Below are positions 1 through 64,000 of a stretch of DNA of 64,000 bases, piece after piece (within the stretch, counting starts at the first letter, position 1; each line of letters opens with the position of its first letter). A model generated the notes under the pieces. That model saw only the letters and a program-made list of their open reading frames with translations. It ran no database searches and was not told the origin of the DNA. The translations under genes and the position numbers were made by a program. Location: positions 1-64,000 of the forward strand of contig CAZYCQ010000006.1 of the NCBI GenBank assembly GCA_964645535.1, given 5' to 3'. Source of the DNA: an uncultured archaeon (GTDB taxonomy: Archaea > Asgardarchaeota > Heimdallarchaeia > Heimdallarchaeales > Kariarchaeaceae).

Positions 1-225
1 TGGGCGAGGATCATGGAAGGCCAGGTTTTTGCTTTGGCAGAAATTGGCATACCTCAATTTCAATTCGTTAAAGGTGGTGGTCCGTTTGAATGGAGAGGGT
101 AGCTCTTTCAGCCCGCCGCTAAGCAACAGATTCCTGTAGTCATTCAATAGATTGAGTGGAATGACGACTGGAACCTGAAAATCGAAGCGCTGCATAAGCA
201 AACCTAGCCTTCCGTGATTGAAAAG

Positions 226-282
226 CGGGGGTTTTGGAGCGAGTGCTCCGGTCTCCCGTCCGGGATAGGAGACCAAACCCCG
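226..282. other. GC-rich structured element (three-way junction of hairpins), REP/IS-end-like
   Basis: CGGGGGTTTT...AAACCCCG closing stem encloses GGAGC-GAGT-GCTCC and GGTCTCC...GGAGACC hairpins. Confidence 0.45.
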
Positions 283-460
283 AGTGTGTAGATTTTGCTA
301 ATCATATTTAATTTTTGCTAATAATGAGATAATATCGACTGAAAAATAAAGAAAAGCTCTCAAGCAAATGCAGAGATAAATTTTTCACTATGTAAACTAT
401 AGGATAGACAAGTTTTTTCTGGCCAAATTGTTAAATTTCAGTTTCAATTTTTTAACATTT

Positions 461-1237
461 TCAGGATATGGAGGTTAAAATGGGGAAGAACTTCTTGGCA
501 TGGAGAGATGCACTGCCAATCAGTCCACCATTGATTTGCTCAACGGCCAAGAGATCCTCAGCATTTTCAGCATTCATTGAGCCACCATACAGCAGAGGAA
601 CCTTAGCACCTTCCTCACCGTACTTACTCACCAACCATTCACGAATGGATTGATGAGCAGCTTCTGCCTCTTGCACAGATGCAGGAACTATTCGTCCCAC
701 CGGATTAAGCAATCGATTATTGATTGCCCAAACAGGTTCATATGCAATTATCAACCCTTCAATGCTATTTATTCCCTTCAATGCCTCAAGGAGTTGGTCA
801 TAAATCACACCAATGGATTTTCCCATATTTCTTTCTTCTGCCGTTTCACCGATACAGAGAACAGGAGAGACACCATGATCCAATAACAGTTTTACCTTTC
901 TGTTGATGACTTGATTTGATTCTCGTAATATGATTCTTCTTTCACTATGACCCACTATGACGAATTCAACACCCAATTCTTTCAGAGTCTCGATAGAAAC
1001 TTCACCCGTCAAAGCTCCTTGTTCTATATGACCGACATTCTGTGCACCAAGTTTGAGGGGGGATGACTCAAGAATTTCAGATGCCATTTTAAGAAACGGA
1101 AAAGGGGGTGCAACAAAAGCAGTTATGCCTTTTAACTCAGAAGGAAAAGCGTTTTTCATTTCCTTGAGGCGTTCTTCGGCAAGCTCAAAGGAATTGATTT
1201 GCATCTTCCAATTTCCGCCAAAAATGTATTCACTCAT
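461..1237 (-). CDS. tpiA: Triosephosphate isomerase, bacterial/eukaryotic type
   Basis: Motifs GNWKM, GHSERR, AYEPVWAI, LYGGS, GGLIGSASL; ATG at 1237 (TTG at 1246 possible). Confidence 0.95.
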   Translation of the reverse strand: MSEYIFGGNWKMQINSFELAEERLKEMKNAFPSELKGITAFVAPPFPFLKMASEILESSPLKLGAQNVGHIEQGALTGEVSIETLKELGVEFVIVGHSERRIILRESNQVINRKVKLLLDHGVSPVLCIGETAEERNMGKSIGVIYDQLLEALKGINSIEGLIIAYEPVWAINNRLLNPVGRIVPASVQEAEAAHQSIREWLVSKYGEEGAKVPLLYGGSMNAENAEDLLAVEQINGGLIGSASLHAKKFFPILTSIS

Positions 1238-1474
1238 GTTCTTCAAGGTTTAATTGAAGGAAGAGAATATATGATTTTTCGAAATACCTGTTGAAAGGTA
1301 AAATTGCAAAATCTAGCATTTCAGACAGGGAAATCGAACAATTTTTTTTTCAAGCCAAAAGAGTCTGGTCGGGAACCATTCAACATCCTATTTGTTTTGC
1401 AGTTCAGAACATCGATCTTCGAAATTAGAAACAATACATTTCTTCATCTTCCCTGATAGAAGGCAGTGAATGTT

Positions 1475-2140
1475 TTAACCTCTAGATGGTTCTGATGAGG
1501 CATTGACACCAATTTTTCTTTCTCTAAACCATCGGAAAAGCTTGGTTGTCATTTCGTAATGCATGTCCACATCGCCAAGAAAGTTGGAAATGCTGAGGGC
1601 AAGAGCCGCAAAATTAGTTCTGTCCTTTTCTTCCCGTGACCAAGATTGGGTGACAGATTCATCTTCTTCAATGGTTGAGATCGGGATAAACTGTTCCGTA
1701 AAGGAGGTAACATATTCTCCTGACATTTCGAAAAGGTTGTTGTCAAGTCTCTCAACAACTGGTGTAAAATCATCCCAAGGGAACAAGAGAAATTCCTCGG
1801 CTTTGTGATATGTTTCAGTTATGAAGTTGATTTCAGTAACCAGCTGTATTTCAACTTCATAGACCAGATAGAGAACCCCTTTTTTCTCATAATCTATTTC
1901 CTGCTTGACATTGATTTCCAGTTTGATTGGAAGAAGGGAATTGATGAGATAGACGCTGATTTTGGCAAACTTGTCATCAACTTCGAGATCATCAATTTGA
2001 AATCCGGTAACCCACTCCTTCTCTTTCAAGTTTCTTAGGAAGTAGTTCATGATGGAAAGAGCATAATCCTTTGGGGGAGAAAGTTCGAACCCAAGATCTC
2101 CGAAGATTTCATCTACCAGTCGATCACTATCTATTTTCAA
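1475..2140 (-). CDS. Hypothetical acidic protein
   Basis: 221-aa ORF filling the gap with normal composition; no motif recognised. Confidence 0.6.
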   Translation of the reverse strand: MKIDSDRLVDEIFGDLGFELSPPKDYALSIMNYFLRNLKEKEWVTGFQIDDLEVDDKFAKISVYLINSLLPIKLEINVKQEIDYEKKGVLYLVYEVEIQLVTEINFITETYHKAEEFLLFPWDDFTPVVERLDNNLFEMSGEYVTSFTEQFIPISTIEEDESVTQSWSREEKDRTNFAALALSISNFLGDVDMHYEMTTKLFRWFRERKIGVNASSEPSRG

Positions 2141-2267
2141 CTGTTAATTACTTTACCTTCAACGTTTAAATAACGATCGATTAAGCTAATGAAAAAAAGA
2201 AGATTGAAAAAGAATTTCAGAAAATATAGGGAAGTCAGAGCATTATTAAGTGGAAGAATAAGGAAGG

Positions 2268-3299
2268 ATGATTATGGAAAAATTTCCCCTGATCCAATTG
2301 GAAGGAAGTTCAAAGGAAATTGGGTTCCAGCATGGTCAGTTGCTTGAGGACAGGATTGAGAAGACAATAAAATTTTACAGAAGGATTTTCAAAAAAGACA
2401 AGTCGATAATTTTTGAGGAAGTTGAGCCGTTTATTGAAGAAATCAATAAATTCGATCGGAAACTTGGACTTGAAATTGAGTCGATTGCCGATGGAAGCAA
2501 TCAGGACATGGAATGGATTTATGCGTTAAATTCAAGAACAGAGTTGCTGGCGAAATTCTCGAATGAATGTACTGCGGCATATTTTCCCAAAGGTTCAATT
2601 CTCGGTCAGAATTGGGATTGGGCAAAGGAATTGGAGGAGCTTGCAGTGATCACGAGAATCAAAGAAACGGAGCTGGGCAACCGAATCCTGATGATGACCG
2701 AACCAGGAATTATCGGAAAAATCGGTTTCAATTCAAACGGGATCGGAGTCACCCTTAACCTGTTGAAAAGCAATAGGGATCAATTTGGTGTTCCCATACA
2801 TGTCATTCTCAGAGTCATTCTGCAATCTACGTCAATTGGAGAGGCATTGGAGAAGATTGAACCTGTGAAACTCGGGAAATCCAGCAATGTTATCATCGGG
2901 ACAGATCGAGGAAAGTATTTGGATATTGAATTTTGTGGAAAGCGCATCTTTGTTTTCGATGACAATTCCATGAATTGGGTTCATACAAACCATTATCTTG
3001 GAGACCGAATCAACACAGATCCGGTAGAATTTGCAAGTTCTTTTGCAAGATATGAAAGGGCGTTCCTACTTTCCAAGCAAATTGAAGGCACCTCTGTGGA
3101 GGAAATGAAGACAATACTTCTTGACAAGGAGAATGCAGATTTGCCTATTTGCAGAAAATATGTCCCTGATGAATATATTGACAATGTTGGGACAGTGACG
3201 TCCATTATTATGGATCTTCCGAAACGAGAAATGCATATTACCCGGGGGTCACCTTTTGAACATCCGTTTGAAAGATACAGTCTTGATCATGAAGAATAA
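2268..3299 (+). CDS. Peptidase C45 family (acyl-CoA:6-APA acyltransferase-like Ntn hydrolase)
   Basis: G-x-QHG N-terminus, LNSRTE..NEC|T autocleavage site, GQNWDW, GKIGFNSNG, HTNHY. Confidence 0.9.
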   Translation: MIMEKFPLIQLEGSSKEIGFQHGQLLEDRIEKTIKFYRRIFKKDKSIIFEEVEPFIEEINKFDRKLGLEIESIADGSNQDMEWIYALNSRTELLAKFSNECTAAYFPKGSILGQNWDWAKELEELAVITRIKETELGNRILMMTEPGIIGKIGFNSNGIGVTLNLLKSNRDQFGVPIHVILRVILQSTSIGEALEKIEPVKLGKSSNVIIGTDRGKYLDIEFCGKRIFVFDDNSMNWVHTNHYLGDRINTDPVEFASSFARYERAFLLSKQIEGTSVEEMKTILLDKENADLPICRKYVPDEYIDNVGTVTSIIMDLPKREMHITRGSPFEHPFERYSLDHEE

Positions 3300-3375
3300 C
3301 AATGATGGATAGCCAATCTTTGGAATAGGGAAGCCAAATCATTTATAACAGGAGAAAGTAAACCTTGTTTAAGCC

Positions 3376-5067
3376 ATGCCTTCATATTTCGATGAGCTTT
3401 TCGATGAACTTGACCAAATCATGGACATTGTTCAGTCCAAAAGGAGGATGTCGGAGACCCATAAGGGAATTCTCATGAAAAGCCGGTTGTTTGCCTTGAA
3501 GACCAAACTGAATGCCACCATTCTTGCCGAAGATCTTGATCCTGAAACACGTATCATGGGATATCTCAAGACAATAGAGAAACTGAAGAGGATACTTTCC
3601 TGTCAAGACCATCGAAGTAAGGCATTGTTTTGGTATGAACTTCACATGTTTCATCAACTTCTGGTGGCGCATATTGTCATGATCAATGGGGAAGGAGGAA
3701 AATTGGGAATTATCGGATTGGCTCATGCCCTTGCTGACCTTTTAGTGGGATTGGAAGTCAAAAACCCGATGTCACTTCTAACAGATCCGTCTGATCCAGA
3801 CTGGAGCAAACGAGTGAATATCGCCTACAATATTGCCAATGGACAGGTAAGTCTGTATTCAACCCTGATGCAAAACTTGGCATTTATCCCAAGGGATGAA
3901 GCAATTTCCTTTACTTCAAAAATACTGGAAGGGTTTACCTACATTCAAGAACTCCTTGAAAAGACTTGGAATCTCGAGAAAATATTGAAATCAAGAGTGA
4001 CCATCGCTACCGAGGAGGAAAAAATAGATTCCGCCCTTGTATTGGCAAATGCAACCTATAATATGGCAATTGCCCACTACAATTTCTGGCCGAGATTTGG
4101 GAATAGGTTGGAAGGTTTTGATCCAATTGTTCTCCACAAACAGGCTTCCACAGTGGATCTTTTTTTTGAAAAGGTGCAATCGCTGATCAGGCAGACTGAT
4201 GAAAGATTGGCAGAATTACGGGATTTCATGAGCAAGGATAGAGAATTGAAGAATGTGTCATTGGATCAATTTTCTGCTTATCAATTTGGACAGATGCAAA
4301 AAAAACAGGTTTCTAAGATCATAGAAATGGATTCAGCAGTTCATGAGGTGATCAGCGGAAAACGTCCCTCCAATTTTGAAGCTTTGATTTTATCACTCCA
4401 CCAAATGCTGGAAAACCTTTCTCCCTATCTTGCAAATGAAAAGATGATGTACGGAAGTGCAGTAGGAGAGATTTTTGCCTCATTCACCACGTATTACCTG
4501 TATCTTTCAGGATTTTTTTCAATCGTCCTTCAACAACAGAAATTGTTCAGGAAAACCCAAGACATTCTATCGGTCTTTCTGAAAGACAAAGGAGAGAGCC
4601 ATTTTCCGCTGGTTCATGTCTATAATGAACTTGCAGAATTGGCGGTTACCTTGGAATTCCAACCAGAAAAGATTCCTGCACCGGAATATGGGGTCAAGAT
4701 GAAAAAAATCAATAGACTTACGGATCAACTCAACTATTATCCACGTGAACGGATCACTATTGGCGTAGTCAAATCCATATTGTCCTACTATCGGGATGAA
4801 AATTTCGAAGAATCACTGAAAGATCTTGAAGCCATTGCTGAGGCCTATGGGATTGGCAGTACCATCAAAATGAATTTGGATCGATATTGCGATTATCTCA
4901 GGAATACATTTGAAGGAAATATGGAAGAACTTGATCTGAGTGTGGAAAAATCAGCATTAGACCATTTCTCAGTCCTACAACCCGACTTTGCAAAGTTGGC
5001 GGAGATTACTGGGAAGGCAGTTGTTGAGTACTTGCCTTTCAACAGTCTTCAGTTATCGGTTTTCTGA
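3376..5067 (+). CDS. Hypothetical large alpha-helical protein
   Basis: 563-aa ORF rich in Leu/Glu/Lys with amphipathic helical pattern; no motif recognised. Confidence 0.7.
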   Translation: MPSYFDELFDELDQIMDIVQSKRRMSETHKGILMKSRLFALKTKLNATILAEDLDPETRIMGYLKTIEKLKRILSCQDHRSKALFWYELHMFHQLLVAHIVMINGEGGKLGIIGLAHALADLLVGLEVKNPMSLLTDPSDPDWSKRVNIAYNIANGQVSLYSTLMQNLAFIPRDEAISFTSKILEGFTYIQELLEKTWNLEKILKSRVTIATEEEKIDSALVLANATYNMAIAHYNFWPRFGNRLEGFDPIVLHKQASTVDLFFEKVQSLIRQTDERLAELRDFMSKDRELKNVSLDQFSAYQFGQMQKKQVSKIIEMDSAVHEVISGKRPSNFEALILSLHQMLENLSPYLANEKMMYGSAVGEIFASFTTYYLYLSGFFSIVLQQQKLFRKTQDILSVFLKDKGESHFPLVHVYNELAELAVTLEFQPEKIPAPEYGVKMKKINRLTDQLNYYPRERITIGVVKSILSYYRDENFEESLKDLEAIAEAYGIGSTIKMNLDRYCDYLRNTFEGNMEELDLSVEKSALDHFSVLQPDFAKLAEITGKAVVEYLPFNSLQLSVF

Positions 5068-5165
5068 TCTGACGCAAAATTGCGTATAGGGGCACCTATA
5101 CGTAAATATCCCAGATGGAAACAGAAGACAGGTAGATTCATTAAGAAGGAACACCAGAGGCAATT

Positions 5166-5972
5166 ATGGACTATATGGAAGCCAACCGCCTCAATTGGAA
5201 CGACAGGGTTCCAATTCACCTCAGAAAGAATGATATTTATGATCTGGATGCATTTCGAGCCGGAAAGTTATCTTTTTGTGCCAATGAACATTTGGAGCTC
5301 ACAGAAGTCAAGGGGAAAAGATTGTTGCATCTTCAATGTCATTTCGGACTGGACACCATGTCATGGACTCGGCTAGGAGCAAAAGCAGTTGGCATTGATT
5401 TTTCAGAGGAAGCAATTCAAATCGCTGAAAACCTTAAAAAAGAACTGGGATTGGATACTGAGTTCATCTGCTGCAATGTTTATGATGTTCCTGAACGAAT
5501 TGATGAGAAATTTGACATAGTCTTCACTTCTGTTGGAGCTTTGACATGGTTGCCAGATCTTGAAAAATGGGCAAGAGTCATATTCCAAATGCTGAAACCG
5601 GGAGGTAGGCTTTATGTGAAAGATTCTCACCCTGCGAGTGAGGTATTTGAGTACATCAATGGAGAGTTGAAAGTCCATTACCCTTATTTCAGAGGCAGGG
5701 AACCCTTTCGGTTTGAGGAGGACAGCACGTATACTTCAAGTTCAAAAAAAGGAGAGATAAGGCATGCAACTACTTATCAATGGCTTCATTCTTTCTCTTA
5801 TATCCTTAATTCAGTAATTCAAGCAGGTTTGCAAATCGACAAGATTCTGGAATCTCCACATGGTTTTTTCAAACGTTTTCCACCAATGCAAAGAAATGAA
5901 GATGGAGTATGGGAATATCCAGGAAACCCGATTCCTTTGACTTTTACATTATTTGCGTCAAAACCGGAATAG
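5166..5972 (+). CDS. Class I SAM-dependent methyltransferase
   Basis: LLHLQCHFGLDT motif I variant, GIDFS, FDIVFTS, LKPGG. Confidence 0.9.
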   Translation: MDYMEANRLNWNDRVPIHLRKNDIYDLDAFRAGKLSFCANEHLELTEVKGKRLLHLQCHFGLDTMSWTRLGAKAVGIDFSEEAIQIAENLKKELGLDTEFICCNVYDVPERIDEKFDIVFTSVGALTWLPDLEKWARVIFQMLKPGGRLYVKDSHPASEVFEYINGELKVHYPYFRGREPFRFEEDSTYTSSSKKGEIRHATTYQWLHSFSYILNSVIQAGLQIDKILESPHGFFKRFPPMQRNEDGVWEYPGNPIPLTFTLFASKPE

Positions 5973-6312
5973 TTGTTCAGTTGGAAGAATTTATCAATAA
6001 GTGATATCGAGGAGAATTGGGTACAGATGAAGAAGGCCAGTGTTGCGATACCAAGATGAGCGAAAATGTCTTACTGATGTACCCCCTCTAATAATTAGAG
6101 ACACAGTAAAGGGAACTTATTCGCAAGAATGCCAATAATCCGATCTCCAGACGGCTGAATGAAAGAGATTGGAAGGTGGAACATCCAGTAAGGACTTAGT
6201 TGTATGGTCATTGGAATCAGAGAAATAATAAAATAGCTGTAAAACCAAGTCACAATTTTTCAGCAACGGATTTGGCTCATTCATGTTAAGAAAAAAGCTT
6301 TTCGAACAACAT

Positions 6313-7770
6313 TTAGTCTAAGCAAACTGTTGAAGGATTTCCAACATTCCCATAAAAAGTTCCTTTTGCCAAGTTATCATTGAACAATCCCAAAAATGGA
6401 TCATCATTCCCTAAAGGAAAAGATTGAAACGAACCAGAAAGATCGAACGGGGCTGAAGTAAGAATTGTTGCAATAAGAAAATCGCCATCCAAAAAGGAAC
6501 CCAAGAGAAATGAACGTGTGGGTTCAGTAAGAATTCGGATGGAACCTTGTTTTTTCCCAGATGAATCAAGAGCAATCAAGTAATATTCTGTGGAATTGCC
6601 ATTCAATGAAATCTTAGATATTCCTTCCCCAATCGATGAATCTTCCAAAAGTGTTTGAAATTCTAACGATACCAGAATTCCATCCCATGTCCGTTGCAAT
6701 TTTGCTATAGAGGGGAAAATAGGGATTTGAAACAAATGAACAACCTTAACAGAATTGGACGTTAAATTGATTGTCAATAAATCTGAATAACTTTCACTGA
6801 ATTGAAAGACTAAGAAGTCATCACCATCGTCAGTCAATATAAAGGTTTCTGAATTTGGGGTTCCAATAATATGAGCATTTTGCACTTCAGAAATGGATCC
6901 CAAGTCAGGATTAATTGATAGAAAATACCATGGATTGGTCAAATTAATGGAACCAAATGCCCAATCATTCTCCTTCACTAATATTCCGAGCGAATGGCCA
7001 TTGAAATGGAGATCCTGTATTTTGCTGTCCGAAGGTAGATAGGAAATCCATTGTACTATCCCATCTTCACCTATCTTTACAACAGCCTTTTCGTTTCCAA
7101 TGGGTTCCGTATTATTCCAATGTTGAACTATTGGTATTCCATTTGGAGGGAAGAAGGTGGAAACATAAATGAAATTTGAGCCATCATCAGTAGGATAGTG
7201 GAGATAATCAATTGAATTGGTTTTCAGAACCGTGAAAAAACTACGTTCTCCGTTTCCACTCAATTTCAAGATAAAGAAAGTATTCCTTCCCTCACCATAC
7301 GAATAATCAGGATCCGGGAGGAAAGGTTCTCTGCTGTTTTTGCCTGAAATGATTAAACCTCCATCTTCTGTAACACGGAATGTAAGATCATGAAGTGTTG
7401 TTCCTCTTTCTGAGGTAGTTCCCAAAAGTCGCGCCCAAAGCAAGTTCATGTCCGGCGAGAACTTTGCAATGGCAACAATATCTTGGTTGGCTGTTTCAGG
7501 GATTGGAGGGAGTGTTGTTGGATATGGATAGGAGGAATTTATTTCTGTAAAACTGGAAAAGCTAGAGATTGCAAGATAGAGATTTCCTGATGGATCGAAG
7601 TCTGCAAACGTTATTATTTCGTTATCGGAATAGCTAGTATAGCATCTTCCTGCACCAGGGAATTGAAATTGTAGGATGAGAATGAAGACAAAGGAGGTGA
7701 GTAAAACTCCTGAAAGAATAAAACTTATGATAAACCAAACTGAAAGATAATTCCAATTGTATCTTGTCAT
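6313..7770 (-). CDS. Membrane-anchored extracellular beta-propeller (SBBP-like repeat) protein
   Basis: N-terminal TM; repeats such as DPSGNLYL, AKFSPDMNLLWARLLG, ILKLSGNG, VKIGEDGIVQW. Confidence 0.7.
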   Translation of the reverse strand: MTRYNWNYLSVWFIISFILSGVLLTSFVFILILQFQFPGAGRCYTSYSDNEIITFADFDPSGNLYLAISSFSSFTEINSSYPYPTTLPPIPETANQDIVAIAKFSPDMNLLWARLLGTTSERGTTLHDLTFRVTEDGGLIISGKNSREPFLPDPDYSYGEGRNTFFILKLSGNGERSFFTVLKTNSIDYLHYPTDDGSNFIYVSTFFPPNGIPIVQHWNNTEPIGNEKAVVKIGEDGIVQWISYLPSDSKIQDLHFNGHSLGILVKENDWAFGSINLTNPWYFLSINPDLGSISEVQNAHIIGTPNSETFILTDDGDDFLVFQFSESYSDLLTINLTSNSVKVVHLFQIPIFPSIAKLQRTWDGILVSLEFQTLLEDSSIGEGISKISLNGNSTEYYLIALDSSGKKQGSIRILTEPTRSFLLGSFLDGDFLIATILTSAPFDLSGSFQSFPLGNDDPFLGLFNDNLAKGTFYGNVGNPSTVCLD

Positions 7771-7954
7771 CAGAATGTATATTGTATGTAGGTTAAAATA
7801 GGTTTGGGGTTAGATTTGTATCCCATGTACAAATGTCACTTTTTTGGGGGATGGATTCATCAAAGAATATTCCATCCATGCCACAATCCACCAAAGCAAT
7901 ACTGTATGTTCATTATATGGTTCGTCGTAATACTTTCTGAATTTAGTTGCTTTG

Positions 7955-9388
7955 TCAGTAACAGAACTTCATGGGAAGACCGTTTCCACCAAAATAAGTT
8001 CCATAGATTGTTTGGTTATCCACATGAAGAAGCAATGGGTCAAAGAAACCGTTGATCTCTTTTTGAAAACCCGGGATAAATTGGATGAGTGGACTGTTTG
8101 TCCTTCCTGCAAGGACCACGGATTTACCATCTGTCCCGACTACAGGCCTAGGAACTGCGAAAAGGCTTGGAAAAATTATTCCCAAGGCCTGAGTCATGGA
8201 ATAATCAAAAAGAAGAATGACATTGGTGCCTTCATGCTCATCTATAGGGGTTATGCTGACATTTTCATTGAATTCAGCCATTCCATTGAGTGCAAACATT
8301 CTAATCATAATGCCAATCTCACTTTTTGTTGCAGAAAATCCAAAGCCTTGAGAATGGGGCTGTGTACGGAAATGAAACTCATCAATGGAAGAATTTGCAT
8401 TAAACTTCGCAATTTTTTGAGGAGTTATTTCAAAAATGCCATCTACAGTATCATTGCGTAATGCCAGAAGAAATTGCCTTATGGGGAGCCGGTTCTGTTC
8501 AAAGGTTCCGAAATTGTGCTGATCAATGGTGGTTGGAAGTTGGTAAGGATTATGGATTTCAAACAATGACACATTGAATTGTTCATTATTTCTGCCTTGG
8601 TATGATTCAGTAAGGATGGCGATGTCGGATTGCAAAAAGGATATATCTTCAATTTCAGTCCTTTCATTAAATTGTCCAATCCATCGAGGACTACCATCAT
8701 TTTTTACGGATACGATGACAGGACGCACGATCGCTTCATCAGCCAGGCCAATTGAAAAGGAAAGTTCAGAAGGAAGGGAGAAATCCGTATATCCAGAAAT
8801 CAGGATTTCACCGTCTTCTCTTGGAAACAGTGTTACATCAGAAAACGAATTGGCTTGAAACAGAGTTATCCAATCTATTTCTCCTTCTGAATTAAGTTTC
8901 AGTAGGGCATATTGCCGGTTTGATTTTGGAAGTCCATAGGTTATTACATCTATTCCTTGGAATGCAGTTGGATCCGACTGGGCAAATATATATACATTCT
9001 CCATTTTATCAATCTGGGTTGTAATCAATCCTCTTCTGGTTCCAAAGTCTATCAATCGGCTCCAAAGAAGGTTCATTTGTTCATCGAATTTCCCAACGAA
9101 GACAGGATCAATCATCTTAATTGAGGGATAAGGATCCAAAGTTTGGAAAATTGGCCAAGTTGAATTGACTGAACTGTTGAAATTATAGATTTGACCAAAA
9201 CCATAAACATTTCCCAATGAAGTCAGATGAACGGATTTGATTTCTTCTGTATCAATGATGGGAGTCCTACAAAAAACCTGATTGGTTGGAGATGGGAAAA
9301 GAGGAAATATATAGGAGTAGCCAATAAGAACGAACAGCAGTGAAATAAGCAACCACGTTCCGTATACATCGTTTTTCCCCAAACTCAT
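7955..9388 (-). CDS. Membrane-anchored beta-propeller (SBBP-like repeat) protein, paralog of 6313-7770
   Basis: N-terminal TM; GNVYGFG, GKFDEQMNLLWSRLI, LLKLNSEGEIDW, YGTYFGGNG. Confidence 0.7.
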   Translation of the reverse strand: MSLGKNDVYGTWLLISLLFVLIGYSYIFPLFPSPTNQVFCRTPIIDTEEIKSVHLTSLGNVYGFGQIYNFNSSVNSTWPIFQTLDPYPSIKMIDPVFVGKFDEQMNLLWSRLIDFGTRRGLITTQIDKMENVYIFAQSDPTAFQGIDVITYGLPKSNRQYALLKLNSEGEIDWITLFQANSFSDVTLFPREDGEILISGYTDFSLPSELSFSIGLADEAIVRPVIVSVKNDGSPRWIGQFNERTEIEDISFLQSDIAILTESYQGRNNEQFNVSLFEIHNPYQLPTTIDQHNFGTFEQNRLPIRQFLLALRNDTVDGIFEITPQKIAKFNANSSIDEFHFRTQPHSQGFGFSATKSEIGIMIRMFALNGMAEFNENVSITPIDEHEGTNVILLFDYSMTQALGIIFPSLFAVPRPVVGTDGKSVVLAGRTNSPLIQFIPGFQKEINGFFDPLLLHVDNQTIYGTYFGGNGLPMKFCY

Positions 9389-9570
9389 TTTCTATTCAAT
9401 GGCATCATGCGTATAAAATTCTTTAGTATACGGAAAGAACTGGTAAAATCTTATGGAATGATGAATCCATATACAGATTGCTTATAATAATGCAATCAAG
9501 AATAATGTCAGACATAAAGCTGGCAGACGGAGTTCAAGCTAAATGAGTTTTTCTCCCAACATGTTGCTTT

Positions 9571-10350
9571 TCAATCTCCAGAAGAGGGTCTTCTTTCGAA
9601 TATGATACGGTACCTACCAAAACCTAGGGTTCTTCCTCTTCCAACTCCTGAAAGAGAGCCGAGTCGGATGAGTTCACAAATTTCACGGAGGTTTTCGGTT
9701 TCTTGAACTTCAAGCTTTATCATTCCCCTCCAACCATGAATAAACTGACCCTCAACAAAAGGGATACGGTTGACAGTTCCCTTTGCATATTTTATTGAAA
9801 TCAGGGGAAGATTTTCACGAATGATATGTTCATCCAATGAAAATGCAGGGAACCAAATATTCCAAACATGGAGAAGTGATTCAAACAATATATCTGTCGA
9901 AGGGAAAGGAATTTCAATATTTTCTCTCATAAAACTGCTTGGAGTGACGAAGAAAAGTTGAATGGGATTTGAGAGCAAGGGTCTATTCTTCAAATCAATT
10001 GTCCGAAAGCTCAGATCTTCGATTTCAAAATTCAACCCGAACAGGTCAAAATTTTTGCCATTGGAAAAAAGGTGGTCAAATTGCTCCATGAGTATTGGAT
10101 CTGTCGTGAATATTCTGAAATTTGCAGTTTCGCCAGCATTCAGCCGATATGGATGATCTTCATCGGGATCATCGATTTGAACACGGGAGATTGAATACTT
10201 TTCATTTTCCAATCCTATCTCATTTGCAATTGGAGAAGAAACATCCTTTGCCAATAAATTTATTGATTCCATCAGGTCATAGCCATAATTGTACGGCATC
10301 TCTTGATCTTTAAGAGATTGCAGATGAACCTTCAATTCCGAAATGATCAC
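9571..10350 (-). CDS. cas6: CRISPR-associated endoribonuclease Cas6 (solo)
   Basis: C-terminal glycine-rich loop LSGVGRGRTLGFG; FVTPSSF and PFP..LFESL..WN of the second RAMP domain. Confidence 0.85.
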   Translation of the reverse strand: MIISELKVHLQSLKDQEMPYNYGYDLMESINLLAKDVSSPIANEIGLENEKYSISRVQIDDPDEDHPYRLNAGETANFRIFTTDPILMEQFDHLFSNGKNFDLFGLNFEIEDLSFRTIDLKNRPLLSNPIQLFFVTPSSFMRENIEIPFPSTDILFESLLHVWNIWFPAFSLDEHIIRENLPLISIKYAKGTVNRIPFVEGQFIHGWRGMIKLEVQETENLREICELIRLGSLSGVGRGRTLGFGRYRIIFERRPSSGD

Positions 10351-10395
10351 AGGTTCAATTATTGCACTAGATTATAAACACTGTGGAATGCTTAT

Positions 10396-11922
10396 TTATT
10401 GAAGGTCATAGGTTCGAGTAGGTTTGAGATGCTCAAGAACCATTTTTTCCATTGTAAAGGGAGGAGAGGTATGAAGCATGTTGAGAGCTTCTGTGATCTT
10501 GGTTTCTGAATGGGCATTTATGGTGAGGATCGGCTCGCCTTTATGGACTAGCTCACCTCTTACCTTATGGATCACTATGCCAGCATACTTATCTTTGGGA
10601 GCCCCTGCTGCGCGGGCAATTAGTCCGATGTTATAGGAATCAAGAGCATATATCTTGTCATCAGATTCCGAATAAACGGTGTACGAATAATCAGCCTCAG
10701 GAATTTGGTCGCTTGTGATTTCAGGGTCTCCTCCTTGGGCTTCAACAATTTCCCTGAATTTTTCCAAAGCTTTTCCGGATTGGAGAATTTCGGTGGCCAT
10801 TTCAACACCTGCACCTGCTTCGGCTCGGTTCACCATTTCAAAAATTATTCCTGCCAGGGAAAGAGCTTTTCTTCTAAGGTTTAGAGCACCATTCTTCCCT
10901 TCGAGTATCATCAAGGCTTCCTTCATTTCAAGTGCAGGACCGATCATGGTTCCGATAGGAGTGTCTCCTGGTGAAATGACCGCCTCAATTTGGAGATCTA
11001 AATTGTTTCCGATTGAAGCGAACTGATAAGCCAATTTTCTGGCATCCTCTCGGTTCGGAAGTTTTGATCCTTTTCCCGTGGGCAGATCTATAAGGACATA
11101 TTGGGAACCTGCTGCTTTTTTCTTCGAGAGGATGGATGCAATCATCATTTCTCGAGGATCTATCTTGACTTGCTTTACTACCCTCAAGAATTTATCGGCC
11201 ACATCACCCAACCCAATTTTCATTCCATCAACCATGCACCCGTTGGTTTTTTCGATTACCTTTGTTACTTCATCCAAGGTAAGTTCTACCGGCATAATGG
11301 TTTCGAGGGCATCGGAAGTCCCCGCGGGAGAAGTAATCGCTCTAGTGGAGACTTTGGGGATTGTCAATCCGGCTGCCGCAATGATCGGTACCATTATTGG
11401 GGTAATGCGGTTACCTGCAATACCACCAATGGAGTGTTTATCGACAATGGGTTCACGTTTCAGTCTAAGCTTGTTGCTATGTTCAAGAATGGCTTCCGCA
11501 ACCGTAGTTGTTTCTTCAATGCTCATTCCGTTAATTTCAACGGCAGTACCGAAGGTGGCAATATGAGGATCCGCAACATATCCATAATCAATAGCAGCCA
11601 TGAATTCCCGGATTTCTGGTGGTTCCAATGTTTTTCTTGCCATCTTTTTCCTGACGATTTTCGAGAAATGTTCAAGTCCGATTTCTTCAATTTCTACAGT
11701 ATCTCCTTCCTGAATCCCCAAATCATTTGCAATTGTGGGAGAAATTATTGCCTTCCCTTTACTCACACTGGATGAGGACATTAGCCTGAATCCTTGGTTT
11801 TTTGTTTTCAACTTGACCAGTGTTCCTTCATTCATTTCAATTTCATCAAGTGTTTCGGGGTTGGTAATAAGATAATTTGGAGAACCCCCTACTAAATCCA
11901 TCAACTTAATCTCAAATTTCAT
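10396..11922 (-). CDS. deoA: AMP phosphorylase (archaeal thymidine phosphorylase family)
   Basis: DKHSIGGIAGN, PKVSTRAITSPAGTSD, SILSKKKAAG; N-terminal extension typical of AMPpase. Confidence 0.92.
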   Translation of the reverse strand: MKFEIKLMDLVGGSPNYLITNPETLDEIEMNEGTLVKLKTKNQGFRLMSSSSVSKGKAIISPTIANDLGIQEGDTVEIEEIGLEHFSKIVRKKMARKTLEPPEIREFMAAIDYGYVADPHIATFGTAVEINGMSIEETTTVAEAILEHSNKLRLKREPIVDKHSIGGIAGNRITPIMVPIIAAAGLTIPKVSTRAITSPAGTSDALETIMPVELTLDEVTKVIEKTNGCMVDGMKIGLGDVADKFLRVVKQVKIDPREMMIASILSKKKAAGSQYVLIDLPTGKGSKLPNREDARKLAYQFASIGNNLDLQIEAVISPGDTPIGTMIGPALEMKEALMILEGKNGALNLRRKALSLAGIIFEMVNRAEAGAGVEMATEILQSGKALEKFREIVEAQGGDPEITSDQIPEADYSYTVYSESDDKIYALDSYNIGLIARAAGAPKDKYAGIVIHKVRGELVHKGEPILTINAHSETKITEALNMLHTSPPFTMEKMVLEHLKPTRTYDLQ

Positions 11923-12046
11923 CTAAAATCACCTGTTGTTTTAAACGAATATCGCACTACTGGTTAAAACAATTTACTTAGGAACTTTACCTGTCATTCA
12001 ATTTGATAATGATTATTATGGCAATTACTTTAACTTAAGTAGGATT

Positions 12047-15000
12047 TCAATGTCTCTTTCTTTTAATTGCAACAAGGGTTATAGGTAAGGCAAACATTGC
12101 GACTGCTGCAAGACCTTCATAACCGACAAAGGCAGAACCAGGTCTTGAGGTGACGGCTGGTGCAGAGGATGAGATTTCACCTCCTCCGGAGGATGAGGCA
12201 AAGATTGCACCACTGGATGAATATGCCGAGGATGACCCCTGCTCGGTAGCAGAAGCTTCACTTTGTTCTTGGGCGGCTGCAGAAGCTGCCAAGTTGAAGA
12301 GGAAGGATCCGCCAACCTGTCCGGGAGCTGCTGCGGCAACACCAGTTCGAGGCTGGTCACCGAGAGATGATTGACCTGGCATCTCAAAGGTTGCAACAGC
12401 AGATGGCAAAGTGCCGCTATCACCCTTCAATTGAAGTTCGAGGGTAATGGTGATGCTTTCACCCACTCCAATAGGAGTAGAGTCGAGCTTCACATAGATT
12501 GAGTCAAGGAAGGTCAAGGATTCAAGTGTACCTGTCGTGCTTGAAGAACTGAGCAGATCAAATTCAGATGTAGGAATTGTCTGGAAGGCAGTGACATTGG
12601 TCGGTGCCTCACCTACATTTGTAAGGGTAATGGAGTAGGTGAACTTACCATCTGCATCAGGAGTGGTTGTAGAAGTTGTAACTTCGATTCTTGGTTCAGG
12701 TACGGCAGGTTTAGCGGAATTGTCAGCCGGCAAGAGCAGACCACCTGTCAGGGTGGAGGTGACAAAATGCTTGCTTTCACCACCATATTGATATTGAGTG
12801 ACTCCTTTATCAAAGAAGTCTGTCACCGCTGGTGGCGCCTGACCTTTTTCAGAAACAAATTCGACCACTCCAAAGACTGGATGATATCCAATGAAGGAAT
12901 TGGCGGTAACAGTCACACTGACCTCCTTGGATTCACCAGGAGCCAGAGAACCGACATTCAAATCTTCAAAGTTTTCAGGGGCAACAAAATTCCAGTCACG
13001 ACCCAACCTTGCGTGGAACAGGTGCACAATAACGTCGTCTGCCGTTGCATCACCATTGTTGGTGACATTGGCAATTATGGTGACCTCATCGCCTACTGTG
13101 AAGACCTGCTGATTGTTTGCAAATCGGACGGTAGCAGTCACGACTGCCTGATCATCAGCAAATTGGATGTTCTGTCCATTGGCCAGACCGAAGAATTCGA
13201 ACCCTTCAGTGTTCTCCCAAGTGAATGGCAAGCCAAAGGAAATGAAGACATCTCCAGTAGCTCCAGGAATTGGGCTATGGCTTGGGTCAATCTGGAATGA
13301 AAGTGGCATGCCATTGTAGTCTGCAAGGGCAAAAATATATTGCATCAATTCAAGATAGTCCCTTTGCTTTGATTCAAGAGTGAGGGTATTGTATGTAACT
13401 CCACCAGCAGTGGTCTCGCCTCTGTAAAGCGCCATTTGTGCAAATCGGTCATTTTGGGATGGCACATTGGAGATGTTGAATGAAAGGGAGGTTGTCAACC
13501 CTGCACCGAGTTCATCGATGTGGGCAACAAGGAAGGTCTGGTTGATCGTGTTTTCATCCAGCCCGACTGGTCTTTCTTCAATGGTAAAGTCTCCGGCATT
13601 TAGCTGGAAAAGATCAACCCTTTCATAGTAGGCATCCCTTGCGGCCAGATATGTTGCGTTCAGGGCGGCAGGAATTGCATTCTTGATGGCGTCAACCAAA
13701 TTCGGGATATCACTCGGTTGGGTTACACTTACGCCATCAGCTGCGGGAACTATGAAGTTGTATACAGCATCCACAGCAGATTGTGGAGCACCGTCAGGCA
13801 TAACGACGGAAAGGTTCAAGCTGGCAACTCCAAAGTCCACATATTTGAGTTCAATAAGGGTGGACGTATTCCAATCCACAAGATTGGAGGTGTTGGCATC
13901 CACATACCATCCATTAAGGGAAAGGAAGTTGAAGTTGACGTCATTTACACCAGGGATATTCTGAGCATCCATTGAAATGTTGAACTGGGTGGAAAAGCTT
14001 TCATCTAGGTCGTAAGCCGGTTTGATTCTATACATGAACAGACCGGCATCTAGGATTCTCTGGATGTCTGGACCCAATGGAAGTGCCATATCAATATTTT
14101 TGGCTGTTGCCTGACCTGTATTGGTAAAATCATAGTTGAACTTGAGGACACCTTGGGTATTGAGCAGACCTTGATCAATAGAGAGTTTGCCTTCAACCAT
14201 GGGGAATTGGCGATCCATACCAATGTTATATGTGATCTGGTAATCTGATGCGGCATCTCCAAGCGAATATTCTGGCCGAGGATGTTTCACATCCCAGAAG
14301 GCGGTTCCGGTTACGTGAGGAAGTCTGTTTGAGGTGTCAGGAGTAATGGACAGTGGGGTGATAGGATATGGGACATTGATCCTGATTCGGCTCAAATCTG
14401 AATCAGATGCAGGATTCAAGTCCATACCCAAAATGCTCATTGTCGACAATGTCTTGGATCCGTCTGCATTGTCAACGATTCCATTCGGGTCGACAAAGAA
14501 ACCAGCTCTTGCAGGGATTTGATCGCCAGTTCCAAGTCTGAGCAATGCAAAGCCTGCACCTCGGATACCGGTTGTCGGGAACACGCCGAATGCGTCACTG
14601 AAACCGCCAGAACCTGCTGCTTGAACATCAGCGAGAACCTGATTTACAGCAGAGTCATTACCTCCAGAAAAGGCAAAATAAATACCTCCAGGTCCAGACA
14701 GTCCATAAATCATGGTCATCGAGATTCCATATTCTGCTTCCACAGCAGCTTTTGCTTGAAATGCTGCGGAAACAGCAGAAGTTGTACCCAAGGAGCTCGG
14801 GTACACAATCTGCAAATTCACACCGTCTGGAAGTGGAACTGGATCTCTGGTCAGATAATTCTCAACACCAGATTGATTGATCCCGTACACTATCCAAGCA
14901 AGTGCATCAGAAAAACCGCTAGCTGTCGGTGAAATACCTGATGGATAGGAAAATGTACCTCCATAGATATGAACACCGACGAGTGCGGAAGAACCGATTC

Positions 15001-15172
15001 CAGCCGTGAATGTTGCATATTCCAACTTGATATCAGTCACTATGTCCGTCTGATCCAATCTAGGTGCGGATTGTGGTGGAGCAGCCATTGGTGTTGTGAT
15101 CATTATCAGCACAAGCCAAAAAGCTGCAAGAATTGTAAAATTAGTTTTGAAAGTCTTCATTGTAGACCTCAC
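12047..15172 (-). CDS. Large cell-surface glycoprotein (S-layer-like) with CARDB/Ig-like domains and C-terminal membrane anchor
   Basis: Signal peptide; CARDB-like VTNNGDATADDV...SLAPGESKEVSV; many N-x-S/T sequons; Ser/Ala-rich linker, GYE plus TM and basic tail KRKRH. Confidence 0.8.
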   Translation of the reverse strand: MRSTMKTFKTNFTILAAFWLVLIMITTPMAAPPQSAPRLDQTDIVTDIKLEYATFTAGIGSSALVGVHIYGGTFSYPSGISPTASGFSDALAWIVYGINQSGVENYLTRDPVPLPDGVNLQIVYPSSLGTTSAVSAAFQAKAAVEAEYGISMTMIYGLSGPGGIYFAFSGGNDSAVNQVLADVQAAGSGGFSDAFGVFPTTGIRGAGFALLRLGTGDQIPARAGFFVDPNGIVDNADGSKTLSTMSILGMDLNPASDSDLSRIRINVPYPITPLSITPDTSNRLPHVTGTAFWDVKHPRPEYSLGDAASDYQITYNIGMDRQFPMVEGKLSIDQGLLNTQGVLKFNYDFTNTGQATAKNIDMALPLGPDIQRILDAGLFMYRIKPAYDLDESFSTQFNISMDAQNIPGVNDVNFNFLSLNGWYVDANTSNLVDWNTSTLIELKYVDFGVASLNLSVVMPDGAPQSAVDAVYNFIVPAADGVSVTQPSDIPNLVDAIKNAIPAALNATYLAARDAYYERVDLFQLNAGDFTIEERPVGLDENTINQTFLVAHIDELGAGLTTSLSFNISNVPSQNDRFAQMALYRGETTAGGVTYNTLTLESKQRDYLELMQYIFALADYNGMPLSFQIDPSHSPIPGATGDVFISFGLPFTWENTEGFEFFGLANGQNIQFADDQAVVTATVRFANNQQVFTVGDEVTIIANVTNNGDATADDVIVHLFHARLGRDWNFVAPENFEDLNVGSLAPGESKEVSVTVTANSFIGYHPVFGVVEFVSEKGQAPPAVTDFFDKGVTQYQYGGESKHFVTSTLTGGLLLPADNSAKPAVPEPRIEVTTSTTTPDADGKFTYSITLTNVGEAPTNVTAFQTIPTSEFDLLSSSSTTGTLESLTFLDSIYVKLDSTPIGVGESITITLELQLKGDSGTLPSAVATFEMPGQSSLGDQPRTGVAAAAPGQVGGSFLFNLAASAAAQEQSEASATEQGSSSAYSSSGAIFASSSGGGEISSSAPAVTSRPGSAFVGYEGLAAVAMFALPITLVAIKRKRH

Positions 15173-15269
15173 CGTTGAATTGGTTAGCTACATTAAACAA
15201 CGTTTTACTGCTATTTATATGTATATGAATGGCTTAGACTTAGAGGTTCTCAAGGAGACACAGAATAAT

Positions 15270-16298
15270 TCATTGGGAATTTGGGGATAACATTCTACTT
15301 GCGGCTTTTTTCAATCGGTTCATGATTGCAAGCCCCTCTGCATGACTTTCAACTTCCTCAACATAGGCCTTGGTGACAGGAAGGTGATCAATGTTTCGCA
15401 GATTTGAGAAAAGGTTTCTCTGAATCTCTTCCAATGATTTGCCCAACAAAACAGTGTGAATTTCAGGGTCATGTGAATGCAAGGGATTTGAACACAATAA
15501 GACGATCCGTTGATTTTCAGCAAGCAAAATCTTATCGACTTGCTCTTCCTTTTCAAAACCTACTAGAAGTATTAGTTCTTTCCTTGGAGCATAATGGGGA
15601 TAGCGTGTTCCAGGAGATAGCCTTTCCAATTCCCGATCTACTTTCACCTCTAAGTTCGGGATTATTTTGAGAAGCTGTTCTTTAGTGATTCCACCGGGTC
15701 TAAGGAGTGTGGGTGGATGCGAGACAAGACTGATCACAGTAGATTCCACGCCCACCTGAGTTGCACCACCATCAATAACTAGGGGGATTCTTCCTTCCAA
15801 ATCTTCAATCACATGACTTGCACTTGTTGGGCTCGGTCTTCCAGAAAGGTTGGCGCTTGGAGCTGCAATCGGTCTTTGAGACAAGGTGATTAGTGCTTGA
15901 GCAACAGGGTGGTTTGGCGACCTAATTGCCACAGTATCCAAACCTTTTGTGACCATATCGGAAATGTATTCCGATCGTTTGAGAACTAGAGTCAATGGGC
16001 CGGGCCAAAATTTATCGATCAACTGTTTTGCGATTTCAGGCAGATCATCAACACATTTTTTCAGCATATCCATTCCAACAACATGAACTATCAGGGGATT
16101 ATCTGATGGGCGTTCCTTTGCCATGAAGATCTTTTCTATTGCCTTGGCATTTGTCGCATCCGCTCCCAAACCATAAACAGTCTCAGTTGGAAAAGCTACA
16201 ATCTCCCCCTTTCTGATCAATTCTGCGGCCTCTTGCAGCTCATCAGGATTGAATGAGCCGGGATTGACGGTTAGTATCTTGGTTTGATATTCTTTCAA
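15270..16298 (-). CDS. sua5: Threonylcarbamoyl-AMP synthase Sua5
   Basis: VAFPTETVYGLGA, KERPSDNPLIVH, APSANLSG, C-terminal SUA5 domain with HYAP. Confidence 0.96.
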   Translation of the reverse strand: MKEYQTKILTVNPGSFNPDELQEAAELIRKGEIVAFPTETVYGLGADATNAKAIEKIFMAKERPSDNPLIVHVVGMDMLKKCVDDLPEIAKQLIDKFWPGPLTLVLKRSEYISDMVTKGLDTVAIRSPNHPVAQALITLSQRPIAAPSANLSGRPSPTSASHVIEDLEGRIPLVIDGGATQVGVESTVISLVSHPPTLLRPGGITKEQLLKIIPNLEVKVDRELERLSPGTRYPHYAPRKELILLVGFEKEEQVDKILLAENQRIVLLCSNPLHSHDPEIHTVLLGKSLEEIQRNLFSNLRNIDHLPVTKAYVEEVESHAEGLAIMNRLKKAASRMLSPNSQ

Positions 16299-16384
16299 TC
16301 GAAATAAATTGTGATTTCTTGAAATATTAGATTCTTCATTGTGTCATCATATTCGCGGAAAGGGATAGTTTAAAGGGGATTAAA

Positions 16385-17176
16385 ATGGAAAGTCTGATTA
16401 TGAGGCGGTTTTGGGGGAAAAGAAAAGAAGAAGAAACCCTTGTTGCGCCAAATCTCGAAGTTTTCAGTGCATGGATCCGTTTTGTTGTAGATTCCTTCAA
16501 ACTCAAAGAAGGAAATTATACCTTGGCGGCAGGGTTAGGAGGATTTTTGCTGTTTATCAAACAGGAAGGAATCATTTGGGTTCCGTATTCCTTCGTTAAA
16601 AACAAGATGAAAAAGCTGGAAACTAAGGATTTGGCCATGCCAACTGCGATCGGTTCGGGAATCGCGTTGGTCAGCATTCTGCATTTTCCTTTAGCAACGA
16701 TTTTCCTCATAAACATCACTTTGAAGAAAATCTACCCAAAGTTTCTGGTTCGGCCACCTCGAACAGTCAAGCGTTATCTGACTTCAGAGATCACAGGCAT
16801 TTCAATTGAGCTGATATCCATTCAAAAGTGGAAAACTGCTTTCGAACGAGATGAATCCACAAAGGAAACCCCATTTGAGGAAGAGTTTATTATTAAAAGG
16901 ATAGAAAAGCTGGAAATTACCTTGGATTTGTACAGAGCTGTCCAGAAAGTAGAGGACAAGACAAATCTTGCCCTTCGGGTACGCATTGAATCCCTTTTTG
17001 GAGATTATTCCCGTTCCATGCTTGAGAAGATCACAAAATTCGTCAAGTCCCTTCTTACAGAACATGAGCCTGATGAATTCCTTTTTCCTTTCCAACCCAA
17101 CCTATTGATTTTTTTTGGTGATTTAGAGAGAAATGGAATCCCAATCAACTTCAAAAATTCATTGGAAAGCTCGTAA
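16385..17176 (+). CDS. Hypothetical membrane-associated protein
   Basis: 263-aa ORF with one or two hydrophobic segments; no motif recognised. Confidence 0.6.
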   Translation: MESLIMRRFWGKRKEEETLVAPNLEVFSAWIRFVVDSFKLKEGNYTLAAGLGGFLLFIKQEGIIWVPYSFVKNKMKKLETKDLAMPTAIGSGIALVSILHFPLATIFLINITLKKIYPKFLVRPPRTVKRYLTSEITGISIELISIQKWKTAFERDESTKETPFEEEFIIKRIEKLEITLDLYRAVQKVEDKTNLALRVRIESLFGDYSRSMLEKITKFVKSLLTEHEPDEFLFPFQPNLLIFFGDLERNGIPINFKNSLESS

Positions 17177-17632
17177 AATCACTTCAAGCTGATGGAGAAG
17201 ATCAATCATTTCCTTGAAATTCTTTTCCCCTAATTTCTCTTGGATTTCATTTTGAACTTCCATCCAAAAGGGGAACGCTTTTTGCAAGGCAAGTTCACCT
17301 TTTGCAGTGATCTTCACAGATTTACGGGTTCGCTTGTCTGGATCAGGAATCAATTGAACAAGATCTTGATTTTCAAGTACTCTAAGATTCCTTGATAGAG
17401 TTGAATTGTCCATTGCCATGGATTCTCCGATTTCACTTAAGGAGGGAGCGCCCTTCTCTTCTTCCCGCAATCCATCTATGGTCAATAAGAGGGCAAGTTG
17501 ATTAATATTGATTCCTGAAGGTTTGAGCCTGTTGTCGTAGACTCTCGTGATCAACCTTGAAACCTTGCGTAAATTAGTGCACATACATGAATTAACGAGA
17601 GTCAAGGAGTTTACCGATGCCATTTGGTTCAA
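17159..17632 (-). CDS. MarR family transcriptional regulator
   Basis: CxCxNLRKxSR..TRVYD N-terminus; HTH MDNSTLSRNLRVLE; wing DKRTRKSVKIT. Confidence 0.9.
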   Translation of the reverse strand: MNQMASVNSLTLVNSCMCTNLRKVSRLITRVYDNRLKPSGININQLALLLTIDGLREEEKGAPSLSEIGESMAMDNSTLSRNLRVLENQDLVQLIPDPDKRTRKSVKITAKGELALQKAFPFWMEVQNEIQEKLGEKNFKEMIDLLHQLEVILRAFQ

Positions 17633-17646
17633 CTATTGCTAGTTTT

Positions 17647-17871
17647 TCAGGTTCTTAATGCTTTGTTTGGGCAAGTGCTGATTCCCAACAAAGAATAGAG
17701 GGGACAGAATTTGATGGCCGCAGTTACCAATGGGATCAATGAGAAGACCATCAGGCCAATCCCCAATCCAGAGTTTCCACCCTGGAAGGTCAAAAAGCCC
17801 CAAACAAGGAGCCCAATTCCAATTACAAATCGAATTACTCGATCAACGGTTCCAACATTTACTTCTACCAT
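17647..17871 (-). CDS. DUF2892 (YgaP-like) small membrane protein
   Basis: NVGTVDRVIR...two TMs...FCPLYSLLGISTC; GAGGTGA Shine-Dalgarno just before the ATG at 17871. Confidence 0.9.
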   Translation of the reverse strand: MVEVNVGTVDRVIRFVIGIGLLVWGFLTFQGGNSGLGIGLMVFSLIPLVTAAIKFCPLYSLLGISTCPNKALRT

Positions 17872-17891
17872 GTCTTTCACCTCAGTGTTGT

Positions 17892-17931
17892 TGTATATAC
17901 ATTAGTTGTATATACAATATTTGTATATACA
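17892..17931. promoter_or_regulatory. Triple palindromic operator (TGTATATACA x3), probable MarR binding site
   Basis: Perfect palindromes at 17892, 17907 and 17922 (15-bp period) directly upstream of the DUF2892-marR operon. Confidence 0.75.
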
Positions 17932-17984
17932 TTGATTGGTATAAGAATTTCGGTAGGGGCAAAAGGAATCGATTAAGGTTCATT

Positions 17985-19913
17985 TCAAGAGGTCATCCAA
18001 GTCACTGCATTTAGGAAAAGGCGTAAGGAGGTGGTTCCAATTTCATAAGGAGAGGCAATTTTATCGTTGGTAAGGGAATGATAGCCGGAAAAAACTACAA
18101 ACTTGCCACCATTCACTTCCCCTGCAATTCCAATACTTGAAGTGACAGTATAGGATCCGAAAAAATCCGTAACCGTATATGTCACATGACCAAATTCGAC
18201 CAATGAAGTTGAATCCGTCTCGACTCCATAACCACTGGCAGATATGCTTGAAACACCATCGGTGACAGGGTGCGGTTCTAAGTCCGTCACAGTCATTGGA
18301 GAGGAATCTTCGGCAAATTTTCGATCCAAATAGACATCAATGTTGGACAGTCCATCATTCAGAGCTTTAAAATTCGGTTCAACTGAAGCATCCAAAACAA
18401 TGAACAAATTACCACCATTCAACAAATAGTCGATATACTGTTGAAATTTGCTTGAATTGAAATTGCTGAAAGTAGTTAAGGAATCTCCTTCAGAGGTAGA
18501 ACCTGGTTGGATCAGAACGACTACATCATATGAATTGAGTGATTTCGTATCCAAGGATTTTTGGGTAAAGGTTGTCAGGACCCCATTGTTCCTTAGACCG
18601 AGATTCAAATCCCATAATTGACCATAATCGAAATTCACCCCATTAACTGAAAAAGAGTTATCTATGAGGATTGATTTTTCATAAGAGCCTATGACCTCAA
18701 AGGAAAAGGTGAGGTTTCTTCCTCGTTGTGGAGTGATGGTGAAGCTATACCAACCTGTTGATGCATTTTCAGGCACCGAGACCACGGCAGTCAACTTGGA
18801 TCCCCAATTTTTCATAGGATCCATTGTAAGTATTGTGAAAGCAGAGGCATTACCGGTTACCATCAAATCTGGAGGGTCAGGAGCGATATTGCTTGTAACT
18901 ACTTTCCAAGATACATTGAATGTTTCGCCTTGGAATCGTGGAATGGTATCATGCATCCCGCCAAAAATATAAGTTGAATTGAGAAAGCTTCTCCAATCAT
19001 CCGGCAAGGGAGATTCAATGATATCTCGAACCTGTCCCCACCCCAGTCTCTGATCAAATTTGTTTGCAAGATATCCAGAAGAATACCGAACCATAAGGCT
19101 TTGTACCATTCTTGGTGATGGAATGATATTGTTCTCAAGAAGGAATTCGCGATAATTTGCTGCGTAACCGGTGATGATGGGGGTTGAGAAAGAAGTTCCT
19201 CTAAGCAGTTTATCAGCAGGAGGACTTCCATCTGCCACAAAATCCGTGGTAAAGGTTCCAAAGACATTCCTACCCCAAGATGAGAAAGAATAGCTCTGAT
19301 TTGTCAAGAGATTGATTGCTCCCACGCCGATGGTTGAGGGAAGGATGGCAGGCCATTCACCGAGTCCAGTGGAATCTGAGGATATTGACCCGTCATTGCC
19401 TACAGAGACAGAAAAGATGATTCCCTTTTCCTCAACATATTTTGTTATGATATCTTCGAGATCAGGTGAAAGAATGGGTAGGGTTCCGATAGAAATGTTA
19501 ATGACATGTGCCTTGATTGTTTCGGCAGCCCATTCAATAGCGCTAAAGAATCCTTTGAAGGTTATTTCACCCGTTGAACCTGCAATTTTAGCAGAAAACA
19601 ATCGAGCGTCAGGGGCAATTCGATGAACAATATCACAGACATATTTTCCATGCCCCACACCATCATATGGCTGAATTTCTCCGTAAAGATAGTTGTTTTC
19701 GACAGTAACGAAATTTTGGAAGACCTCGACAAACGTTTGGTCACTTCCGCAACCGGAATCAATTATTGCAATTCGAGTTATTGTATCATCATTCAGGTCA
19801 ATGGGGGTCTCATCTTGATTTGGATTGGTAAGCAATGAAAGGAAGAAAGTGGAAAGCAACAGTAATATAATGCCTATTGCGATGAACAAGATCGCGATTT
19901 TCAACCTAGCCAT
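17985..19913 (-). CDS. S8 subtilase with N-terminal anchor and C-terminal DUF4350/GATase-like domain
   Basis: IAIIDSG (Asp), GVGHGKYV (His), VGNDG (Asn), GTSFSTP (Ser); C-terminal YDVVVL...GGNLFI module. Confidence 0.85.
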   Translation of the reverse strand: MARLKIAILFIAIGIILLLLSTFFLSLLTNPNQDETPIDLNDDTITRIAIIDSGCGSDQTFVEVFQNFVTVENNYLYGEIQPYDGVGHGKYVCDIVHRIAPDARLFSAKIAGSTGEITFKGFFSAIEWAAETIKAHVINISIGTLPILSPDLEDIITKYVEEKGIIFSVSVGNDGSISSDSTGLGEWPAILPSTIGVGAINLLTNQSYSFSSWGRNVFGTFTTDFVADGSPPADKLLRGTSFSTPIITGYAANYREFLLENNIIPSPRMVQSLMVRYSSGYLANKFDQRLGWGQVRDIIESPLPDDWRSFLNSTYIFGGMHDTIPRFQGETFNVSWKVVTSNIAPDPPDLMVTGNASAFTILTMDPMKNWGSKLTAVVSVPENASTGWYSFTITPQRGRNLTFSFEVIGSYEKSILIDNSFSVNGVNFDYGQLWDLNLGLRNNGVLTTFTQKSLDTKSLNSYDVVVLIQPGSTSEGDSLTTFSNFNSSKFQQYIDYLLNGGNLFIVLDASVEPNFKALNDGLSNIDVYLDRKFAEDSSPMTVTDLEPHPVTDGVSSISASGYGVETDSTSLVEFGHVTYTVTDFFGSYTVTSSIGIAGEVNGGKFVVFSGYHSLTNDKIASPYEIGTTSLRLFLNAVTWMTS

Positions 19914-19958
19914 TACTCAAATGAAGAATTTGGAGTTAATAAGGTCTGTTAAATTGGA

Positions 19959-21269
19959 TTAGGATCGCTCTTCAATCGGAACAAATTTTCTTTCTGTAGG
20001 TCCAATATAAATTTGGCGTGGCCGGTGGATTCTGAATTCTGGATCCTCACGCATTTCCTTCCATTGTGCAATCCAGCCAGGCAACCTGCCAAGGGCAAAC
20101 ATAACGGTAAACATATTCTTAGGAATACCTAGGGCACGATAGATAATTCCGCTGTAAAAGTCAACATTGGGATAAAGTTTCCTAGTTTTGAAATATTCGT
20201 CATTTAAAGCAACCTCTTCAAGTTTTTTGGCGATATCCAATAATGGATCCTCGACCCCAAGTTCATTCAAAATGTTGTCTGCCGCTTTTTTAAGGATGCG
20301 TGCTCTCGGATCAAAATTCTTGTAGACCCTATGACCGAATCCCATCAAACGGAAACCCGAGCTTTTGTCTTTTGCCATATTCACATATTTTTCGATATCT
20401 CCTCCATCCCTTTGGATAGCTTCAAGCATTTCAATAACTGCCTGGTTGGCACCTCCATGCAATGGTCCCCAAAGTGCAGATACACCTGCTGCAATAGCGG
20501 AGTACATGTTTCCCTTTGAAGAGCCCACCATTCTGACGGTTGAAGCGGAACAGTTCTGTTCATGATCTGCATGAAGTATCAACAGTTGATTCAACGCTTT
20601 TTCAACTACGGGGTTCACCTTATAATCGTGTGTAGGCGATTTCTTGAACATCATATTGAGGAAGTCTCCCACATATCCGAGTTTTGGATCCGGATAGATA
20701 TATGGTTCACCAATTGATTTCTTATAGCTATAGGCGGCAATGGTCTTGACCTTTGCAAGCAATTTGATGATATCATCCCTATGATCATGGTCACTATTTC
20801 CTGAAGGGGGATGGAAGGTAGAGAGAGCTGTGATCATAGAGCTGAGAATTGCCATAGGATGTGCTGTTGCAGGGAAACCTTCAAAAAATTTCTTCATGTC
20901 TTCATGTATCATTGCATTTTCCCTGAGATCAGCTTCAAACTCCTCAAGTTGTGATTTTGTTGGAAGCTCACCGAAAATGACCAAGTACATCACTTCAGTA
21001 AAAGATGCCTTTTCAGCTAAATCTTCGATGTTATATCCCCGATATCTGAGGATTCCCTCTTCACCGTTGATGAAGGTGATTGCACTTCGACAGGATCCCG
21101 TGTTTCCATAGCCTGGGTCATAGGTAATGACCCCATTGGACATCTGTCTGAATTTCAGAATGTTTATCCCTACTTCTCCCTCGGTTCCGACGACCAGAGG
21201 AAGTTCATATTCCTTGTCACCAATAATAATCTTGGCCGTTTGTGGATTTCCATTGTCCATATTTGACAA
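19959..21269 (-). CDS. gltA: Citrate synthase, bacterial type II
   Basis: YDPGYGNTGSC..ITFI.G..GILRYRGY, LHADHEQNCS, GPLHGGAN, GFGHRVYK, YPNVDFYSG. Confidence 0.96.
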   Translation of the reverse strand: MSNMDNGNPQTAKIIIGDKEYELPLVVGTEGEVGINILKFRQMSNGVITYDPGYGNTGSCRSAITFINGEEGILRYRGYNIEDLAEKASFTEVMYLVIFGELPTKSQLEEFEADLRENAMIHEDMKKFFEGFPATAHPMAILSSMITALSTFHPPSGNSDHDHRDDIIKLLAKVKTIAAYSYKKSIGEPYIYPDPKLGYVGDFLNMMFKKSPTHDYKVNPVVEKALNQLLILHADHEQNCSASTVRMVGSSKGNMYSAIAAGVSALWGPLHGGANQAVIEMLEAIQRDGGDIEKYVNMAKDKSSGFRLMGFGHRVYKNFDPRARILKKAADNILNELGVEDPLLDIAKKLEEVALNDEYFKTRKLYPNVDFYSGIIYRALGIPKNMFTVMFALGRLPGWIAQWKEMREDPEFRIHRPRQIYIGPTERKFVPIEERS

Positions 21270-21355
21270 GGTAGTTCAACTATTTTATAAGAAAATAATA
21301 ACGGGCAAGGACTTTTGAATTATTTTTTTGTAGATTTTGATCATCGGTTCATGGT

Positions 21356-22381
21356 CTAGGAATCTTGAATCTTCAGAAGTACCTTACCTCTGTTTTTTCT
21401 TGCATGAATATAGCGATGTGCATCAGCAGCATTTTCCAATGGAAAAATCCCTTCAGGATCGATTGTAGGACGAATATCTTGTTCCTCAACAAGTGCCACA
21501 AGTTTTTCCCATGGTTCCCTGATCCGTTCAGGGAATTTCCGCAGATATCCGACGTGGAGAGCCATGAACCCTTTGCTGTTTCTTAGCAAATCTTTGAAGG
21601 CTACCCTTGGAAGGGCACGCCAAGCTTTGAAGAGAGAGATGGGGTTGAGCTTATTCACCTGAATGCTTGTTCCTCCAATGGAAACCAATCTTCCCATAGG
21701 AGCCAAAATAGCCATGCTTTTTCTGAATACTTCACCACCCATTGTTTCTAAGATGATTTCAGGCTTTTCGTCCAGTTTCACATCAAAATTGGAATAGGAT
21801 AGTGGAATGGCACCGAGTTCTTCAATTAGTTTCATCTTATGAGGGCTTCCAGTTGTTGCATAGACTTTGAGACCAAGAGCCTTTCCTAGTTTGATTGCTG
21901 CTGTTCCTACTCCTCCTGCACCTGAATGAACCAATAAAACCTCACCGGCACGTACCCTTGCCATCTCTGTTAGGGAAAGCCAAGCTGTAAAGAAGGTTGC
22001 CACAAATGAAGCACTTTCTTTCAAATCATAGTTTGAGGGAGGAGAAAGGGCAAAATCTTCATGAACCGAAATATATTCCGCATAACCACCTGAATTCTTT
22101 CCGACAATGACTCGATCACCCACCTTGAATTTTGTAACTTGATTGCCTACTTTTTCCACAATTCCGGAGGCTTCAAGACCGAGAATATAAGGAAGCTTTG
22201 GCGCCCAAGAATATAATCCTTGACGAGACAATAGATCTGCATAGTTAACACCTGCATAATGTATCTTAACCAAAAGGTCATGAGAACCGATTGTTGGTGG
22301 ATCAACTTCCGAAACCTTCAGAATATCGGGTTTCCCGTATTTTTTCAATAGAATTGCCTTCATAAGGCTCCATAGACGCAT
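21356..22381 (-). CDS. Zinc-independent MDR family NAD(P)H:quinone oxidoreductase (VAT-1-like)
   Basis: GVNYAD, ILGLEASG, HSGAGGVG, RKNRGKVLL. Confidence 0.9.
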   Translation of the reverse strand: MRLWSLMKAILLKKYGKPDILKVSEVDPPTIGSHDLLVKIHYAGVNYADLLSRQGLYSWAPKLPYILGLEASGIVEKVGNQVTKFKVGDRVIVGKNSGGYAEYISVHEDFALSPPSNYDLKESASFVATFFTAWLSLTEMARVRAGEVLLVHSGAGGVGTAAIKLGKALGLKVYATTGSPHKMKLIEELGAIPLSYSNFDVKLDEKPEIILETMGGEVFRKSMAILAPMGRLVSIGGTSIQVNKLNPISLFKAWRALPRVAFKDLLRNSKGFMALHVGYLRKFPERIREPWEKLVALVEEQDIRPTIDPEGIFPLENAADAHRYIHARKNRGKVLLKIQDS

Positions 22382-22479
22382 GAATTATAGAGGTTTTTGA
22401 AGGGATTAGATTCTAAAAGTCAACATGTAGCAATAAATCGGAAGGAGAAATATTCAAAAGGTCAAGTCAACCTGTATCA

Positions 22480-23742
22480 TTGATGCATTCCATTTCAGAA
22501 AGGAATAATGCATATCTCAAATCATTGATTGTTCAAGGTTTATTGGTTCCGACTATCTTGATTTTTTTGGTGATTCTACTTACAGGCGGATTTCTCAATG
22601 ATTTTTTTATTGCATTCGGAGAAACCATTTATTATCCTGCATTAGGTTTGTTTGCCTCTTTATCGGTCTTTGGTATTCTTTTTTTGAGAACAAGGCACCT
22701 TAGATTCAGGACTAAGCTGAATCTATTGTTGATGGCTCTGTTTCTCGTTTTGTTTAATTTGGCAAATACATGGTTTTGGGGGATTTCAAGTTATAATCCG
22801 CCGTTTAAACGTCCTTTTGGGTATCCATTTCTTAATTTTGCAGATGGAATCCTAGTTGCAGTAGTAATAGTTCTTTTTTTCCATTTAAACAGCATGAGAA
22901 GATTTGACATCAATGTCCCATTTTCACTTTTCTTTGTCGGGATGGTAACACCGGCCCTATTAATTACTATTTTGGAAGGAATAAGTGGAAGAGAGACAGA
23001 ATACAATCAACTCAAGTTTGTTTCGGGTTATTTTCTTCCATTGATTGGAATAGCTGGATTTGGAGTAGCTATTTATGGGATCCGAATTGCTTATCTCATC
23101 TTACTTAACTCGTCTTTAGATGATGTTCGGAAAGGTTCGTATGGGTTTACCGCTTCATTTGTGTTTCTGAGCTATGCCTTAGCTTCACAAGTATTGTTTG
23201 TAGGAGATACGATCATGATTTTCAGATTTCGCCTGAGGATATTGCAATTGATACTCTTTGTTATTGGATCATCTTTTTTGATACTTGTTTATGCGAAATA
23301 CCCTATCTTTGCATATGCACTGCCGTATCGTATCTATGAATTGATCGTCTACAGTTCAGCAGGTTCACCGATTTGGTCTGTTTCTTTTATTTCACAAAGT
23401 GAAGACAAGAGGGAAGGACTAAAAGTTGGCGCATTGACTGCAATTGGGGAACTGATAAGGGACTTGTCCGGTTTCAGCGGAAAGCTTTCGGAAATACAGT
23501 TGGATGACGGAGTTCTCCTTCTTGAACAGGAAAAGAGATTTGCAGCATGCTTGATTGCAGAAGGAGTTTCATTTCAACTGTTCAGGATATTTCAAGAATT
23601 CTCTCAAGAAATTTTCAACCTGCTCCAAAATGAAGCTTCCTTGAAAAAAGGCCAAATTCCTGAACCTGCAAATAGTTTCTATCCCTTGATAGAAAAGTAT
23701 TTCCCAGTAAGATTTGAGGAATTCAAGATTTCAGAAGATTGA
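22480..23742 (+). CDS. Multi-pass membrane protein with C-terminal longin-like domain
   Basis: About 7-8 hydrophobic helices followed by LIVYSSAGSPIW...GALTAI.ELIRD...EIQLDDG.LLL longin-like pattern. Confidence 0.7.
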   Translation: MMHSISERNNAYLKSLIVQGLLVPTILIFLVILLTGGFLNDFFIAFGETIYYPALGLFASLSVFGILFLRTRHLRFRTKLNLLLMALFLVLFNLANTWFWGISSYNPPFKRPFGYPFLNFADGILVAVVIVLFFHLNSMRRFDINVPFSLFFVGMVTPALLITILEGISGRETEYNQLKFVSGYFLPLIGIAGFGVAIYGIRIAYLILLNSSLDDVRKGSYGFTASFVFLSYALASQVLFVGDTIMIFRFRLRILQLILFVIGSSFLILVYAKYPIFAYALPYRIYELIVYSSAGSPIWSVSFISQSEDKREGLKVGALTAIGELIRDLSGFSGKLSEIQLDDGVLLLEQEKRFAACLIAEGVSFQLFRIFQEFSQEIFNLLQNEASLKKGQIPEPANSFYPLIEKYFPVRFEEFKISED

Positions 23743-23797
23743 TCCGTTGGAAAAAACATTTATTTTTTCATGATAAAATATATTATTTGATGATATA

Positions 23798-24703
23798 ATG
23801 GAAATGATACTCCTCTTGTCTCTTATTTTTGGTTTATTCGTCTATTTAATCATTGCAGGTCTCCTGTTTCTGTTCTTCCACACAAATGTTTTCATTTGGC
23901 GGTCTAGAGATTACGAAATTCCATTCGGGAAAAGAGAAGGAAAGCAAATGAGAAAGGAGCTTCGAGATCCACGCGTTGTATATTGGGTCTGTGAAAATCA
24001 AATCCAAAGGAAACCTGAAGACTGGGTCATCTTATTGCATAGTTGGGGGAGAAATTCTGGAAGAATGATACAACGGGCAGAAATTTACTGGAAACTTGGA
24101 TTTTCATTGATTTTCATTGATGCCAGATGTCATGGTAAATCCTCTTGTACATGGCCTTCAAATGGATTTACATTCGGATATGATGCCATCCGTGTGGCGG
24201 ATGCTGAGGGGATAGAACAGCCAATCGTGCATGGACTTTCTGCTGGAGCTATTGCTGCGGTCTATTTTGCGAAAAACAGGCCTGTAGAAGCACTTGTACT
24301 TGAGGCATTGGTCAGCAATTACCGAAACATGGTCTTTGACACAATGAGTTTCTTTTTTCTTCCTAGGAAGCTATTTGCATGGATGGCGGAGTATCTCTTG
24401 ACACTGGATCTTCCTTTTGACGATTATGCTCCTGAAAAAGTCTTGCCACAACTTTCCTGCCCCATATTTCTCATTCATGGAGAGAAAGACAGATTTTTCC
24501 CTCCAGAAAACCACTATTTTAGAAATTTGGAGGCTTTGAAAGGAAAGGAAAATGTGTGGAATTGGTTAGTTCCAGGTTCAAAACATTCCAAAATGGCGCA
24601 ACACCCCGATTACCCAAAGAAGTTGAAGGTTTTTCTTTCAATGGTCTCAACTACAAAAGAGAAGGCGATTGAAGCAGTACCTAAAATGAAATTAATCGAT
24701 TAA
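23798..24703 (+). CDS. Membrane-anchored alpha/beta hydrolase
   Basis: N-terminal TM; LHSWG, GLSAG nucleophile elbow, IHGEKD, distal His. Confidence 0.88.
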   Translation: MEMILLLSLIFGLFVYLIIAGLLFLFFHTNVFIWRSRDYEIPFGKREGKQMRKELRDPRVVYWVCENQIQRKPEDWVILLHSWGRNSGRMIQRAEIYWKLGFSLIFIDARCHGKSSCTWPSNGFTFGYDAIRVADAEGIEQPIVHGLSAGAIAAVYFAKNRPVEALVLEALVSNYRNMVFDTMSFFFLPRKLFAWMAEYLLTLDLPFDDYAPEKVLPQLSCPIFLIHGEKDRFFPPENHYFRNLEALKGKENVWNWLVPGSKHSKMAQHPDYPKKLKVFLSMVSTTKEKAIEAVPKMKLID

Positions 24704-24711
24704 TCTATAAA

Positions 24712-26223
24712 GTGACAAAACAGTATTCAGACATGAGTTTGGAAAACCTCCTTGGTGGTCTTCCGGGTTTCAGAGACTTTTATCCAGAAATCTGGGAAGA
24801 GATATCTTTTGTGCTTGAGAAGATGAAAACAGTCTGTGAACGTTACAATTATGTTGAATATGAAGGGCCATCTTTGGAGCCTATTGAATTGTTTGAAGCA
24901 AAATCGGGAGAAGGACTGATAGGAGAGGTTTTCCATGTCAAGGATATCAATGGTCGGAATTTGGTGTTGAGACCCGAACAAACACCAACTCTTGCAAGAA
25001 TGCTTGCCAAAGATCAGCAAAGGTATCAGAAACCCATAAGATGGTACTCCATCCCACGGCTTTTCCGGGATGAAACTCCACAGAAGGGAAGATTGAGAGA
25101 ATTTTGGCAGCTCAATGCAGATATTCTTGGAGAGGATTCCATTTTGGCAGATGTTGAAGTGCTTTCCTTAGCTATTGATATTGTAAGAGAATGTGGGTTG
25201 GAAGATCATGAGTTCAACGTTTTCGTCAACAATAGAAAATTGTTTTCAACCCTTCTCGGGAATTTGGGGCTTGAGGAGAAGGCAATTCAGATTATACAAC
25301 TAATAGACCGCAAGGAGAAATTCATGCAGGAATTTGTGGAGCGTGAATTAAGCAAGAGCATGGAGATAAGCCGAGCCAAGGAACTGGGAATGGCGTTCAG
25401 AAGACTCTTAGTCGCTAAAGGGGCATTTCTTGAAAAGCTAAAATCGGAAGTTCCGGAAGAGGTAATGCAATTTTATGAGAGAAGGGATGAAATTGAAAAG
25501 AGCCAGTTTTTTGAGCAACTGGAAGTTTTAGGTCTCAACAAGGATCAAATGGAGCAGATCATCAATTTAACCTCATTTAGTTGTCCATCTAGTTCCTTTT
25601 CTGAGGAGATCAAGAAAAAAGACATTCCAGATTTTCTGGAACCGATCATTGACGAATTCAAGATGTTCAATAAATATATCAAGGCAGCAGGGGTATCTGA
25701 GCCTGTTGTTTTTGATTTCGGACTTGCTAGGGGATTGGATTACTATACAGGGTTTGTGTTTGAAGCTTTCGATTCAACGGGAGAAATTGTCCGGGCAATC
25801 TTTGGTGGAGGGAGATACGAAGACCTTGTAAGCATTATTGGAGGGGAACCTCTGACAGGTGTCGGATTTGGGATGGGAGATGCTGTCTTAATTGAGATAA
25901 TGAAATCAAAAGGTAAAATCACTCGTCGCAAAAAAGCCGAGGTCGATATTTACATTTCACCATTGAAGCCAGGACAAGTCTCAAGTGCATTATCTGTTGC
26001 GGCGAAATTACGAAAGGAATACAGGGTATTGTGCAATCCGTTCAAATGGAAATTGAAGAAGCATTTGGAAATAGCCGATAATGTTGGGGCAAGGTTTGCC
26101 CTGATCATTGGGCCAAAGGATATTGAACAAGGAGTATACAGTCTTAGGGACATGGTAACGAAAGAGACAAGGCAGATCCCACAAAATGCCCTTGAAAAAG
26201 AACTCAAGAGTTTATTTGACTGA
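24712..26223 (+). CDS. hisS: Histidine--tRNA ligase
   Basis: GFRDFYP, LRPEQTP, FRDETPQKGRLREFWQ, RGLDYYTG, GGGRYE; C-terminal anticodon-binding domain. Confidence 0.96.
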   Translation: MTKQYSDMSLENLLGGLPGFRDFYPEIWEEISFVLEKMKTVCERYNYVEYEGPSLEPIELFEAKSGEGLIGEVFHVKDINGRNLVLRPEQTPTLARMLAKDQQRYQKPIRWYSIPRLFRDETPQKGRLREFWQLNADILGEDSILADVEVLSLAIDIVRECGLEDHEFNVFVNNRKLFSTLLGNLGLEEKAIQIIQLIDRKEKFMQEFVERELSKSMEISRAKELGMAFRRLLVAKGAFLEKLKSEVPEEVMQFYERRDEIEKSQFFEQLEVLGLNKDQMEQIINLTSFSCPSSSFSEEIKKKDIPDFLEPIIDEFKMFNKYIKAAGVSEPVVFDFGLARGLDYYTGFVFEAFDSTGEIVRAIFGGGRYEDLVSIIGGEPLTGVGFGMGDAVLIEIMKSKGKITRRKKAEVDIYISPLKPGQVSSALSVAAKLRKEYRVLCNPFKWKLKKHLEIADNVGARFALIIGPKDIEQGVYSLRDMVTKETRQIPQNALEKELKSLFD

Positions 26224-27160
26224 AATCATTCAGGATATGGGCTTGGGCTACATTGATTGCATGAATAATTGAAGAATTCGCAAGAGGGTCCTGATCATTC
26301 AATAGGCAATCAATCAAACCTGCAAGAAAAGCGTCACCTGCCCCAACAAAATTTCTTTCGCCATTCCTTAGAAAGGGAACATCGACTCTTTTTCTTAGAT
26401 CATTCGATTTGATGATCACCTCGTTGGAGGAATGGATAATAAGATTTGCATCCCCTAATTGGAGATTCTCCTGTGCTTCTTCTTCATTGCAAACAAGAAT
26501 GCTATTTCCAATTCCCATGATTTTGTTTTTCAATTTGGTTAGGGATTCGATGTGTGAATGATCCCTTAACAGCCCTGTATCGACGAGGATCGGGGGAGTA
26601 GATGCCAGATCAATGTCCATCGCTTGTTCAATCAATTGAGAAGAAGAGAATTCATGTATTTCCTCATGAGTACAGCCTGCAAGGGAAAGGATTTGACAAG
26701 ACACCCATTCATGAGCCAGTGGGTTCAATCCCCAATTCAAGAAGACTGCTATTGGGGAACTGATCCAAGCTTCATGCACCTCTGGAGACCAATTTTGCAT
26801 CCCTAAAGAATATGAAACCGAATTAAGCTGAATTTCTCCTTTTTTCCAAATTAATGCAATTGTCCGGTTTGAACCTCCGTTGGAAATTTCCAGAACATCA
26901 GACCAATTCAGATATGGGTCTTTTTTGAGCAGTCCACGAAATAACTCATCCAATGGAACAACAATAGAGATATCCCTTCCCAAACGTTTCAGAACACGTC
27001 CAACGTTTACTCCATTTCCACCGGCAATCTCAGTGGTTCGGCAGTTACGATGATGATGACCAGGAAGGGGAAGACTTTCGATTAGCGATCCGTCATTCTT
27101 TCGAAGTTCAACCATTATGTCGACAAAAGTTGGATCAAAACCGATTTTCATCAAGTTCAA
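26204..27160 (-). CDS. PfkB/ribokinase family carbohydrate kinase
   Basis: AGGNGVNV, NEEEA, GAGDAFLAG signature. Confidence 0.8.
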   Translation of the reverse strand: MNLMKIGFDPTFVDIMVELRKNDGSLIESLPLPGHHHRNCRTTEIAGGNGVNVGRVLKRLGRDISIVVPLDELFRGLLKKDPYLNWSDVLEISNGGSNRTIALIWKKGEIQLNSVSYSLGMQNWSPEVHEAWISSPIAVFLNWGLNPLAHEWVSCQILSLAGCTHEEIHEFSSSQLIEQAMDIDLASTPPILVDTGLLRDHSHIESLTKLKNKIMGIGNSILVCNEEEAQENLQLGDANLIIHSSNEVIIKSNDLRKRVDVPFLRNGERNFVGAGDAFLAGLIDCLLNDQDPLANSSIIHAINVAQAHILNDFSQINS

Positions 27161-27191
27161 TTACTGAGTAGCTTGAAAAACCCTGAGGAGG

Positions 27192-27521
27192 TCAGAACAA
27201 AAAAAAGTTGAAAACAGCTACCCATAAATAAAGAAATACAAAAAATCCCATCATAATCCCATGTCGCATTGCCCTGATAGGAGTCATATCTTTTAGAGCA
27301 TACTTTTTTTTGACATAGAGACCAACAAGGTAAGATTGGGCAAAATAGAAAATTAGGCCTACCCAGCCGAGCCGTTCTTGAGAAGACAAATAAACGATGC
27401 CAGAAACGATGCCCATAATTATACCTGAGATTGTGCTTGCCAATAGTTTAATCGAATATGCTTTATCGAAATCGTTGAATTCCTTGAATTTCCAAATGGC
27501 ACCTGGCGTTTGAATGGACAT
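27192..27521 (-). CDS. EMC6/Rab5ip-like small three-TM membrane protein
   Basis: 109 aa, three TMs; S.ISGII.GI, GLIFYF, G...F..LW...FN pattern resembles EMC6. Confidence 0.6.
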   Translation of the reverse strand: MSIQTPGAIWKFKEFNDFDKAYSIKLLASTISGIIMGIVSGIVYLSSQERLGWVGLIFYFAQSYLVGLYVKKKYALKDMTPIRAMRHGIMMGFFVFLYLWVAVFNFFLF

Positions 27522-27571
27522 TAAATAATTGCCAATTCTGGGTTAAATAAACTCTTTCGTGGATTACTAGT

Positions 27572-28039
27572 TCATATGAACCCGATGATAAGATCTACCT
27601 GAGCCCAAAAGTCAGGTTCCACGGTAAATTTTTCGATCAATCTATCAATCAGTAAGGTGTCCGCTTTGAGCTCCTCATAGAACCCTTTTGGCCAGACAGC
27701 AATGAGGTGGATCCGACCATCTGCCAGAGCGCCGAAGAGAATTCCAATTCTTTTTCCTGTTTCGCGTTGAATTCCCATCAGTGCCCAAATGGCTAGACCG
27801 GTCATATCTTCTCCTTTATCCGAGGTAATCCTTTTCAGGTTGCGAAAAACCGAATAGTGTTCCAACTTTAGTGCAAGGTTGATGATCTCGTCAATGAAGG
27901 ATCTGTCAAGAGTTGGTTCACCTAGCAAAGAGGAGACATCAAAGAAGTTCACCATGAGATCATCTTTATCTGTGGTTAGGTCTACACCCTCCATGACAAG
28001 TTTCCAAACTGGAGGATCGTCTAGTGTCATCAATTTCAT
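27572..28039 (-). CDS. Hypothetical protein
   Basis: 155-aa ORF in operon context; no motif recognised. Confidence 0.6.
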   Translation of the reverse strand: MKLMTLDDPPVWKLVMEGVDLTTDKDDLMVNFFDVSSLLGEPTLDRSFIDEIINLALKLEHYSVFRNLKRITSDKGEDMTGLAIWALMGIQRETGKRIGILFGALADGRIHLIAVWPKGFYEELKADTLLIDRLIEKFTVEPDFWAQVDLIIGFI

Positions 28040-28072
28040 TACGATCAGAGATATAAATCGATTTCTAGAAAA

Positions 28073-28702
28073 TTAAACCTGCAAAGCAATTCCTTCTTCG
28101 GTAATAACATCAAAATTGTCCGCGGGGTTGGACACCAAATAATTTCCATTTCTTAAGTTAGTGACTGTTGAGGTTCCAGGAGGGATGACAGTAACAGTAG
28201 CATCGGATATCGGGATTGTTTCACCATTCAAAATTTTAAACACAGAGATCTCTGAACCCACAAGAACCGCGGAAACGGTTAGATCAATGGAGAGAGATTG
28301 TTGAAGGGTTTGTTTTGCATCACTTATTTCCATTTGCACAAGTAATGAAATCGAATAGCTTGAAGGAGCTCCAGCGACTACCAAATTGAATGTTGAGATT
28401 AAGAACGAGGAGGTGTATCCTCTTGACAAAAGATAATTGGAAAGTTCATTGAGTTCTGATTGCATCTCAACATCGATGTTGCTCGTATTGGTGCTTTGAG
28501 TATATCTTGCTAGGGCAATATGGGTCAAGTCCTTGATATTTTCAACAGAATTATCCCATGTCTGCAAGAAGACATCAACTCCCGAAGAAGGGTCGGTATA
28601 TCTTGCCTTTTGAATGTCAAGCAGAATGCCGGTGATACTGACGAAAAAGGTGAGCATCAGGAGAGTGAGCAGGAGAAAGATTTGGCTTTTTCTTTTCATC
28701 AT
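28073..28702 (-). CDS. Type IV pilin-like protein (class III signal peptide)
   Basis: MKRKS|QIFLLLTLL: basic leader followed by Q and a hydrophobic helix. Confidence 0.7.
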   Translation of the reverse strand: MMKRKSQIFLLLTLLMLTFFVSITGILLDIQKARYTDPSSGVDVFLQTWDNSVENIKDLTHIALARYTQSTNTSNIDVEMQSELNELSNYLLSRGYTSSFLISTFNLVVAGAPSSYSISLLVQMEISDAKQTLQQSLSIDLTVSAVLVGSEISVFKILNGETIPISDATVTVIPPGTSTVTNLRNGNYLVSNPADNFDVITEEGIALQV

Positions 28703-28712
28703 TCCTTTCCTC

Positions 28713-29207
28713 CTAAAGTTTCCAAGCCGTCAATTGGAACCTATACCTTTCATAGACAGGACCTGCATTCATCGAGTTGTGAGCTGCTGAGTAATACTCG
28801 TAAACTAGGATGTCAGAATCTGGCGATTGAGGGGAATTCTGATTTGCCAAATCTATAAGTGTATAAGTCCCATTGTTATTGATATCATGGTAAAGATTCA
28901 CCAAAAATTCAAAATTAGAAGGTAATGAAGCCTTTAGGGCTTGAACAAGTTTCTGTTCGACCGTACTGCTCGAAGATAATGGGGAACCGGATAGGAAGGC
29001 TTGGCGGGCGGCATCGAAATATTCAAACAGGATACCTGATTCTCTGAGTTCTCTGACAGCATTTTCCAAATACTTCAAGTCGCTAGAAGGGTCATCTTTG
29101 ATTGGTTCAGAAAAATTCTGGGCAGAGAAAAGTGTAGTCAATAAAATCAGAATGACCCCAATTGCGACCAATACTTCAATAACAAAAAGCTGGCTTTTAT
29201 TTTTCAT
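28713..29207 (-). CDS. Type IV pilin-like protein (class III signal peptide)
   Basis: MKNKS|QLFVIEVLVAIG. Confidence 0.75.
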   Translation of the reverse strand: MKNKSQLFVIEVLVAIGVILILLTTLFSAQNFSEPIKDDPSSDLKYLENAVRELRESGILFEYFDAARQAFLSGSPLSSSSTVEQKLVQALKASLPSNFEFLVNLYHDINNNGTYTLIDLANQNSPQSPDSDILVYEYYSAAHNSMNAGPVYERYRFQLTAWKL

Positions 29208-30349
29208 AGGTTAACCTCCCAAACTGTAAGGCGAATATAAACGACTATTTCCCTGATTAAAACGGAAATGGTCGAGGTGGAAGAAATTCCATTCGGTACT
29301 GACGGGGGCGTGAGAGGAGGTTCAACATCACCATCAAGATAGGTCGGTAAAACATCGATAGTGTAGTACCCTGTTGTAAAGGAAGAATTTTGTAGGCTAA
29401 ACAGGACAACAGAGCCGGTTGGTGGAAGAACAATGCTTGGGACAATGTTATAGGTTGCAGGAGTGGAATTGAATGTGGATTGGGAAATTTGCGATTGATT
29501 GATATCACCGAATGATCCTCCAGGGTAAAGTGCCCATACATGTGATAAGGCATTAGAGGTCATCTTCTCTATATAAAGGTCAAGGGTGTTTGAACTTCCA
29601 CTAGCAGACGGTTGAATGGTGGAATTGGTTTTCTGAAAATTGGCACCTACAGATTGATAAACAGCAAAACCTGTGTCTTGCATTGTACCAAATAAATCAG
29701 CGAATGAAACAGCAGCAACATAATTTGCAGGAAGTAAGCCAGTTGCGAGAACGTTATAATAACCAGATGAGTTGGTGGAGGAATAATAGGTTTGAAGAGT
29801 TGCATTCCCCGAGGAGCCAAGTTTTATTAAATGAATCGTGATATTTGCCCCTTGAATCACTTCGTCCTCAATATTCACTCTTCCAACAATTCTAATGTCA
29901 TTTCCAACAGGTGTCAATGACAAAATCGAATTGTTTAGGGGGGAGAACACCTCCAATCGGTACACTTTCCCTTGTGAAGGGAGATGGCGTCCTATCTCGT
30001 CATAAGAGAGACCGTATTCCGGAATGTTGGACCTTTTCAACCGAGCAAGTTTTATGTCATTTAAAGCATCGTTCTGCTGATTTTTCAGACCAATTGTCCA
30101 ATTTAGGGATCCCAATGTAGTACTGTCCATATTTTGCCAGTTAGTGGAACCTGAAGTTGAAATTAGATTTCTTAGGGTTCTGTCGATCTGATTTGTTCGA
30201 ATTTCAGTATCTGCGGTTGAGGCGCTATCTGAAATCAGATTATTGGTTACGACAAGAACATTCATCATGGTCAGCATGAAGATGATCATGGCAACAGTAA
30301 AGTCAACCCCTCTAATTTGGGATCGACGTTGTCTGAGGATGCGGATCAT
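29204..30349 (-). CDS. Large minor pilin-like protein (class III signal peptide)
   Basis: RQRRS|QIRGVDFTVAMIIF; Ser/Thr/Asn-rich extracellular part. Confidence 0.7.
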   Translation of the reverse strand: MIRILRQRRSQIRGVDFTVAMIIFMLTMMNVLVVTNNLISDSASTADTEIRTNQIDRTLRNLISTSGSTNWQNMDSTTLGSLNWTIGLKNQQNDALNDIKLARLKRSNIPEYGLSYDEIGRHLPSQGKVYRLEVFSPLNNSILSLTPVGNDIRIVGRVNIEDEVIQGANITIHLIKLGSSGNATLQTYYSSTNSSGYYNVLATGLLPANYVAAVSFADLFGTMQDTGFAVYQSVGANFQKTNSTIQPSASGSSNTLDLYIEKMTSNALSHVWALYPGGSFGDINQSQISQSTFNSTPATYNIVPSIVLPPTGSVVLFSLQNSSFTTGYYTIDVLPTYLDGDVEPPLTPPSVPNGISSTSTISVLIREIVVYIRLTVWEVNL

Positions 30350-30358
30350 TGGTATCCC

Positions 30359-30769
30359 CTATTCCTTCAGCACTGTTTCTTCAAGGAGTGACTTCACGTC
30401 TGAAAGTGTGGCTTCAAGCTTCACCATTTCAAGTCCGTTTTGGAACAAAGTAGTTACCCTAGCAATTGTTTCTTGGGCTTCTTTAATCCTCTCAGAAGAG
30501 AGCATTTCAATTTTTTCTGCGAGGTTATTGATTTCATCCCTTGTAATAAGTTTGGATGCAAGTTCATCCAATCTTTCCTGGATTGGTCCCAGATCAATAG
30601 CTGTTGCAGCTCCCACGCTTTCCACGCCCAATTCAGAAGCAACACCAGGTTGTATCTTACCAATTTCAGAGATCAGTCTAAGGACATTGAAATTGATTTG
30701 GCTAAGCTCATTCTTCATGGTTGCAATTTCCTTTCGTAGGGCACTAATTTCATCTTCGATTTTTGCCAT
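30359..30769 (-). CDS. Coiled-coil protein in the pilus operon
   Basis: Heptad pattern across 136 aa; lies between the platform and pilin genes. Confidence 0.65.
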   Translation of the reverse strand: MAKIEDEISALRKEIATMKNELSQINFNVLRLISEIGKIQPGVASELGVESVGAATAIDLGPIQERLDELASKLITRDEINNLAEKIEMLSSERIKEAQETIARVTTLFQNGLEMVKLEATLSDVKSLLEETVLKE

Positions 30770-30835
30770 TACTCATTATTTTAATTCATCATTAAATAAT
30801 CCTTTGGGAACAAAATGATGAAATTTTCACATTTG

Positions 30836-31846
30836 TCATTTAGCAATAAGTAAAATGTGGGCAATGAGTGCAATGACCATCAATATGGTAGAATGAACCA
30901 AACCAATCTTGATGGTTCCACTTCCCATTTTTCCAGCGGTCATCCCAGAAAAGAGCGCTTGTGAAGCCAAGACATAAAGGAATAGATTTCTGAACGCGTG
31001 GATCGGGATTGGAACAACCTCAACATTGTTTACGACAATGGTCTGTGTCCCGAATTGTTCAAAGAAGGTTGCGAAAAGAACCCAAATCACCACAATGAAG
31101 ATGAAATAGCTAGCATAGATAATGTACACATAAGGTTTGATCTGTGCTTCTCGTTCTCTTTTGATTTCAAGGATTTCTTGGACATGCTTCTGTGCGGCAT
31201 CGAAAATTTCCTCCAGATTTCCTCCGGATCGTTCAGCCTCTAGGATCAAAATTGTTGCCTGTTTCGCCAATGGGGTTTGCACATTGTTCTTGAAGGAATT
31301 CATGGCATCCCTGAAAGGAATACCCCAAGAAACCTTTGCAGCCAGTTTTTTCAATTCAGGAGTTAATGGACCATAATTTCTTTTGGATGCTTCCAAGATT
31401 GCCCTTGGTAAATGCATACCAATTCGTTGACTGTCAGCAATTTCCCTTAGAAGGAAAGGGAGATTGTCGTCAATTGCCTTTAATCGCCTTGCTTCCCTGA
31501 AATAGACACCAATTGCAGGGATACCGATGAAAAGAATTATTCCGACAACAACAAAGTGATGAACGGTGAATTTCAACGAATTGGGAATGAAACCTTGATT
31601 TCCGGTGGGAACAGAGAGGAATCCAAAAACGGGGTACACAGGCTCTTCAACACCTGTCCTTGGATTGACAACCAATTGGGGGAGGTTTGTATTCACTAAC
31701 CTGTAATCGTTCTGATATTCAAGAAATCCAAAGATTATTACGATAATCGAAATCACGGTACTGACAGACCAGTACACGAATGTAGGAGATACCTGTTTTT
31801 TCCCTTTCCTCAATTTTTCCATTGCTTTTTCTTCAATTGTTGACAT
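30836..31846 (-). CDS. Type IV pilus/T2SS-F membrane platform protein (TadC/FlaJ-like)
   Basis: IDDNLPFLLREIAD...YGPLTPEL...SWG..F.DA; EAERSGG. Confidence 0.9.
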   Translation of the reverse strand: MSTIEEKAMEKLRKGKKQVSPTFVYWSVSTVISIIVIIFGFLEYQNDYRLVNTNLPQLVVNPRTGVEEPVYPVFGFLSVPTGNQGFIPNSLKFTVHHFVVVGIILFIGIPAIGVYFREARRLKAIDDNLPFLLREIADSQRIGMHLPRAILEASKRNYGPLTPELKKLAAKVSWGIPFRDAMNSFKNNVQTPLAKQATILILEAERSGGNLEEIFDAAQKHVQEILEIKREREAQIKPYVYIIYASYFIFIVVIWVLFATFFEQFGTQTIVVNNVEVVPIPIHAFRNLFLYVLASQALFSGMTAGKMGSGTIKIGLVHSTILMVIALIAHILLIAK

Positions 31847-31858
31847 AACATAACCTCC

Positions 31859-32758
31859 TTAATCGACTGGTTGAGATCCATCCACCATGATGATAATCAC
31901 CGATTGGAAGAGCGGAATAATTATTACTCCAATTGTCAAGACGAATGAAGCAAGTCCATTGTGACCGATGGTTCCCTGCATTGCAACCATGGCCAAAATT
32001 ACAACCAAGAATGTGGGGGTGACAATACAAAGAACCAAGAAAAGTTCTGCCAAGAGCCCTAAGGTTTCAATATAGGCTTTTTCCTGCGTGAGTTTCTCCT
32101 TCATCAAAGTTTCGGATGCGTTCTGGAGATATAGTTGTAAGTCACCTCCACTTGTGAAAGTGGAAACAATCCCCTCAAGGAATGCACTGTAGGTTGAAGA
32201 AGGAGATCGTTTAGAAGCCGCTTCCAGTGCACGGATGATATCGAGGTTGAAAATTTCCACGTCTCTAGCGATTTTTTTCGCATCTTCCTTCAGGTACAGA
32301 TCAAGATCGTCCTTGGATAATGAAAGAAAAATTTGATCAGGAGTCACCCCCGCAGAAGCCATTGCAGTCATATAGCTTGCGGCAATGGGGAGAGATGCAT
32401 CGATTTTCCGTTTTCTTTCCGAGATCTTGAAGGAGAGATTTAATATCATCCAGTTGTATGTCGCAAATCCCGCAAAAGCGCCAAAAAAGAAGGGCAAGAT
32501 TATTGGGAAGGGAATTTCAGGGAAGAATACACTGAGAAACAGTTTCAAGATAAGAGAAAGAAAGAAAACGATCACGGCAGCCAAAATGGAATCAAAAATT
32601 GTAACGGAAAGAAACATCCGAAGGCTCCGATTCACGCCTGCCTTTTGCAACTGTCTTCTTAGATCTTCGAACTTGTCGAGTCTCCCCTCCAACCTTGTCC
32701 CAATCCATTTGTATGCTAACTTGTCGATGAAACTAGCATTTCGTCCTACAGTCGACAC
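31859..32758 (-). CDS. Type IV pilus/T2SS-F membrane platform protein (TadB/TadC-like)
   Basis: IDASLP.A.SYM.AMASAG, DIIRALE....SPS, SGGDL. Confidence 0.9.
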   Translation of the reverse strand: MSTVGRNASFIDKLAYKWIGTRLEGRLDKFEDLRRQLQKAGVNRSLRMFLSVTIFDSILAAVIVFFLSLILKLFLSVFFPEIPFPIILPFFFGAFAGFATYNWMILNLSFKISERKRKIDASLPIAASYMTAMASAGVTPDQIFLSLSKDDLDLYLKEDAKKIARDVEIFNLDIIRALEAASKRSPSSTYSAFLEGIVSTFTSGGDLQLYLQNASETLMKEKLTQEKAYIETLGLLAELFLVLCIVTPTFLVVILAMVAMQGTIGHNGLASFVLTIGVIIIPLFQSVIIIMVDGSQPVD

Positions 32759-32889
32759 AATATCCTCAATGTATTAACGCAGGTTTCTTTTATATTGTTT
32801 ATTGAAGTCAGATAGAATTAAACTGAAGAAATGTATGGGAGAATGGATATTAAAACAATACTTAATACCTATGTTGAAGTAATGATAGC

Positions 32890-33687
32890 GTGGATCTTGC
32901 ACCGTCAATCTTTATCAGCCATGGTTCTCCTATGGAAGCAGTTGAATGGGGACAATATCAGGAAAATCTGAGGAAGTTTGCAAAAGAAATAGGGAAACCA
33001 GAGGCTATAGTCTCTGTCAGCGCCCATTGGCAATATTACCAACCGGTTTTGATCACCTCAAATGCAATCCAGAATACCATACACGACTTTTATGGATTTC
33101 CTGAACAACTTTATTTATTGAAATATGAGGCACCAGGTAACCCCTCACTTGCACATCGAATTTCAGAAATTTTGACAAATTCAGGGATTGAGACTCGTCT
33201 GACCGATGAATGGGGATTGGATCATGGAACTTGGGTTCCTTTAAGGATCATGTTCCCTGAAGCAGATATCCCCGTCCTACAAATTTCAATTCCCATCCCC
33301 CGTTCGTCGAAGGATTTAAACATAATTGGCAGGGTTCTTTATCAGCTCAGAAAAGAAAAAATCATGCTTATGGGTTCAGGCGGGATTACCCACAATCTAA
33401 GACTTGCCATGCAAAATGTCATGATGAACAAGCCAAATGTGAAACCCGATAATTGGGCTGAAGAATTTGATTCTTGGATAAAGGAAAGACTTGAAGAAGG
33501 AAAGTTCGAGGATATACTTCATGCACAGAAGCACCCATTATTCAATGTTGCAGCACCTACCACGGAACATTTTGAACCAGTTCATTTTATTTTAGGAAGC
33601 TTGGATTCCAAAGAGGGAATACGACAAATCCATGAAGAAATCAAATTTGGGAATCTGTCCATGAGGTCATTTGCTTCAGAATCCTAG
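32890..33687 (+). CDS. DODA/LigB-type extradiol ring-cleavage dioxygenase
   Basis: FISHGSP, SAHW, TIHDFYGFP, GLDHGTWVPL, GSGGITHNL, PTTEHF. Confidence 0.92.
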   Translation: MDLAPSIFISHGSPMEAVEWGQYQENLRKFAKEIGKPEAIVSVSAHWQYYQPVLITSNAIQNTIHDFYGFPEQLYLLKYEAPGNPSLAHRISEILTNSGIETRLTDEWGLDHGTWVPLRIMFPEADIPVLQISIPIPRSSKDLNIIGRVLYQLRKEKIMLMGSGGITHNLRLAMQNVMMNKPNVKPDNWAEEFDSWIKERLEEGKFEDILHAQKHPLFNVAAPTTEHFEPVHFILGSLDSKEGIRQIHEEIKFGNLSMRSFASES

Positions 33688-34625
33688 ACTAGACATTTCC
33701 ACATATAATCAATTATTTCTGTGATTGTTTCTTCATCGTTTGTCAGATCTATCGTCTTTACCTTGTAAGCATTTGCTTTTTCGATCAAATAGGATTGAAT
33801 TTTCCTTATTTTTGAGAAATACTGGGAATATGTCGTCCCTCTGGATTGTGCCCGTTCCCGTTTTTTCAATCTTGAGAGATGGGCTTTTTCATCCTTGAGA
33901 ACCAGCAAGACCTGAATAATGCGAGGATTCTTGAAAAGTTTGTTGTTGAGCATGCCCGGAACCAAATGGACACCTTCAATAATCAGGATATTATCCTGTC
34001 TCAAAGCCTTGAGTACAGCGGCTTCAGCACCAGTAATTACGATTTTTGCCTGCTCTTCGAATCCTAGGATCGTTCGGCTTTCTGAAGAGAGAAGACGTAT
34101 TTGGGAAGATGTAGTGTAGGAAGATGTGTGAAGGGTGGGCATCAAATGAGGGCTGAATACAGATCTCAAACTTTCCCTAATTAAATCCGTTCCCATTAAT
34201 GATTTGATTTCCAATCTTTCCGCCAACATTCTTGCAATGGTCGACTTCCCAATTCCAGTAACTCCTCCCAAAAGAATTACGAATGGACGAACATCCTCCA
34301 TATCATTGGAAAGTATTCTTAACCGTTTTGCATAAGTTTGGTTGATATCTGCATACCAATCCTCAGTATATTGCAGAAGTTCTTTGACCTTGATTTCGGA
34401 AATATTCAGGTCCAACAATTCTTTTGCAATCAAGGTAGCATCACTGTATGCCTTTTCATATGGAATACCAATTTTCATCAGAAATTGGGTGAGATAACCT
34501 ATAGAAAACCTTGTCCTGTGCTTTTTTTTGTGAACAATGATATCTCCTGCTTTCAGGTTGATTTGAAATAGCTGTTCCCTTGTAAGACCGACAGGTAAAC
34601 GCGGATCAAGGTTTTGTTTAGCCAC
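33684..34625 (-). CDS. 2-phosphoglycerate kinase family protein (ATP-cone plus P-loop)
   Basis: FSIGYL ATP-cone-like N-terminus; GGVTGIGKST; TDLIRE; LHTSSY; IIEGVHLVPG. Confidence 0.88.
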   Translation of the reverse strand: MAKQNLDPRLPVGLTREQLFQINLKAGDIIVHKKKHRTRFSIGYLTQFLMKIGIPYEKAYSDATLIAKELLDLNISEIKVKELLQYTEDWYADINQTYAKRLRILSNDMEDVRPFVILLGGVTGIGKSTIARMLAERLEIKSLMGTDLIRESLRSVFSPHLMPTLHTSSYTTSSQIRLLSSESRTILGFEEQAKIVITGAEAAVLKALRQDNILIIEGVHLVPGMLNNKLFKNPRIIQVLLVLKDEKAHLSRLKKRERAQSRGTTYSQYFSKIRKIQSYLIEKANAYKVKTIDLTNDEETITEIIDYMWKCLV

Positions 34626-34675
34626 AAAAGAAATTCAACGAATTAGTTTAAATTCTTGTCCCTTCTAGTCAAAGT

Positions 34676-35632
34676 ATGGAAAAACAAACCCCTTCGCTTC
34701 CAAATCGAATCTTGATTCGTGGTGTCGGATATGATTATCTTTACAGCAGGGGGTTAATCGCCAATCACATCAAGGTCAGAGGGATTGATTACGATACTGC
34801 CTATCAAATTGCAAAAGAAGTTGAGGAAATTCTTTTGAAAAAAGGGATGAGATCAATAGATGAAAGTGACTTGTTTGAAATGGTAAGAACAAAGGCCAGA
34901 GATTATCTTGATCCTCAACAATCCAGAATATTTGATATAATTGAGAGATGGAGTATTTCAGGTGATCCATTGATCATTCTACTCTGTGGTGCACCCGGCA
35001 GCTATACCACTGAAATCGGACAAATTCTGGCAGAACAGTTTTCAATTTCTCAAATTATCAGTACAAACACGGTTCGGGCAATTCTGCAAAGGGTGATCGC
35101 CCCTGAAATTGCTCCAGAACTCCATTCAGAAAGCCATACTGCCTATGAGCACTTAAGACCCGTCCAAACCCATCATACAGACATGGTTATTTTGGGGTTT
35201 GAGGAGCATACCAAATTTGTCACGGAAACCATAGAATCGATGATCAATCGTGCGCTTTCAGAAAATCTTTCAGTTCTTTTCCGAGGAGTCCATCTAGACC
35301 CAAGATTTATATCAAGAAACATTTTGGATAAACCAAATGTTTTTTTCTTTACAATTCGCGTTCCAAATCCTAAACTTCAGTTAAATCGACTTTTGGAAAT
35401 TTCTGGTAGAGGAAAGGAAGATGAGGTGACACTGGATTTTCCAGACATACGAAAAATCCATGATTATCTTGTACAAGAGACTCAGCGACTAAAACTTCCA
35501 ATCGCGAATTTCAATGGGGATGTTAGGGATTGTGTCAACACCATTTTGCAAGAGATTATTGACGGATTGGACATCTTGTACAAATCATATGAAGATAAAA
35601 AAAAGCACGGAAAGGATGAGCATCAATCCTAA
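34676..35632 (+). CDS. 2-phosphoglycerate kinase paralog with degenerate P-loop
   Basis: YSRGLIA ATP-cone; CGAPGSYTTE replaces GxxGxGKS; STNTVR; FRGVHLDP. Confidence 0.8.
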   Translation: MEKQTPSLPNRILIRGVGYDYLYSRGLIANHIKVRGIDYDTAYQIAKEVEEILLKKGMRSIDESDLFEMVRTKARDYLDPQQSRIFDIIERWSISGDPLIILLCGAPGSYTTEIGQILAEQFSISQIISTNTVRAILQRVIAPEIAPELHSESHTAYEHLRPVQTHHTDMVILGFEEHTKFVTETIESMINRALSENLSVLFRGVHLDPRFISRNILDKPNVFFFTIRVPNPKLQLNRLLEISGRGKEDEVTLDFPDIRKIHDYLVQETQRLKLPIANFNGDVRDCVNTILQEIIDGLDILYKSYEDKKKHGKDEHQS

Positions 35633-36436
35633 AGAATAGAGAAAAGCCTCTTTGCCTTCTCGGTTGATTTTCTCTGCCAAACCATAATTGATGGCAGATT
35701 CAATTTTCTCAATATGCTGATACAATTGACTGACTGGATCCCCAGGATTGGTGGATTTTGTCAATGGAACTTCTTCCAATGTCTCGACGGCTTCTATCCA
35801 AGCATTGAGGGCAGCAAGGGTTTCTGAGGAAAAAATATCCTTGGCTTTTCTGATTTTTTCCTTGAGCGATTTGAGTCTGTCATGATCGAATCGTACAACA
35901 GGTGTTTTTGGCGGTTCTCTCTGGAAATACAACGAAAGCGCCAAAGGAACTGCATCAATGACTTCATAGGGGATTTTGTAATAGTCGTTACCTTTGACCC
36001 TATAAACCCCAAAGTCAAGGTCAGCAATATTGAGGGTTGATTGATATTTTAGGGGATCGATAACGATGGCAACGGATTTATCAAAAAGGTTCTGATAATT
36101 CCTCTGCGTAGAGATATCTGTTGATGACATAAATGATCGTAATCCGGGATGGGTGTGCCACCAGCCGACAATGGTAGCACCGTCTTGACGCTGGCTCATC
36201 TTGACAACAATATCGACAAGAGCCTGTTCTGAAATTTCAACATGAACTGCGGTTCCTTTCTGATCACCAACTTCAATATCCTCAATTATCAGAACATTTT
36301 CGTCCTCAATGTACCTTCCAATCAATAAGCCTGCTGTTTCTTTTTTCGGATGGTCTTTGTCAAACTGGATCATTTTTGCCATTGCTTCGAGCTTGATCAG
36401 AACTTTCGGATCATTCATCGTCAGATATTTTTTCAA
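35585..36436 (-). CDS. JAMM/MPN+ metalloprotease (Rpn11/CSN5-like) with C-terminal TM
   Basis: KETAGLLIG, GWWHTHPG...MSSTD JAMM motif, AIVIDP; hydrophobic C-terminus LGLMLILSVLFFIFI. Confidence 0.88.
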   Translation of the reverse strand: MKKYLTMNDPKVLIKLEAMAKMIQFDKDHPKKETAGLLIGRYIEDENVLIIEDIEVGDQKGTAVHVEISEQALVDIVVKMSQRQDGATIVGWWHTHPGLRSFMSSTDISTQRNYQNLFDKSVAIVIDPLKYQSTLNIADLDFGVYRVKGNDYYKIPYEVIDAVPLALSLYFQREPPKTPVVRFDHDRLKSLKEKIRKAKDIFSSETLAALNAWIEAVETLEEVPLTKSTNPGDPVSQLYQHIEKIESAINYGLAEKINREGKEAFLYSLGLMLILSVLFFIFI

Positions 36437-36505
36437 GCCATCCTAATTAAAACTGACGGATTCCACAAATGCGTTTGTGGGAAAATTATCGTTAAAATGC
36501 GATTT

Positions 36506-38053
36506 TTATGAAATAAGACCTCTTTTCGCTTTCTCGTATACCTTGTCTGGATTGGAATAGTAGTCTGCGATTTGGGCACTGACATCCCTGAAGTGACGGA
36601 TCTGCTTTTTCACCAAATAGCGAAGGACGGTTTCCCTTTTTTCGATTTCATCCCAGCATTCCTTGTCCGTCATGCCAGTTATGCCTTTGATTTTCTCGAT
36701 GAGATAAGATCGACCGAAGAAGGTAAAGTTGTCCTTTGCAGCATTCCATGCATAGACCTTATTGGTGATAATCTGTTTTGTGATTGGATCAAGATCAATG
36801 ATTTCCGAAATTTCAACGGCTCGTCTTGCGAATTTTCCTTGGGTCCGAACTTTTTTCTGAATATGGATCAGATCCAATGCTTTGATCATCGCTCGAGGTA
36901 CGTTCATTGGTGCAGATTCAAGCCTTCCAATAACACCTTGAACGCTATCACCGTGGATGGTTCCCATACCGGCGTGACCAGTCGACATGGCTTGGAACAG
37001 GGTATATGCTTCTTCACCACGGATTTCACCTACGATGATGAAGTCAGGTCTCTGACGCATTGCAGCTCTCAGGAGATCGTACATGGTAATTTCTCCTCGT
37101 TGGGTTCCATCAGAGTTCTTGGTTCCGAACCCGCCTCTTGAAACAGATGGAATCCAGTTTTCTAGACCGATGTTCAATTCAGCAGTATCCTCAATGGAAA
37201 TGACCTTGAGATCAGGTTTCAGTAACATTGAAAGAGCATTAAGGAATGAGGTTTTTCCAGCCGCAGTACCTCCAGCAATTAACAATGACATTTGGTGCTC
37301 AATAACAAACCAGTAATATGCGGCAATCTTGGAATCAATGGTATTGGATAGAATCAGATCTGTGATTGTCCATGGATCTGCCCGGAAACGACGGATGGTA
37401 AATGTGCTACCTTTTTGAGTCACCTCTCTTCCAAAGGACATCTGGATACGGGATCCATCAGGAAGTGAGGCATCAAGAAGTGGGTTTGCTATGGAGATAT
37501 GGCGTCCAGATCTTTGCGCCAATTTGATAATAAAGGAATCCAGCTCATTTTCATCAGTGAAAACGATGTTTGTGGCCATGGATTCATATTTTCTGTGCCA
37601 AACATAGATCGGGACGTTCAACCCATCGCAAGAGATATCCTCAATCATGTGGTCATGGAATAGGGGATCGATGGGGCCATATCCAATAAGATCTCTTTCA
37701 ATATAATACATCAATTTGTCTTGTACTGGTGCTGGAACCTTTAGCCCATACGTCTTCAGGGTATCAGTGACCATTTTCTTTAGATATTCCTGGGCTTTTC
37801 CTTCATTGGAAAGGACATTGAAATCAACGTCAAGCTCCTCTACAAGCACTTCCTTGATGAATTTGTATAGCCGTTCCTCTTCAGGGGTAAGTGGACTTTC
37901 CATTACCTGATAATAGGTTCGCTTGCTGACTGGATCCGTTTGGATAGACGCAAGCGAAAATGGAGGCTTCAATGGATAGTTTTCGAGAAGAAATGGCATT
38001 GTAGATTCCAAATCCGAAGTTTGGTCAAAATCGGGTACTTCTATCTTGGACAT
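36506..38053 (-). CDS. Type II/IV secretion-pilus assembly ATPase (TadA/FlaI family)
   Basis: IEDISCDG, GGTAAGKT, SIEDTAE, RQRPDFIIVGEIRG, TGH...TIH. Confidence 0.95.
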   Translation of the reverse strand: MSKIEVPDFDQTSDLESTMPFLLENYPLKPPFSLASIQTDPVSKRTYYQVMESPLTPEEERLYKFIKEVLVEELDVDFNVLSNEGKAQEYLKKMVTDTLKTYGLKVPAPVQDKLMYYIERDLIGYGPIDPLFHDHMIEDISCDGLNVPIYVWHRKYESMATNIVFTDENELDSFIIKLAQRSGRHISIANPLLDASLPDGSRIQMSFGREVTQKGSTFTIRRFRADPWTITDLILSNTIDSKIAAYYWFVIEHQMSLLIAGGTAAGKTSFLNALSMLLKPDLKVISIEDTAELNIGLENWIPSVSRGGFGTKNSDGTQRGEITMYDLLRAAMRQRPDFIIVGEIRGEEAYTLFQAMSTGHAGMGTIHGDSVQGVIGRLESAPMNVPRAMIKALDLIHIQKKVRTQGKFARRAVEISEIIDLDPITKQIITNKVYAWNAAKDNFTFFGRSYLIEKIKGITGMTDKECWDEIEKRETVLRYLVKKQIRHFRDVSAQIADYYSNPDKVYEKAKRGLIS

Positions 38054-38209
38054 AATTCCTCTTCCTTACTATTAAGTAATCATGATCCTTTAAAATGATT
38101 TCCAGAAATTCATTCCATGCATTGCTGTGTTTTTTTTGCTGAAGATTGCTCACCAAGTTCTCCCGAGTAGTAGAACTGATATAAAGATGAATGTTCGAGA
38201 ACAATTCGG

Positions 38210-39268
38210 ATGGCCACTACTGACCAATACCTTCTCTCCATAGGTCATATGCTTAAAGATCACCTTGTTGATGAGTTGGAAAAATTCTACAGGCGAAAGG
38301 TGAATCATTTCGATATCCATAGCATTCAGTCTCAAGAACGGTTTGGTGCGACAGGATCTCTGATCATTGCAAAATACAGTATTTCCACGGACATAGGAGA
38401 TTTTGACAGGCATCTTGCCATCAAGTTCAACCCCTCGAAAGAAAGTGCTTTAGAGGAATTGAAAAACGCCATTCTTTTAGAAAACCAATTTTTTTCATTT
38501 CCCCAGTTTGGAGTTCCGAAAGTCCTCTTCATGTCTACTTCAGATCCAAATGTGTTGATCTATGAAGGAATTGAAGGGATAAACTATGATGAAATTGAGG
38601 AAAAGGGAAAATTGCCATATCTTGCGGGACAACTTCTCGCCCTGATCCATGGAGGAGAGATTCGACCGGTTCAGGAGGAGCTATACCGGGATCTTGCCAG
38701 AATATTGGGAAGAAAGCTTGCAACTACCGGCAAGGAGTTGGAAATTTCTCAAGCGATGGGAGGGGCATTCAATACCATTCAACAGGCCTCTTCAGGATGC
38801 AATGCTTTTTCCGATTTTCACCAAAGCAACGTAATGGTGACATTTTCAGATGGAAAACCAATAAAGATGTGGGTCATTGATCCTGAATTCATGCAGGAAG
38901 GTTCTTTTGATCGGATGGAGGATGTGGGGACATTTTTTGGGTTTCAATTTCTCAAGGAATACCAGATTGCAGGTACTTATGAACAGGCCAAGATTGATCT
39001 TCTTCAGTTTTTGCGAGGGTATGATTCCATATTCTACCAACTTTCGGGCAGGCGCCTTTTCGAGATATATCCTCATGGTTTCCCCATTCAGTTCTTCATT
39101 GCATTTTGGGTTCTCATGGACGGCTTGGATCTAGCAGAAAACCGATTGAATGATCCAACATTCAGCCATCCTGAAATACAGGATAGAATTGATTTTGCTT
39201 TGAAATTCTTGAGAGATCAAAGTTTCATCAATTTCATCAATAAAGAAATGACTAAGAAATTAGGTTAA
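38210..39268 (+). CDS. Protein-kinase-like fold phosphotransferase (APH/choline kinase-like)
   Basis: AIKF (Lys), SDFHQSNV catalytic loop, VIDPEF metal-binding motif. Confidence 0.7.
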   Translation: MATTDQYLLSIGHMLKDHLVDELEKFYRRKVNHFDIHSIQSQERFGATGSLIIAKYSISTDIGDFDRHLAIKFNPSKESALEELKNAILLENQFFSFPQFGVPKVLFMSTSDPNVLIYEGIEGINYDEIEEKGKLPYLAGQLLALIHGGEIRPVQEELYRDLARILGRKLATTGKELEISQAMGGAFNTIQQASSGCNAFSDFHQSNVMVTFSDGKPIKMWVIDPEFMQEGSFDRMEDVGTFFGFQFLKEYQIAGTYEQAKIDLLQFLRGYDSIFYQLSGRRLFEIYPHGFPIQFFIAFWVLMDGLDLAENRLNDPTFSHPEIQDRIDFALKFLRDQSFINFINKEMTKKLG

Positions 39269-40699
39269 ATTGATTCGTGGGAAGCTCTGCAATCTAGGAC
39301 GAATTTTCGGAATAATTCCAAGCCTTTCCAAAAGACCGACACGTCCAGGTTGCAGAAGGTAGAAATCTCTTGCGAGTTCAGGATCAAGGACGTATCTTCC
39401 ATCAAAAACAATTTTGTTCGAGAGCAACAAGGGATTGAGTTCCTTAAATTCCTGATGGTCAGTCACAATGATTACGATGCTTGCCCAATCCAAGGCCTTT
39501 TCCAATGACTGATCTTCAAATCCGATGCCATTTCCAAAGAGGCGGTCAATTTCTTCGGCAGAATAGAGGGGATCAAAGATTTTAACTCCCAACGGATTTT
39601 TTTCTCTTACCAGAGGTAACAATCTGAGTGTGGGAGAGAGGCGGTGTTCTTTTACTCCTCCTCGATAGGCCAAACCTAGAACCAGCACATTTCTCTTCCA
39701 ATCAGGTGTTACAAGATCAATCATATCGAGGGCATACTCGACCATGTAGTCATTTGTCAATCTTCCTTCCACAAAGATTGTGGGAAGAAACTCATTTTCC
39801 TTCCCTTTTTGGATGACAAAATGTGGATAGACAGGAATGCAATGACCTCCAACTCCGATACCGGGGGTGTGAATATGCGAGAAGGGTTCGGTATTTGCAA
39901 CCTGTATAACTTCAAGAATGTCCACTCCTAGGCTGTCAGCAAGAATTGCCAATTGGTTGGCAATAGCGATATTGGCATCTCGATAGGCACCCTTGAAGGT
40001 TTTTATGGCTTCTGCCGTTGTTGCATCAGAAACCTGGATGACTCCCTTGACAACAAATTGTTCGTAAAGAATTTTAGCGAGTTCTCCACTTCTCTTATCG
40101 ACACCACCAACAATTTTCGGATAATTCTCTTCAATATCCTTTATCGCCCTTCCCGAAAAAGTCCTTTCTGGAGCAAAAACCAGTCCAAAGTCGGAACCGA
40201 TTCGATATCCCTGTTCTTCAAGGTATGGAGCAATGACCTCAGCAGTGGTTTTTGGAGGCAGAGTGCTTTCCTGAATGAAAACGGCGCCCTTTGGAGCCAT
40301 TTGCGCAAGATTGCGGTATGTCTCAAGCAATCCATCCAAAGCAGCATTTCCGTGGTCGTCTGTAAGTACAGGAATGATAATCACAATGAATGAGGTACCA
40401 TCTACCGCTTCCCCTACATCAGTGGTGGCATGGAAGAGTCCTTTCTTCACGGCTTGTTGCAATCTTTCAGGAACTTGGGGTTCATCAATGATTGTTTCTC
40501 CCCGGTTCAGCATTTCCACAGTTTCAGGGACGATGTCAAGCCCTTTGACATTGAATCCTGCATTGGTGAAAACAGTAGCCAAAGGAAGACCCATTTTGCC
40601 AAGCCCGACCACTGTCACCGTTACATCCCGGGCTTCAATCTTTCGTCTTGCTTCTTCTAGATTGACCGTAAGAATGGACACAATTGGAGATAGGAACAA
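39260..40699 (-). CDS. Nucleotide-sugar dehydrogenase (UDP-ManNAc/GlcNAc dehydrogenase, WecC-like)
   Basis: GLGKMG, ESTLPP, APER, PGIGVGGHCIP, GLAYR. Confidence 0.93.
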   Translation of the reverse strand: MFLSPIVSILTVNLEEARRKIEARDVTVTVVGLGKMGLPLATVFTNAGFNVKGLDIVPETVEMLNRGETIIDEPQVPERLQQAVKKGLFHATTDVGEAVDGTSFIVIIIPVLTDDHGNAALDGLLETYRNLAQMAPKGAVFIQESTLPPKTTAEVIAPYLEEQGYRIGSDFGLVFAPERTFSGRAIKDIEENYPKIVGGVDKRSGELAKILYEQFVVKGVIQVSDATTAEAIKTFKGAYRDANIAIANQLAILADSLGVDILEVIQVANTEPFSHIHTPGIGVGGHCIPVYPHFVIQKGKENEFLPTIFVEGRLTNDYMVEYALDMIDLVTPDWKRNVLVLGLAYRGGVKEHRLSPTLRLLPLVREKNPLGVKIFDPLYSAEEIDRLFGNGIGFEDQSLEKALDWASIVIIVTDHQEFKELNPLLLSNKIVFDGRYVLDPELARDFYLLQPGRVGLLERLGIIPKIRPRLQSFPRINLT

Positions 40700-40728
40700 T
40701 TCATATTAAATCTTTAGAATTTGTTCTT

Positions 40729-41007
40729 TCAATAGCGGATTTCAAAGGAACCAAATTTTTCCCCCTCATTGGGATCAAGATTGGTTACTTCAACCACATC
40801 CACCTTTGCCCTCTTGGGACCTACTTTTGCCCATTCGATGAACCTGTTCACCGCTTCATCATCTCCATATACCTCGGCTTCAACATCCCCATTTGGAAGA
40901 TTTCGGACATAGCCAAAGACACCAAGCCTATCTGCCTCGATTTTTGCGGACTTTCTATAGAACACTCCTTGGACAATTCCGGATATTCTGAGTTTTACCC
41001 GTTTCAT
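40729..41007 (-). CDS. acyP: Acylphosphatase
   Basis: GIVQGVFYR, GYVRNLPNGDVE. Confidence 0.96.
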   Translation of the reverse strand: MKRVKLRISGIVQGVFYRKSAKIEADRLGVFGYVRNLPNGDVEAEVYGDDEAVNRFIEWAKVGPKRAKVDVVEVTNLDPNEGEKFGSFEIRY

Positions 41008-41129
41008 TAATCAAATTAGCAGAGGATACCTATTTAGGATTTTCCCCTTTTCAAAGATTACCGGTTCACTCAAACTAAAACCTGTTGATTATGGGAAAAA
41101 TTAAGAGATTTGAATGAAAGGAAGGAATA

Positions 41130-42488
41130 ATGAATGTTGACCATATATTCCGAGCTTACGACATTAGGGGGATCGTTGGCGAGGATTTGACGGAGGAAGT
41201 AATTAATCGCATTGGAAAGGCCTTTGCAGTTTTCATCAGGAAGCGGGGTCATGATGTCGTGGCTGTTGGAGGCGACATAAGAGGAACCACATCGGAACTT
41301 CAACGGTCTCTTATTAATGGGATCACCGAAATGGGAGTCAATGTCCATCTTGTGGAGACGGGCCCCTTGGGATTGGCTCTCTTTGAATCCTTCGATCGAA
41401 AACTTGGAGCAAGTGCTTTTGTTACAGCTTCCCATCTCCCACCTGAATGGAACGGAGTTAAGTTCTATTGGGGGGAGGGAATAGGCTTTTCTCCTGAGGA
41501 AAACGAAGAAATCCACGACTTGTTCAGACAAAATGAATTTGCCCCTGCTGAGAAACAGGGAACTGTCGAAAAGGTCTCCACTTACCAAAGATATGTAGAA
41601 TATCTGAAAGATAAGTTTGCTTTCGAAAAAGATCATGTGATCGGTGTTGATTGCGGCAATGGGGCAACTTCAGTCATAATGCCCCAACTTTTTGAGGATC
41701 TAGGATTCAAGGTTTACTCCATATTCGACGAGCCTGACCCCACCTTTCCCAACAGAACATCGGAACCAAATGCAGAATCTCTCAAGAAATTTGGAGAATT
41801 CCTGAAAACAAAGACAGTTGAATTTGGGGCGGGATTTGATGGAGATGGAGACAGATGCGTTTTCACAGACGAAAATGGACAGGTCATTCCATCAGACAAT
41901 GCTGGACTAATCATTGCAGAATATCTTGTCAAAACCAGTGGCAACCCCAGAGTCATCATCAATGAGGAATGCAGCAAAATTGTTGAAGATGAGCTTAAAA
42001 AAATGGGTGCTGAGGTTAAACGAATACGAGTTGGGCATTCATTCCTTTCTTTGGAGGCAAAGGCAACTAATTCGATCTGGGGAATTGAGGCTTCAGGCCA
42101 TGCAGTTGCACCTGAAATCTTTCTTTTCGACGATGCCCTTATACTCCCCTTGCTTATGGCAAAGGCTTTGGAATATCATGGAAAACCCCTTTCCGAACTG
42201 AATTCGAAAATCCCTTCCAGCGTTCGACAGCGATTTGACTTGAAATGCAATGATTCAGTCAAGTTCGAGTTGGTGGAAAAGCTTACCAAAATTTACAAGG
42301 AAAGGTATGCTCAAGTCAGCACTCTTGATGGAGTATCTGTTACCTTGCCTGAAGGGAGAGTTCTTGTCAGAGTATCCAATACTAGTCCAAAAATACGCGT
42401 GACTGTTGAAGCCCTGAATCAGGAAGATTTTGAAAACCTTCAAAAACGGTTCCTGCCAGAAATCCAAGACATGATCAATGGTTCTTGA
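41130..42488 (+). CDS. Phosphomannomutase/phosphoglucomutase
   Basis: FRAYDIRG, TASHLP, DGDGDR, EASGH, RVSNTSP. Confidence 0.95.
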   Translation: MNVDHIFRAYDIRGIVGEDLTEEVINRIGKAFAVFIRKRGHDVVAVGGDIRGTTSELQRSLINGITEMGVNVHLVETGPLGLALFESFDRKLGASAFVTASHLPPEWNGVKFYWGEGIGFSPEENEEIHDLFRQNEFAPAEKQGTVEKVSTYQRYVEYLKDKFAFEKDHVIGVDCGNGATSVIMPQLFEDLGFKVYSIFDEPDPTFPNRTSEPNAESLKKFGEFLKTKTVEFGAGFDGDGDRCVFTDENGQVIPSDNAGLIIAEYLVKTSGNPRVIINEECSKIVEDELKKMGAEVKRIRVGHSFLSLEAKATNSIWGIEASGHAVAPEIFLFDDALILPLLMAKALEYHGKPLSELNSKIPSSVRQRFDLKCNDSVKFELVEKLTKIYKERYAQVSTLDGVSVTLPEGRVLVRVSNTSPKIRVTVEALNQEDFENLQKRFLPEIQDMINGS

Positions 42489-42870
42489 TTGGTTGATTGA
42501 ATTCCAAGAGATTGCCGGACGGGTCTCTCAAATGAAATGTCCGGACTGACCAGTCCGGTCGATCCGTAGGATCCGAAAGAAGCACAATTCCATTTTCCTT
42601 GAATCGGTTTGCAAGGGAATCAACATCATCAGTCCGGAAAATAACCGCGATAGGGTCAGAACATTCATGGCATTTGGATTCATCTTTTAAGCCCAATGCC
42701 TGCTCCATCTTCTCTCGATCGAAGATTGCAAGAGTTGCACCTTCAGTGGAAAATTCAGCGTATTTGTTGGCATCATCGACAAATCGCACCTCAAACCCAA
42801 GCTTGTCTCGATAGAATGTAACCATTTCATCAAAACAATCAGTTAGGAGACGAACATAGTTCAGGTTCAT
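42475..42870 (-). CDS. VOC/glyoxalase family protein
   Basis: FYRDKLGF, DDVD, RDPSGNLLE. Confidence 0.9.
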   Translation of the reverse strand: MNLNYVRLLTDCFDEMVTFYRDKLGFEVRFVDDANKYAEFSTEGATLAIFDREKMEQALGLKDESKCHECSDPIAVIFRTDDVDSLANRFKENGIVLLSDPTDRPDWSVRTFHLRDPSGNLLEFNQPIKNH

Positions 42871-43126
42871 GGTCTATATTGGCACGTACCTCTTCAAATG
42901 GTTTTTTACAATCATTCAAATTCCCGCTAAAAAAACTCCTGCATCTTGGGTGTCTCAGAAACGCAAGATTTTGGAAAAGAAATACTGATTCGCAAAAGTG
43001 TTAATATGTGGGGGGAGGGAGGGAAGCCCCGTAAAAAAATTATCGGAGCTTCCAATTGTATTATGTCATCACACCTTATTATACCTTTTGTTATCAAATG
43101 AACTTTCTGTCGAGTTTGCGGCAATA

Positions 43127-43945
43127 TCAAGTCCTTTGGTAGATCACGGAAATCCATCTTTGCAGAGTCCCTGCCTTCATTCCTTCACGTGCTTCAGGTA
43201 GGAAGTCAATTTCCATCACCTCTTCCATAGCCTTATCTTCAGGAATCCCTTCATTCCGTAGCTTTTCACCAAGGTCAATGATCTTGCCCATGTATTCATG
43301 GTATGTCTTGATAACCTCAAGTGTATCTACAGGAGACCCATGACCTGGAATGACCCATTCGGGGCGAATCTCAAGGATTCTCTCCATTGCAGATTTCCAA
43401 TCATAAGGTGAGGCAGTTGGGTCTCCACCCCATGGAAATCGTCCTACAAACAGGTTATCCCCTGCAAAAATAACATTATCCGTTTTGAGATGAATAAGTA
43501 CAGAGCCAGAAGTATGTCCCCCTGTATGGATTATTTCCACATTGTCGATTTCTTCTGGAACAAAGGGATTAGTTGAAAAGACCCTGCTTGGAGGGGTCGG
43601 CTCAAGATCAAGGAACTGTTCATCCTGCTTCCTGACTCTGTCAAGGAATTCTTCAGTCATGTAATTTTTTTCAAAATTCTGGAGAGCCAACTGATGACCA
43701 TACATCGGCACGTCATGAAAAACCTGGCTCCCACCGGTATGGTCGAAGTGGTAATGGGTGAATACCCCACCCAACAATTGTCCTCCCCTAATGGTTTCAA
43801 GCGATTGACGAATCTCGCGTGCCACCTTGGGATACATGGATGTATCAATCAGAAATTTCCCGGATTCCAAGGCAATAAGACCGACATTTCCGACGGTACT
43901 TCCATCGGTGATGGCATAGACGTTTTCAGTCACTTTTTCGAACAT
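43127..43945 (-). CDS. Metallo-beta-lactamase fold hydrolase
   Basis: THYHFDH, GGHT, FAGD, IPGHG; likely ATG at 43945 (MFEKVTENV). Confidence 0.9.
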   Translation of the reverse strand: MFEKVTENVYAITDGSTVGNVGLIALESGKFLIDTSMYPKVAREIRQSLETIRGGQLLGGVFTHYHFDHTGGSQVFHDVPMYGHQLALQNFEKNYMTEEFLDRVRKQDEQFLDLEPTPPSRVFSTNPFVPEEIDNVEIIHTGGHTSGSVLIHLKTDNVIFAGDNLFVGRFPWGGDPTASPYDWKSAMERILEIRPEWVIPGHGSPVDTLEVIKTYHEYMGKIIDLGEKLRNEGIPEDKAMEEVMEIDFLPEAREGMKAGTLQRWISVIYQRT

Positions 43946-44120
43946 AATGAGCCATGATTGATGCAAATGATAAAAATGATTGGCTTGAGGTAAAAAAGCA
44001 CCAATATTTAGTGGAAAACAATCAATTGGACGAGATCCAAATTCATCACCACTATTCCGAAAATGCATAAGCGAAAATTTGTGGTCTTGATTCAGCATTT
44101 AATTTGAAATGTATTAGTGT

Positions 44121-45839
44121 GTGATTGTGACTCAAAAGGGACTGGGAAAACACTTTGTCGTGTTGATTATTGTGATAGGTGCAGGATACTTCTTGGCGCC
44201 ACAGGAAATGGAAGAAGGAAAGTATTCCTCCTCATTTATCCTTGATGGAAAAAAAGTTCAGGACATCTCTTTCATGGTCAGCAGCTTGAAGAGCAGCAAA
44301 ACAACCACTGCACGGTTCAATATTTCATCAACGACATTTGAGATTACCTATCTGGAAACCTATGCTAACGACCTAGGATCAAAAATTTGGTTTTCGGTGA
44401 GGGTTTTTAGCTTAAACGCCGATATCAGCAAAGAATATCGTGAAAGACTAAACCTGAGGGTTGAAGGATCCAATGAATTTGCCATCACACTTGCACCAAA
44501 ATATACAGGCACAATTGATTTTAGTTTCCGAGTTCTTAGATATTCACAGATCATCCTGCCTCTTCTCATGGCAATTGCTTACCTATGGTTGACTGAACTC
44601 ATTCCCCTCTCTGCCGCATCCCTCATTGTGCCGGCAGTCATAATCATTTTCGACATTGATACATCAACATCAGCTCTATCTCCCTTTTTCTCGAAAATTA
44701 TTGTCCTCTTTTTTTCAGGGTTTCTCCTTGCTAAAGCAATGCAACGGGTAAAGCTAGATGAATATTTATCATTGCTCATCCTCTCCAAGATACCACCAAA
44801 CGGAAACATTTTACTGTTAATTCTCATGAGCTTGACTGCCTTTTTTTCAATGTTCATGAGCAATACCGCGGCTGCCGCTGTTCTTATCCCACTTTCGCAA
44901 TCACTATTGGGAAAAATCGATGAAGATCATGAGACCTTTCAAAAAGTGACAGTGCTAGGCATCGCCTACGCCGCAACCATGGGAGGCATTGGATCACTTA
45001 TTGGAACACCACCAAACCTGATGGCGGTAGAGTTTGTCTCTTCATATGAAGGTGTCGAAATCGGTTTTCTTGATTGGTTCTTTTTTGGATTGCCTGTCAT
45101 GATGGTTATGATACCTATAATCTATCTTTACCTCAGATGGAAGTACAAACCGACAATTTCACGAAATGCGTTGAAAGAAACAAAGAGAACCGCACTTCTC
45201 ACCTTAAAGGAACATCATAAATTTTCAAAAGATCAATGGATTGTGTCAATCGTGTTCATCGGAATTGTTGGGTTTTGGCTAACAGAGCAGTTCCATAACA
45301 TCCATGCAGGAATTATCGCCTTGATCGCGGCAATCGTCCTGTTTTTTGCAGGACAGATACAGGAAGAGGACGTCAATTCAATCAACTGGAATGTTCTTCT
45401 TACTTTTGGTGGAGGAATCTCTCTCGGCTCGATCGTTCTGAAATCAGGACTTGCAGAATGGTTTGCCTCATTGTTCATTTCACTTAAAGGAAGTCCAATA
45501 TGGTTGATCCTCCTCAGTCTCGGAATTTTCGCCCTAATTCTCACTGCTTTTGCTTCAAACACCGCTTCAGCAGCCATCCTTATTCCAATTGCAATGCCTA
45601 TTGGTAATCTCTTCGGATTGAACCCTGTAACCTTGGCAATCTATATTGCAATCGTCTGCTCTGTCGATTTCGCAATTGTCATAGGCACTCCAACAACCCT
45701 GCTTGCATATAGTACTGGAATGTTCAAGGTCAAGGAGATTTTTCAAATCGGCATCATATTGGATCTAATAGGCCTGATCCTAACTTGGACTATGGCCGCA
45801 TTGCTATTTGAACTGAGTTTCCAAATCCTCTTTCCATAG
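44121..45839 (+). CDS. SLC13/DASS family sodium:dicarboxylate or sulfate symporter with N-terminal extension
   Basis: Two SNT motifs (MSNTA, ASNTA), IGTPPN, about 13 TMs. Confidence 0.92.
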   Translation: MIVTQKGLGKHFVVLIIVIGAGYFLAPQEMEEGKYSSSFILDGKKVQDISFMVSSLKSSKTTTARFNISSTTFEITYLETYANDLGSKIWFSVRVFSLNADISKEYRERLNLRVEGSNEFAITLAPKYTGTIDFSFRVLRYSQIILPLLMAIAYLWLTELIPLSAASLIVPAVIIIFDIDTSTSALSPFFSKIIVLFFSGFLLAKAMQRVKLDEYLSLLILSKIPPNGNILLLILMSLTAFFSMFMSNTAAAAVLIPLSQSLLGKIDEDHETFQKVTVLGIAYAATMGGIGSLIGTPPNLMAVEFVSSYEGVEIGFLDWFFFGLPVMMVMIPIIYLYLRWKYKPTISRNALKETKRTALLTLKEHHKFSKDQWIVSIVFIGIVGFWLTEQFHNIHAGIIALIAAIVLFFAGQIQEEDVNSINWNVLLTFGGGISLGSIVLKSGLAEWFASLFISLKGSPIWLILLSLGIFALILTAFASNTASAAILIPIAMPIGNLFGLNPVTLAIYIAIVCSVDFAIVIGTPTTLLAYSTGMFKVKEIFQIGIILDLIGLILTWTMAALLFELSFQILFP

Positions 45840-45893
45840 TCATCATTGCAGCAGAAGAGCAAAAGACTATGTTTTATATTCAATGTCAGAACC

Positions 45894-47099
45894 ATGATTG
45901 TGAAAACCTTCCCCAAAATGGTCAAATGGGAAGAAGCTATGCAACTGATTTCCTCCCATATTCGACCAATTGCTGATGAAGAACCAATCTCCATCAATGA
46001 TGCATATGGACGAATAGCAAGCAGAAACGTCACTGCAACCCGACAGATCCCAGCATTCCCCATGTCCCTCGTCGACGGATTTGCAGTCGCAGATGACTCT
46101 GGAGAATGGACAATTGTAGGAGAAGTCAAGATCGGAAAACAGCACCAGATCAAACTCGAAGAAGGACAATGTGCACGAATCGCAACAGGTGGGATAGTAC
46201 CCGAAGGAACATACGCCATTCTCAAAATAGAGGACGTTCAATTGACACAAACAGAAACACAAGGAACTGTCATCTATTCAAAAGAAATCAAAAAAGGAAA
46301 TGAATTCGTCCCGGCAGGAAGTGACATTCCCTTGGGAAAAACCATACTCAAACACGGCCAACGAATTGGCTTCAAAGAAATCACAGTACTATCCGCCCAA
46401 GGACATCCCGCAGTCTTCGTCAAACGAAAACCAAGAATCTTCCTGATCATCACTGGTCATGAAATCAAACCCCCAGGAGTAGAGCTGCAACATGGTGAAA
46501 CATACGATTCCACATCGGCAATGCTACGGGCACTTGTCACACGCCTAGGAGCAGAAATTCTTGAAGTCATCTATGTGGGAGAAGACGTCGATTCAATCAG
46601 AGCCGCTCTAGGACAGTCAATGCCCATCGCAGACCTCATCATAACAACAGGAGGAACATCGGTAGGAAAGGCAGACAACGTCGCAAAAACAATCGAAATG
46701 CTCGGTCAAATCATCTTCCATGGAATGAACGTCCGACCAGGAAAACCAATGCTCTTCGGAATGATTGAAGGAACACCAATCCTAGGATTCCCGGGATTTG
46801 TAACCTCAAGCCTCGTCATGGCTCACCTTCTCCTCCCAAAAGTCATTGCAGACCTCTATGGAATCCCTCCCATCGAATTGAAACAAACTCAAGTCCAACT
46901 GGCAAATGATATCAAAGGATACCTAGGATGGAACCGTATCATCCCAGGAAAAATCATCCAAGGAAAATTCCACTCAACTTTCAAAACAAGCGCAGCACTA
47001 AGCAGCTTCGCAGAATCTCAAGGATATATCCACCTGAAACCGGACGAGGAGATCGCAAGAAAAGGAGAAACCAGACTGTTCACCCACTTCATCAAATGA
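45894..47099 (+). CDS. moeA: Molybdopterin molybdenumtransferase MoeA
   Basis: SLVDGFAV, IATGG.VP, TGHEI, TTGGTSVG, RPGKP, GFPG; ATG at 45894. Confidence 0.93.
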   Translation: MIVKTFPKMVKWEEAMQLISSHIRPIADEEPISINDAYGRIASRNVTATRQIPAFPMSLVDGFAVADDSGEWTIVGEVKIGKQHQIKLEEGQCARIATGGIVPEGTYAILKIEDVQLTQTETQGTVIYSKEIKKGNEFVPAGSDIPLGKTILKHGQRIGFKEITVLSAQGHPAVFVKRKPRIFLIITGHEIKPPGVELQHGETYDSTSAMLRALVTRLGAEILEVIYVGEDVDSIRAALGQSMPIADLIITTGGTSVGKADNVAKTIEMLGQIIFHGMNVRPGKPMLFGMIEGTPILGFPGFVTSSLVMAHLLLPKVIADLYGIPPIELKQTQVQLANDIKGYLGWNRIIPGKIIQGKFHSTFKTSAALSSFAESQGYIHLKPDEEIARKGETRLFTHFIK

Positions 47100-47196
47100 A
47101 GCAAAATTCATTGACTAATCAGATTCGATCTGAAATGCAGACCATCAGCTTTACACAATGATTGCAACCTATGCCAGATACTCCATTGTAGCATCA

Positions 47197-47439
47197 GTTT
47201 CAATCCCTAATGGGTCTTCACCCTCTCATAACAAGTCAACATAGGATTTTAAAAAATGTAGACCCATGGTTTCAATCCCTTAAGGGTTCTCATCTCTCGC
47301 GACCAAGATTGACATGCTGAAAAACCATGGAGAAGGGTTCAAACCCTCATATGTTTTCAGCAGTTACAACAAGTCAACATATAATTTAAAAAAATGTGGG
47401 GTCATGGTTTCAATCCCTTATGGGTTATCATCTCTTGAC
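47197..47439. CRISPR. Degenerate CRISPR-like mini-array (4 repeats, 3 spacers), no adjacent cas genes
   Basis: 33-36 nt repeats at 47197, 47269, 47336 and 47407 with consensus GTTTCAATCCCT-N2/3-GGGT..TCA.CTCT...(G/A)AC, an internal CCC/GGG hairpin, and 32-36 nt spacers; the minus strand ends in ATTGAAAC; repeat 3 is strongly diverged. Confidence 0.65.
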
Positions 47440-47461
47440 AAAGACTAATTTTATAACTTAA

Positions 47462-48073
47462 GTCATTCTACATAAAATTTACGAAAACAAATATGACTTT
47501 TGCATCGATTCAAAAGAATCACAGTTTTCAGAAGCTGTCCTCATAAAATTCAAAATCACATCCAGATCAAGTAACTCACGAATTATTGCTATATTCATAC
47601 CAAGAAGAAACATAAAAATAGATGGTAAAGCATACGAAGACATCGTAAAAATTCTTTCCGAGAAGGCAAGAGTTGAAATCAAAAACCCCGCATATAGATT
47701 GACCCCATTACTCGAAAATATGGAAGAAGATATACGGCAGCTGAAATTAAGGATACTTGCAACATTTTTCACCCCACCACAGACTTTCTTCGCACCATCT
47801 GGAAGAATAATCTCCCTGCCCGAATTTAGTGTCAGAAACGGAAGGGACGTCCATATACTCGACCTAGAACAGCCAAGCCAGGAATTGATCCATATATTGG
47901 ATGAAATCGAATTCCTCCAACCTGTACTCAAAAACTTGGATCGAACAATAAGGAATTGGGCATATCAAACTACAGATACAACGATTAAAAACCTCATCGA
48001 AAAACTTACCAAAAATAACCAACCGTCCAAATTTGTTGAGATGCTGATTCAATGGCTCCAAAGATTCCGATGA
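47462..48073 (+). CDS. Hypothetical protein; start uncertain
   Basis: Frame is open for 203 codons from 47462 but the first ATG/GTG/TTG is TTG at 47699. Confidence 0.5.
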   Translation, partial: VILHKIYENKYDFCIDSKESQFSEAVLIKFKITSRSSNSRIIAIFIPRRNIKIDGKAYEDIVKILSEKARVEIKNPAYRLTPLLENMEEDIRQLKLRILATFFTPPQTFFAPSGRIISLPEFSVRNGRDVHILDLEQPSQELIHILDEIEFLQPVLKNLDRTIRNWAYQTTDTTIKNLIEKLTKNNQPSKFVEMLIQWLQRFR

Positions 48074-48193
48074 GAACCTTCCGAAAATTATAATTACTTC
48101 AAAATACTACTTCAATTGTCTACGGACGGACATGGAATTTCAGTGCGAGATTCGAAACATGGTGCTGAAAAACCAATAGTAGATCCTTCTAAA

Positions 48194-48283
48194 GGGCGTG
48201 TAGCTCAGCTTGGTAGAGCAGCGGGCTTTTAGGGTGTATTCAAAGATACCCGAAGGTCGAGGGTTCAAATCCCTCCACGCTCA
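48194..48283 (+). tRNA. tRNA-Lys(UUU) with 16-nt intron at 37/38 (48232-48247)
   Basis: GGGCGTG/CACGCTC acceptor stem, D-arm GCTC..GAGC, anticodon TTT at 48228-48230, T-arm GAGGG-TTCAAAT-CCCTC; CTTT/AAAG central helix with 3-nt bulges (BHB-like). Confidence 0.93.
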
Positions 48284-48340
48284 TATTTTTTTTGTGTGTA
48301 TTTTGTGGAAGGATTTATTATTGTTTTTTTCATTTTTGTG
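48284..48340 (+). terminator. Oligo-T archaeal terminator after tRNA-Lys
   Basis: T8 run immediately after the discriminator base, followed by further T-tracts. Confidence 0.55.
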
Positions 48341-48344
48341 AACG

Positions 48345-48692
48345 ATGGAAGATCGTATTATTCGGGAGCAATTTGAGGAAGTTTTGGATTATTTTCATGG
48401 TAATCGTTTTCGTATTTTATCGGATCGAGATGTTGACGGTCATCGTACGGTTACGTTATCTAAGTACGGAGCAATATTGGTTTTGGTTTTGGAGGGTAAT
48501 GTGATAGCTTTTGACACGTATGCAGATTTGAAGGCAGGCATTTATGAGTTGGGTGAATTGAATACGTTGGTCAGTGTTATGCTTCAGGCGAAGCGTATGT
48601 GTTTGGATCGTGGTTTTCGTGAGATGAATACAACGGAGCGTCTTTATCCTAGGGATCGTCGTGGTTCAGAGACACGGACGTCAGGCTTGTAG
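48345..48692 (+). CDS. Hypothetical protein
   Basis: 115-aa ATG-started ORF with extreme G/T-ending codon bias. Confidence 0.55.
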   Translation: MEDRIIREQFEEVLDYFHGNRFRILSDRDVDGHRTVTLSKYGAILVLVLEGNVIAFDTYADLKAGIYELGELNTLVSVMLQAKRMCLDRGFREMNTTERLYPRDRRGSETRTSGL

Positions 48693-48715
48693 TTTTTTTT
48701 TGCTGTTGTTATTTT

Positions 48716-50023
48716 TTAGTATGCTTTGTATGGTATGAGGAATAGTTTGCTTTGGAAGATAAACCAGAATAGGAGTAGTTGGAACATTAGAGTGATGAAG
48801 AGTGATGATGCGAAAGCTATTGGATATCTTGATTGATTTTTCTTGACGAGTTTTGAGTATCCTATACCTACGAGGAATACATAGATGAAGAACATTAGGA
48901 ATATTGGCAGAGCGACGAGGAATAGGAATGGGAGTGTATCTTTTTCTTCGATGGACAGTTCTTCACTGGATGGGTGGAATCCTACAAGTTCTTGGTAGAA
49001 AATTCCTGCGAATAGTTGTGCGAATGCTAGTACGAATATGGCAATTCCTGCGAGGAGTATAGCGCTATTCATGAAATTTTTGGAGAAATTTCCGGTGACG
49101 AGTCCGATGACCAAAGGTTGGAGGATGATATATGATAGTAGTACACCGAATATCATGAGGTAGAAGCTGATCCAGAATTGTAAAAATCCAGCATTTGCTT
49201 CATTTGCTCGTATTGAGTTGATGCTGAATGTATTAAAGCTAAGGAAATAGAAGAGTCCTTTTCCATTTACGACGATTGATGTGAAGAATGAGGAGCTGAT
49301 GAATGCGAGAAATAGGAACCACCACGGGAGTATTTCAGCGTATGCACCTCTTGTAGGTCGTGTAATGAATTCAGGGATGAACTTGAGCATACTTTTGACT
49401 TCTTCTGATTTTGACACGAGGAATGAGGTAATAAATCCGGGCACCAGAAGGAAGATTGCATAACTTGCGAGGGTGATGGCGAACTGTGTTGGGCTGATGC
49501 TCAGAGCCACAAGGAGGTTATTGGTGATTGAAATAGCTGGGCTGTTGTTGAGGAAGAACATGGGGAACCAGAATGCGGAGAAGACGATTGCAAGAAGTGC
49601 CAAGGTTGTCATGATGAGTTTTGGTTTTTGGGGGACGTTATTGTACCATAGTTTTTCTTCGACGACCTCATCAACGATTGGTTCGAAGTCGTCGAGGATT
49701 CTTCCATCGATTTGGAGATCTTGGTATTTTTCCCTGAATCTGGAGATGAATTCATTGAGGAGTTCTTGTGCATCTCCTTCGTCCATTCGTTTATCAAGTG
49801 TGAGGACGAACAGGAGGTCGGCCTGTCTTTCCTTGAAGATGGTTCGGACGTTTTGGAGGTCGAGGTTTTCGATTTTTTCTCCTTCGGTTTCGGCGGTCAT
49901 GCTGTAGACTGCGCTGATAAGTCCAGCGGTCAAAGATACATCAGTCTCGATTTCTTTTTGGCTGAATTGTTTGGAGAAGTATATTTGTCCATAGGTTGTC
50001 ATGACAAGCAGTGTCTTGATCAT
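48716..50023 (-). CDS. N-terminal longin-like domain fused to a multi-pass membrane domain
   Basis: MIKTLLVMTTYGQIYFSKQF...SLTAGLISAV...LLFVLTLD followed by about 7 TMs; ATG at 50023 preceded by AGGT. Confidence 0.75.
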   Translation of the reverse strand: MIKTLLVMTTYGQIYFSKQFSQKEIETDVSLTAGLISAVYSMTAETEGEKIENLDLQNVRTIFKERQADLLFVLTLDKRMDEGDAQELLNEFISRFREKYQDLQIDGRILDDFEPIVDEVVEEKLWYNNVPQKPKLIMTTLALLAIVFSAFWFPMFFLNNSPAISITNNLLVALSISPTQFAITLASYAIFLLVPGFITSFLVSKSEEVKSMLKFIPEFITRPTRGAYAEILPWWFLFLAFISSSFFTSIVVNGKGLFYFLSFNTFSINSIRANEANAGFLQFWISFYLMIFGVLLSYIILQPLVIGLVTGNFSKNFMNSAILLAGIAIFVLAFAQLFAGIFYQELVGFHPSSEELSIEEKDTLPFLFLVALPIFLMFFIYVFLVGIGYSKLVKKNQSRYPIAFASSLFITLMFQLLLFWFIFQSKLFLIPYKAY

Positions 50024-50277
50024 TGTCTCGTACCTAAAGAGACGGCTTTCACATATAAATGGAACGGATTCCTGATTGGAATTTGCAAGAGAATGGAGGT
50101 GGAGAAATGTGCAAGATACACCGAAGGGGTTTAAATACCGAATCAAGGTTTAATAATTTCCAAGATCGGTGATGCATTTCGGAATTTTTTTCATAAACCA
50201 TAATTGTTATAAATATATCCTCGATAATTGGTTTATTTCTTGGAAAAATTGATGAATTTTTCCGAGAGGTGAGATAT

Positions 50278-51681
50278 ATGAAAGGTAAAGGAATAAATGC
50301 AATCCTTCTGAGTCTGGTTTTCCTCATGTCCTTCATGTTGGTTGGGCAGATCAATGGAAATACCAACGTTCAAATGATCATTCCTGACGTAACGACTGAT
50401 GAATATGCAGTTGAATTTTTCACGGAATTTGATGCAGGGACAGGGAGCGGAACGCTTCCGACATTGGAGCCCTTTTGGACTGACATAGTGAATACCGAAA
50501 GAGTGGAAGAAACCGGGGAAGATGTCTATGTTGCGGTATTGGATACCGGCTTGTTGCCACAGTGGGACTTTTTCTTTTCTGAAGCGAATATTGCAGCGGA
50601 TTTGGGAGTTGGGTTCACGCATGACATTTTCTTTGATTCCAGCGGCAATTTGGTGGTTGGTCCATTGAAACAGGTTGGTTTTGTTACAGAATTGGCGAGT
50701 GGTCATGGGACTCATGTGACAAGTACAATTGTTGGGTTCAACCTGAACAACCAGGTGTGGGTTGATGGGATTGCCCCAGAAGCGACAATCATTCCAGTGA
50801 GAGTTCTGGATGCTTGGGATCTCGGTGGCGGGTTGAGGCTGAGTGGTGGATTCAATGACATGATTGCAGCAGGGATCATGTACGTTGCCGATCTAGCGGA
50901 TGAATTGGATGGCAAGATCATAATAAACATGTCTCTTGGTGGACCAAATCCTTCGCAATTGATTGAAGACGCCATCAACTATGCGATAAGCAAAGGAGTG
51001 ATCGTTGTGGCCTCAGCCGGCAACAGCGGGTTCAATGGGATGGGATATCCCGGGGCATTTTCCCAGGTGATTTCGGTGGGTGCTGGAGGCTGGACAGACA
51101 TGTTCACGAATTGGTGGGACACAGGAGCTCCAGAACAGCTGAACGTACCTGATTCTTTGGGCAATGAGATGCAACTGTACCTTGAGGATTTCAGTTCTCG
51201 TCCGAATCCTCTGTTGGGGCAAACCACAGATCTTCTTGATGTGACCGCTCCCGGTGCTTGGGTGGTTGGTCCATTCAAGAGTTCATTCAGGGAGAACACA
51301 GGATATTATTTTCTTTCAGGGACAAGCATGGCGGCTCCCCACATTAGTGGGATTGCGGCCTTGGTAGCGGAGGAGGAAGAAGATGTCACACAGGCACAGA
51401 TGGAAATTCTGCTCAAAATTGCGGCTAGTGGGGAAGATTTCAATGCTTTCAGAGGCTTCCCGTTTATCGGCAATGATGTCAAGGTTGCGTTTCCCTTTAT
51501 TCCGGGAGGATTCTACACTGTATCTTGGGGATTAGGGGAATTCGGGACAGGCTTTATAGATGCGGAAGTTGTCATGGAATTGGCGCATGAACTTGATGAT
51601 GATGATGATGGATTCAATGACCTGATTGCAGATCTATTGGAAAAGTTGGAGGATTTTTACGAGGATCTCTTTGAAGATTGA
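50278..51681 (+). CDS. Secreted S8 subtilisin-like serine protease with acidic tail
   Basis: Signal peptide; VAVLDTG, GHGTHV, SAGN, SGTSMAAPH; GAGGTG Shine-Dalgarno before the ATG at 50278. Confidence 0.93.
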   Translation: MKGKGINAILLSLVFLMSFMLVGQINGNTNVQMIIPDVTTDEYAVEFFTEFDAGTGSGTLPTLEPFWTDIVNTERVEETGEDVYVAVLDTGLLPQWDFFFSEANIAADLGVGFTHDIFFDSSGNLVVGPLKQVGFVTELASGHGTHVTSTIVGFNLNNQVWVDGIAPEATIIPVRVLDAWDLGGGLRLSGGFNDMIAAGIMYVADLADELDGKIIINMSLGGPNPSQLIEDAINYAISKGVIVVASAGNSGFNGMGYPGAFSQVISVGAGGWTDMFTNWWDTGAPEQLNVPDSLGNEMQLYLEDFSSRPNPLLGQTTDLLDVTAPGAWVVGPFKSSFRENTGYYFLSGTSMAAPHISGIAALVAEEEEDVTQAQMEILLKIAASGEDFNAFRGFPFIGNDVKVAFPFIPGGFYTVSWGLGEFGTGFIDAEVVMELAHELDDDDDGFNDLIADLLEKLEDFYEDLFED

Positions 51682-51695
51682 AGTAAACGTAAGAT

Positions 51696-51785
51696 GTAGA
51701 TGAATCATATTTTTATATTAAACGTAGATGAATTATATTTCAAACGGATTTACGTGTAGATGAATTACGTCTGTTTGTAGATGAA
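51696..51785. repeat. Four direct copies of GTAGATGAA between convergent genes
   Basis: Copies at 51696, 51724, 51756 and 51777; the last lies inside the 3' end of the EF-2 gene. Confidence 0.7.
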
Positions 51786-54008
51786 CCGTGCCCAAGTGTC
51801 GATTGTTGGAACTTCTTCTTTGAGACCGTTTCTCTTTCTGATGAAGGCGATTTTCTCGTCTCGCAGATGGGGTGGAACTTCCTCGAAGTGGCTGAACTGA
51901 TATCCAAAGAAACCTCGTCCTGCGGTGGCACCACGGATTTCATCAGCCAGTCCCACAGTCTCGGATGTTGGGATGAGACCCTTGATCATGTTGGAACCGC
52001 CTGCTTCCTTGATTTCTTGGATGATCCCTCTGTGCTGTGTCAGAAGGCTGGTAATGGCGCCGACATATTCAGGGGGTGCCTTGATATCGATGGTAAGCAT
52101 GGGTTCGAGCAATTTGGGACCTGCTGTGAGGTAACAGAGGTTACATGCAGCGGACACCATTGCCATGATTTCGGTCAATCCCGTGTGAGCCGGATCTGTG
52201 TGGACGGTTGCATCGGTCATGACGAAGAGAACGCCCATCAGGGGTTCTCCAGCAAGGGTTGCTTTTCTTGTGAATTGCTTCCAGGTGTTGATGACGAATT
52301 CCTTGATTCTTTCAAGTCTTTGAACACCTTTGGTGGATTCAATGAAGAGATTGGTGTCGGAAGATGCCCAGAATCCTCTGAAGAATTTTTCGTCGAATTC
52401 GGGATATTTTTCGGTGTCCATATGTTGTGCCAAGAGTTTGGCTCTTTCCTTGGTATCCATCATGGTAAGATCCTTTCCTTCCTTGAGGAAGTCGATCATG
52501 GACTGTGGCAGGGGATAGAGCTTCATCTGGATTCTGTTGTGTCCATTGGGTGACTTGGTGGTGAATACCTCGGATTCTTTTGAGATGGTTTCCCTGTGGA
52601 CAATGACTGGATCAGAAACTTCGATCGGAACCTGTTCATTGATACGGGTGATAAGGATCTCGATTTGGAGGGGATCAATTCCTTGGAGGGTATATTTCTT
52701 GGTTTCGGGATCCATTTCATAGGAGGCAGTTGGGTCTGCCATGATCCAAGTACTGATGACCTTGCCCAATTTAGCGACATCGGTCTGTTTCTTGGGGAAG
52801 ATAGACCTTGAAACAACAGGTTCGGCGGCATATGAAATGGCTTCGAATCCGGGAATGTTTGTTCCCTCTCTTGTGAAGGATTCACCGGCGGGACAAATGA
52901 AGCCGTCTGCTGCGAAGAGGTTTCCGGCAGGGATCTTTGGAACGGGAAGGATGTCATCAAGTTCCATGACACCAAGTCTTGTGATGTTTGCCTTTTGTCG
53001 TCCGTTGATGAGATAGATCTTGTCGGTATCCTTGAGTGTTCCTGAGAATACACGTCCGATGAGCGTTGGTCTCTTGGTTCTTGGATGGATGAAGATCTTG
53101 GTGATCATTCCAAGGAGTGGTCCATTGGGATCACAATTCAACAGTGCCTGACCGGCTTCGGATTCAAGGTCACCGGGCCAGATTTTGGGGATCTTGATTT
53201 TTTGGGATTCGCGGGGGTTGGGTAGGTGTTGGATAACCATTCTGAGAAGGGCGTCATCCAACGGAAGGTTTTTCCTCAACCAAGCCTTGTCATCCTCAGC
53301 ATACTTCTGGAAAACTGACTGTGGAGTAAGCTTCTTTTCCTTGAGGATCTCAACAGTGAATGCCCATCCGTCTTTTGCGGAGCCTACAGCAACGGAGTTG
53401 TCTTGGAAGGAGACCCTCCAGCTCTTCTTGAATTCTTTTGGAACGATTGCCTTAATCTTGTTGTTGACTTGTGAGACGATGATGTCCAATCTAGAGAATA
53501 CATCCTTGGGATCAAGCTTCAGTTCAGAGATCAATCGGTCTACCTTGTTGATGAAAAGGACTGGTTTACAGAATTCTTCACCGACAGCCAGTTGGATGTT
53601 TGTTTCAGTCTGTGTCATCATTCCTTCAAGGGCGTCTACAAGGATAATTGCACCATCCGAACCACGGAGGGCTCTTGAGACTTCACCCGTGAAGGAAAGG
53701 TGACCGGGAGTGTCGTTGATTTGGAAGATGTAGTCATTGACCGTTCCGTCTTCTTCTGTGTATTGGTAAGAAAGGATGACAACAGTTGTGAAAATAGTAA
53801 TTCCTCTTTCCTGTTCTTCCTCGTCTAGGTCAGTCATCCTTTTGTCTCCAGCAGTTTCAGCAGACATGAGACCAGCCTTTGCCAGAAGGTAGTCTGCGGT
53901 GGTGGACTTCCCATGATCGATATGAGCTGCAATAGAGAAGATTCTGCGCAGCTCGATGGGATGATTCATGATCATGTTCCTGATTTCTTCGGTGTTCTTT
54001 ACTTTCAT
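51765..54008 (-). CDS. Elongation factor 2, divergent paralog (aEF-2p-like)
   Basis: AHIDHGKS, ERGITI, DTPGH, NKVD; domain IV loop HTDPAHTG instead of the canonical HxDxxHRG. Confidence 0.9.
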   Translation of the reverse strand: MKVKNTEEIRNMIMNHPIELRRIFSIAAHIDHGKSTTADYLLAKAGLMSAETAGDKRMTDLDEEEQERGITIFTTVVILSYQYTEEDGTVNDYIFQINDTPGHLSFTGEVSRALRGSDGAIILVDALEGMMTQTETNIQLAVGEEFCKPVLFINKVDRLISELKLDPKDVFSRLDIIVSQVNNKIKAIVPKEFKKSWRVSFQDNSVAVGSAKDGWAFTVEILKEKKLTPQSVFQKYAEDDKAWLRKNLPLDDALLRMVIQHLPNPRESQKIKIPKIWPGDLESEAGQALLNCDPNGPLLGMITKIFIHPRTKRPTLIGRVFSGTLKDTDKIYLINGRQKANITRLGVMELDDILPVPKIPAGNLFAADGFICPAGESFTREGTNIPGFEAISYAAEPVVSRSIFPKKQTDVAKLGKVISTWIMADPTASYEMDPETKKYTLQGIDPLQIEILITRINEQVPIEVSDPVIVHRETISKESEVFTTKSPNGHNRIQMKLYPLPQSMIDFLKEGKDLTMMDTKERAKLLAQHMDTEKYPEFDEKFFRGFWASSDTNLFIESTKGVQRLERIKEFVINTWKQFTRKATLAGEPLMGVLFVMTDATVHTDPAHTGLTEIMAMVSAACNLCYLTAGPKLLEPMLTIDIKAPPEYVGAITSLLTQHRGIIQEIKEAGGSNMIKGLIPTSETVGLADEIRGATAGRGFFGYQFSHFEEVPPHLRDEKIAFIRKRNGLKEEVPTIDTWARFIYKQT

Positions 54009-54108
54009 AGTGAAATCCCAACTTTGATGTTTTTGGCTTTAGCCTAACTTAACTCCAATACCCATTCAGTCTTTAAAATATCATAGATATTGACACCCAG
54101 TATATTAT

Positions 54109-54801
54109 TTAGATCAATGATTTAAGGAATGCTATGATCTGTTTCTTTCCAATTTTTGAGGTGCCGTATTCTCTATTTCGGAAGACATAACCGAACTCAC
54201 AGATTTTTCCATCCTTAGGGAAGACCTTCAGCACATCAAAAAGGAATTTGTATCCCGTAAATTCGAGGATTTTGTCATTTTCGGCATATTTTGTGAGAAC
54301 ACTGGTTTTACCTCCGAAGAATCCTGACATGATATCCTTTGGGATTTGCTTTCTTCTGAGTAATAGGGAGATTTTGCCAAGTGTCTGAGCCCCTACAGAA
54401 ATCAATTTTCTTGTAAAGGGCCATTCCTCGATATGATCTCGTCTGCCGATAATAAGATCCGGATCTTGATCCATGCATGCAATGGCATCCTGAATGGATT
54501 CAGGGGGGTGTTGAAAATCTCCATCCATTATGATGAACCACTCGGTTTCGGTATGAAGTATGCCATCCCTTATTGAAATTGTCAATCCCTTTACGGGTTC
54601 TGATTGTCTATCAAGTAATCTGACATTTGGATATTTTTTTGATTTTTCTCGAACGATATCCGTTGTCTTGTCCGTTGAGCCATCATCCACCACGACAATG
54701 TGTATCCCGGGATAGAGTTCTTGGATTTTGTCTATTAAGCGACCGATATTTTGTTCCTCATTTAGGGTCGGGACGATTACCGTAATGTTGGAAAATTCCA
54801 C
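54109..54801 (-). CDS. GT2 glycosyltransferase, DPM1-like polyprenol-phosphate mannose synthase
   Basis: VPTLNE, VDDGSTD, MDGDFQHPP, D.MSGFF, R.YGTSK. Confidence 0.9.
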   Translation of the reverse strand: MEFSNITVIVPTLNEEQNIGRLIDKIQELYPGIHIVVVDDGSTDKTTDIVREKSKKYPNVRLLDRQSEPVKGLTISIRDGILHTETEWFIIMDGDFQHPPESIQDAIACMDQDPDLIIGRRDHIEEWPFTRKLISVGAQTLGKISLLLRRKQIPKDIMSGFFGGKTSVLTKYAENDKILEFTGYKFLFDVLKVFPKDGKICEFGYVFRNREYGTSKIGKKQIIAFLKSLI

Positions 54802-54984
54802 AAGGCATCATTTTTTCGAGTTTTCTAAGACTTTTGGTCAAGTTCGCACCATCAAAGCATTAAATCATAGACGAGTTCACAATTTTGTCATGATTTGTGA
54901 TGATTTGTCAATCAAAGATGCAGGGGCGGATGAATGGACTCTAAATTGAATAGGTTTATATCTTGATCTGTTCAAAAGGTTACC

Positions 54985-56115
54985 ATGAGTATACTTTTTT
55001 GGGCATTCATCATTTCGCATGGGTTGAATGTCATTGGTTCGATCCTGATTATGATTCCGTTAATCCGTCTTTATTACCGAACAGGAATTTCTCTTGTAAA
55101 TATCATGATCATGTTGTTTGGGGTATGGGGCATAACCAACTTGCTTCTTATCATCCCAAATGTTCTTGAAATTCAGATTTTACCAATAGCACTGGCAAAT
55201 ATTATCGGTTCGGCATTTGCACCTGCGTTATTCCTTTTGTTTGCGGATAGGTTCGAAGGGAGAGTTTCCCCTCTCAAAACATCGGTAGCCGTCTCAATGA
55301 TTCTTTTATCCATTTTCGTGGTTATTGTGAGCTTATGGACAGGAATACTTGACATTGCAACAGTTGTGCTCATTATTGAATCGGAATCCTTGATCACCAT
55401 GAGATGGGCAGAGATACCATCTCTTTTTCTTTTTCCGGGAATTCTTCTTACTGGATATTGGGTCAGGCAGGAGTTGAAGAGCACAGGTGAGCATGCGATT
55501 GATGAAAGGCAGATTGAACAGATTAAGTGGATGCAACGGGGGAATTCGTTGACATTCTTCATTGGACCGATTTTTGGTGCTATTGGAGTGATACTGGTTT
55601 CTTTGGACAATCCGATGGCAGGAACTTGGGCATCGGAAATAATCGGATACCTGATTGTTTCGGCCGGTGTATTCATCTTTGGGATTAACTATCTGCTATC
55701 ACCGGAAGTGGCATTCCTTCAACCTCAACGGGTGGATACCTTATTGGTTCTTCATGAGACAGGTGTTCCGGTGCTCCGGTATGATTTTCGACCACCAGAG
55801 ATTGAAGCAGATACAGCATTGGTCAGTGGAGCCATTACCGCCATTACTGCAATTATGAATGAGGCGTTCGGAGTGAAATCCATGGTCAGGTCAATTCATT
55901 TTGAAGACAAAGAGTTGATGCTCCAATTTGCAGATGGTCTTGCTTTTGTGCTTATTGCAGACAGAACTTCGATTTTCCTTGAAAGCTCTCTGAAAAGGTT
56001 GAAAGAAGAGTTTGAATTAAATTTCATTGAGAAATATGATTTTGGAGGTGGGGAAATTCTGGATCAGGCAATATTTTTGCCTGCGATCCTCAAAAGTTTC
56101 GGACTGAAAAGTTGA
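54985..56115 (+). CDS. Seven-TM membrane protein with C-terminal longin-like domain
   Basis: About 7 TMs then LLVLHETGVPVLRYDF...LVSGAITAI...SIHFEDKELML...FVLIAD. Confidence 0.75.
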   Translation: MSILFWAFIISHGLNVIGSILIMIPLIRLYYRTGISLVNIMIMLFGVWGITNLLLIIPNVLEIQILPIALANIIGSAFAPALFLLFADRFEGRVSPLKTSVAVSMILLSIFVVIVSLWTGILDIATVVLIIESESLITMRWAEIPSLFLFPGILLTGYWVRQELKSTGEHAIDERQIEQIKWMQRGNSLTFFIGPIFGAIGVILVSLDNPMAGTWASEIIGYLIVSAGVFIFGINYLLSPEVAFLQPQRVDTLLVLHETGVPVLRYDFRPPEIEADTALVSGAITAITAIMNEAFGVKSMVRSIHFEDKELMLQFADGLAFVLIADRTSIFLESSLKRLKEEFELNFIEKYDFGGGEILDQAIFLPAILKSFGLKS

Positions 56116-57314
56116 TTCCCGAAAAATTATTCAGAAATCCATTCATGACAGATAGGAGTAAAAACCAAGGGATTTTGATTGGGGACATGGAAGTTTTGAG
56201 CGAGAATGAGCTTCGGTTATATTGTCCATTGAAGTGGCATGAAGGGATTCCTGAAGGCGGAATAGGATTAGGTATTGCAGACATTGATTTCAAGGGACCA
56301 GAAGGGATAGTTGAATGGATTTCCTCAAGATTGACGGAAGAATATCATTTCTATCAGAAACGGGAGGGGTTGGATTTTGCCATTGAGGCAGTGAAAGAAT
56401 TTTTGAAGAGGAAGGAAATGGCGAATGCAACGATCCAATTGATACCGGGTACAATGGCAGGAATTTATGCAAGCATGAAATTTGCGTCTTCAATGGAAGG
56501 AGAGGTAGCAATTGTCAATCCAATCTATCCACCAGTGCATTTCCACGCCTCATCGGAAAAAAACAGGATCGCGTGGGTAGGTCTTGATGACCAATATCGA
56601 TTGGATCATGACAGCCTTCAGGAAACAGTGTCAACTGATACAAAACTGCTTGGGATTGTTCATCCAAACAATCCAACAGGAACAGTTTTCACAGACGAAG
56701 ATTTTCGATTGATCCGGGATTTGGCAGTTGATTATGACTTTATCTGTTTCTCTGATGAGCTGTATGACCCATTGGCATTTAATGGGGCAAAAAAAAGCCT
56801 TGGCTCATTTGAAGGGATGGAAAACAGAACAATCACACTCTTCGGTTTTTCCAAGGCCTATGGACTTGCAGGATTGAGAGCAGGATTTATGGCAATTCAG
56901 CTTCAGGATTCAACAAAGATCCAGGAAATTGTGGAGCACCTATTGGTTTCTCCATCTCCTGTAACATCGATAGTGACAGAGTATGCATTGAAAGAAGAGA
57001 AAGTTTTGAAATGGGTGAAAGATTTCAGGGAGACCATGAGAGTGAATATGGAATTTGCAAGCAAGGTGTTTGATGATGAAGGTTATAGCTGTCCAAAACC
57101 AGATGGCGGGTTGTTTGTCTTTCCAGATATAGGAAAGAAAGATGATGTCAGGTTCTGTGATCAGCTTCTTCGGGAAAAAGGGGTTGAAGTGGTGCCTGGT
57201 TCAAAATTCGGTCCAGATGGAATTGGTCACATCAGGGTGAATTGTGCTACATCGATGGAAAGATTGGAAGATGGAATCGGAAGAATTATCGAATTTTTGT
57301 CTTATGATAAGTAG
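56112..57314 (+). CDS. PLP-dependent class I/II aminotransferase (MalY/PatB-like)
   Basis: IADIDF, HPNNPTG, SDELY, FSKAYGLAGLR. Confidence 0.9.
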   Translation: MIPEKLFRNPFMTDRSKNQGILIGDMEVLSENELRLYCPLKWHEGIPEGGIGLGIADIDFKGPEGIVEWISSRLTEEYHFYQKREGLDFAIEAVKEFLKRKEMANATIQLIPGTMAGIYASMKFASSMEGEVAIVNPIYPPVHFHASSEKNRIAWVGLDDQYRLDHDSLQETVSTDTKLLGIVHPNNPTGTVFTDEDFRLIRDLAVDYDFICFSDELYDPLAFNGAKKSLGSFEGMENRTITLFGFSKAYGLAGLRAGFMAIQLQDSTKIQEIVEHLLVSPSPVTSIVTEYALKEEKVLKWVKDFRETMRVNMEFASKVFDDEGYSCPKPDGGLFVFPDIGKKDDVRFCDQLLREKGVEVVPGSKFGPDGIGHIRVNCATSMERLEDGIGRIIEFLSYDK

Positions 57315-57970
57315 GTAGGAGGATCCTGATCAGACAATTTCAATGTTTTCAGGAAGAGATGAAGGTCTTCACTGAATTTTTCCGCTTTATCAATTGATTG
57401 TTCAAGAATTGAATTGAGATCTTTTGCCAACATGAATTGTTTGAAATCGATTTCCTTGTGGTAGATCTGTTTCATGAAAGCACGTTGAGAATCATCCGCC
57501 TTGTTTTCCAATTCTTGAACCATTTTCAAGTTTGGAGTTTTTGAATCTTCAATCCATGTAAAAACTTCGGACAGGATGGAATGAAGAAAATTCAGCATTT
57601 CGTCAAGATGACTTCTTATCCACTCTTCAATGGGGTATAGATCGATTCGATGACCAAATGCTTCAATGGAATCTATCAATGATGAAAGACCCCTAGCCAT
57701 ATTGTACAATGATGTTTCCTTGAAAGGAAGGAAGATGCTTTCATTGATGATATTGTTGATCAATTCAATATAACTGTCGTTTCGTTCAGTCAGCCTAGAC
57801 AGAAGGTCTTCCAATCCCTCCATGGATTGGTTTTCGATCATTTTCTTGAAATTTTCAACTTCGATAATCAGATTTGAGAGGACAAGACCGAAAACATCTA
57901 TTGTTCTGGCTTCCACAGTTTGATGCAGCAAATCCCTGTTTTCATTGGAGGAATTTTCAACCATACCCAT
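57302..57970 (-). CDS. DUF47/PhoU-like phosphate transport regulator family protein
   Basis: Two helical repeats; ELENKADD, LEQSIDKAE. Confidence 0.65.
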   Translation of the reverse strand: MGMVENSSNENRDLLHQTVEARTIDVFGLVLSNLIIEVENFKKMIENQSMEGLEDLLSRLTERNDSYIELINNIINESIFLPFKETSLYNMARGLSSLIDSIEAFGHRIDLYPIEEWIRSHLDEMLNFLHSILSEVFTWIEDSKTPNLKMVQELENKADDSQRAFMKQIYHKEIDFKQFMLAKDLNSILEQSIDKAEKFSEDLHLFLKTLKLSDQDPPTYLS

Positions 57971-58049
57971 TCTAGACCACCTGAGATTTAAGGAAAGTGG
58001 AAATTGACTGGATTTCCGAGATCTAGAGGCAATTTATTTTGCTTTTTTT

Positions 58050-59912
58050 TTGAGGATTTCAGGCATTTCCGAAGAACTTACCCTTATAATCTTGCGATGC
58101 ATGGTTCGTGAGATGACTTCGCCCCATCTTTCATGGTTTCGGATACAGAAGGAATTGTTCAAGATTTCAAAACCACACATTCATCTTTTCATTATCGGCA
58201 TCATTGCAATGATAGGAGGGGTTCAACTCGGTCTTTTTACAAGTGTTGTATTTGCCTACTTCATCGATGACATAATTGTAGGTGGCAACAAGGAAAGATT
58301 TTGGATTTATCCTGTGGCCTTTATTGGATTGACGTTGCTTCAGAGTGTCTTCAATTACGGCAATAGATATTTCAATGACAAAGGAGGTTTTGTGACCACA
58401 TTCGACCTAAGAAACATCATGTTCGAGAAACTTCAGCGACAGTCATTGGCAAAAATGGCAAAGGAGACCCCAGGAGAAATTCTTGCAAAGATGACCTCCG
58501 ATATTGAGATAATTAGATCATATCTGTCAAGAAATTTTCGTGTGGGACTGAATGCAATTTATTATTGGGTGAGCATCGGGCTCACCATTTATCTAATCAA
58601 TCCAGTCATCCTATTGATTTACCTATTGATATTGCCTTTTCTTCTTACGATTTCAGTATTTTATGGAAGGACAGTTCGCCCAATCATCAAGTCAAGGCAG
58701 AAGGAATTTGGGAAAATCTCCAATGACATTCAGGAAAAAATTGCAGGAATTGAAATAATCAAAGCATTCGGAACTGAAGAGATGGAAACAGAGAAATTCG
58801 AACAGAAAGCGCGAAGGTATCTCAGTCTTTTCCTCAAGGCAGTCATTGTTAGGCAGTTGTCCATCCCTTTGGCAGTGTTGTTCATTTCCATTGCTTCAGT
58901 TGCAGTTGTCATGCAAGGAGGGATACTGTTGATCAATAATCCCTCCATCCCATTAACATTGGGAGAATTGATTTTGATCAACCTATTCATGCTTCAATTG
59001 AGAACACCAACAAGGCTTTTCGGGAATTTTTTGACAGGTATAAATTCAGTGACTGTGGCGGGTCAGAGAATATTTTCATTTATTTATGCTGAAGAGGACG
59101 TAAAAGATGCTGAGAACGCCACTGAGTTGAAGGTCAAATCCGGAGAAATTGAGTTCGAGAAAGTTTCTTTTGTCTATCCCAATGGAAGAAAGGTTCTGGT
59201 GGATCTTTCATTCAAGATCGAGGGGGCTTCCACAATTGCCATTCTTGGTCCGTCGGGAAGTGGCAAATCTACACTTGTTCAACTCATCCCTCGGTTCTAT
59301 GATCCAACACAGGGAAGCATCAGCATTGATGGAGTGAATATCAAGGAAGTCACGCTTGAATCCTTAAGGAGAAATATTGGGTTTGTCGCTCAAGAAACCT
59401 ATCTTTTTTCTCGAACCATCAGAGAAAACATTGCATTTGGAAAGCCTGACGCGACTATGGAGGAGGTTATTGAGGCTGCCAAGTTGGCAAAAGCCCATGA
59501 TTTCATTGAAAAACTGCCAAACGGATATGAAACGATAATTGGTGAGAGGGGGATTACTCTCTCAGGAGGTCAGCAACAGCGGATTGCGATTGCTCGAGCC
59601 CTGCTGACCAAGCCAAAAATTCTGATTTTTGATGATAGTACAAGCTCAGTCGATGCTCAAACGGAACATGAGCTCCAGCAAGAAATTTCAACCCTTTTTG
59701 AAGGGCGAACCATAATCATAGTCACTCAAAAGTTATCCTCCATTCGTTATGCAGACAAAATTTTGGTTTTAGATGATGGGTATCTAGTGGAATATGGGAC
59801 ACATGATGAACTCATGAAAAACAGGAAAATTTACCATGAAATATTCCAAGTTCAGAGTTCAATTGAATTGGAGGAAGAAAGATTGCATCTTCTAAAGGAG
59901 GGAATGAAATAA
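58050..59912 (+). CDS. ABC exporter, TMD-NBD subunit with degenerate Walker B/H-loop
   Basis: GPSGSGKS, LSGGQ, IFDDST (E to D), VTQK (H to Q); true start may be downstream of 58050. Confidence 0.93.
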   Translation: MRISGISEELTLIILRCMVREMTSPHLSWFRIQKELFKISKPHIHLFIIGIIAMIGGVQLGLFTSVVFAYFIDDIIVGGNKERFWIYPVAFIGLTLLQSVFNYGNRYFNDKGGFVTTFDLRNIMFEKLQRQSLAKMAKETPGEILAKMTSDIEIIRSYLSRNFRVGLNAIYYWVSIGLTIYLINPVILLIYLLILPFLLTISVFYGRTVRPIIKSRQKEFGKISNDIQEKIAGIEIIKAFGTEEMETEKFEQKARRYLSLFLKAVIVRQLSIPLAVLFISIASVAVVMQGGILLINNPSIPLTLGELILINLFMLQLRTPTRLFGNFLTGINSVTVAGQRIFSFIYAEEDVKDAENATELKVKSGEIEFEKVSFVYPNGRKVLVDLSFKIEGASTIAILGPSGSGKSTLVQLIPRFYDPTQGSISIDGVNIKEVTLESLRRNIGFVAQETYLFSRTIRENIAFGKPDATMEEVIEAAKLAKAHDFIEKLPNGYETIIGERGITLSGGQQQRIAIARALLTKPKILIFDDSTSSVDAQTEHELQQEISTLFEGRTIIIVTQKLSSIRYADKILVLDDGYLVEYGTHDELMKNRKIYHEIFQVQSSIELEEERLHLLKEGMK

Positions 59913-61708
59913 TGCATTTTGGAAACTCCTCGGATAGAAGGGAACATGGAACGGATGCTTCAGACTGGGAATTGCTGAAATTCAGTATGGGATATGTCAA
60001 GGATCACAAATACAAGGCCATTACAGCCTTGGTCGTGGTGATACTCAGTGTTTTAATAAATTTGCTCCCGGAGCTGTTCCTGAAAAAAATATTTGATGAG
60101 GACATTCCCAATGGAAATGTGGGAGCAATTCTTTCAGATGGAGGGATCATGATAGGATTGTATGTATTTTCGTGGATTTTGGGTTTTCTTAATGCGTACC
60201 TGATCACCTATATCGGTCAGGGGTCGACTTTCCGAATGCGTACAGACATGTTTCAGAAACTGATGAAACAATCAATGAAATATTTTGAGACACATAAATC
60301 AGGTCAGATCAACTCTAGGATAACCAATGATGTCAACACCCTGTCAAATTTCCTTGGAAGTTCGTTCATTGACATCGTTTCTGCTGTTCTCCAGTTGATA
60401 GGCATTGTGTCCATCATGATTTTTTTGGACGTTGAATTGGGCATGATCAGTCTTTCAATCATCCCTCTTATGATTGTTCTGGCCATTTTCATAAGGGGGC
60501 CGATAAGAAGGATTTCCCAAAAGAGGCGCCAATCCGTTGCAGAGGTAACATCAAATCTTGCTGAAAATATTTCCGGACAAAAGGTATCAAAAGCTTTTGC
60601 CCGTGAAAAAGAAAACACAAAGGAGTTTGAAAAGGTCAACCGGAGGAATCTTGAGGTTCACATGAAAGCGACATCACTTTTTGCCTTAATTCAACCGCTT
60701 TTTGTGGTGATTGGATCGTTAAGCACTGTGATTCTTATGACCTATACAGGATTAAATCCATCAAAATATTCTGTTGGCACAGTTGTCACCTTCAATGCCT
60801 ATCTGAGCAGGTTTTTCTTTCCAGTGATCATTTTGACGATGTTTTACAGCAATTATCAATCAGCTCTTGCATCACTTGAAAGGATCTATATCTTCCTTTC
60901 AGAACCGGTTGAGATTGAGGACAAGGTCAACTCCTCCCCCCTTAAGGTTGGAAAAGGAGAGATTGTGTTTGAGGATGTGGATTTTGGATATTCGCCAGAC
61001 TTACTGATATTCCAAGGACTTTCTCTAAAGATTGAAGGAGGGAAAAGAACTGCGATTGTTGGGTCTACGGGAGCGGGCAAATCAACATTAATCAAACTTA
61101 TTGTCCGGTTCTATGATCCATTAGTCGGAAGAGTAATGATCGATGGTCAGGATCTGACAGAAGTGGCATTGAAATCGATCAGGGAACAGATAGGATTGAT
61201 TCCTCAAAGACCATTTCTTTTCAAGGGGACAATTTATGAAAATCTTACATATGGTACGACAATGGTTTCCCAAGAGACTGTTGAAGAGGTGGCTGAACTC
61301 ATTGGATTGAAGCCGTTGATTTCGAATCTTCCGAATGGATATGAAACGATGATCGAAGAGGGAGGGGAATCATTATCTTTAGGGCAACGACAATTGATTG
61401 CATTTGGAAGGGTATTGATACATAATCCGAAAATCTTAATATTGGATGAGGCTACAAGCTCAATGGATTCAATTTCCGAATTGAAGATCCAGAAGGCGCT
61501 TGATCTGGTGAGCAGGGATCGTACAACGGTCATTATCGCTCACCGATTATCGACAATCAAATCCGCAGATAGGATTTTGGTGATTGAAGAGGGAAGGATC
61601 ATCGAGGATGGAACCCATTTATCCCTGTTGGAAAAGAGAGGACGTTATTTGGAGCTTTACAAAAAACAATTGCAACAGACGGAAGTTCATCAAATAACAG
61701 ACGAATAA
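59912..61708 (+). CDS. ABC exporter, TMD-NBD partner subunit
   Basis: GSTGAGKS, LSLGQ, ILDEAT, IAHR; 1-nt overlap with the upstream gene. Confidence 0.93.
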   Translation: MHFGNSSDRREHGTDASDWELLKFSMGYVKDHKYKAITALVVVILSVLINLLPELFLKKIFDEDIPNGNVGAILSDGGIMIGLYVFSWILGFLNAYLITYIGQGSTFRMRTDMFQKLMKQSMKYFETHKSGQINSRITNDVNTLSNFLGSSFIDIVSAVLQLIGIVSIMIFLDVELGMISLSIIPLMIVLAIFIRGPIRRISQKRRQSVAEVTSNLAENISGQKVSKAFAREKENTKEFEKVNRRNLEVHMKATSLFALIQPLFVVIGSLSTVILMTYTGLNPSKYSVGTVVTFNAYLSRFFFPVIILTMFYSNYQSALASLERIYIFLSEPVEIEDKVNSSPLKVGKGEIVFEDVDFGYSPDLLIFQGLSLKIEGGKRTAIVGSTGAGKSTLIKLIVRFYDPLVGRVMIDGQDLTEVALKSIREQIGLIPQRPFLFKGTIYENLTYGTTMVSQETVEEVAELIGLKPLISNLPNGYETMIEEGGESLSLGQRQLIAFGRVLIHNPKILILDEATSSMDSISELKIQKALDLVSRDRTTVIIAHRLSTIKSADRILVIEEGRIIEDGTHLSLLEKRGRYLELYKKQLQQTEVHQITDE

Positions 61709-61778
61709 GCTACGCGAGGCAGTGAACCTTTAGTAGTGCTTTTTAATAATGGTGAAAATGGGAAGTTAGGAGAATAAA

Positions 61779-61940
61779 ATGCCAGTTGCAAATCCCGTAC
61801 ATAGAGAAATAGCAAGAAGCGTTTTGGTTGACAAATGGGTATGCCGCAAATGCTATGCTTCTAATCCTATTGGAGCACGCAGATGCAGGAAGAAGAGGTG
61901 CAGATCACCCAATCTGAGACCCAAGAAATACAAGACATAA
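61779..61940 (+). CDS. rpl40e: Ribosomal protein L40e (not in the ORF track)
   Basis: Translates to MPVANPVHREIARSVLVDKWVCRKCYASNPIGARRCRKKRCRSPNLRPKKYKT (53 aa, four-Cys zinc finger, LRPKK); AGGAG Shine-Dalgarno. Confidence 0.93.
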   Translation: MPVANPVHREIARSVLVDKWVCRKCYASNPIGARRCRKKRCRSPNLRPKKYKT

Positions 61941-61953
61941 TCAGGTTTCATAC

Positions 61954-62946
61954 ATGTTGAAGTTTGTCGACCTATTTTCTGGTGGTGGCGGCTCTTCAGC
62001 AGGTTACCACATGGCAGGACTAAAAACAGCTTTTGCAATAGATAGTGAATACCACTGTGTTCAAACATATCGTGCAAATTTCGGAGATGTCATAGTTCAT
62101 GGAGATGTCAGCAAACTCCATTCCTATGCCATTTTAGATCGTATAGGAAATGAGAGACCATTCTTAGTCAATGCATCTCCCCCTTGTGAACCCTACACGA
62201 CGGCAAATAGCAAACGTGTCAAGGATCCATATATGAGAATGTTTGACGATCCCACAGGCAGATTGATGATTCATGCCATCAGATTAATTGGAGATTTGGA
62301 ACCGGAATATTATGTCATAGAAAATGTGATGGGGATTCTCGAAGGGGAAAATGCGGATTTGATTGCGGATGAGTTTGAACGGTTGGGTTACAATCGTCCT
62401 TATTTCAATGTAATTGAGGCTCATGAATGGGGGGTGCCGTCCCGACGAACGCGTGTCTTCATTTCGAATGTCAAGCTCAAATCACCTAGATTACCACTTC
62501 AGACGGTTCGTGATGCCATCGGGGATTTGCCTCCACCTCAATACCCAAATGATTATTCATGGCATGAATTCATCCCCCTTCCATCCAAACATACCCACAA
62601 GGTTGTTGGATTAACTGAAGGGCAGGGACTGGTATTTTTCAGGGGAGCCAAGCGAGACCACAAGAATTTCATACGGCTAAGTTTTGATAAGGTTGGGGAG
62701 GTTGTCATGGGAAAATCAAGATTTGTACATCCCACCGAAGATCGACTATTGACACCTCGGGAACATGCACGGCTTATGACTTTTCCAGACAGCCATAAAT
62801 TGGTCGGAAGTCTTGAAGAGGTATATGACATAGTGGGTGAAGCAGTTCCAAGCCAAGTAGCATTTCAGATTGCCCGACAACTATTGGAACATTATGGGAT
62901 TAAACAAGAGGAAATCGAAGCCAACATGTCATTCTCTGGAAAATAG
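61954..62946 (+). CDS. DNA (cytosine-5)-methyltransferase, orphan
   Basis: DLFSGGGG (motif I), SPPCE (IV), ENV (VI), RRTRVF (VIII), LTPREHARL (IX), GEAVP (X). Confidence 0.92.
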   Translation: MLKFVDLFSGGGGSSAGYHMAGLKTAFAIDSEYHCVQTYRANFGDVIVHGDVSKLHSYAILDRIGNERPFLVNASPPCEPYTTANSKRVKDPYMRMFDDPTGRLMIHAIRLIGDLEPEYYVIENVMGILEGENADLIADEFERLGYNRPYFNVIEAHEWGVPSRRTRVFISNVKLKSPRLPLQTVRDAIGDLPPPQYPNDYSWHEFIPLPSKHTHKVVGLTEGQGLVFFRGAKRDHKNFIRLSFDKVGEVVMGKSRFVHPTEDRLLTPREHARLMTFPDSHKLVGSLEEVYDIVGEAVPSQVAFQIARQLLEHYGIKQEEIEANMSFSGK

Positions 62947-62986
62947 ATTTAAAATCTCCACAGAAAAATAAACATGGGTAAAGTAA

Positions 62987-64000
62987 ATGGGAAGAAGCTA
63001 TTCCAATGCAGATATTGACCAACTCCTTCTAGGGGAAGGGGAATCGATGACCGGTGACATGGGGATGTTTTTCCTGAAGGGGTGCCTTGAATCTGGAATT
63101 AGTTATGCCGCAGGATATCCAGGGGCACCAACTTCGAATGTCATGGATCTTTTGGGAGATGCCCAGAATAGAGTTCTTGAGAAATATGGAATTTATTTTG
63201 AACCTTCGATTAATGAAGCTGCCGCTGCCACAAAGCTATATCTTTCAATCAATGAACCAATACGGGGTTTTGTCAATTGGAAAGTTGTTGGAACCAATGT
63301 AGCTTCTGATGTGCTTGCACATATTAGTTCAAGCGGTGTCAAAGGTGGAGCGATTGTCCTTATTGGAGAGGACGAAGAATGCATTTCAACCACGGTTCAG
63401 ATGAAAAGCCATGTTTATGCCAAAGGGTTTTTCCTTCCAATAATTGATCCGATAGCCTCTCCGGAACATATTCTTCAAATCACGAAAAAAGCCTTTCAAT
63501 TGTCGGAAGCATGCAATCAACCAGTAATGATGCTGTTCAGATCCTTGAGCAGCAACATGATCGGAACTTCCTTGGTTGGAGATAATGTAGGTCCTTCAAT
63601 TTCCATCAATAAGAGAAAGAAGGATTTTCAACCGGATCTCTCTAGAGTACCCATTCCACCGGATACCTTGATTCATGCCAAAGAGAAATACAAAGCTAGG
63701 AAACCCAAGGCGATACAGTTTATTCGGGAAAACAAACTTAATAGGTTAGACAAGGGCAAACAGACCTCAAGAATAGGGATTATCACCCATGGAGGGGTTT
63801 TCAATTCTCTATTGACTACATTGACTGAATTAGGGTTGGCAAATATTCTCGGAGAAGTTGCAATTGACTTGCTTACATTGAATGTAATCTTCCCATTGGA
63901 TCCTGAGGAAATCAAGTCATTCCTGGAAGGGAAAGAAACTGTTTTGGTTGTGGAACAAGGTGAACCCAATTTTATTGAACAGGAAGTCAAGAATATTGCT
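62987..64000 (+). CDS. iorA: Indolepyruvate:ferredoxin oxidoreductase alpha subunit family (partial, runs off the window)
   Basis: MGRSYSNAD...GCLESGISYAAGYPGAPTS, SINEAAAA, WKVVGTNVASD, LVVEQGEPNFIE. Confidence 0.8.
   Translation, partial: MGRSYSNADIDQLLLGEGESMTGDMGMFFLKGCLESGISYAAGYPGAPTSNVMDLLGDAQNRVLEKYGIYFEPSINEAAAATKLYLSINEPIRGFVNWKVVGTNVASDVLAHISSSGVKGGAIVLIGEDEECISTTVQMKSHVYAKGFFLPIIDPIASPEHILQITKKAFQLSEACNQPVMMLFRSLSSNMIGTSLVGDNVGPSISINKRKKDFQPDLSRVPIPPDTLIHAKEKYKARKPKAIQFIRENKLNRLDKGKQTSRIGIITHGGVFNSLLTTLTELGLANILGEVAIDLLTLNVIFPLDPEEIKSFLEGKETVLVVEQGEPNFIEQEVKNIA

Follow-up and report, generated by a model that had tools for sequence, protein, structure and literature searches.

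Introduction

A jump from a C-rich to a G-rich strand has the polarity of a bidirectional replication origin, and abrupt upward steps in GC skew, for which gene orientation is irrelevant, mark bacterial and archaeal oriC as well as the upward 'N-domain' jumps of the human genome, where the departing strand is rich in G and T. A different kind of strand asymmetry, that between the heavy and light strands of vertebrate mitochondrial DNA, stems from deamination of DNA left single-stranded during strand-displacement replication, a mode of replication of which we know no example in an archaeon of the kind studied here. R-loop-primed, origin-independent replication, as in constitutive stable DNA replication (cSDR, starting at oriK in E. 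coli) and with a parallel in the R-loops that accumulate at yeast tRNA genes, would give bidirectional events departing from highly transcribed RNA genes; forks of cSDR travel far, with rRNA operons being prime sites. Finally, transcription-associated mutagenesis (TAM) at eukaryotic tRNA loci reaches ~10–40 bp into the flanks and goes with transcription (Thornlow et al. 2018, PMC6130373).

Here we report that nearly every tRNA gene in a hot-spring Asgard archaeon bears a mirror-image footprint several kilobases long, for which we found no description in the literature searched. The locus considered in detail is a tRNA-Lys gene in a 64,000-nt stretch of the genome (hereafter the window). It shares with origins the abrupt upward GC-skew step and the indifference to gene orientation, and with the human jumps the G- and T-rich departing strand. 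However, there are more than 30 such sites per 3.6 Mb, all of them tRNA genes; the skew is lost within ~5 kb instead of spanning a replichore or domain, its amplitude is several-fold above the replichore value, its signature is G+T as opposed to the G+A of the genome, and no orc1/cdc6 gene lies nearby. As at eukaryotic tRNA loci subject to TAM (PMC6130373), tRNA genes are the anchor, the flanks are more mutated than the background and the changes are transitions of the deamination type, but here the effect spans 1–5 kb, is mirror-symmetric with the larger amplitude upstream, and does not extend to other highly transcribed RNA genes. With vertebrate mitochondrial DNA it shares C→T and A→G changes on the presumably exposed strand, which becomes rich in G and T at constant GC content, and a gradient away from the start site; the differences are that the present case is chromosomal, multi-site, bidirectional, short-range and archaeal. 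In contrast to cSDR, the effect is short-range, the 23S rRNA gene is without it, and a related genome (G003) without RNase HI is also without it.

Composition switch at the tRNA-Lys gene

An intron-bearing tRNA gene marks the exact point at which the + strand, A/C-rich to its left, becomes G/T-rich (table 1). In 400-bp windows, GC skew is −0.08 to −0.24 and AT skew +0.08 to +0.28 between 46.6 and 48.2 kb, and the respective values between 48.2 and 49.0 kb are +0.37 to +0.43 and −0.13 to −0.24. The step in keto index (D, the 1500 bp to the right minus the 1500 bp to the left) reaches 0.37–0.39 across the gene, with a maximum at position 48200; it is one of only 14 genome-wide that exceed 0.35, the genome-wide standard deviation being 0.067 (n = 62,312 positions). 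Computation thus confirms the sharp flip centred on tRNA-Lys of the original prediction, whose hand counts of bases are exact (A26 C15 G10 T9 at 46201–46260; A14 C6 G19 T21 at 48481–48540) and whose codon preferences recur in full counts, namely GGA 32/39, ATC 31/48 and GTC 18/27 in moeA and CGT 10/14, GTT 6/8 and TTG 10/14 in the ORF starting at 48345. The gene is missed by ARAGORN at default settings and miscalled 'Stop(tta)' in intron mode; we concur with its earlier assignment to lysine because the anticodon loop in the Rfam alignment reads C-U-UUU-A, followed by a 17-nt insert.

Table 1. Features of the tRNA-Lys locus (positions in the window).
Feature	Position	Strand	Evidence and remarks
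Left flank	44121–48193		+ strand A/C-rich; away-running strand (here −) G/T-rich
Na+/sulfate-citrate symporter family transporter	44121–45839	+	Pfam Na_sulph_symp, CitMHS; outer, weaker left footprint
moeA, molybdopterin molybdenumtransferase	45846–47099	+	Pfam MoeA_N, MoCF_biosynth, MoeA_C
tRNA-Lys(UUU), 17-nt intron at position 37/38	48194–48283	+	Rfam RF00005, 59.7 bits; pivot of the switch
Right flank	48284–57314		G/T excess on the + strand, irrespective of gene orientation
ORF115, conserved hypothetical protein	48345–48692	+	recoded to G/T-ending codons
ORF476, conserved hypothetical protein	48716–50146	−	coding strand A/C-rich, i.e. + strand G/T-rich
Subtilase (peptidase S8)	50269–51681	+	Pfam Peptidase_S8
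aEF-2, translation elongation factor 2	51765–54008	−	Pfam GTP_EFTU, EFG_III, EFG_IV, EFG_C
Family-2 glycosyltransferase (GT2)	54109–54801	−	Pfam Glycos_transf_2; outer footprint

At fourfold degenerate sites the bias tracks the DNA strand regardless of gene orientation, in agreement with the earlier argument that transcription direction cannot explain the switch. Read on the + strand, the keto index at these sites (keto4) is −0.64 in moeA, −0.42 in ORF 47699 and −0.28 in the transporter gene, and lies between −0.05 and +0.24 in genes left of 44.1 kb. To the right it is +0.52 in ORF115, +0.58 in the oppositely oriented ORF476, +0.14 in the subtilase gene, +0.30 in aEF-2 and +0.38 in GT2, followed by +0.12 and −0.07 (GC-skew4 of this last gene, +0.44). 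The bias is strong from 45.8 kb, weak at 44.1–45.8 kb and absent farther left; on the other side it peaks at 48.3–50.1 kb and continues more weakly, so that it fades by ~44 and ~57 kb and is, as had been proposed, local and not replichore-wide. With GC-skew4 of −0.58 and AT-skew4 of +0.67, moeA is a native gene recoded to A/C-ending codons, and aEF-2 is a core gene within the outer footprint. The subtilase gene is less skewed than its neighbours and has no counterpart at this locus in the relative G002 (nor a match in L116 or L117), and it is therefore probably a more recent arrival. ORF115 has no family match in Pfam or PHROG, and the repeats in 47.1–48.35 kb are limited to four units of CRISPR type and a single inverted repeat, a weak one (71%).

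The skew arose in native genes

The orthologues of ORF115 have keto4 values of −0.02 in G002 (77% amino acid identity), −0.04 in G001 (66%) and +0.20 in G003 (49%). Coding-strand keto4 of ORF476 is −0.58 here versus −0.13 in G002 and +0.08 in G001, where the gene does not adjoin the tRNA gene; that of GT2 is −0.36 to −0.38 versus −0.15 (G002) and −0.14 (G003). GC-skew4 of aEF-2 is −0.68 versus −0.35, −0.34, −0.18 and −0.38 in four relatives, and a moeA homologue from G003 (42% identity) has a keto4 of −0.09. Because orthologues in sister species lack the skew, these comparisons show it to have arisen in place, in native genes, after the divergence of the sister species.

These comparisons, together with a bridging contig, refute for this locus the notion that the skewed DNA came in as a foreign island at the tRNA gene or that the junction is an assembly chimera, to which we accord a negligible probability. 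The position next to a tRNA gene, the atypical codon usage and the several hypothetical genes would all suit such an origin, but the skewed genes, aEF-2 and moeA among them, are native with unskewed orthologues, and the effect is a mirror image on both flanks. The tRNA 3′ end is not repeated anywhere in the 64 kb, as an att site would require, and none of the ORFs adjoining the tRNA gene matches an integrase, nuclease or viral family. An independently assembled Logan contig of 2,543 nt (47565–50107) spans the gene with 0 differences and the depth is ~12 on both sides, so the misassembly that the original prediction had wished to see excluded is not there.

The effect is present in G000, G001 and G002 and absent in G003, G004 and the family f5. 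Three species of this Heimdallarchaeial genus show it strongly and a fourth lacks it, and over the class its occurrence is patchy; the activity level of the process would be lineage-specific. No gene was found to come and go with the effect; searches of this genus did not detect RNase HI, which G003 also lacks. Among the orthologous loci of relatives, proposed earlier as a check, the tRNA-Lys of G002 is without a jump (D +0.02), which we tentatively put down to different, probably recently placed, flanking DNA.

Footprints at tRNA genes across the genome

All 14 jumps with |D| > 0.35 in the 3.6-Mb genome share one polarity and all 14 fall on tRNA genes, seven on the + strand and seven on the − strand. 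D is positive for 34 of the 36 tRNA genes with both flanks available and exceeds 2 SD for 27 of them, and among the most skewed 1-kb windows, 66% are no more than 3 kb from a tRNA gene, against a baseline of 6%. The 48.2-kb jump belongs to a set of mutational footprints, anchored at tRNA genes, that extends over the whole genome. In the meta-profile, the skew changes sign within 50 bp of the gene and then dies away over ~5 kb. The affected genes number in the tens, are unrelated in sequence and occur with and without introns, while six real tRNA genes with both flanks have D < 0.1 (Leu-GAG, Arg-CCU, Arg-UCG, Arg-CCG, Gly-CCC and Ala-UGC). Two false ARAGORN 'tRNAs' not on the Rfam list have no jump, and other stable RNA genes are without effect (D 0.00 for SRP RNA, −0.06 for RNase P RNA and +0.04 for the upstream flank of 23S rRNA).

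The strand running 5′→3′ outward from the tRNA gene is, on both sides, depleted in C and A and enriched in T and G. Its fourfold sites contain A.257, C.147, G.254 and T.343, where strand symmetry would give.306/.194; the deviations are −0.047 for C, +0.037 for T, −0.049 for A and +0.060 for G. Purine content and GC content are unchanged near tRNA genes (purine skew −0.02; GC 0.403 versus 0.413), and C loss has no marked dependence on sequence context. The footprint is thus a pure transition-type 'keto' skew. It decays monotonically with distance, being strongest next to the gene, and is independent of the orientation of flanking genes (fourfold sites are shifted by ~±0.16 in genes pointing towards or away from the tRNA gene), of tRNA orientation and of the direction of chromosome replication. 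Such one-strand C→T and A→G enrichment, with a gradient from a starting point and roughly constant GC content, is the pattern of the mitochondrial heavy strand. The parsimony spectrum of aEF-2 is weak: an excess of T>C on the coding strand fits, but G>A is not elevated. In the long-range, replichore-level asymmetry G goes with A (r = +0.82, slope +1.17); in the tRNA flanks its partner is T, which means that another process operates at tRNA genes.

Not the chromosome's replication origin

The GC component of the flip does have the origin-like polarity originally noted, and orc1/cdc6 genes are indeed missing from this 101.6-kb contig (C6), the three in the genome (TIGR02928) residing elsewhere (C50, 17091–18176 and 8176–9267; C12, 37993–39078). 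Nor is there an ORB-like core in 47.1–48.35 kb, although ORBs particular to this lineage may differ from the motif used. However, the proposal of a strong local initiation site is not supported, as an origin would be one of a single or a few sites per chromosome and the same flip recurs at nearly all tRNA genes. Replichore asymmetry does not switch at 48 kb (fourfold-site skew r ~+0.1 on both sides over the 101-kb contig), and the local fourfold shift of ~0.45–0.64 is 4–6 times the replichore-level value of ~0.11; with decay within a few kilobases, this is not what productive forks would give. The G+T signature, moreover, makes the AT component opposite in sign to the origin expectation for this genome. 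These results show that the 48.2-kb jump is not the chromosomal origin.

A broader version, in which each tRNA gene is a non-canonical bidirectional origin (for instance R-loop-primed, as in cSDR) and the skew reflects leading/lagging asymmetry, draws some credit from the upward, symmetric jump regardless of gene orientation and from the failure to detect RNase HI in the genus. Nevertheless, the points just raised apply to it as well, including the location of the orc1/cdc6 genes, and G003 shares the lack of RNase HI yet not the effect; we regard such origins as improbable. The fallback of the original prediction, non-canonical initiation with tRNA transcription or R-loops as the primer, still counts among the candidate explanations.

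Possible mechanisms

In TAM, downstream read-through and upstream divergent antisense transcription would expose the non-template outward strand to deamination. The polarity agrees on both sides, eukaryotic tRNA loci are known TAM hotspots (PMC6130373), the decay resembles stochastic termination, and the effect varies with tRNA orientation (0.218 upstream versus 0.134 downstream in the first 500 bp) and not with fork direction. On the other hand, the upstream side exceeds the read-through side, and the known tRNA effect covers tens of base pairs, with a template-set asymmetry and no mirror symmetry (PMC6130373). Nor does the footprint scale with transcription or extend to the SRP RNA, RNase P RNA and 23S rRNA genes: jump size is uncorrelated with codon demand, which is only a proxy of expression (rho 0.16, p = 0.35), and the highly expressed aEF-2 shows no coding-strand enrichment of G and T in G002, a genome with the tRNA effect. 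Kilobase-long antisense transcription should also be costly, but flanking genes show no preference for pointing away from tRNA genes (124 towards, 100 away). Altogether, TAM seems to us an unlikely, though the least improbable, rival.

Since tRNA genes are classic integration targets, the footprints might instead be scars of recurrent double-strand breaks or of cuts by recombinases or homing nucleases, followed by resection and resynthesis. Kilobase-scale tracts equal resection lengths, and resynthesis of the resected outward strand with G·T-type polymerase errors would yield the observed sign; 5′→3′ resection, however, exposes the strand running towards the break, so that deamination predicts the opposite sign, and neither the diversity of the affected tRNA sequences nor the missing traces of integration in the window speak for it, which makes it about as improbable as tRNA genes serving as origins. 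Still less probable is stalling of forks at tRNA genes, known as fork barriers in yeast, with degradation of the nascent leading strand exposing its template. The polarity would agree on the approach side, but single tRNA genes are affected on both sides, the approach and exit sides are equivalent (0.151 versus 0.138, p = 0.73), and the stronger side is always upstream of the tRNA gene, be it co-directional or head-on with replication.

The best explanation, to which we assign a probability of roughly 55%, may be a process anchored at tRNA genes that repeatedly exposes or resynthesises the outward strand. In this scheme, read from equilibrium base composition, a recurrent local DNA transaction would start at the tRNA gene and proceed outward on both sides. 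The outward-running strand would either be left single-stranded, undergoing C→U and A→hypoxanthine deamination as on the mitochondrial heavy strand, or be repeatedly resynthesised with G·T-type polymerase errors. A candidate trigger is a strand-displacement tract, primed by a tRNA, an R-loop or a nick, that aborts after a few kilobases.

More tentatively, tRNA genes in some Heimdallarchaeial lineages could be dispersed starts of an additional DNA transaction that does not involve the replisome, such as strand-displacement synthesis so primed and running ~1–5 kb outward in both directions. If this is true, the transaction would be so frequent that it prevails in the local mutation spectrum and recodes neighbouring genes, and it would constitute a new link between tDNA and the initiation of DNA synthesis, legible from sequence alone, in the closest archaeal relatives of eukaryotes.

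Strand composition switches at a genuine tRNA-Lys gene

The window is the initial 64 kb of C6, a contig of 101.6 kb belonging to a metagenome-assembled genome (MAG) of 3.62 Mb (G000; 176 contigs, 89% complete), and the sequencing runs containing the stretch are hot-spring metagenomes. A search for related loci with MoeA as the query matched no relatives; aEF-2, taken in its place, assigns the genome to the Heimdallarchaeota (Asgard), with 93% amino acid identity to WAKA01000232 (congener G002) and 83% to JASBSB01 BWSM_123 (congener G003).

The base counts and codon preferences on which the original prediction of a compositional switch rested proved exact on recount. Measured in 400-bp windows, the + strand has a GC skew of -0.08 to -0.24 and an AT skew of +0.08 to +0.28 at 46.6-48.2 kb, and of +0.37 to +0.43 and -0.13 to -0.24, respectively, at 48.2-49.0 kb. 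The pivot is a genuine tRNA gene (Rfam, 59.7 bits) with a 17-nt intron at position 37/38, identified as tRNA-Lys by the anticodon UUU in the Rfam alignment; ARAGORN detected no tRNA there in default mode and called a wrong anticodon in intron mode. An independently assembled contig bridges 47565-50107 with 0 differences and depth is ~12 on either side, so the junction is not chimeric and misassembly, a concern raised together with the prediction, is ruled out.

Two further features lie just upstream of the tRNA gene. Four degenerate 24-nt repeat units spaced by 67-72 bp (47197-47430), including two near-duplicate 68-nt repeat-plus-spacer blocks, resemble a small CRISPR array that is orphaned and decaying, and this repeat has many matches on contig C58 (18968-20021) and one on C98. 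A 28-nt stretch (48070-48097), ~100 bp ahead of tRNA-Lys(UUU), has a 100% identical copy at C101:1040-1067. That copy lies ~100 bp upstream of the genome's other tRNA-Lys gene (C101:868-941, - strand), and the two may represent a shared promoter or regulatory element.

Features flanking the skew pivot in the window
Feature	Position	Strand	Location
transporter	44121-45839	+	left of tRNA-Lys
MoeA	45846-47099	+	left of tRNA-Lys
tRNA-Lys	48194-48283	+	pivot
ORF115	48345-48692	+	right of tRNA-Lys
ORF476	48716-50146	-	right of tRNA-Lys
subtilase	50269-51681	+	right of tRNA-Lys
aEF-2	51765-54008	-	right of tRNA-Lys
GT2	54109-54801	-	right of tRNA-Lys

The + strand keto index (G+T-A-C) at 4-fold degenerate sites (keto4) is, gene by gene, -0.28, -0.64 and -0.42 left of tRNA-Lys and +0.52, +0.58, +0.14, +0.30, +0.38, +0.12 and -0.07 right of it. 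These values hold regardless of gene orientation, so neither the codon usage nor the transcription of the resident genes explains them, and the bias is a property of the DNA strand rather than of genes. One resident, ORF476, is conserved in the congeners G001 and G002 (58-61% identity) and has a sub-threshold match (residues 42-155, E 0.002, 18.5 bits against a cut-off of 22.5) to the clathrin-adaptor small-chain (longin-like) family PF01217; this weak match makes it a possible Asgard protein of the 'eukaryotic signature' type.

The skew is anchored at tRNA genes throughout the genome

We scanned the whole genome for steps in the keto index, expressed as D, the value for the right 1500 bp minus that for the left 1500 bp (SD 0.067). 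All 14 steps with |D|>0.35, the one at the window's tRNA-Lys among them, run from A/C-rich to G/T-rich, none being reversed, and a tRNA gene lies at each of the 14 (seven per strand). Among the 36 tRNAs with both flanks present, D is positive at 34 and exceeds 2 SD at 27. In the meta-profile at tRNA genes, GC skew passes from -0.175 to +0.154 and AT skew from +0.18 to -0.18, fading over ~5 kb. Two ARAGORN calls with impossible anticodons, missing from the Rfam list, show no step and can thus serve as negative controls. Nor is there a comparable step at the SRP RNA, RNase P RNA or 23S rRNA genes, making the effect specific to tRNA genes; no 16S or 5S rRNA gene was detected in the assembly.

At a lower threshold, a tRNA is present at 21/29 positive and 0/13 negative steps, several of the latter marking the outer limits of tRNA-flank islands (C18:44400, C29:1500 and 4700, C7:21800). 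The eight weaker positive steps with no detected tRNA (D 0.22-0.31; C7:66350, C42:11300, C36:17900, C79:7650, C14:14150, C52:20900, C97:2750 and C84:6600) gave no match in an Rfam search (E<=0.1), and they may be tRNA genes that are split or escaped detection, or sites where something else sets off this process. Of the most skewed 1-kb windows, 66% have a detected tRNA within 3 kb (baseline 6%), and most others are near contig ends. Specifically, 17 of 58 such windows in G000 have no detected tRNA near but a contig end no more than 6 kb away, which suggests that assembly breaks tend to fall in or close to tRNA genes, or in their skewed flanks.

The footprint is sharp, the skew switching within 50 bp of the tRNA gene, and ~1.6 times stronger on the upstream than on the downstream side of the tRNA. 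In genes up to 3 kb away, the shift at 4-fold sites is set solely by the direction of the gene relative to the tRNA: about +0.17 if it points away and about -0.15 if it points towards it. On the strand running 5'->3' away from the tRNA (the away strand), G/T-rich on both flanks, base frequencies at these sites are A.257, C.147, G.254 and T.343, where symmetry predicts.306 and.194; GC and purine content are unchanged. The footprint is hence a pure transition-type asymmetry, made up of C->T and A->G changes on the away strand or of their complements on the opposite strand. The trinucleotide context of C loss shows no TC- or WRC-type signature, a weak result because composition is at equilibrium, and a parsimony spectrum on aEF-2 shows an excess of T>C alone, at a divergence (~79% nucleotide identity) too high for a clean spectrum.

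The tRNA-Lys locus is not the chromosome's replication origin

The proposal that the switch marks a replication origin is not supported: the same step is found at 34 of 36 tRNAs, skew at 4-fold sites along the contig keeps the same sign either side of 48 kb, with no replichore switch, and the three orc1/cdc6 genes are on contigs C50 and C12. At 0.45-0.64, the local shift exceeds the replichore value (~0.1) several-fold, and it is gone within ~5 kb. A scan with an ORB-like core motif gave no match near the switch.

Classical bacterial strand asymmetry couples G with T. Away from tRNAs, the long-range asymmetry at 4-fold sites here is of the purine type, the G-rich strand being also A-rich (r = +0.82, slope +1.17, mean |rGC| 0.10 and |rAT| 0.15; 47 blocks of 40 kb), unlike the tRNA flanks, where G is coupled with T. 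Ordinary forks leaving a tRNA would leave a G+A signature, so the flanks mark a different process. Fork direction, moreover, has no influence on tRNA-flank skew, which argues against fork stalling too.

A canonical origin was sought on C50 and C12, but these contigs are too short, and their signal too mixed, to place it. C50 (23.9 kb) carries two orc1/cdc6 genes (8176-9267, +; 17091-18176, -), the SRP RNA gene (12765-13080), a tRNA-Arg(CCU) that shows no skew step, and a 23S rRNA gene represented by its 5' part (22284-23802), with no 16S gene before it; it is a candidate for the neighbourhood of the true origin.

Locus history and phylogenetic spread

Comparison with orthologues indicates that the skew arose in place, recently, in native genes. 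Keto4 of ORF476 is -0.58 in G000 versus -0.13 and +0.08 in congeners, and that of ORF115 +0.52 versus -0.02, -0.04 and +0.20; GC skew at 4-fold sites of aEF-2 is -0.68 versus -0.18 to -0.38 in relatives, and keto4 of GT2 is -0.36 versus -0.15 and -0.14. An island integrated at the tRNA gene is excluded by these unskewed congener orthologues and by the lack of any att repeat, integrase or viral family in our searches near tRNA-Lys. Locus order differs between species, the ORF115-ORF476 block being inverted in G002 (window 48345-51681 versus 9118-10817 of the G002 locus L116). The subtilase gene, missing from the G002 locus and at this locus only in G000, is much less skewed than its neighbours, as expected of a later arrival. 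The tRNA-Lys of G002 is flanked by different DNA, with orphan ORFs to one side and a gene for a 1,211-aa Ig-domain protein to the other, and has no step (D +0.02). In G003, a moeA homologue adjoins ORF115 with no tRNA in between.

Mean D at tRNA genes is 0.26 in G000, 0.20 in G001 (n=5) and 0.19 in G002 (14/14 positive), and -0.006 in G003 (n=15), a congener in 10 contigs. G004, from the same family, has 0.011, and G006 and G008, from the same order, have 0.039 and 0.024. In a class-wide survey sampling one tRNA per genome, the effect was absent from family f5, weak but consistently positive in f2 (10/11), 0.11-0.19 in G007 and up to 0.25 in f6. Polarity is identical wherever the effect occurs, only intensity differing. 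Heat alone is rejected as the cause, since G006 and G008 equal or exceed G000 in thermophily proxies (tRNA GC, IVYWREL) yet lack the effect. Among candidate factors in these MAGs (82-93% complete), none tracks the effect: RNase HI was not found in G000-G003, UDG was found in G000-G002 and G004 and not in G003, and EndoV is absent from 5/5 genomes.

Possible mechanisms and implications

Outward transcription from tRNA loci would, through transcription-associated mutagenesis, give the correct sign. In its plain form this explanation is nevertheless disfavoured by the confinement of the effect to tRNA genes, a step size uncorrelated with codon demand, the fact that gene orientation is not avoided (124 genes towards versus 100 away) and the kb-scale footprint, the known span of such mutagenesis at tRNA loci being 10-40 bp (PMC6130373). 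Double-strand-break resection with deamination predicts the opposite sign. We therefore favour, with moderate confidence, a short-range DNA transaction that recurs at tRNA genes and is anchored there. The sign would fit strand-displacement or R-loop/nick-primed synthesis that moves outward and exposes the outward-running strand, as it would resynthesis of that strand by a polymerase making G.T-type errors; our confidence in any specific trigger is low.

We found no description of tRNA-anchored kb-scale skew in a full-text search of open-access papers and bioRxiv. Strand-composition skew is the standard sequence-only means of finding origins. In this genome it yields dozens of spurious 'origins', one at each tRNA gene, so origin calls made from skew in Asgard MAGs should carry this caveat. 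Likewise, native genes within a few kb of a tRNA, whose synonymous sites and, partly, amino-acid-changing sites have been rewritten, can pass for horizontal transfer in island detectors based on codon usage. The mutational process recorded by the footprint is strong, site-anchored and lineage-specific, and congeners with and without it offer a direct comparative handle on the responsible factor. Should DNA synthesis or unwinding from tRNA genes prove to be the cause, it would bear on how Asgard DNA synthesis starts or restarts, and on the long-standing link of eukaryotic tDNAs to fork pausing, origins and genome instability.

Follow-up and report, generated by a model that had tools for sequence, protein, structure and literature searches.

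A distant, degenerate and leader-bearing relic CRISPR array of the host type I-B repeat family in a Kariarchaeaceae genome

Between moeA and a tRNA gene of an uncultured archaeon of the Kariarchaeaceae (Heimdallarchaeia; GenBank assembly GCA_964645535.1) lies a short series of CRISPR-like repeats, which a sequence-only reading had interpreted as a degenerate, domesticated array that may give rise to regulatory RNA. The locus raises the question of whether such an array has taken on a regulatory role or is what remains of an ordinary array of the host, and, if the latter, whether it can still be processed. We examined this question in the window, the whole stretch of 64,000 nucleotides that was analysed, which is contig C6 of a 3.6-Mb assembly of 176 contigs (G000).

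Layout of the mini-array

Both direct reading of the sequence from 46800 to 47900 and a repeat finder identified four repeats of 33-36 nt, which start at 47197, 47269, 47336 and 47407 and are spaced 72, 67 and 71 nt from start to start, confirming the repeat number, length and period of 67-72 nt described from the sequence alone. The array was not reported by Tandem Repeats Finder, which is unsurprising given how far its repeats have diverged. On the minus strand, three of the repeats carry an 18-nt module consisting of CCC, a 4-nt loop, GGG and the handle ATTGAAAC, so that the hairpin and handle noted earlier in three repeats are exact. The module has three exact matches in the 64-kb window, all inside 230 nt, compared with 0.4 matches in shuffled sequences even at up to three mismatches. 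Comparison of the repeats with Rfam gave scores below threshold (R1 with CRISPR-DR8 and CRISPR-DR60, and R4 with CRISPR-DR56 at 29.9 bits against a threshold of 35 bits), and since the working repeats of the same genome are likewise below threshold (DR60, 26.5 bits), these scores do not discriminate. In the one near-identical, independent assembly that was found (GCA_003696825.1), 2 mismatches occur in 6348 nt and none of them in the array, indicating that the array is not an assembly artefact.

In RNA sense, the order of elements is leader, R4, S3, R3, S2, R2, S1, R1, then 27 nt of spacer-like sequence and what may be the remnant of a fifth repeat, all on the minus strand. The leader-proximal repeat R4 (47407-47439, 33 nt) has an intact stem and handle and a shortened 5' half, and is followed by spacer S3 (47371-47406, 36 nt). 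R3 (47336-47370, 35 nt) is decayed: one side of its stem and two handle positions are lost, the handle now reading TTTGAACC, and 4 of its 14 stem and handle positions are changed. The unique spacer S2 (47304-47335, 32 nt) separates R3 from R2 (47269-47303, 35 nt), in which stem and handle are intact and the loop is changed; then come S1 (47233-47268, 36 nt) and the leader-distal repeat R1 (47197-47232, 36 nt), whose 5' half has diverged. Past R1 lie a 27-nt spacer-like stretch, S0 (47170-47196), whose seed matches were not above those of shuffled sequences, and R0 (47133-47169), located 63 nt past the start of R1. The first 8 or so nucleotides of R0 (GTTGCAAT in crRNA sense) resemble the repeat family, and the same word opens the C98a and C71 repeat variants of this genome as well as the repeats of G003, a genome of the same genus; the hairpin and handle are absent from R0, which could conceivably be the stump of a fifth repeat. 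Folding of the minus-strand transcript revealed nothing past the mini-hairpins (overall z = -1.08). As a separate observation, the mutated R3 and the end of S2 together form a new small palindrome, AGGGTTCAAACCCT, at 47334-47347, which is terminator-like on the plus strand.

Part of the array is duplicated. A direct repeat of 68 nt with 87% identity joins 47230-47297 (spacer 1 and repeat 2) to 47368-47435 (spacer 3 and repeat 4), 138 nt apart, which bears out the earlier observation of spacer and repeat units duplicated at that period. Of the 36 positions of S1 and S3, 29 are identical and seven differ, four of the differences lying at guide positions 5-9. R2 and R4 have in common derived features that are missing from the canonical repeats and from R3. 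This favours duplication of a block through recombination between repeats over two separate acquisitions, and the duplicated unit, whose copies later drifted, most likely has this origin. The layout can be read as two repeat-spacer-repeat copies lying 32 nt apart. Duplication of the whole block was considered and rejected, since the similarity of S2 to the flank past R1 is not significant (334 of 2000 shuffles score as well) and only R1-S1-R2 and R3-S3-R4 are related.

Kinship with the type I-B arrays of the genome

Regular arrays built from the same 37-nt repeat family occur on C58, where 17 repeats extend as far as the end of the contig, at both ends of C98 and at the contig ends of C71, C96 and C123. 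On C98, the type I-B genes cas8b, cas7, cas5, cas3 and cas6 are located between two arrays of this family. The genome as a whole contains three cas1 genes, three cas3 genes, two type I-B cas7 genes and one cmr2/cas10 (on C82), with further cas6 genes on C74, C69 and C92 and with cas clusters on C98, C92, C69, C74, C129 and C82. Both components that had been singled out for checking, Cascade (the I-B operon of C98) and cas1, are thus present, and the description of the array as Cas-less holds locally, in that a solo cas6 37 kb from the array is the only cas gene found on contig C6, but it does not hold for the genome.

The repeats of the mini-array are homologous to those of the cas-adjacent arrays: the last 19 nt of R1 are identical to the canonical repeat, and R2 shares both of its ends with it. 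When each repeat was compared with its best canonical variant, R1, R2 and R4 had 4-6 changes each and R3 had 11. The mini-array falls short of a regular array in that its repeats are unequal both in length (33-36 nt) and in sequence, and in that two of its spacers are near copies. We take such irregular repeats and non-unique spacers to mark decay and not a different origin. The mini-array therefore resembles the arrays of C58 and C98 in repeat family, leader homology, orientation and handle, but it has none of their identical 37-nt repeats, unique spacers of 36-38 nt and intact leader-repeat junction. Two further features of the family elsewhere in the genome were observed. A run of N at C58:18907-18916, in the leader-proximal part of that array, explains an irregular repeat spacing of 114 nt, and a solitary full-length repeat is present at C42:28686-28722, matching the canonical repeat at 29 of 37 positions with one stem position changed and with no recognisable leader or second repeat.

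The leader provides a second line of kinship. The AT-rich tract noted earlier at about 47440-47490 proved to be part of a true CRISPR leader (47440-47570, minus strand), whose homology to the flanks of two bona fide arrays extends for about 130 nt, at 58-64% identity to the leaders of C58 and C98, and which keeps the conserved TTATGTAGA block; the two working leaders are 80% alike. This homology lies on the side predicted by the orientation of the repeats. A DNA search of relatives returned only paralogous matches, all within the same genome, between the flank of R4 and the flanks of the C58 array and of the first C98 array. Consistent with this orientation, the degenerate terminal repeats of the C98 and C96 arrays are found at the end opposite their leader-like flank. 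The leader-repeat junction of the mini-array is no longer intact: the last 25 nt of its leader are only 44-48% identical to the working leaders, between which identity in this segment is 96% and whose junction motif is also found in the leaders of G001 and G003, two genomes of the same genus. Because the junction has decayed, uptake of new spacers at the mini-array is unlikely, and from this sequence we infer that spacer integration is no longer possible there.

Taken in the terms of Bernheim et al. (2019, PMC7145637), who found distant arrays with repeats compatible with cas clusters in trans to be common, the mini-array is a 'distant' and not an 'orphan' CRISPR: it lies more than 20 kb from any cas cluster, a distance that may differ in reality because the assembly is fragmented, and a compatible cluster exists in the genome. 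Like other distant arrays (PMC7145637), it has no cas cluster on its contig, has repeats that match a cluster elsewhere in the genome, is small and bears signs of drift. It differs from them in being more degenerate, with repeats of 33-36 nt of which two are decayed, and in its duplicated spacer unit and lost junction. The locus is almost certainly a distant, degenerate, leader-bearing relic array of the I-B repeat family of its host. As a kind of element, an ordinary relic array is already known.

Decay, constraint and the prospect of Cas6 processing

Whether the relic can still be processed is best judged from where its repeats have changed. In alignments of each repeat to its best canonical variant, in which stem and handle comprise 14 positions, the stem and handle of R1, R2 and R4 are unchanged, whereas their 5' parts show 3-6 changes and their loops 0-2, in agreement with the earlier remark that the repeats vary in one half while hairpin and handle are conserved; R3 has six changes in the 5' part, one in the loop and four in the stem and handle. 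In pairwise comparisons of R1, R2 and R4, 0 of 42 stem and handle sites differ versus 19 of 65 sites in the 5' part and loop (Fisher p = 4e-5, the pairs not being independent). This statistic overstates the constraint, as the repeats were recognised through the very motif that was tested, an ascertainment effect, and R3 and R0 have lost that motif; the contrast remains when R3 is included (changes at 4 of 56 stem and handle sites versus 23 of 92 elsewhere). Since variation among the working repeats of this genome is likewise confined to the 5' halves, the mini-array shows the natural constraint of its family. Conservation of stem and handle in three repeats while the rest diverged suggests retained Cas6 processing, and we infer that R4, R2 and R1 have been kept, now or recently, fit for cutting by Cas6.

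The explanation that we favour, by a modest degree when taken as a whole, is a distant relic array with Cas6 supplied in trans and with RNAs usable as old memory. According to this explanation, a relic of four or five repeats would have been split off from, or left by, a larger I-B locus together with its leader, and transcription of the minus strand would still be driven by the promoter in the leader. A Cas6 acting in trans, most simply the I-B Cas6 of C98 (C98:6789-7703), would cut after GGG in R4, R2 and R1. Both predicted products would start with AUUGAAAC: a canonical crRNA of about 72 nt with S1 as its spacer (47276 down to 47205) and, owing to the probable loss of cutting at R3, a species of about 138 nt in which handle and S3 come first (47414 down to 47277). 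On the strength of the pattern of constraint, the array probably still yields this canonical S1 crRNA and the longer S3-led RNA through Cas6 in trans. The S1 and S3 RNAs could be taken up by the I-B effector, and perhaps the III-B one, and so preserve an old immune memory of two variants of one element, while new spacers would no longer be added to the array. Two observations weigh against parts of this explanation. The differences between S1 and S3 fall mostly at guide positions 5-9, unlike what selection for a single target would leave, and this speaks against the immune memory; in a degenerate array of G003, described below, handles decay about as fast as 5' halves (compared by eye), and this speaks against retained processing.

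Processing had been ascribed, as a possibility, to the solo cas6 of the same contig (9571-10350, minus strand; PF10040). This gene does encode a genuine Cas6, with 28% identity to the I-B Cas6 of C98 and with orthologues in G002 (53%) and G001 (39%), and it remains a candidate processor. The I-B Cas6, which is encoded beside arrays of the repeat family of the mini-array, would nevertheless be the more economical processor, and sequence tools cannot separate the two. The stand-alone Cas6 paralogue lineage to which the solo cas6 belongs may merit a look of its own.

The most serious rival is that the locus is a fully dead fossil, neither transcribed nor processed, in which the three intact modules have simply not yet mutated or owe their appearance to the way in which the repeats were recognised. 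We regard this as unlikely, though well short of negligible. It would accommodate the decay of R3 and R0, the uneven repeat lengths, the lost leader-repeat junction and a leader just 58-64% identical to working ones, as well as the handle decay in the relic of G003, the failure to find a spacer target and the empty site in three genomes of the same genus. It fits less well with the position of the changes. At the 19% divergence of the duplicated spacers, 0 of 42 stem and handle changes would have a probability of about 1e-4, and less at the divergence of the leader; moreover, all three changes in the 3' halves of R1, R2 and R4 fall in the 4-nt loop, and the TTATGTAGA block of the leader is kept.

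Neighbourhood, targets and regulatory or mobile origins

The array lies between moeA (45846-47099, plus strand), the 3' end of which abuts the trailer end of the array, and a truncated gene on the same strand (47612-48073), which corresponds to the C-terminal 150 or so codons of an uncharacterised multi-copy family and whose homology starts just past the distal end of the leader. In the truncated gene, in-frame start codons first occur at 47699 (TTG) and 47720 (ATG), and a protein of 117 aa is called in the near-identical assembly. The frame 47468-48073 (plus strand) is open upstream of the first start codon and contains conserved residues (YED.V...A.V..N...R), so that the start is either lost or non-canonical; its homologues include paralogues of 255 aa on C42 and 150 aa on C97, and it is also homologous to the C-terminus of proteins of 1005 aa (G000:C11) and 1289 aa (G002:C127, beside a trypsin-like peptidase), both of which are without Pfam domains. 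An intron-bearing tRNA gene follows at 48194-48283 (plus strand; Rfam tRNA 59.7 bits), with an anticodon that by eye is TTT (Lys). Around this gene, at about 48100-48300, GC and AT skew change sign, coinciding with a change in gene orientation. Farther on, a gene at 48716-50146 (minus strand) encodes a protein of 476 aa that is conserved in G002 and G003 and has a sub-threshold Pfam match to the clathrin-adaptor small-chain (longin-like) family.

No DNA match to the mini-array was found in 40 relatives. The conservation between moeA and tRNA-Lys that had been put forward as a check was absent from three genomes of the same genus (G001-G003), in which other genes directly follow moeA; with MoeA proteins only 41-64% identical, the genus is deep and this test is a weak one. 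At another site, G003 has a mini-array of its own (C4:553876-554062; L056:1377-1562), in which three degenerate repeats, of the family variant found in that genome, are preceded by a leader clearly homologous to its working leader. The two loci are alike in being degenerate arrays of one family with a homologous leader of their own and no cas genes nearby. They differ in that the G003 array lies beside ABC ATPase genes, has unrelated spacers and has decayed handles in two of its repeats. Orthology between them was rejected, as only the repeat aligns and a shared 10-mer on the opposite strand was taken as chance. We conclude that this lineage has repeatedly given rise to mini-arrays that have a leader but lie apart from cas genes, and given such recurrent relics in the genus, fission or relocation of arrays followed by drift fits better than a conserved regulatory gene.

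A domesticated regulatory array of the CreA/CreR type, in which the two units would yield crRNA-like RNAs that pair partially with a host promoter and so bring Cascade to repress it, is improbable. Its main attraction is the state of the repeats. Degenerate repeats in which the 5' handle and the positions required by Cas6 survive are the hallmark of creA (Cheng et al. 2021, PMC8501985), and R1, R2 and R4, which degenerate in different directions while their stem and handle are unchanged, have this property in a similarly small array; the arrangement as two repeat-spacer-repeat copies also suits it. CreA and CreR differ from the mini-array in every other respect that was compared, being situated in cas loci, having usually two repeats and one spacer, being conserved among related loci and having a spacer that is complementary in part to the promoter of a toxin or cas gene nearby (PMC8501985; Shmakov et al. 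2023, PMC10120712). The neighbours of the mini-array are moeA, the truncated gene and tRNA-Lys and not a cas operon, the one cas gene found on the contig being the solo cas6.

Nor did the spacers point to a regulated promoter. Searches of the whole genome with S1, S2 and S3 by blastn-short and by ungapped scans (at least 22 of 36 positions) gave matches at the level of shuffled spacers beyond the S1-S3 pair itself, and PAM-proximal seeds, scanned against 243 kb comprising cas contigs and local DNA, cas promoters included, matched no more often than those of shuffled spacers. The best genomic match of S2 (25 of 32 positions, C65:9864) was set aside because it looks like a common translation-start context. 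The search of public collections likewise yielded no target: no protospacer was found in a viral contig collection with a degenerate S1/S3 core and three patterns in which every sixth base was free, the core and a pattern of repeat plus spacer ends found none in genome and metagenome contig collections, and an R2-specific 27-mer had no match in metagenomes. No conserved counterpart was found in the genome, metagenome or viral collections, among the 40 relatives searched by DNA or beside moeA in the three same-genus genomes of this deep genus, and the guide seeds of the two copies differ. Since the regulatory reading failed each test that could be run, namely location, targets and conservation, it is weakened; a CreA/CreR-like role, and with it the earlier proposal of a CreTA-type array, is not supported. 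Scarcely better placed is the broader possibility of two repeat-spacer-repeat copies far from cas loci, kept for Cas6 cutting and for their handle, that would guide a I-B or III-B effector either as a CreA/CreR-type regulator or as long-lived memory of a resident element; we consider this improbable to a similar degree.

Two further explanations are very improbable. As an RNA decoy or sponge, the hairpin and handle would be kept in order to titrate Cas6 or Cascade, like the solitary repeat units of viruses and like RNA anti-CRISPRs; apparent selection on hairpin and handle and not on spacers would agree with this, but the site is host-chromosomal, between housekeeping genes, with no PHROG matches nearby and no partial copy of the tRNA on contig C6, and a normal leader homologous to those of host arrays argues for descent from a host array. 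Carriage of the mini-array by a mobile element integrated at tRNA-Lys is equally remote: the array adjoins a tRNA gene and a truncated multi-copy gene in a neighbourhood that is rearranged in every relative examined, but no integrase, no PHROG match among the neighbouring ORFs and no att-like tRNA fragment were found, and at 39% GC versus 41% for the genome the array shows no anomaly of composition.

As an ordinary distant relic, which is how we read the locus, its significance lies mainly in better annotation, the array being assigned to the type I-B system of a host whose genome is rich in cas genes. Its pattern of decay, in which junction, 5' halves and spacers drift and stem and handle stay exact in three repeats, amounts to a natural experiment on the positions that this Cas6 needs. 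The presence of a leader-bearing relic in each of two species of the genus suggests that fission or relocation of arrays is frequent in the lineage. If its RNAs are made and bound by an effector, the locus would represent crRNA-like elements located away from cas loci, which systematic searches confined to such loci (PMC10120712) would overlook.
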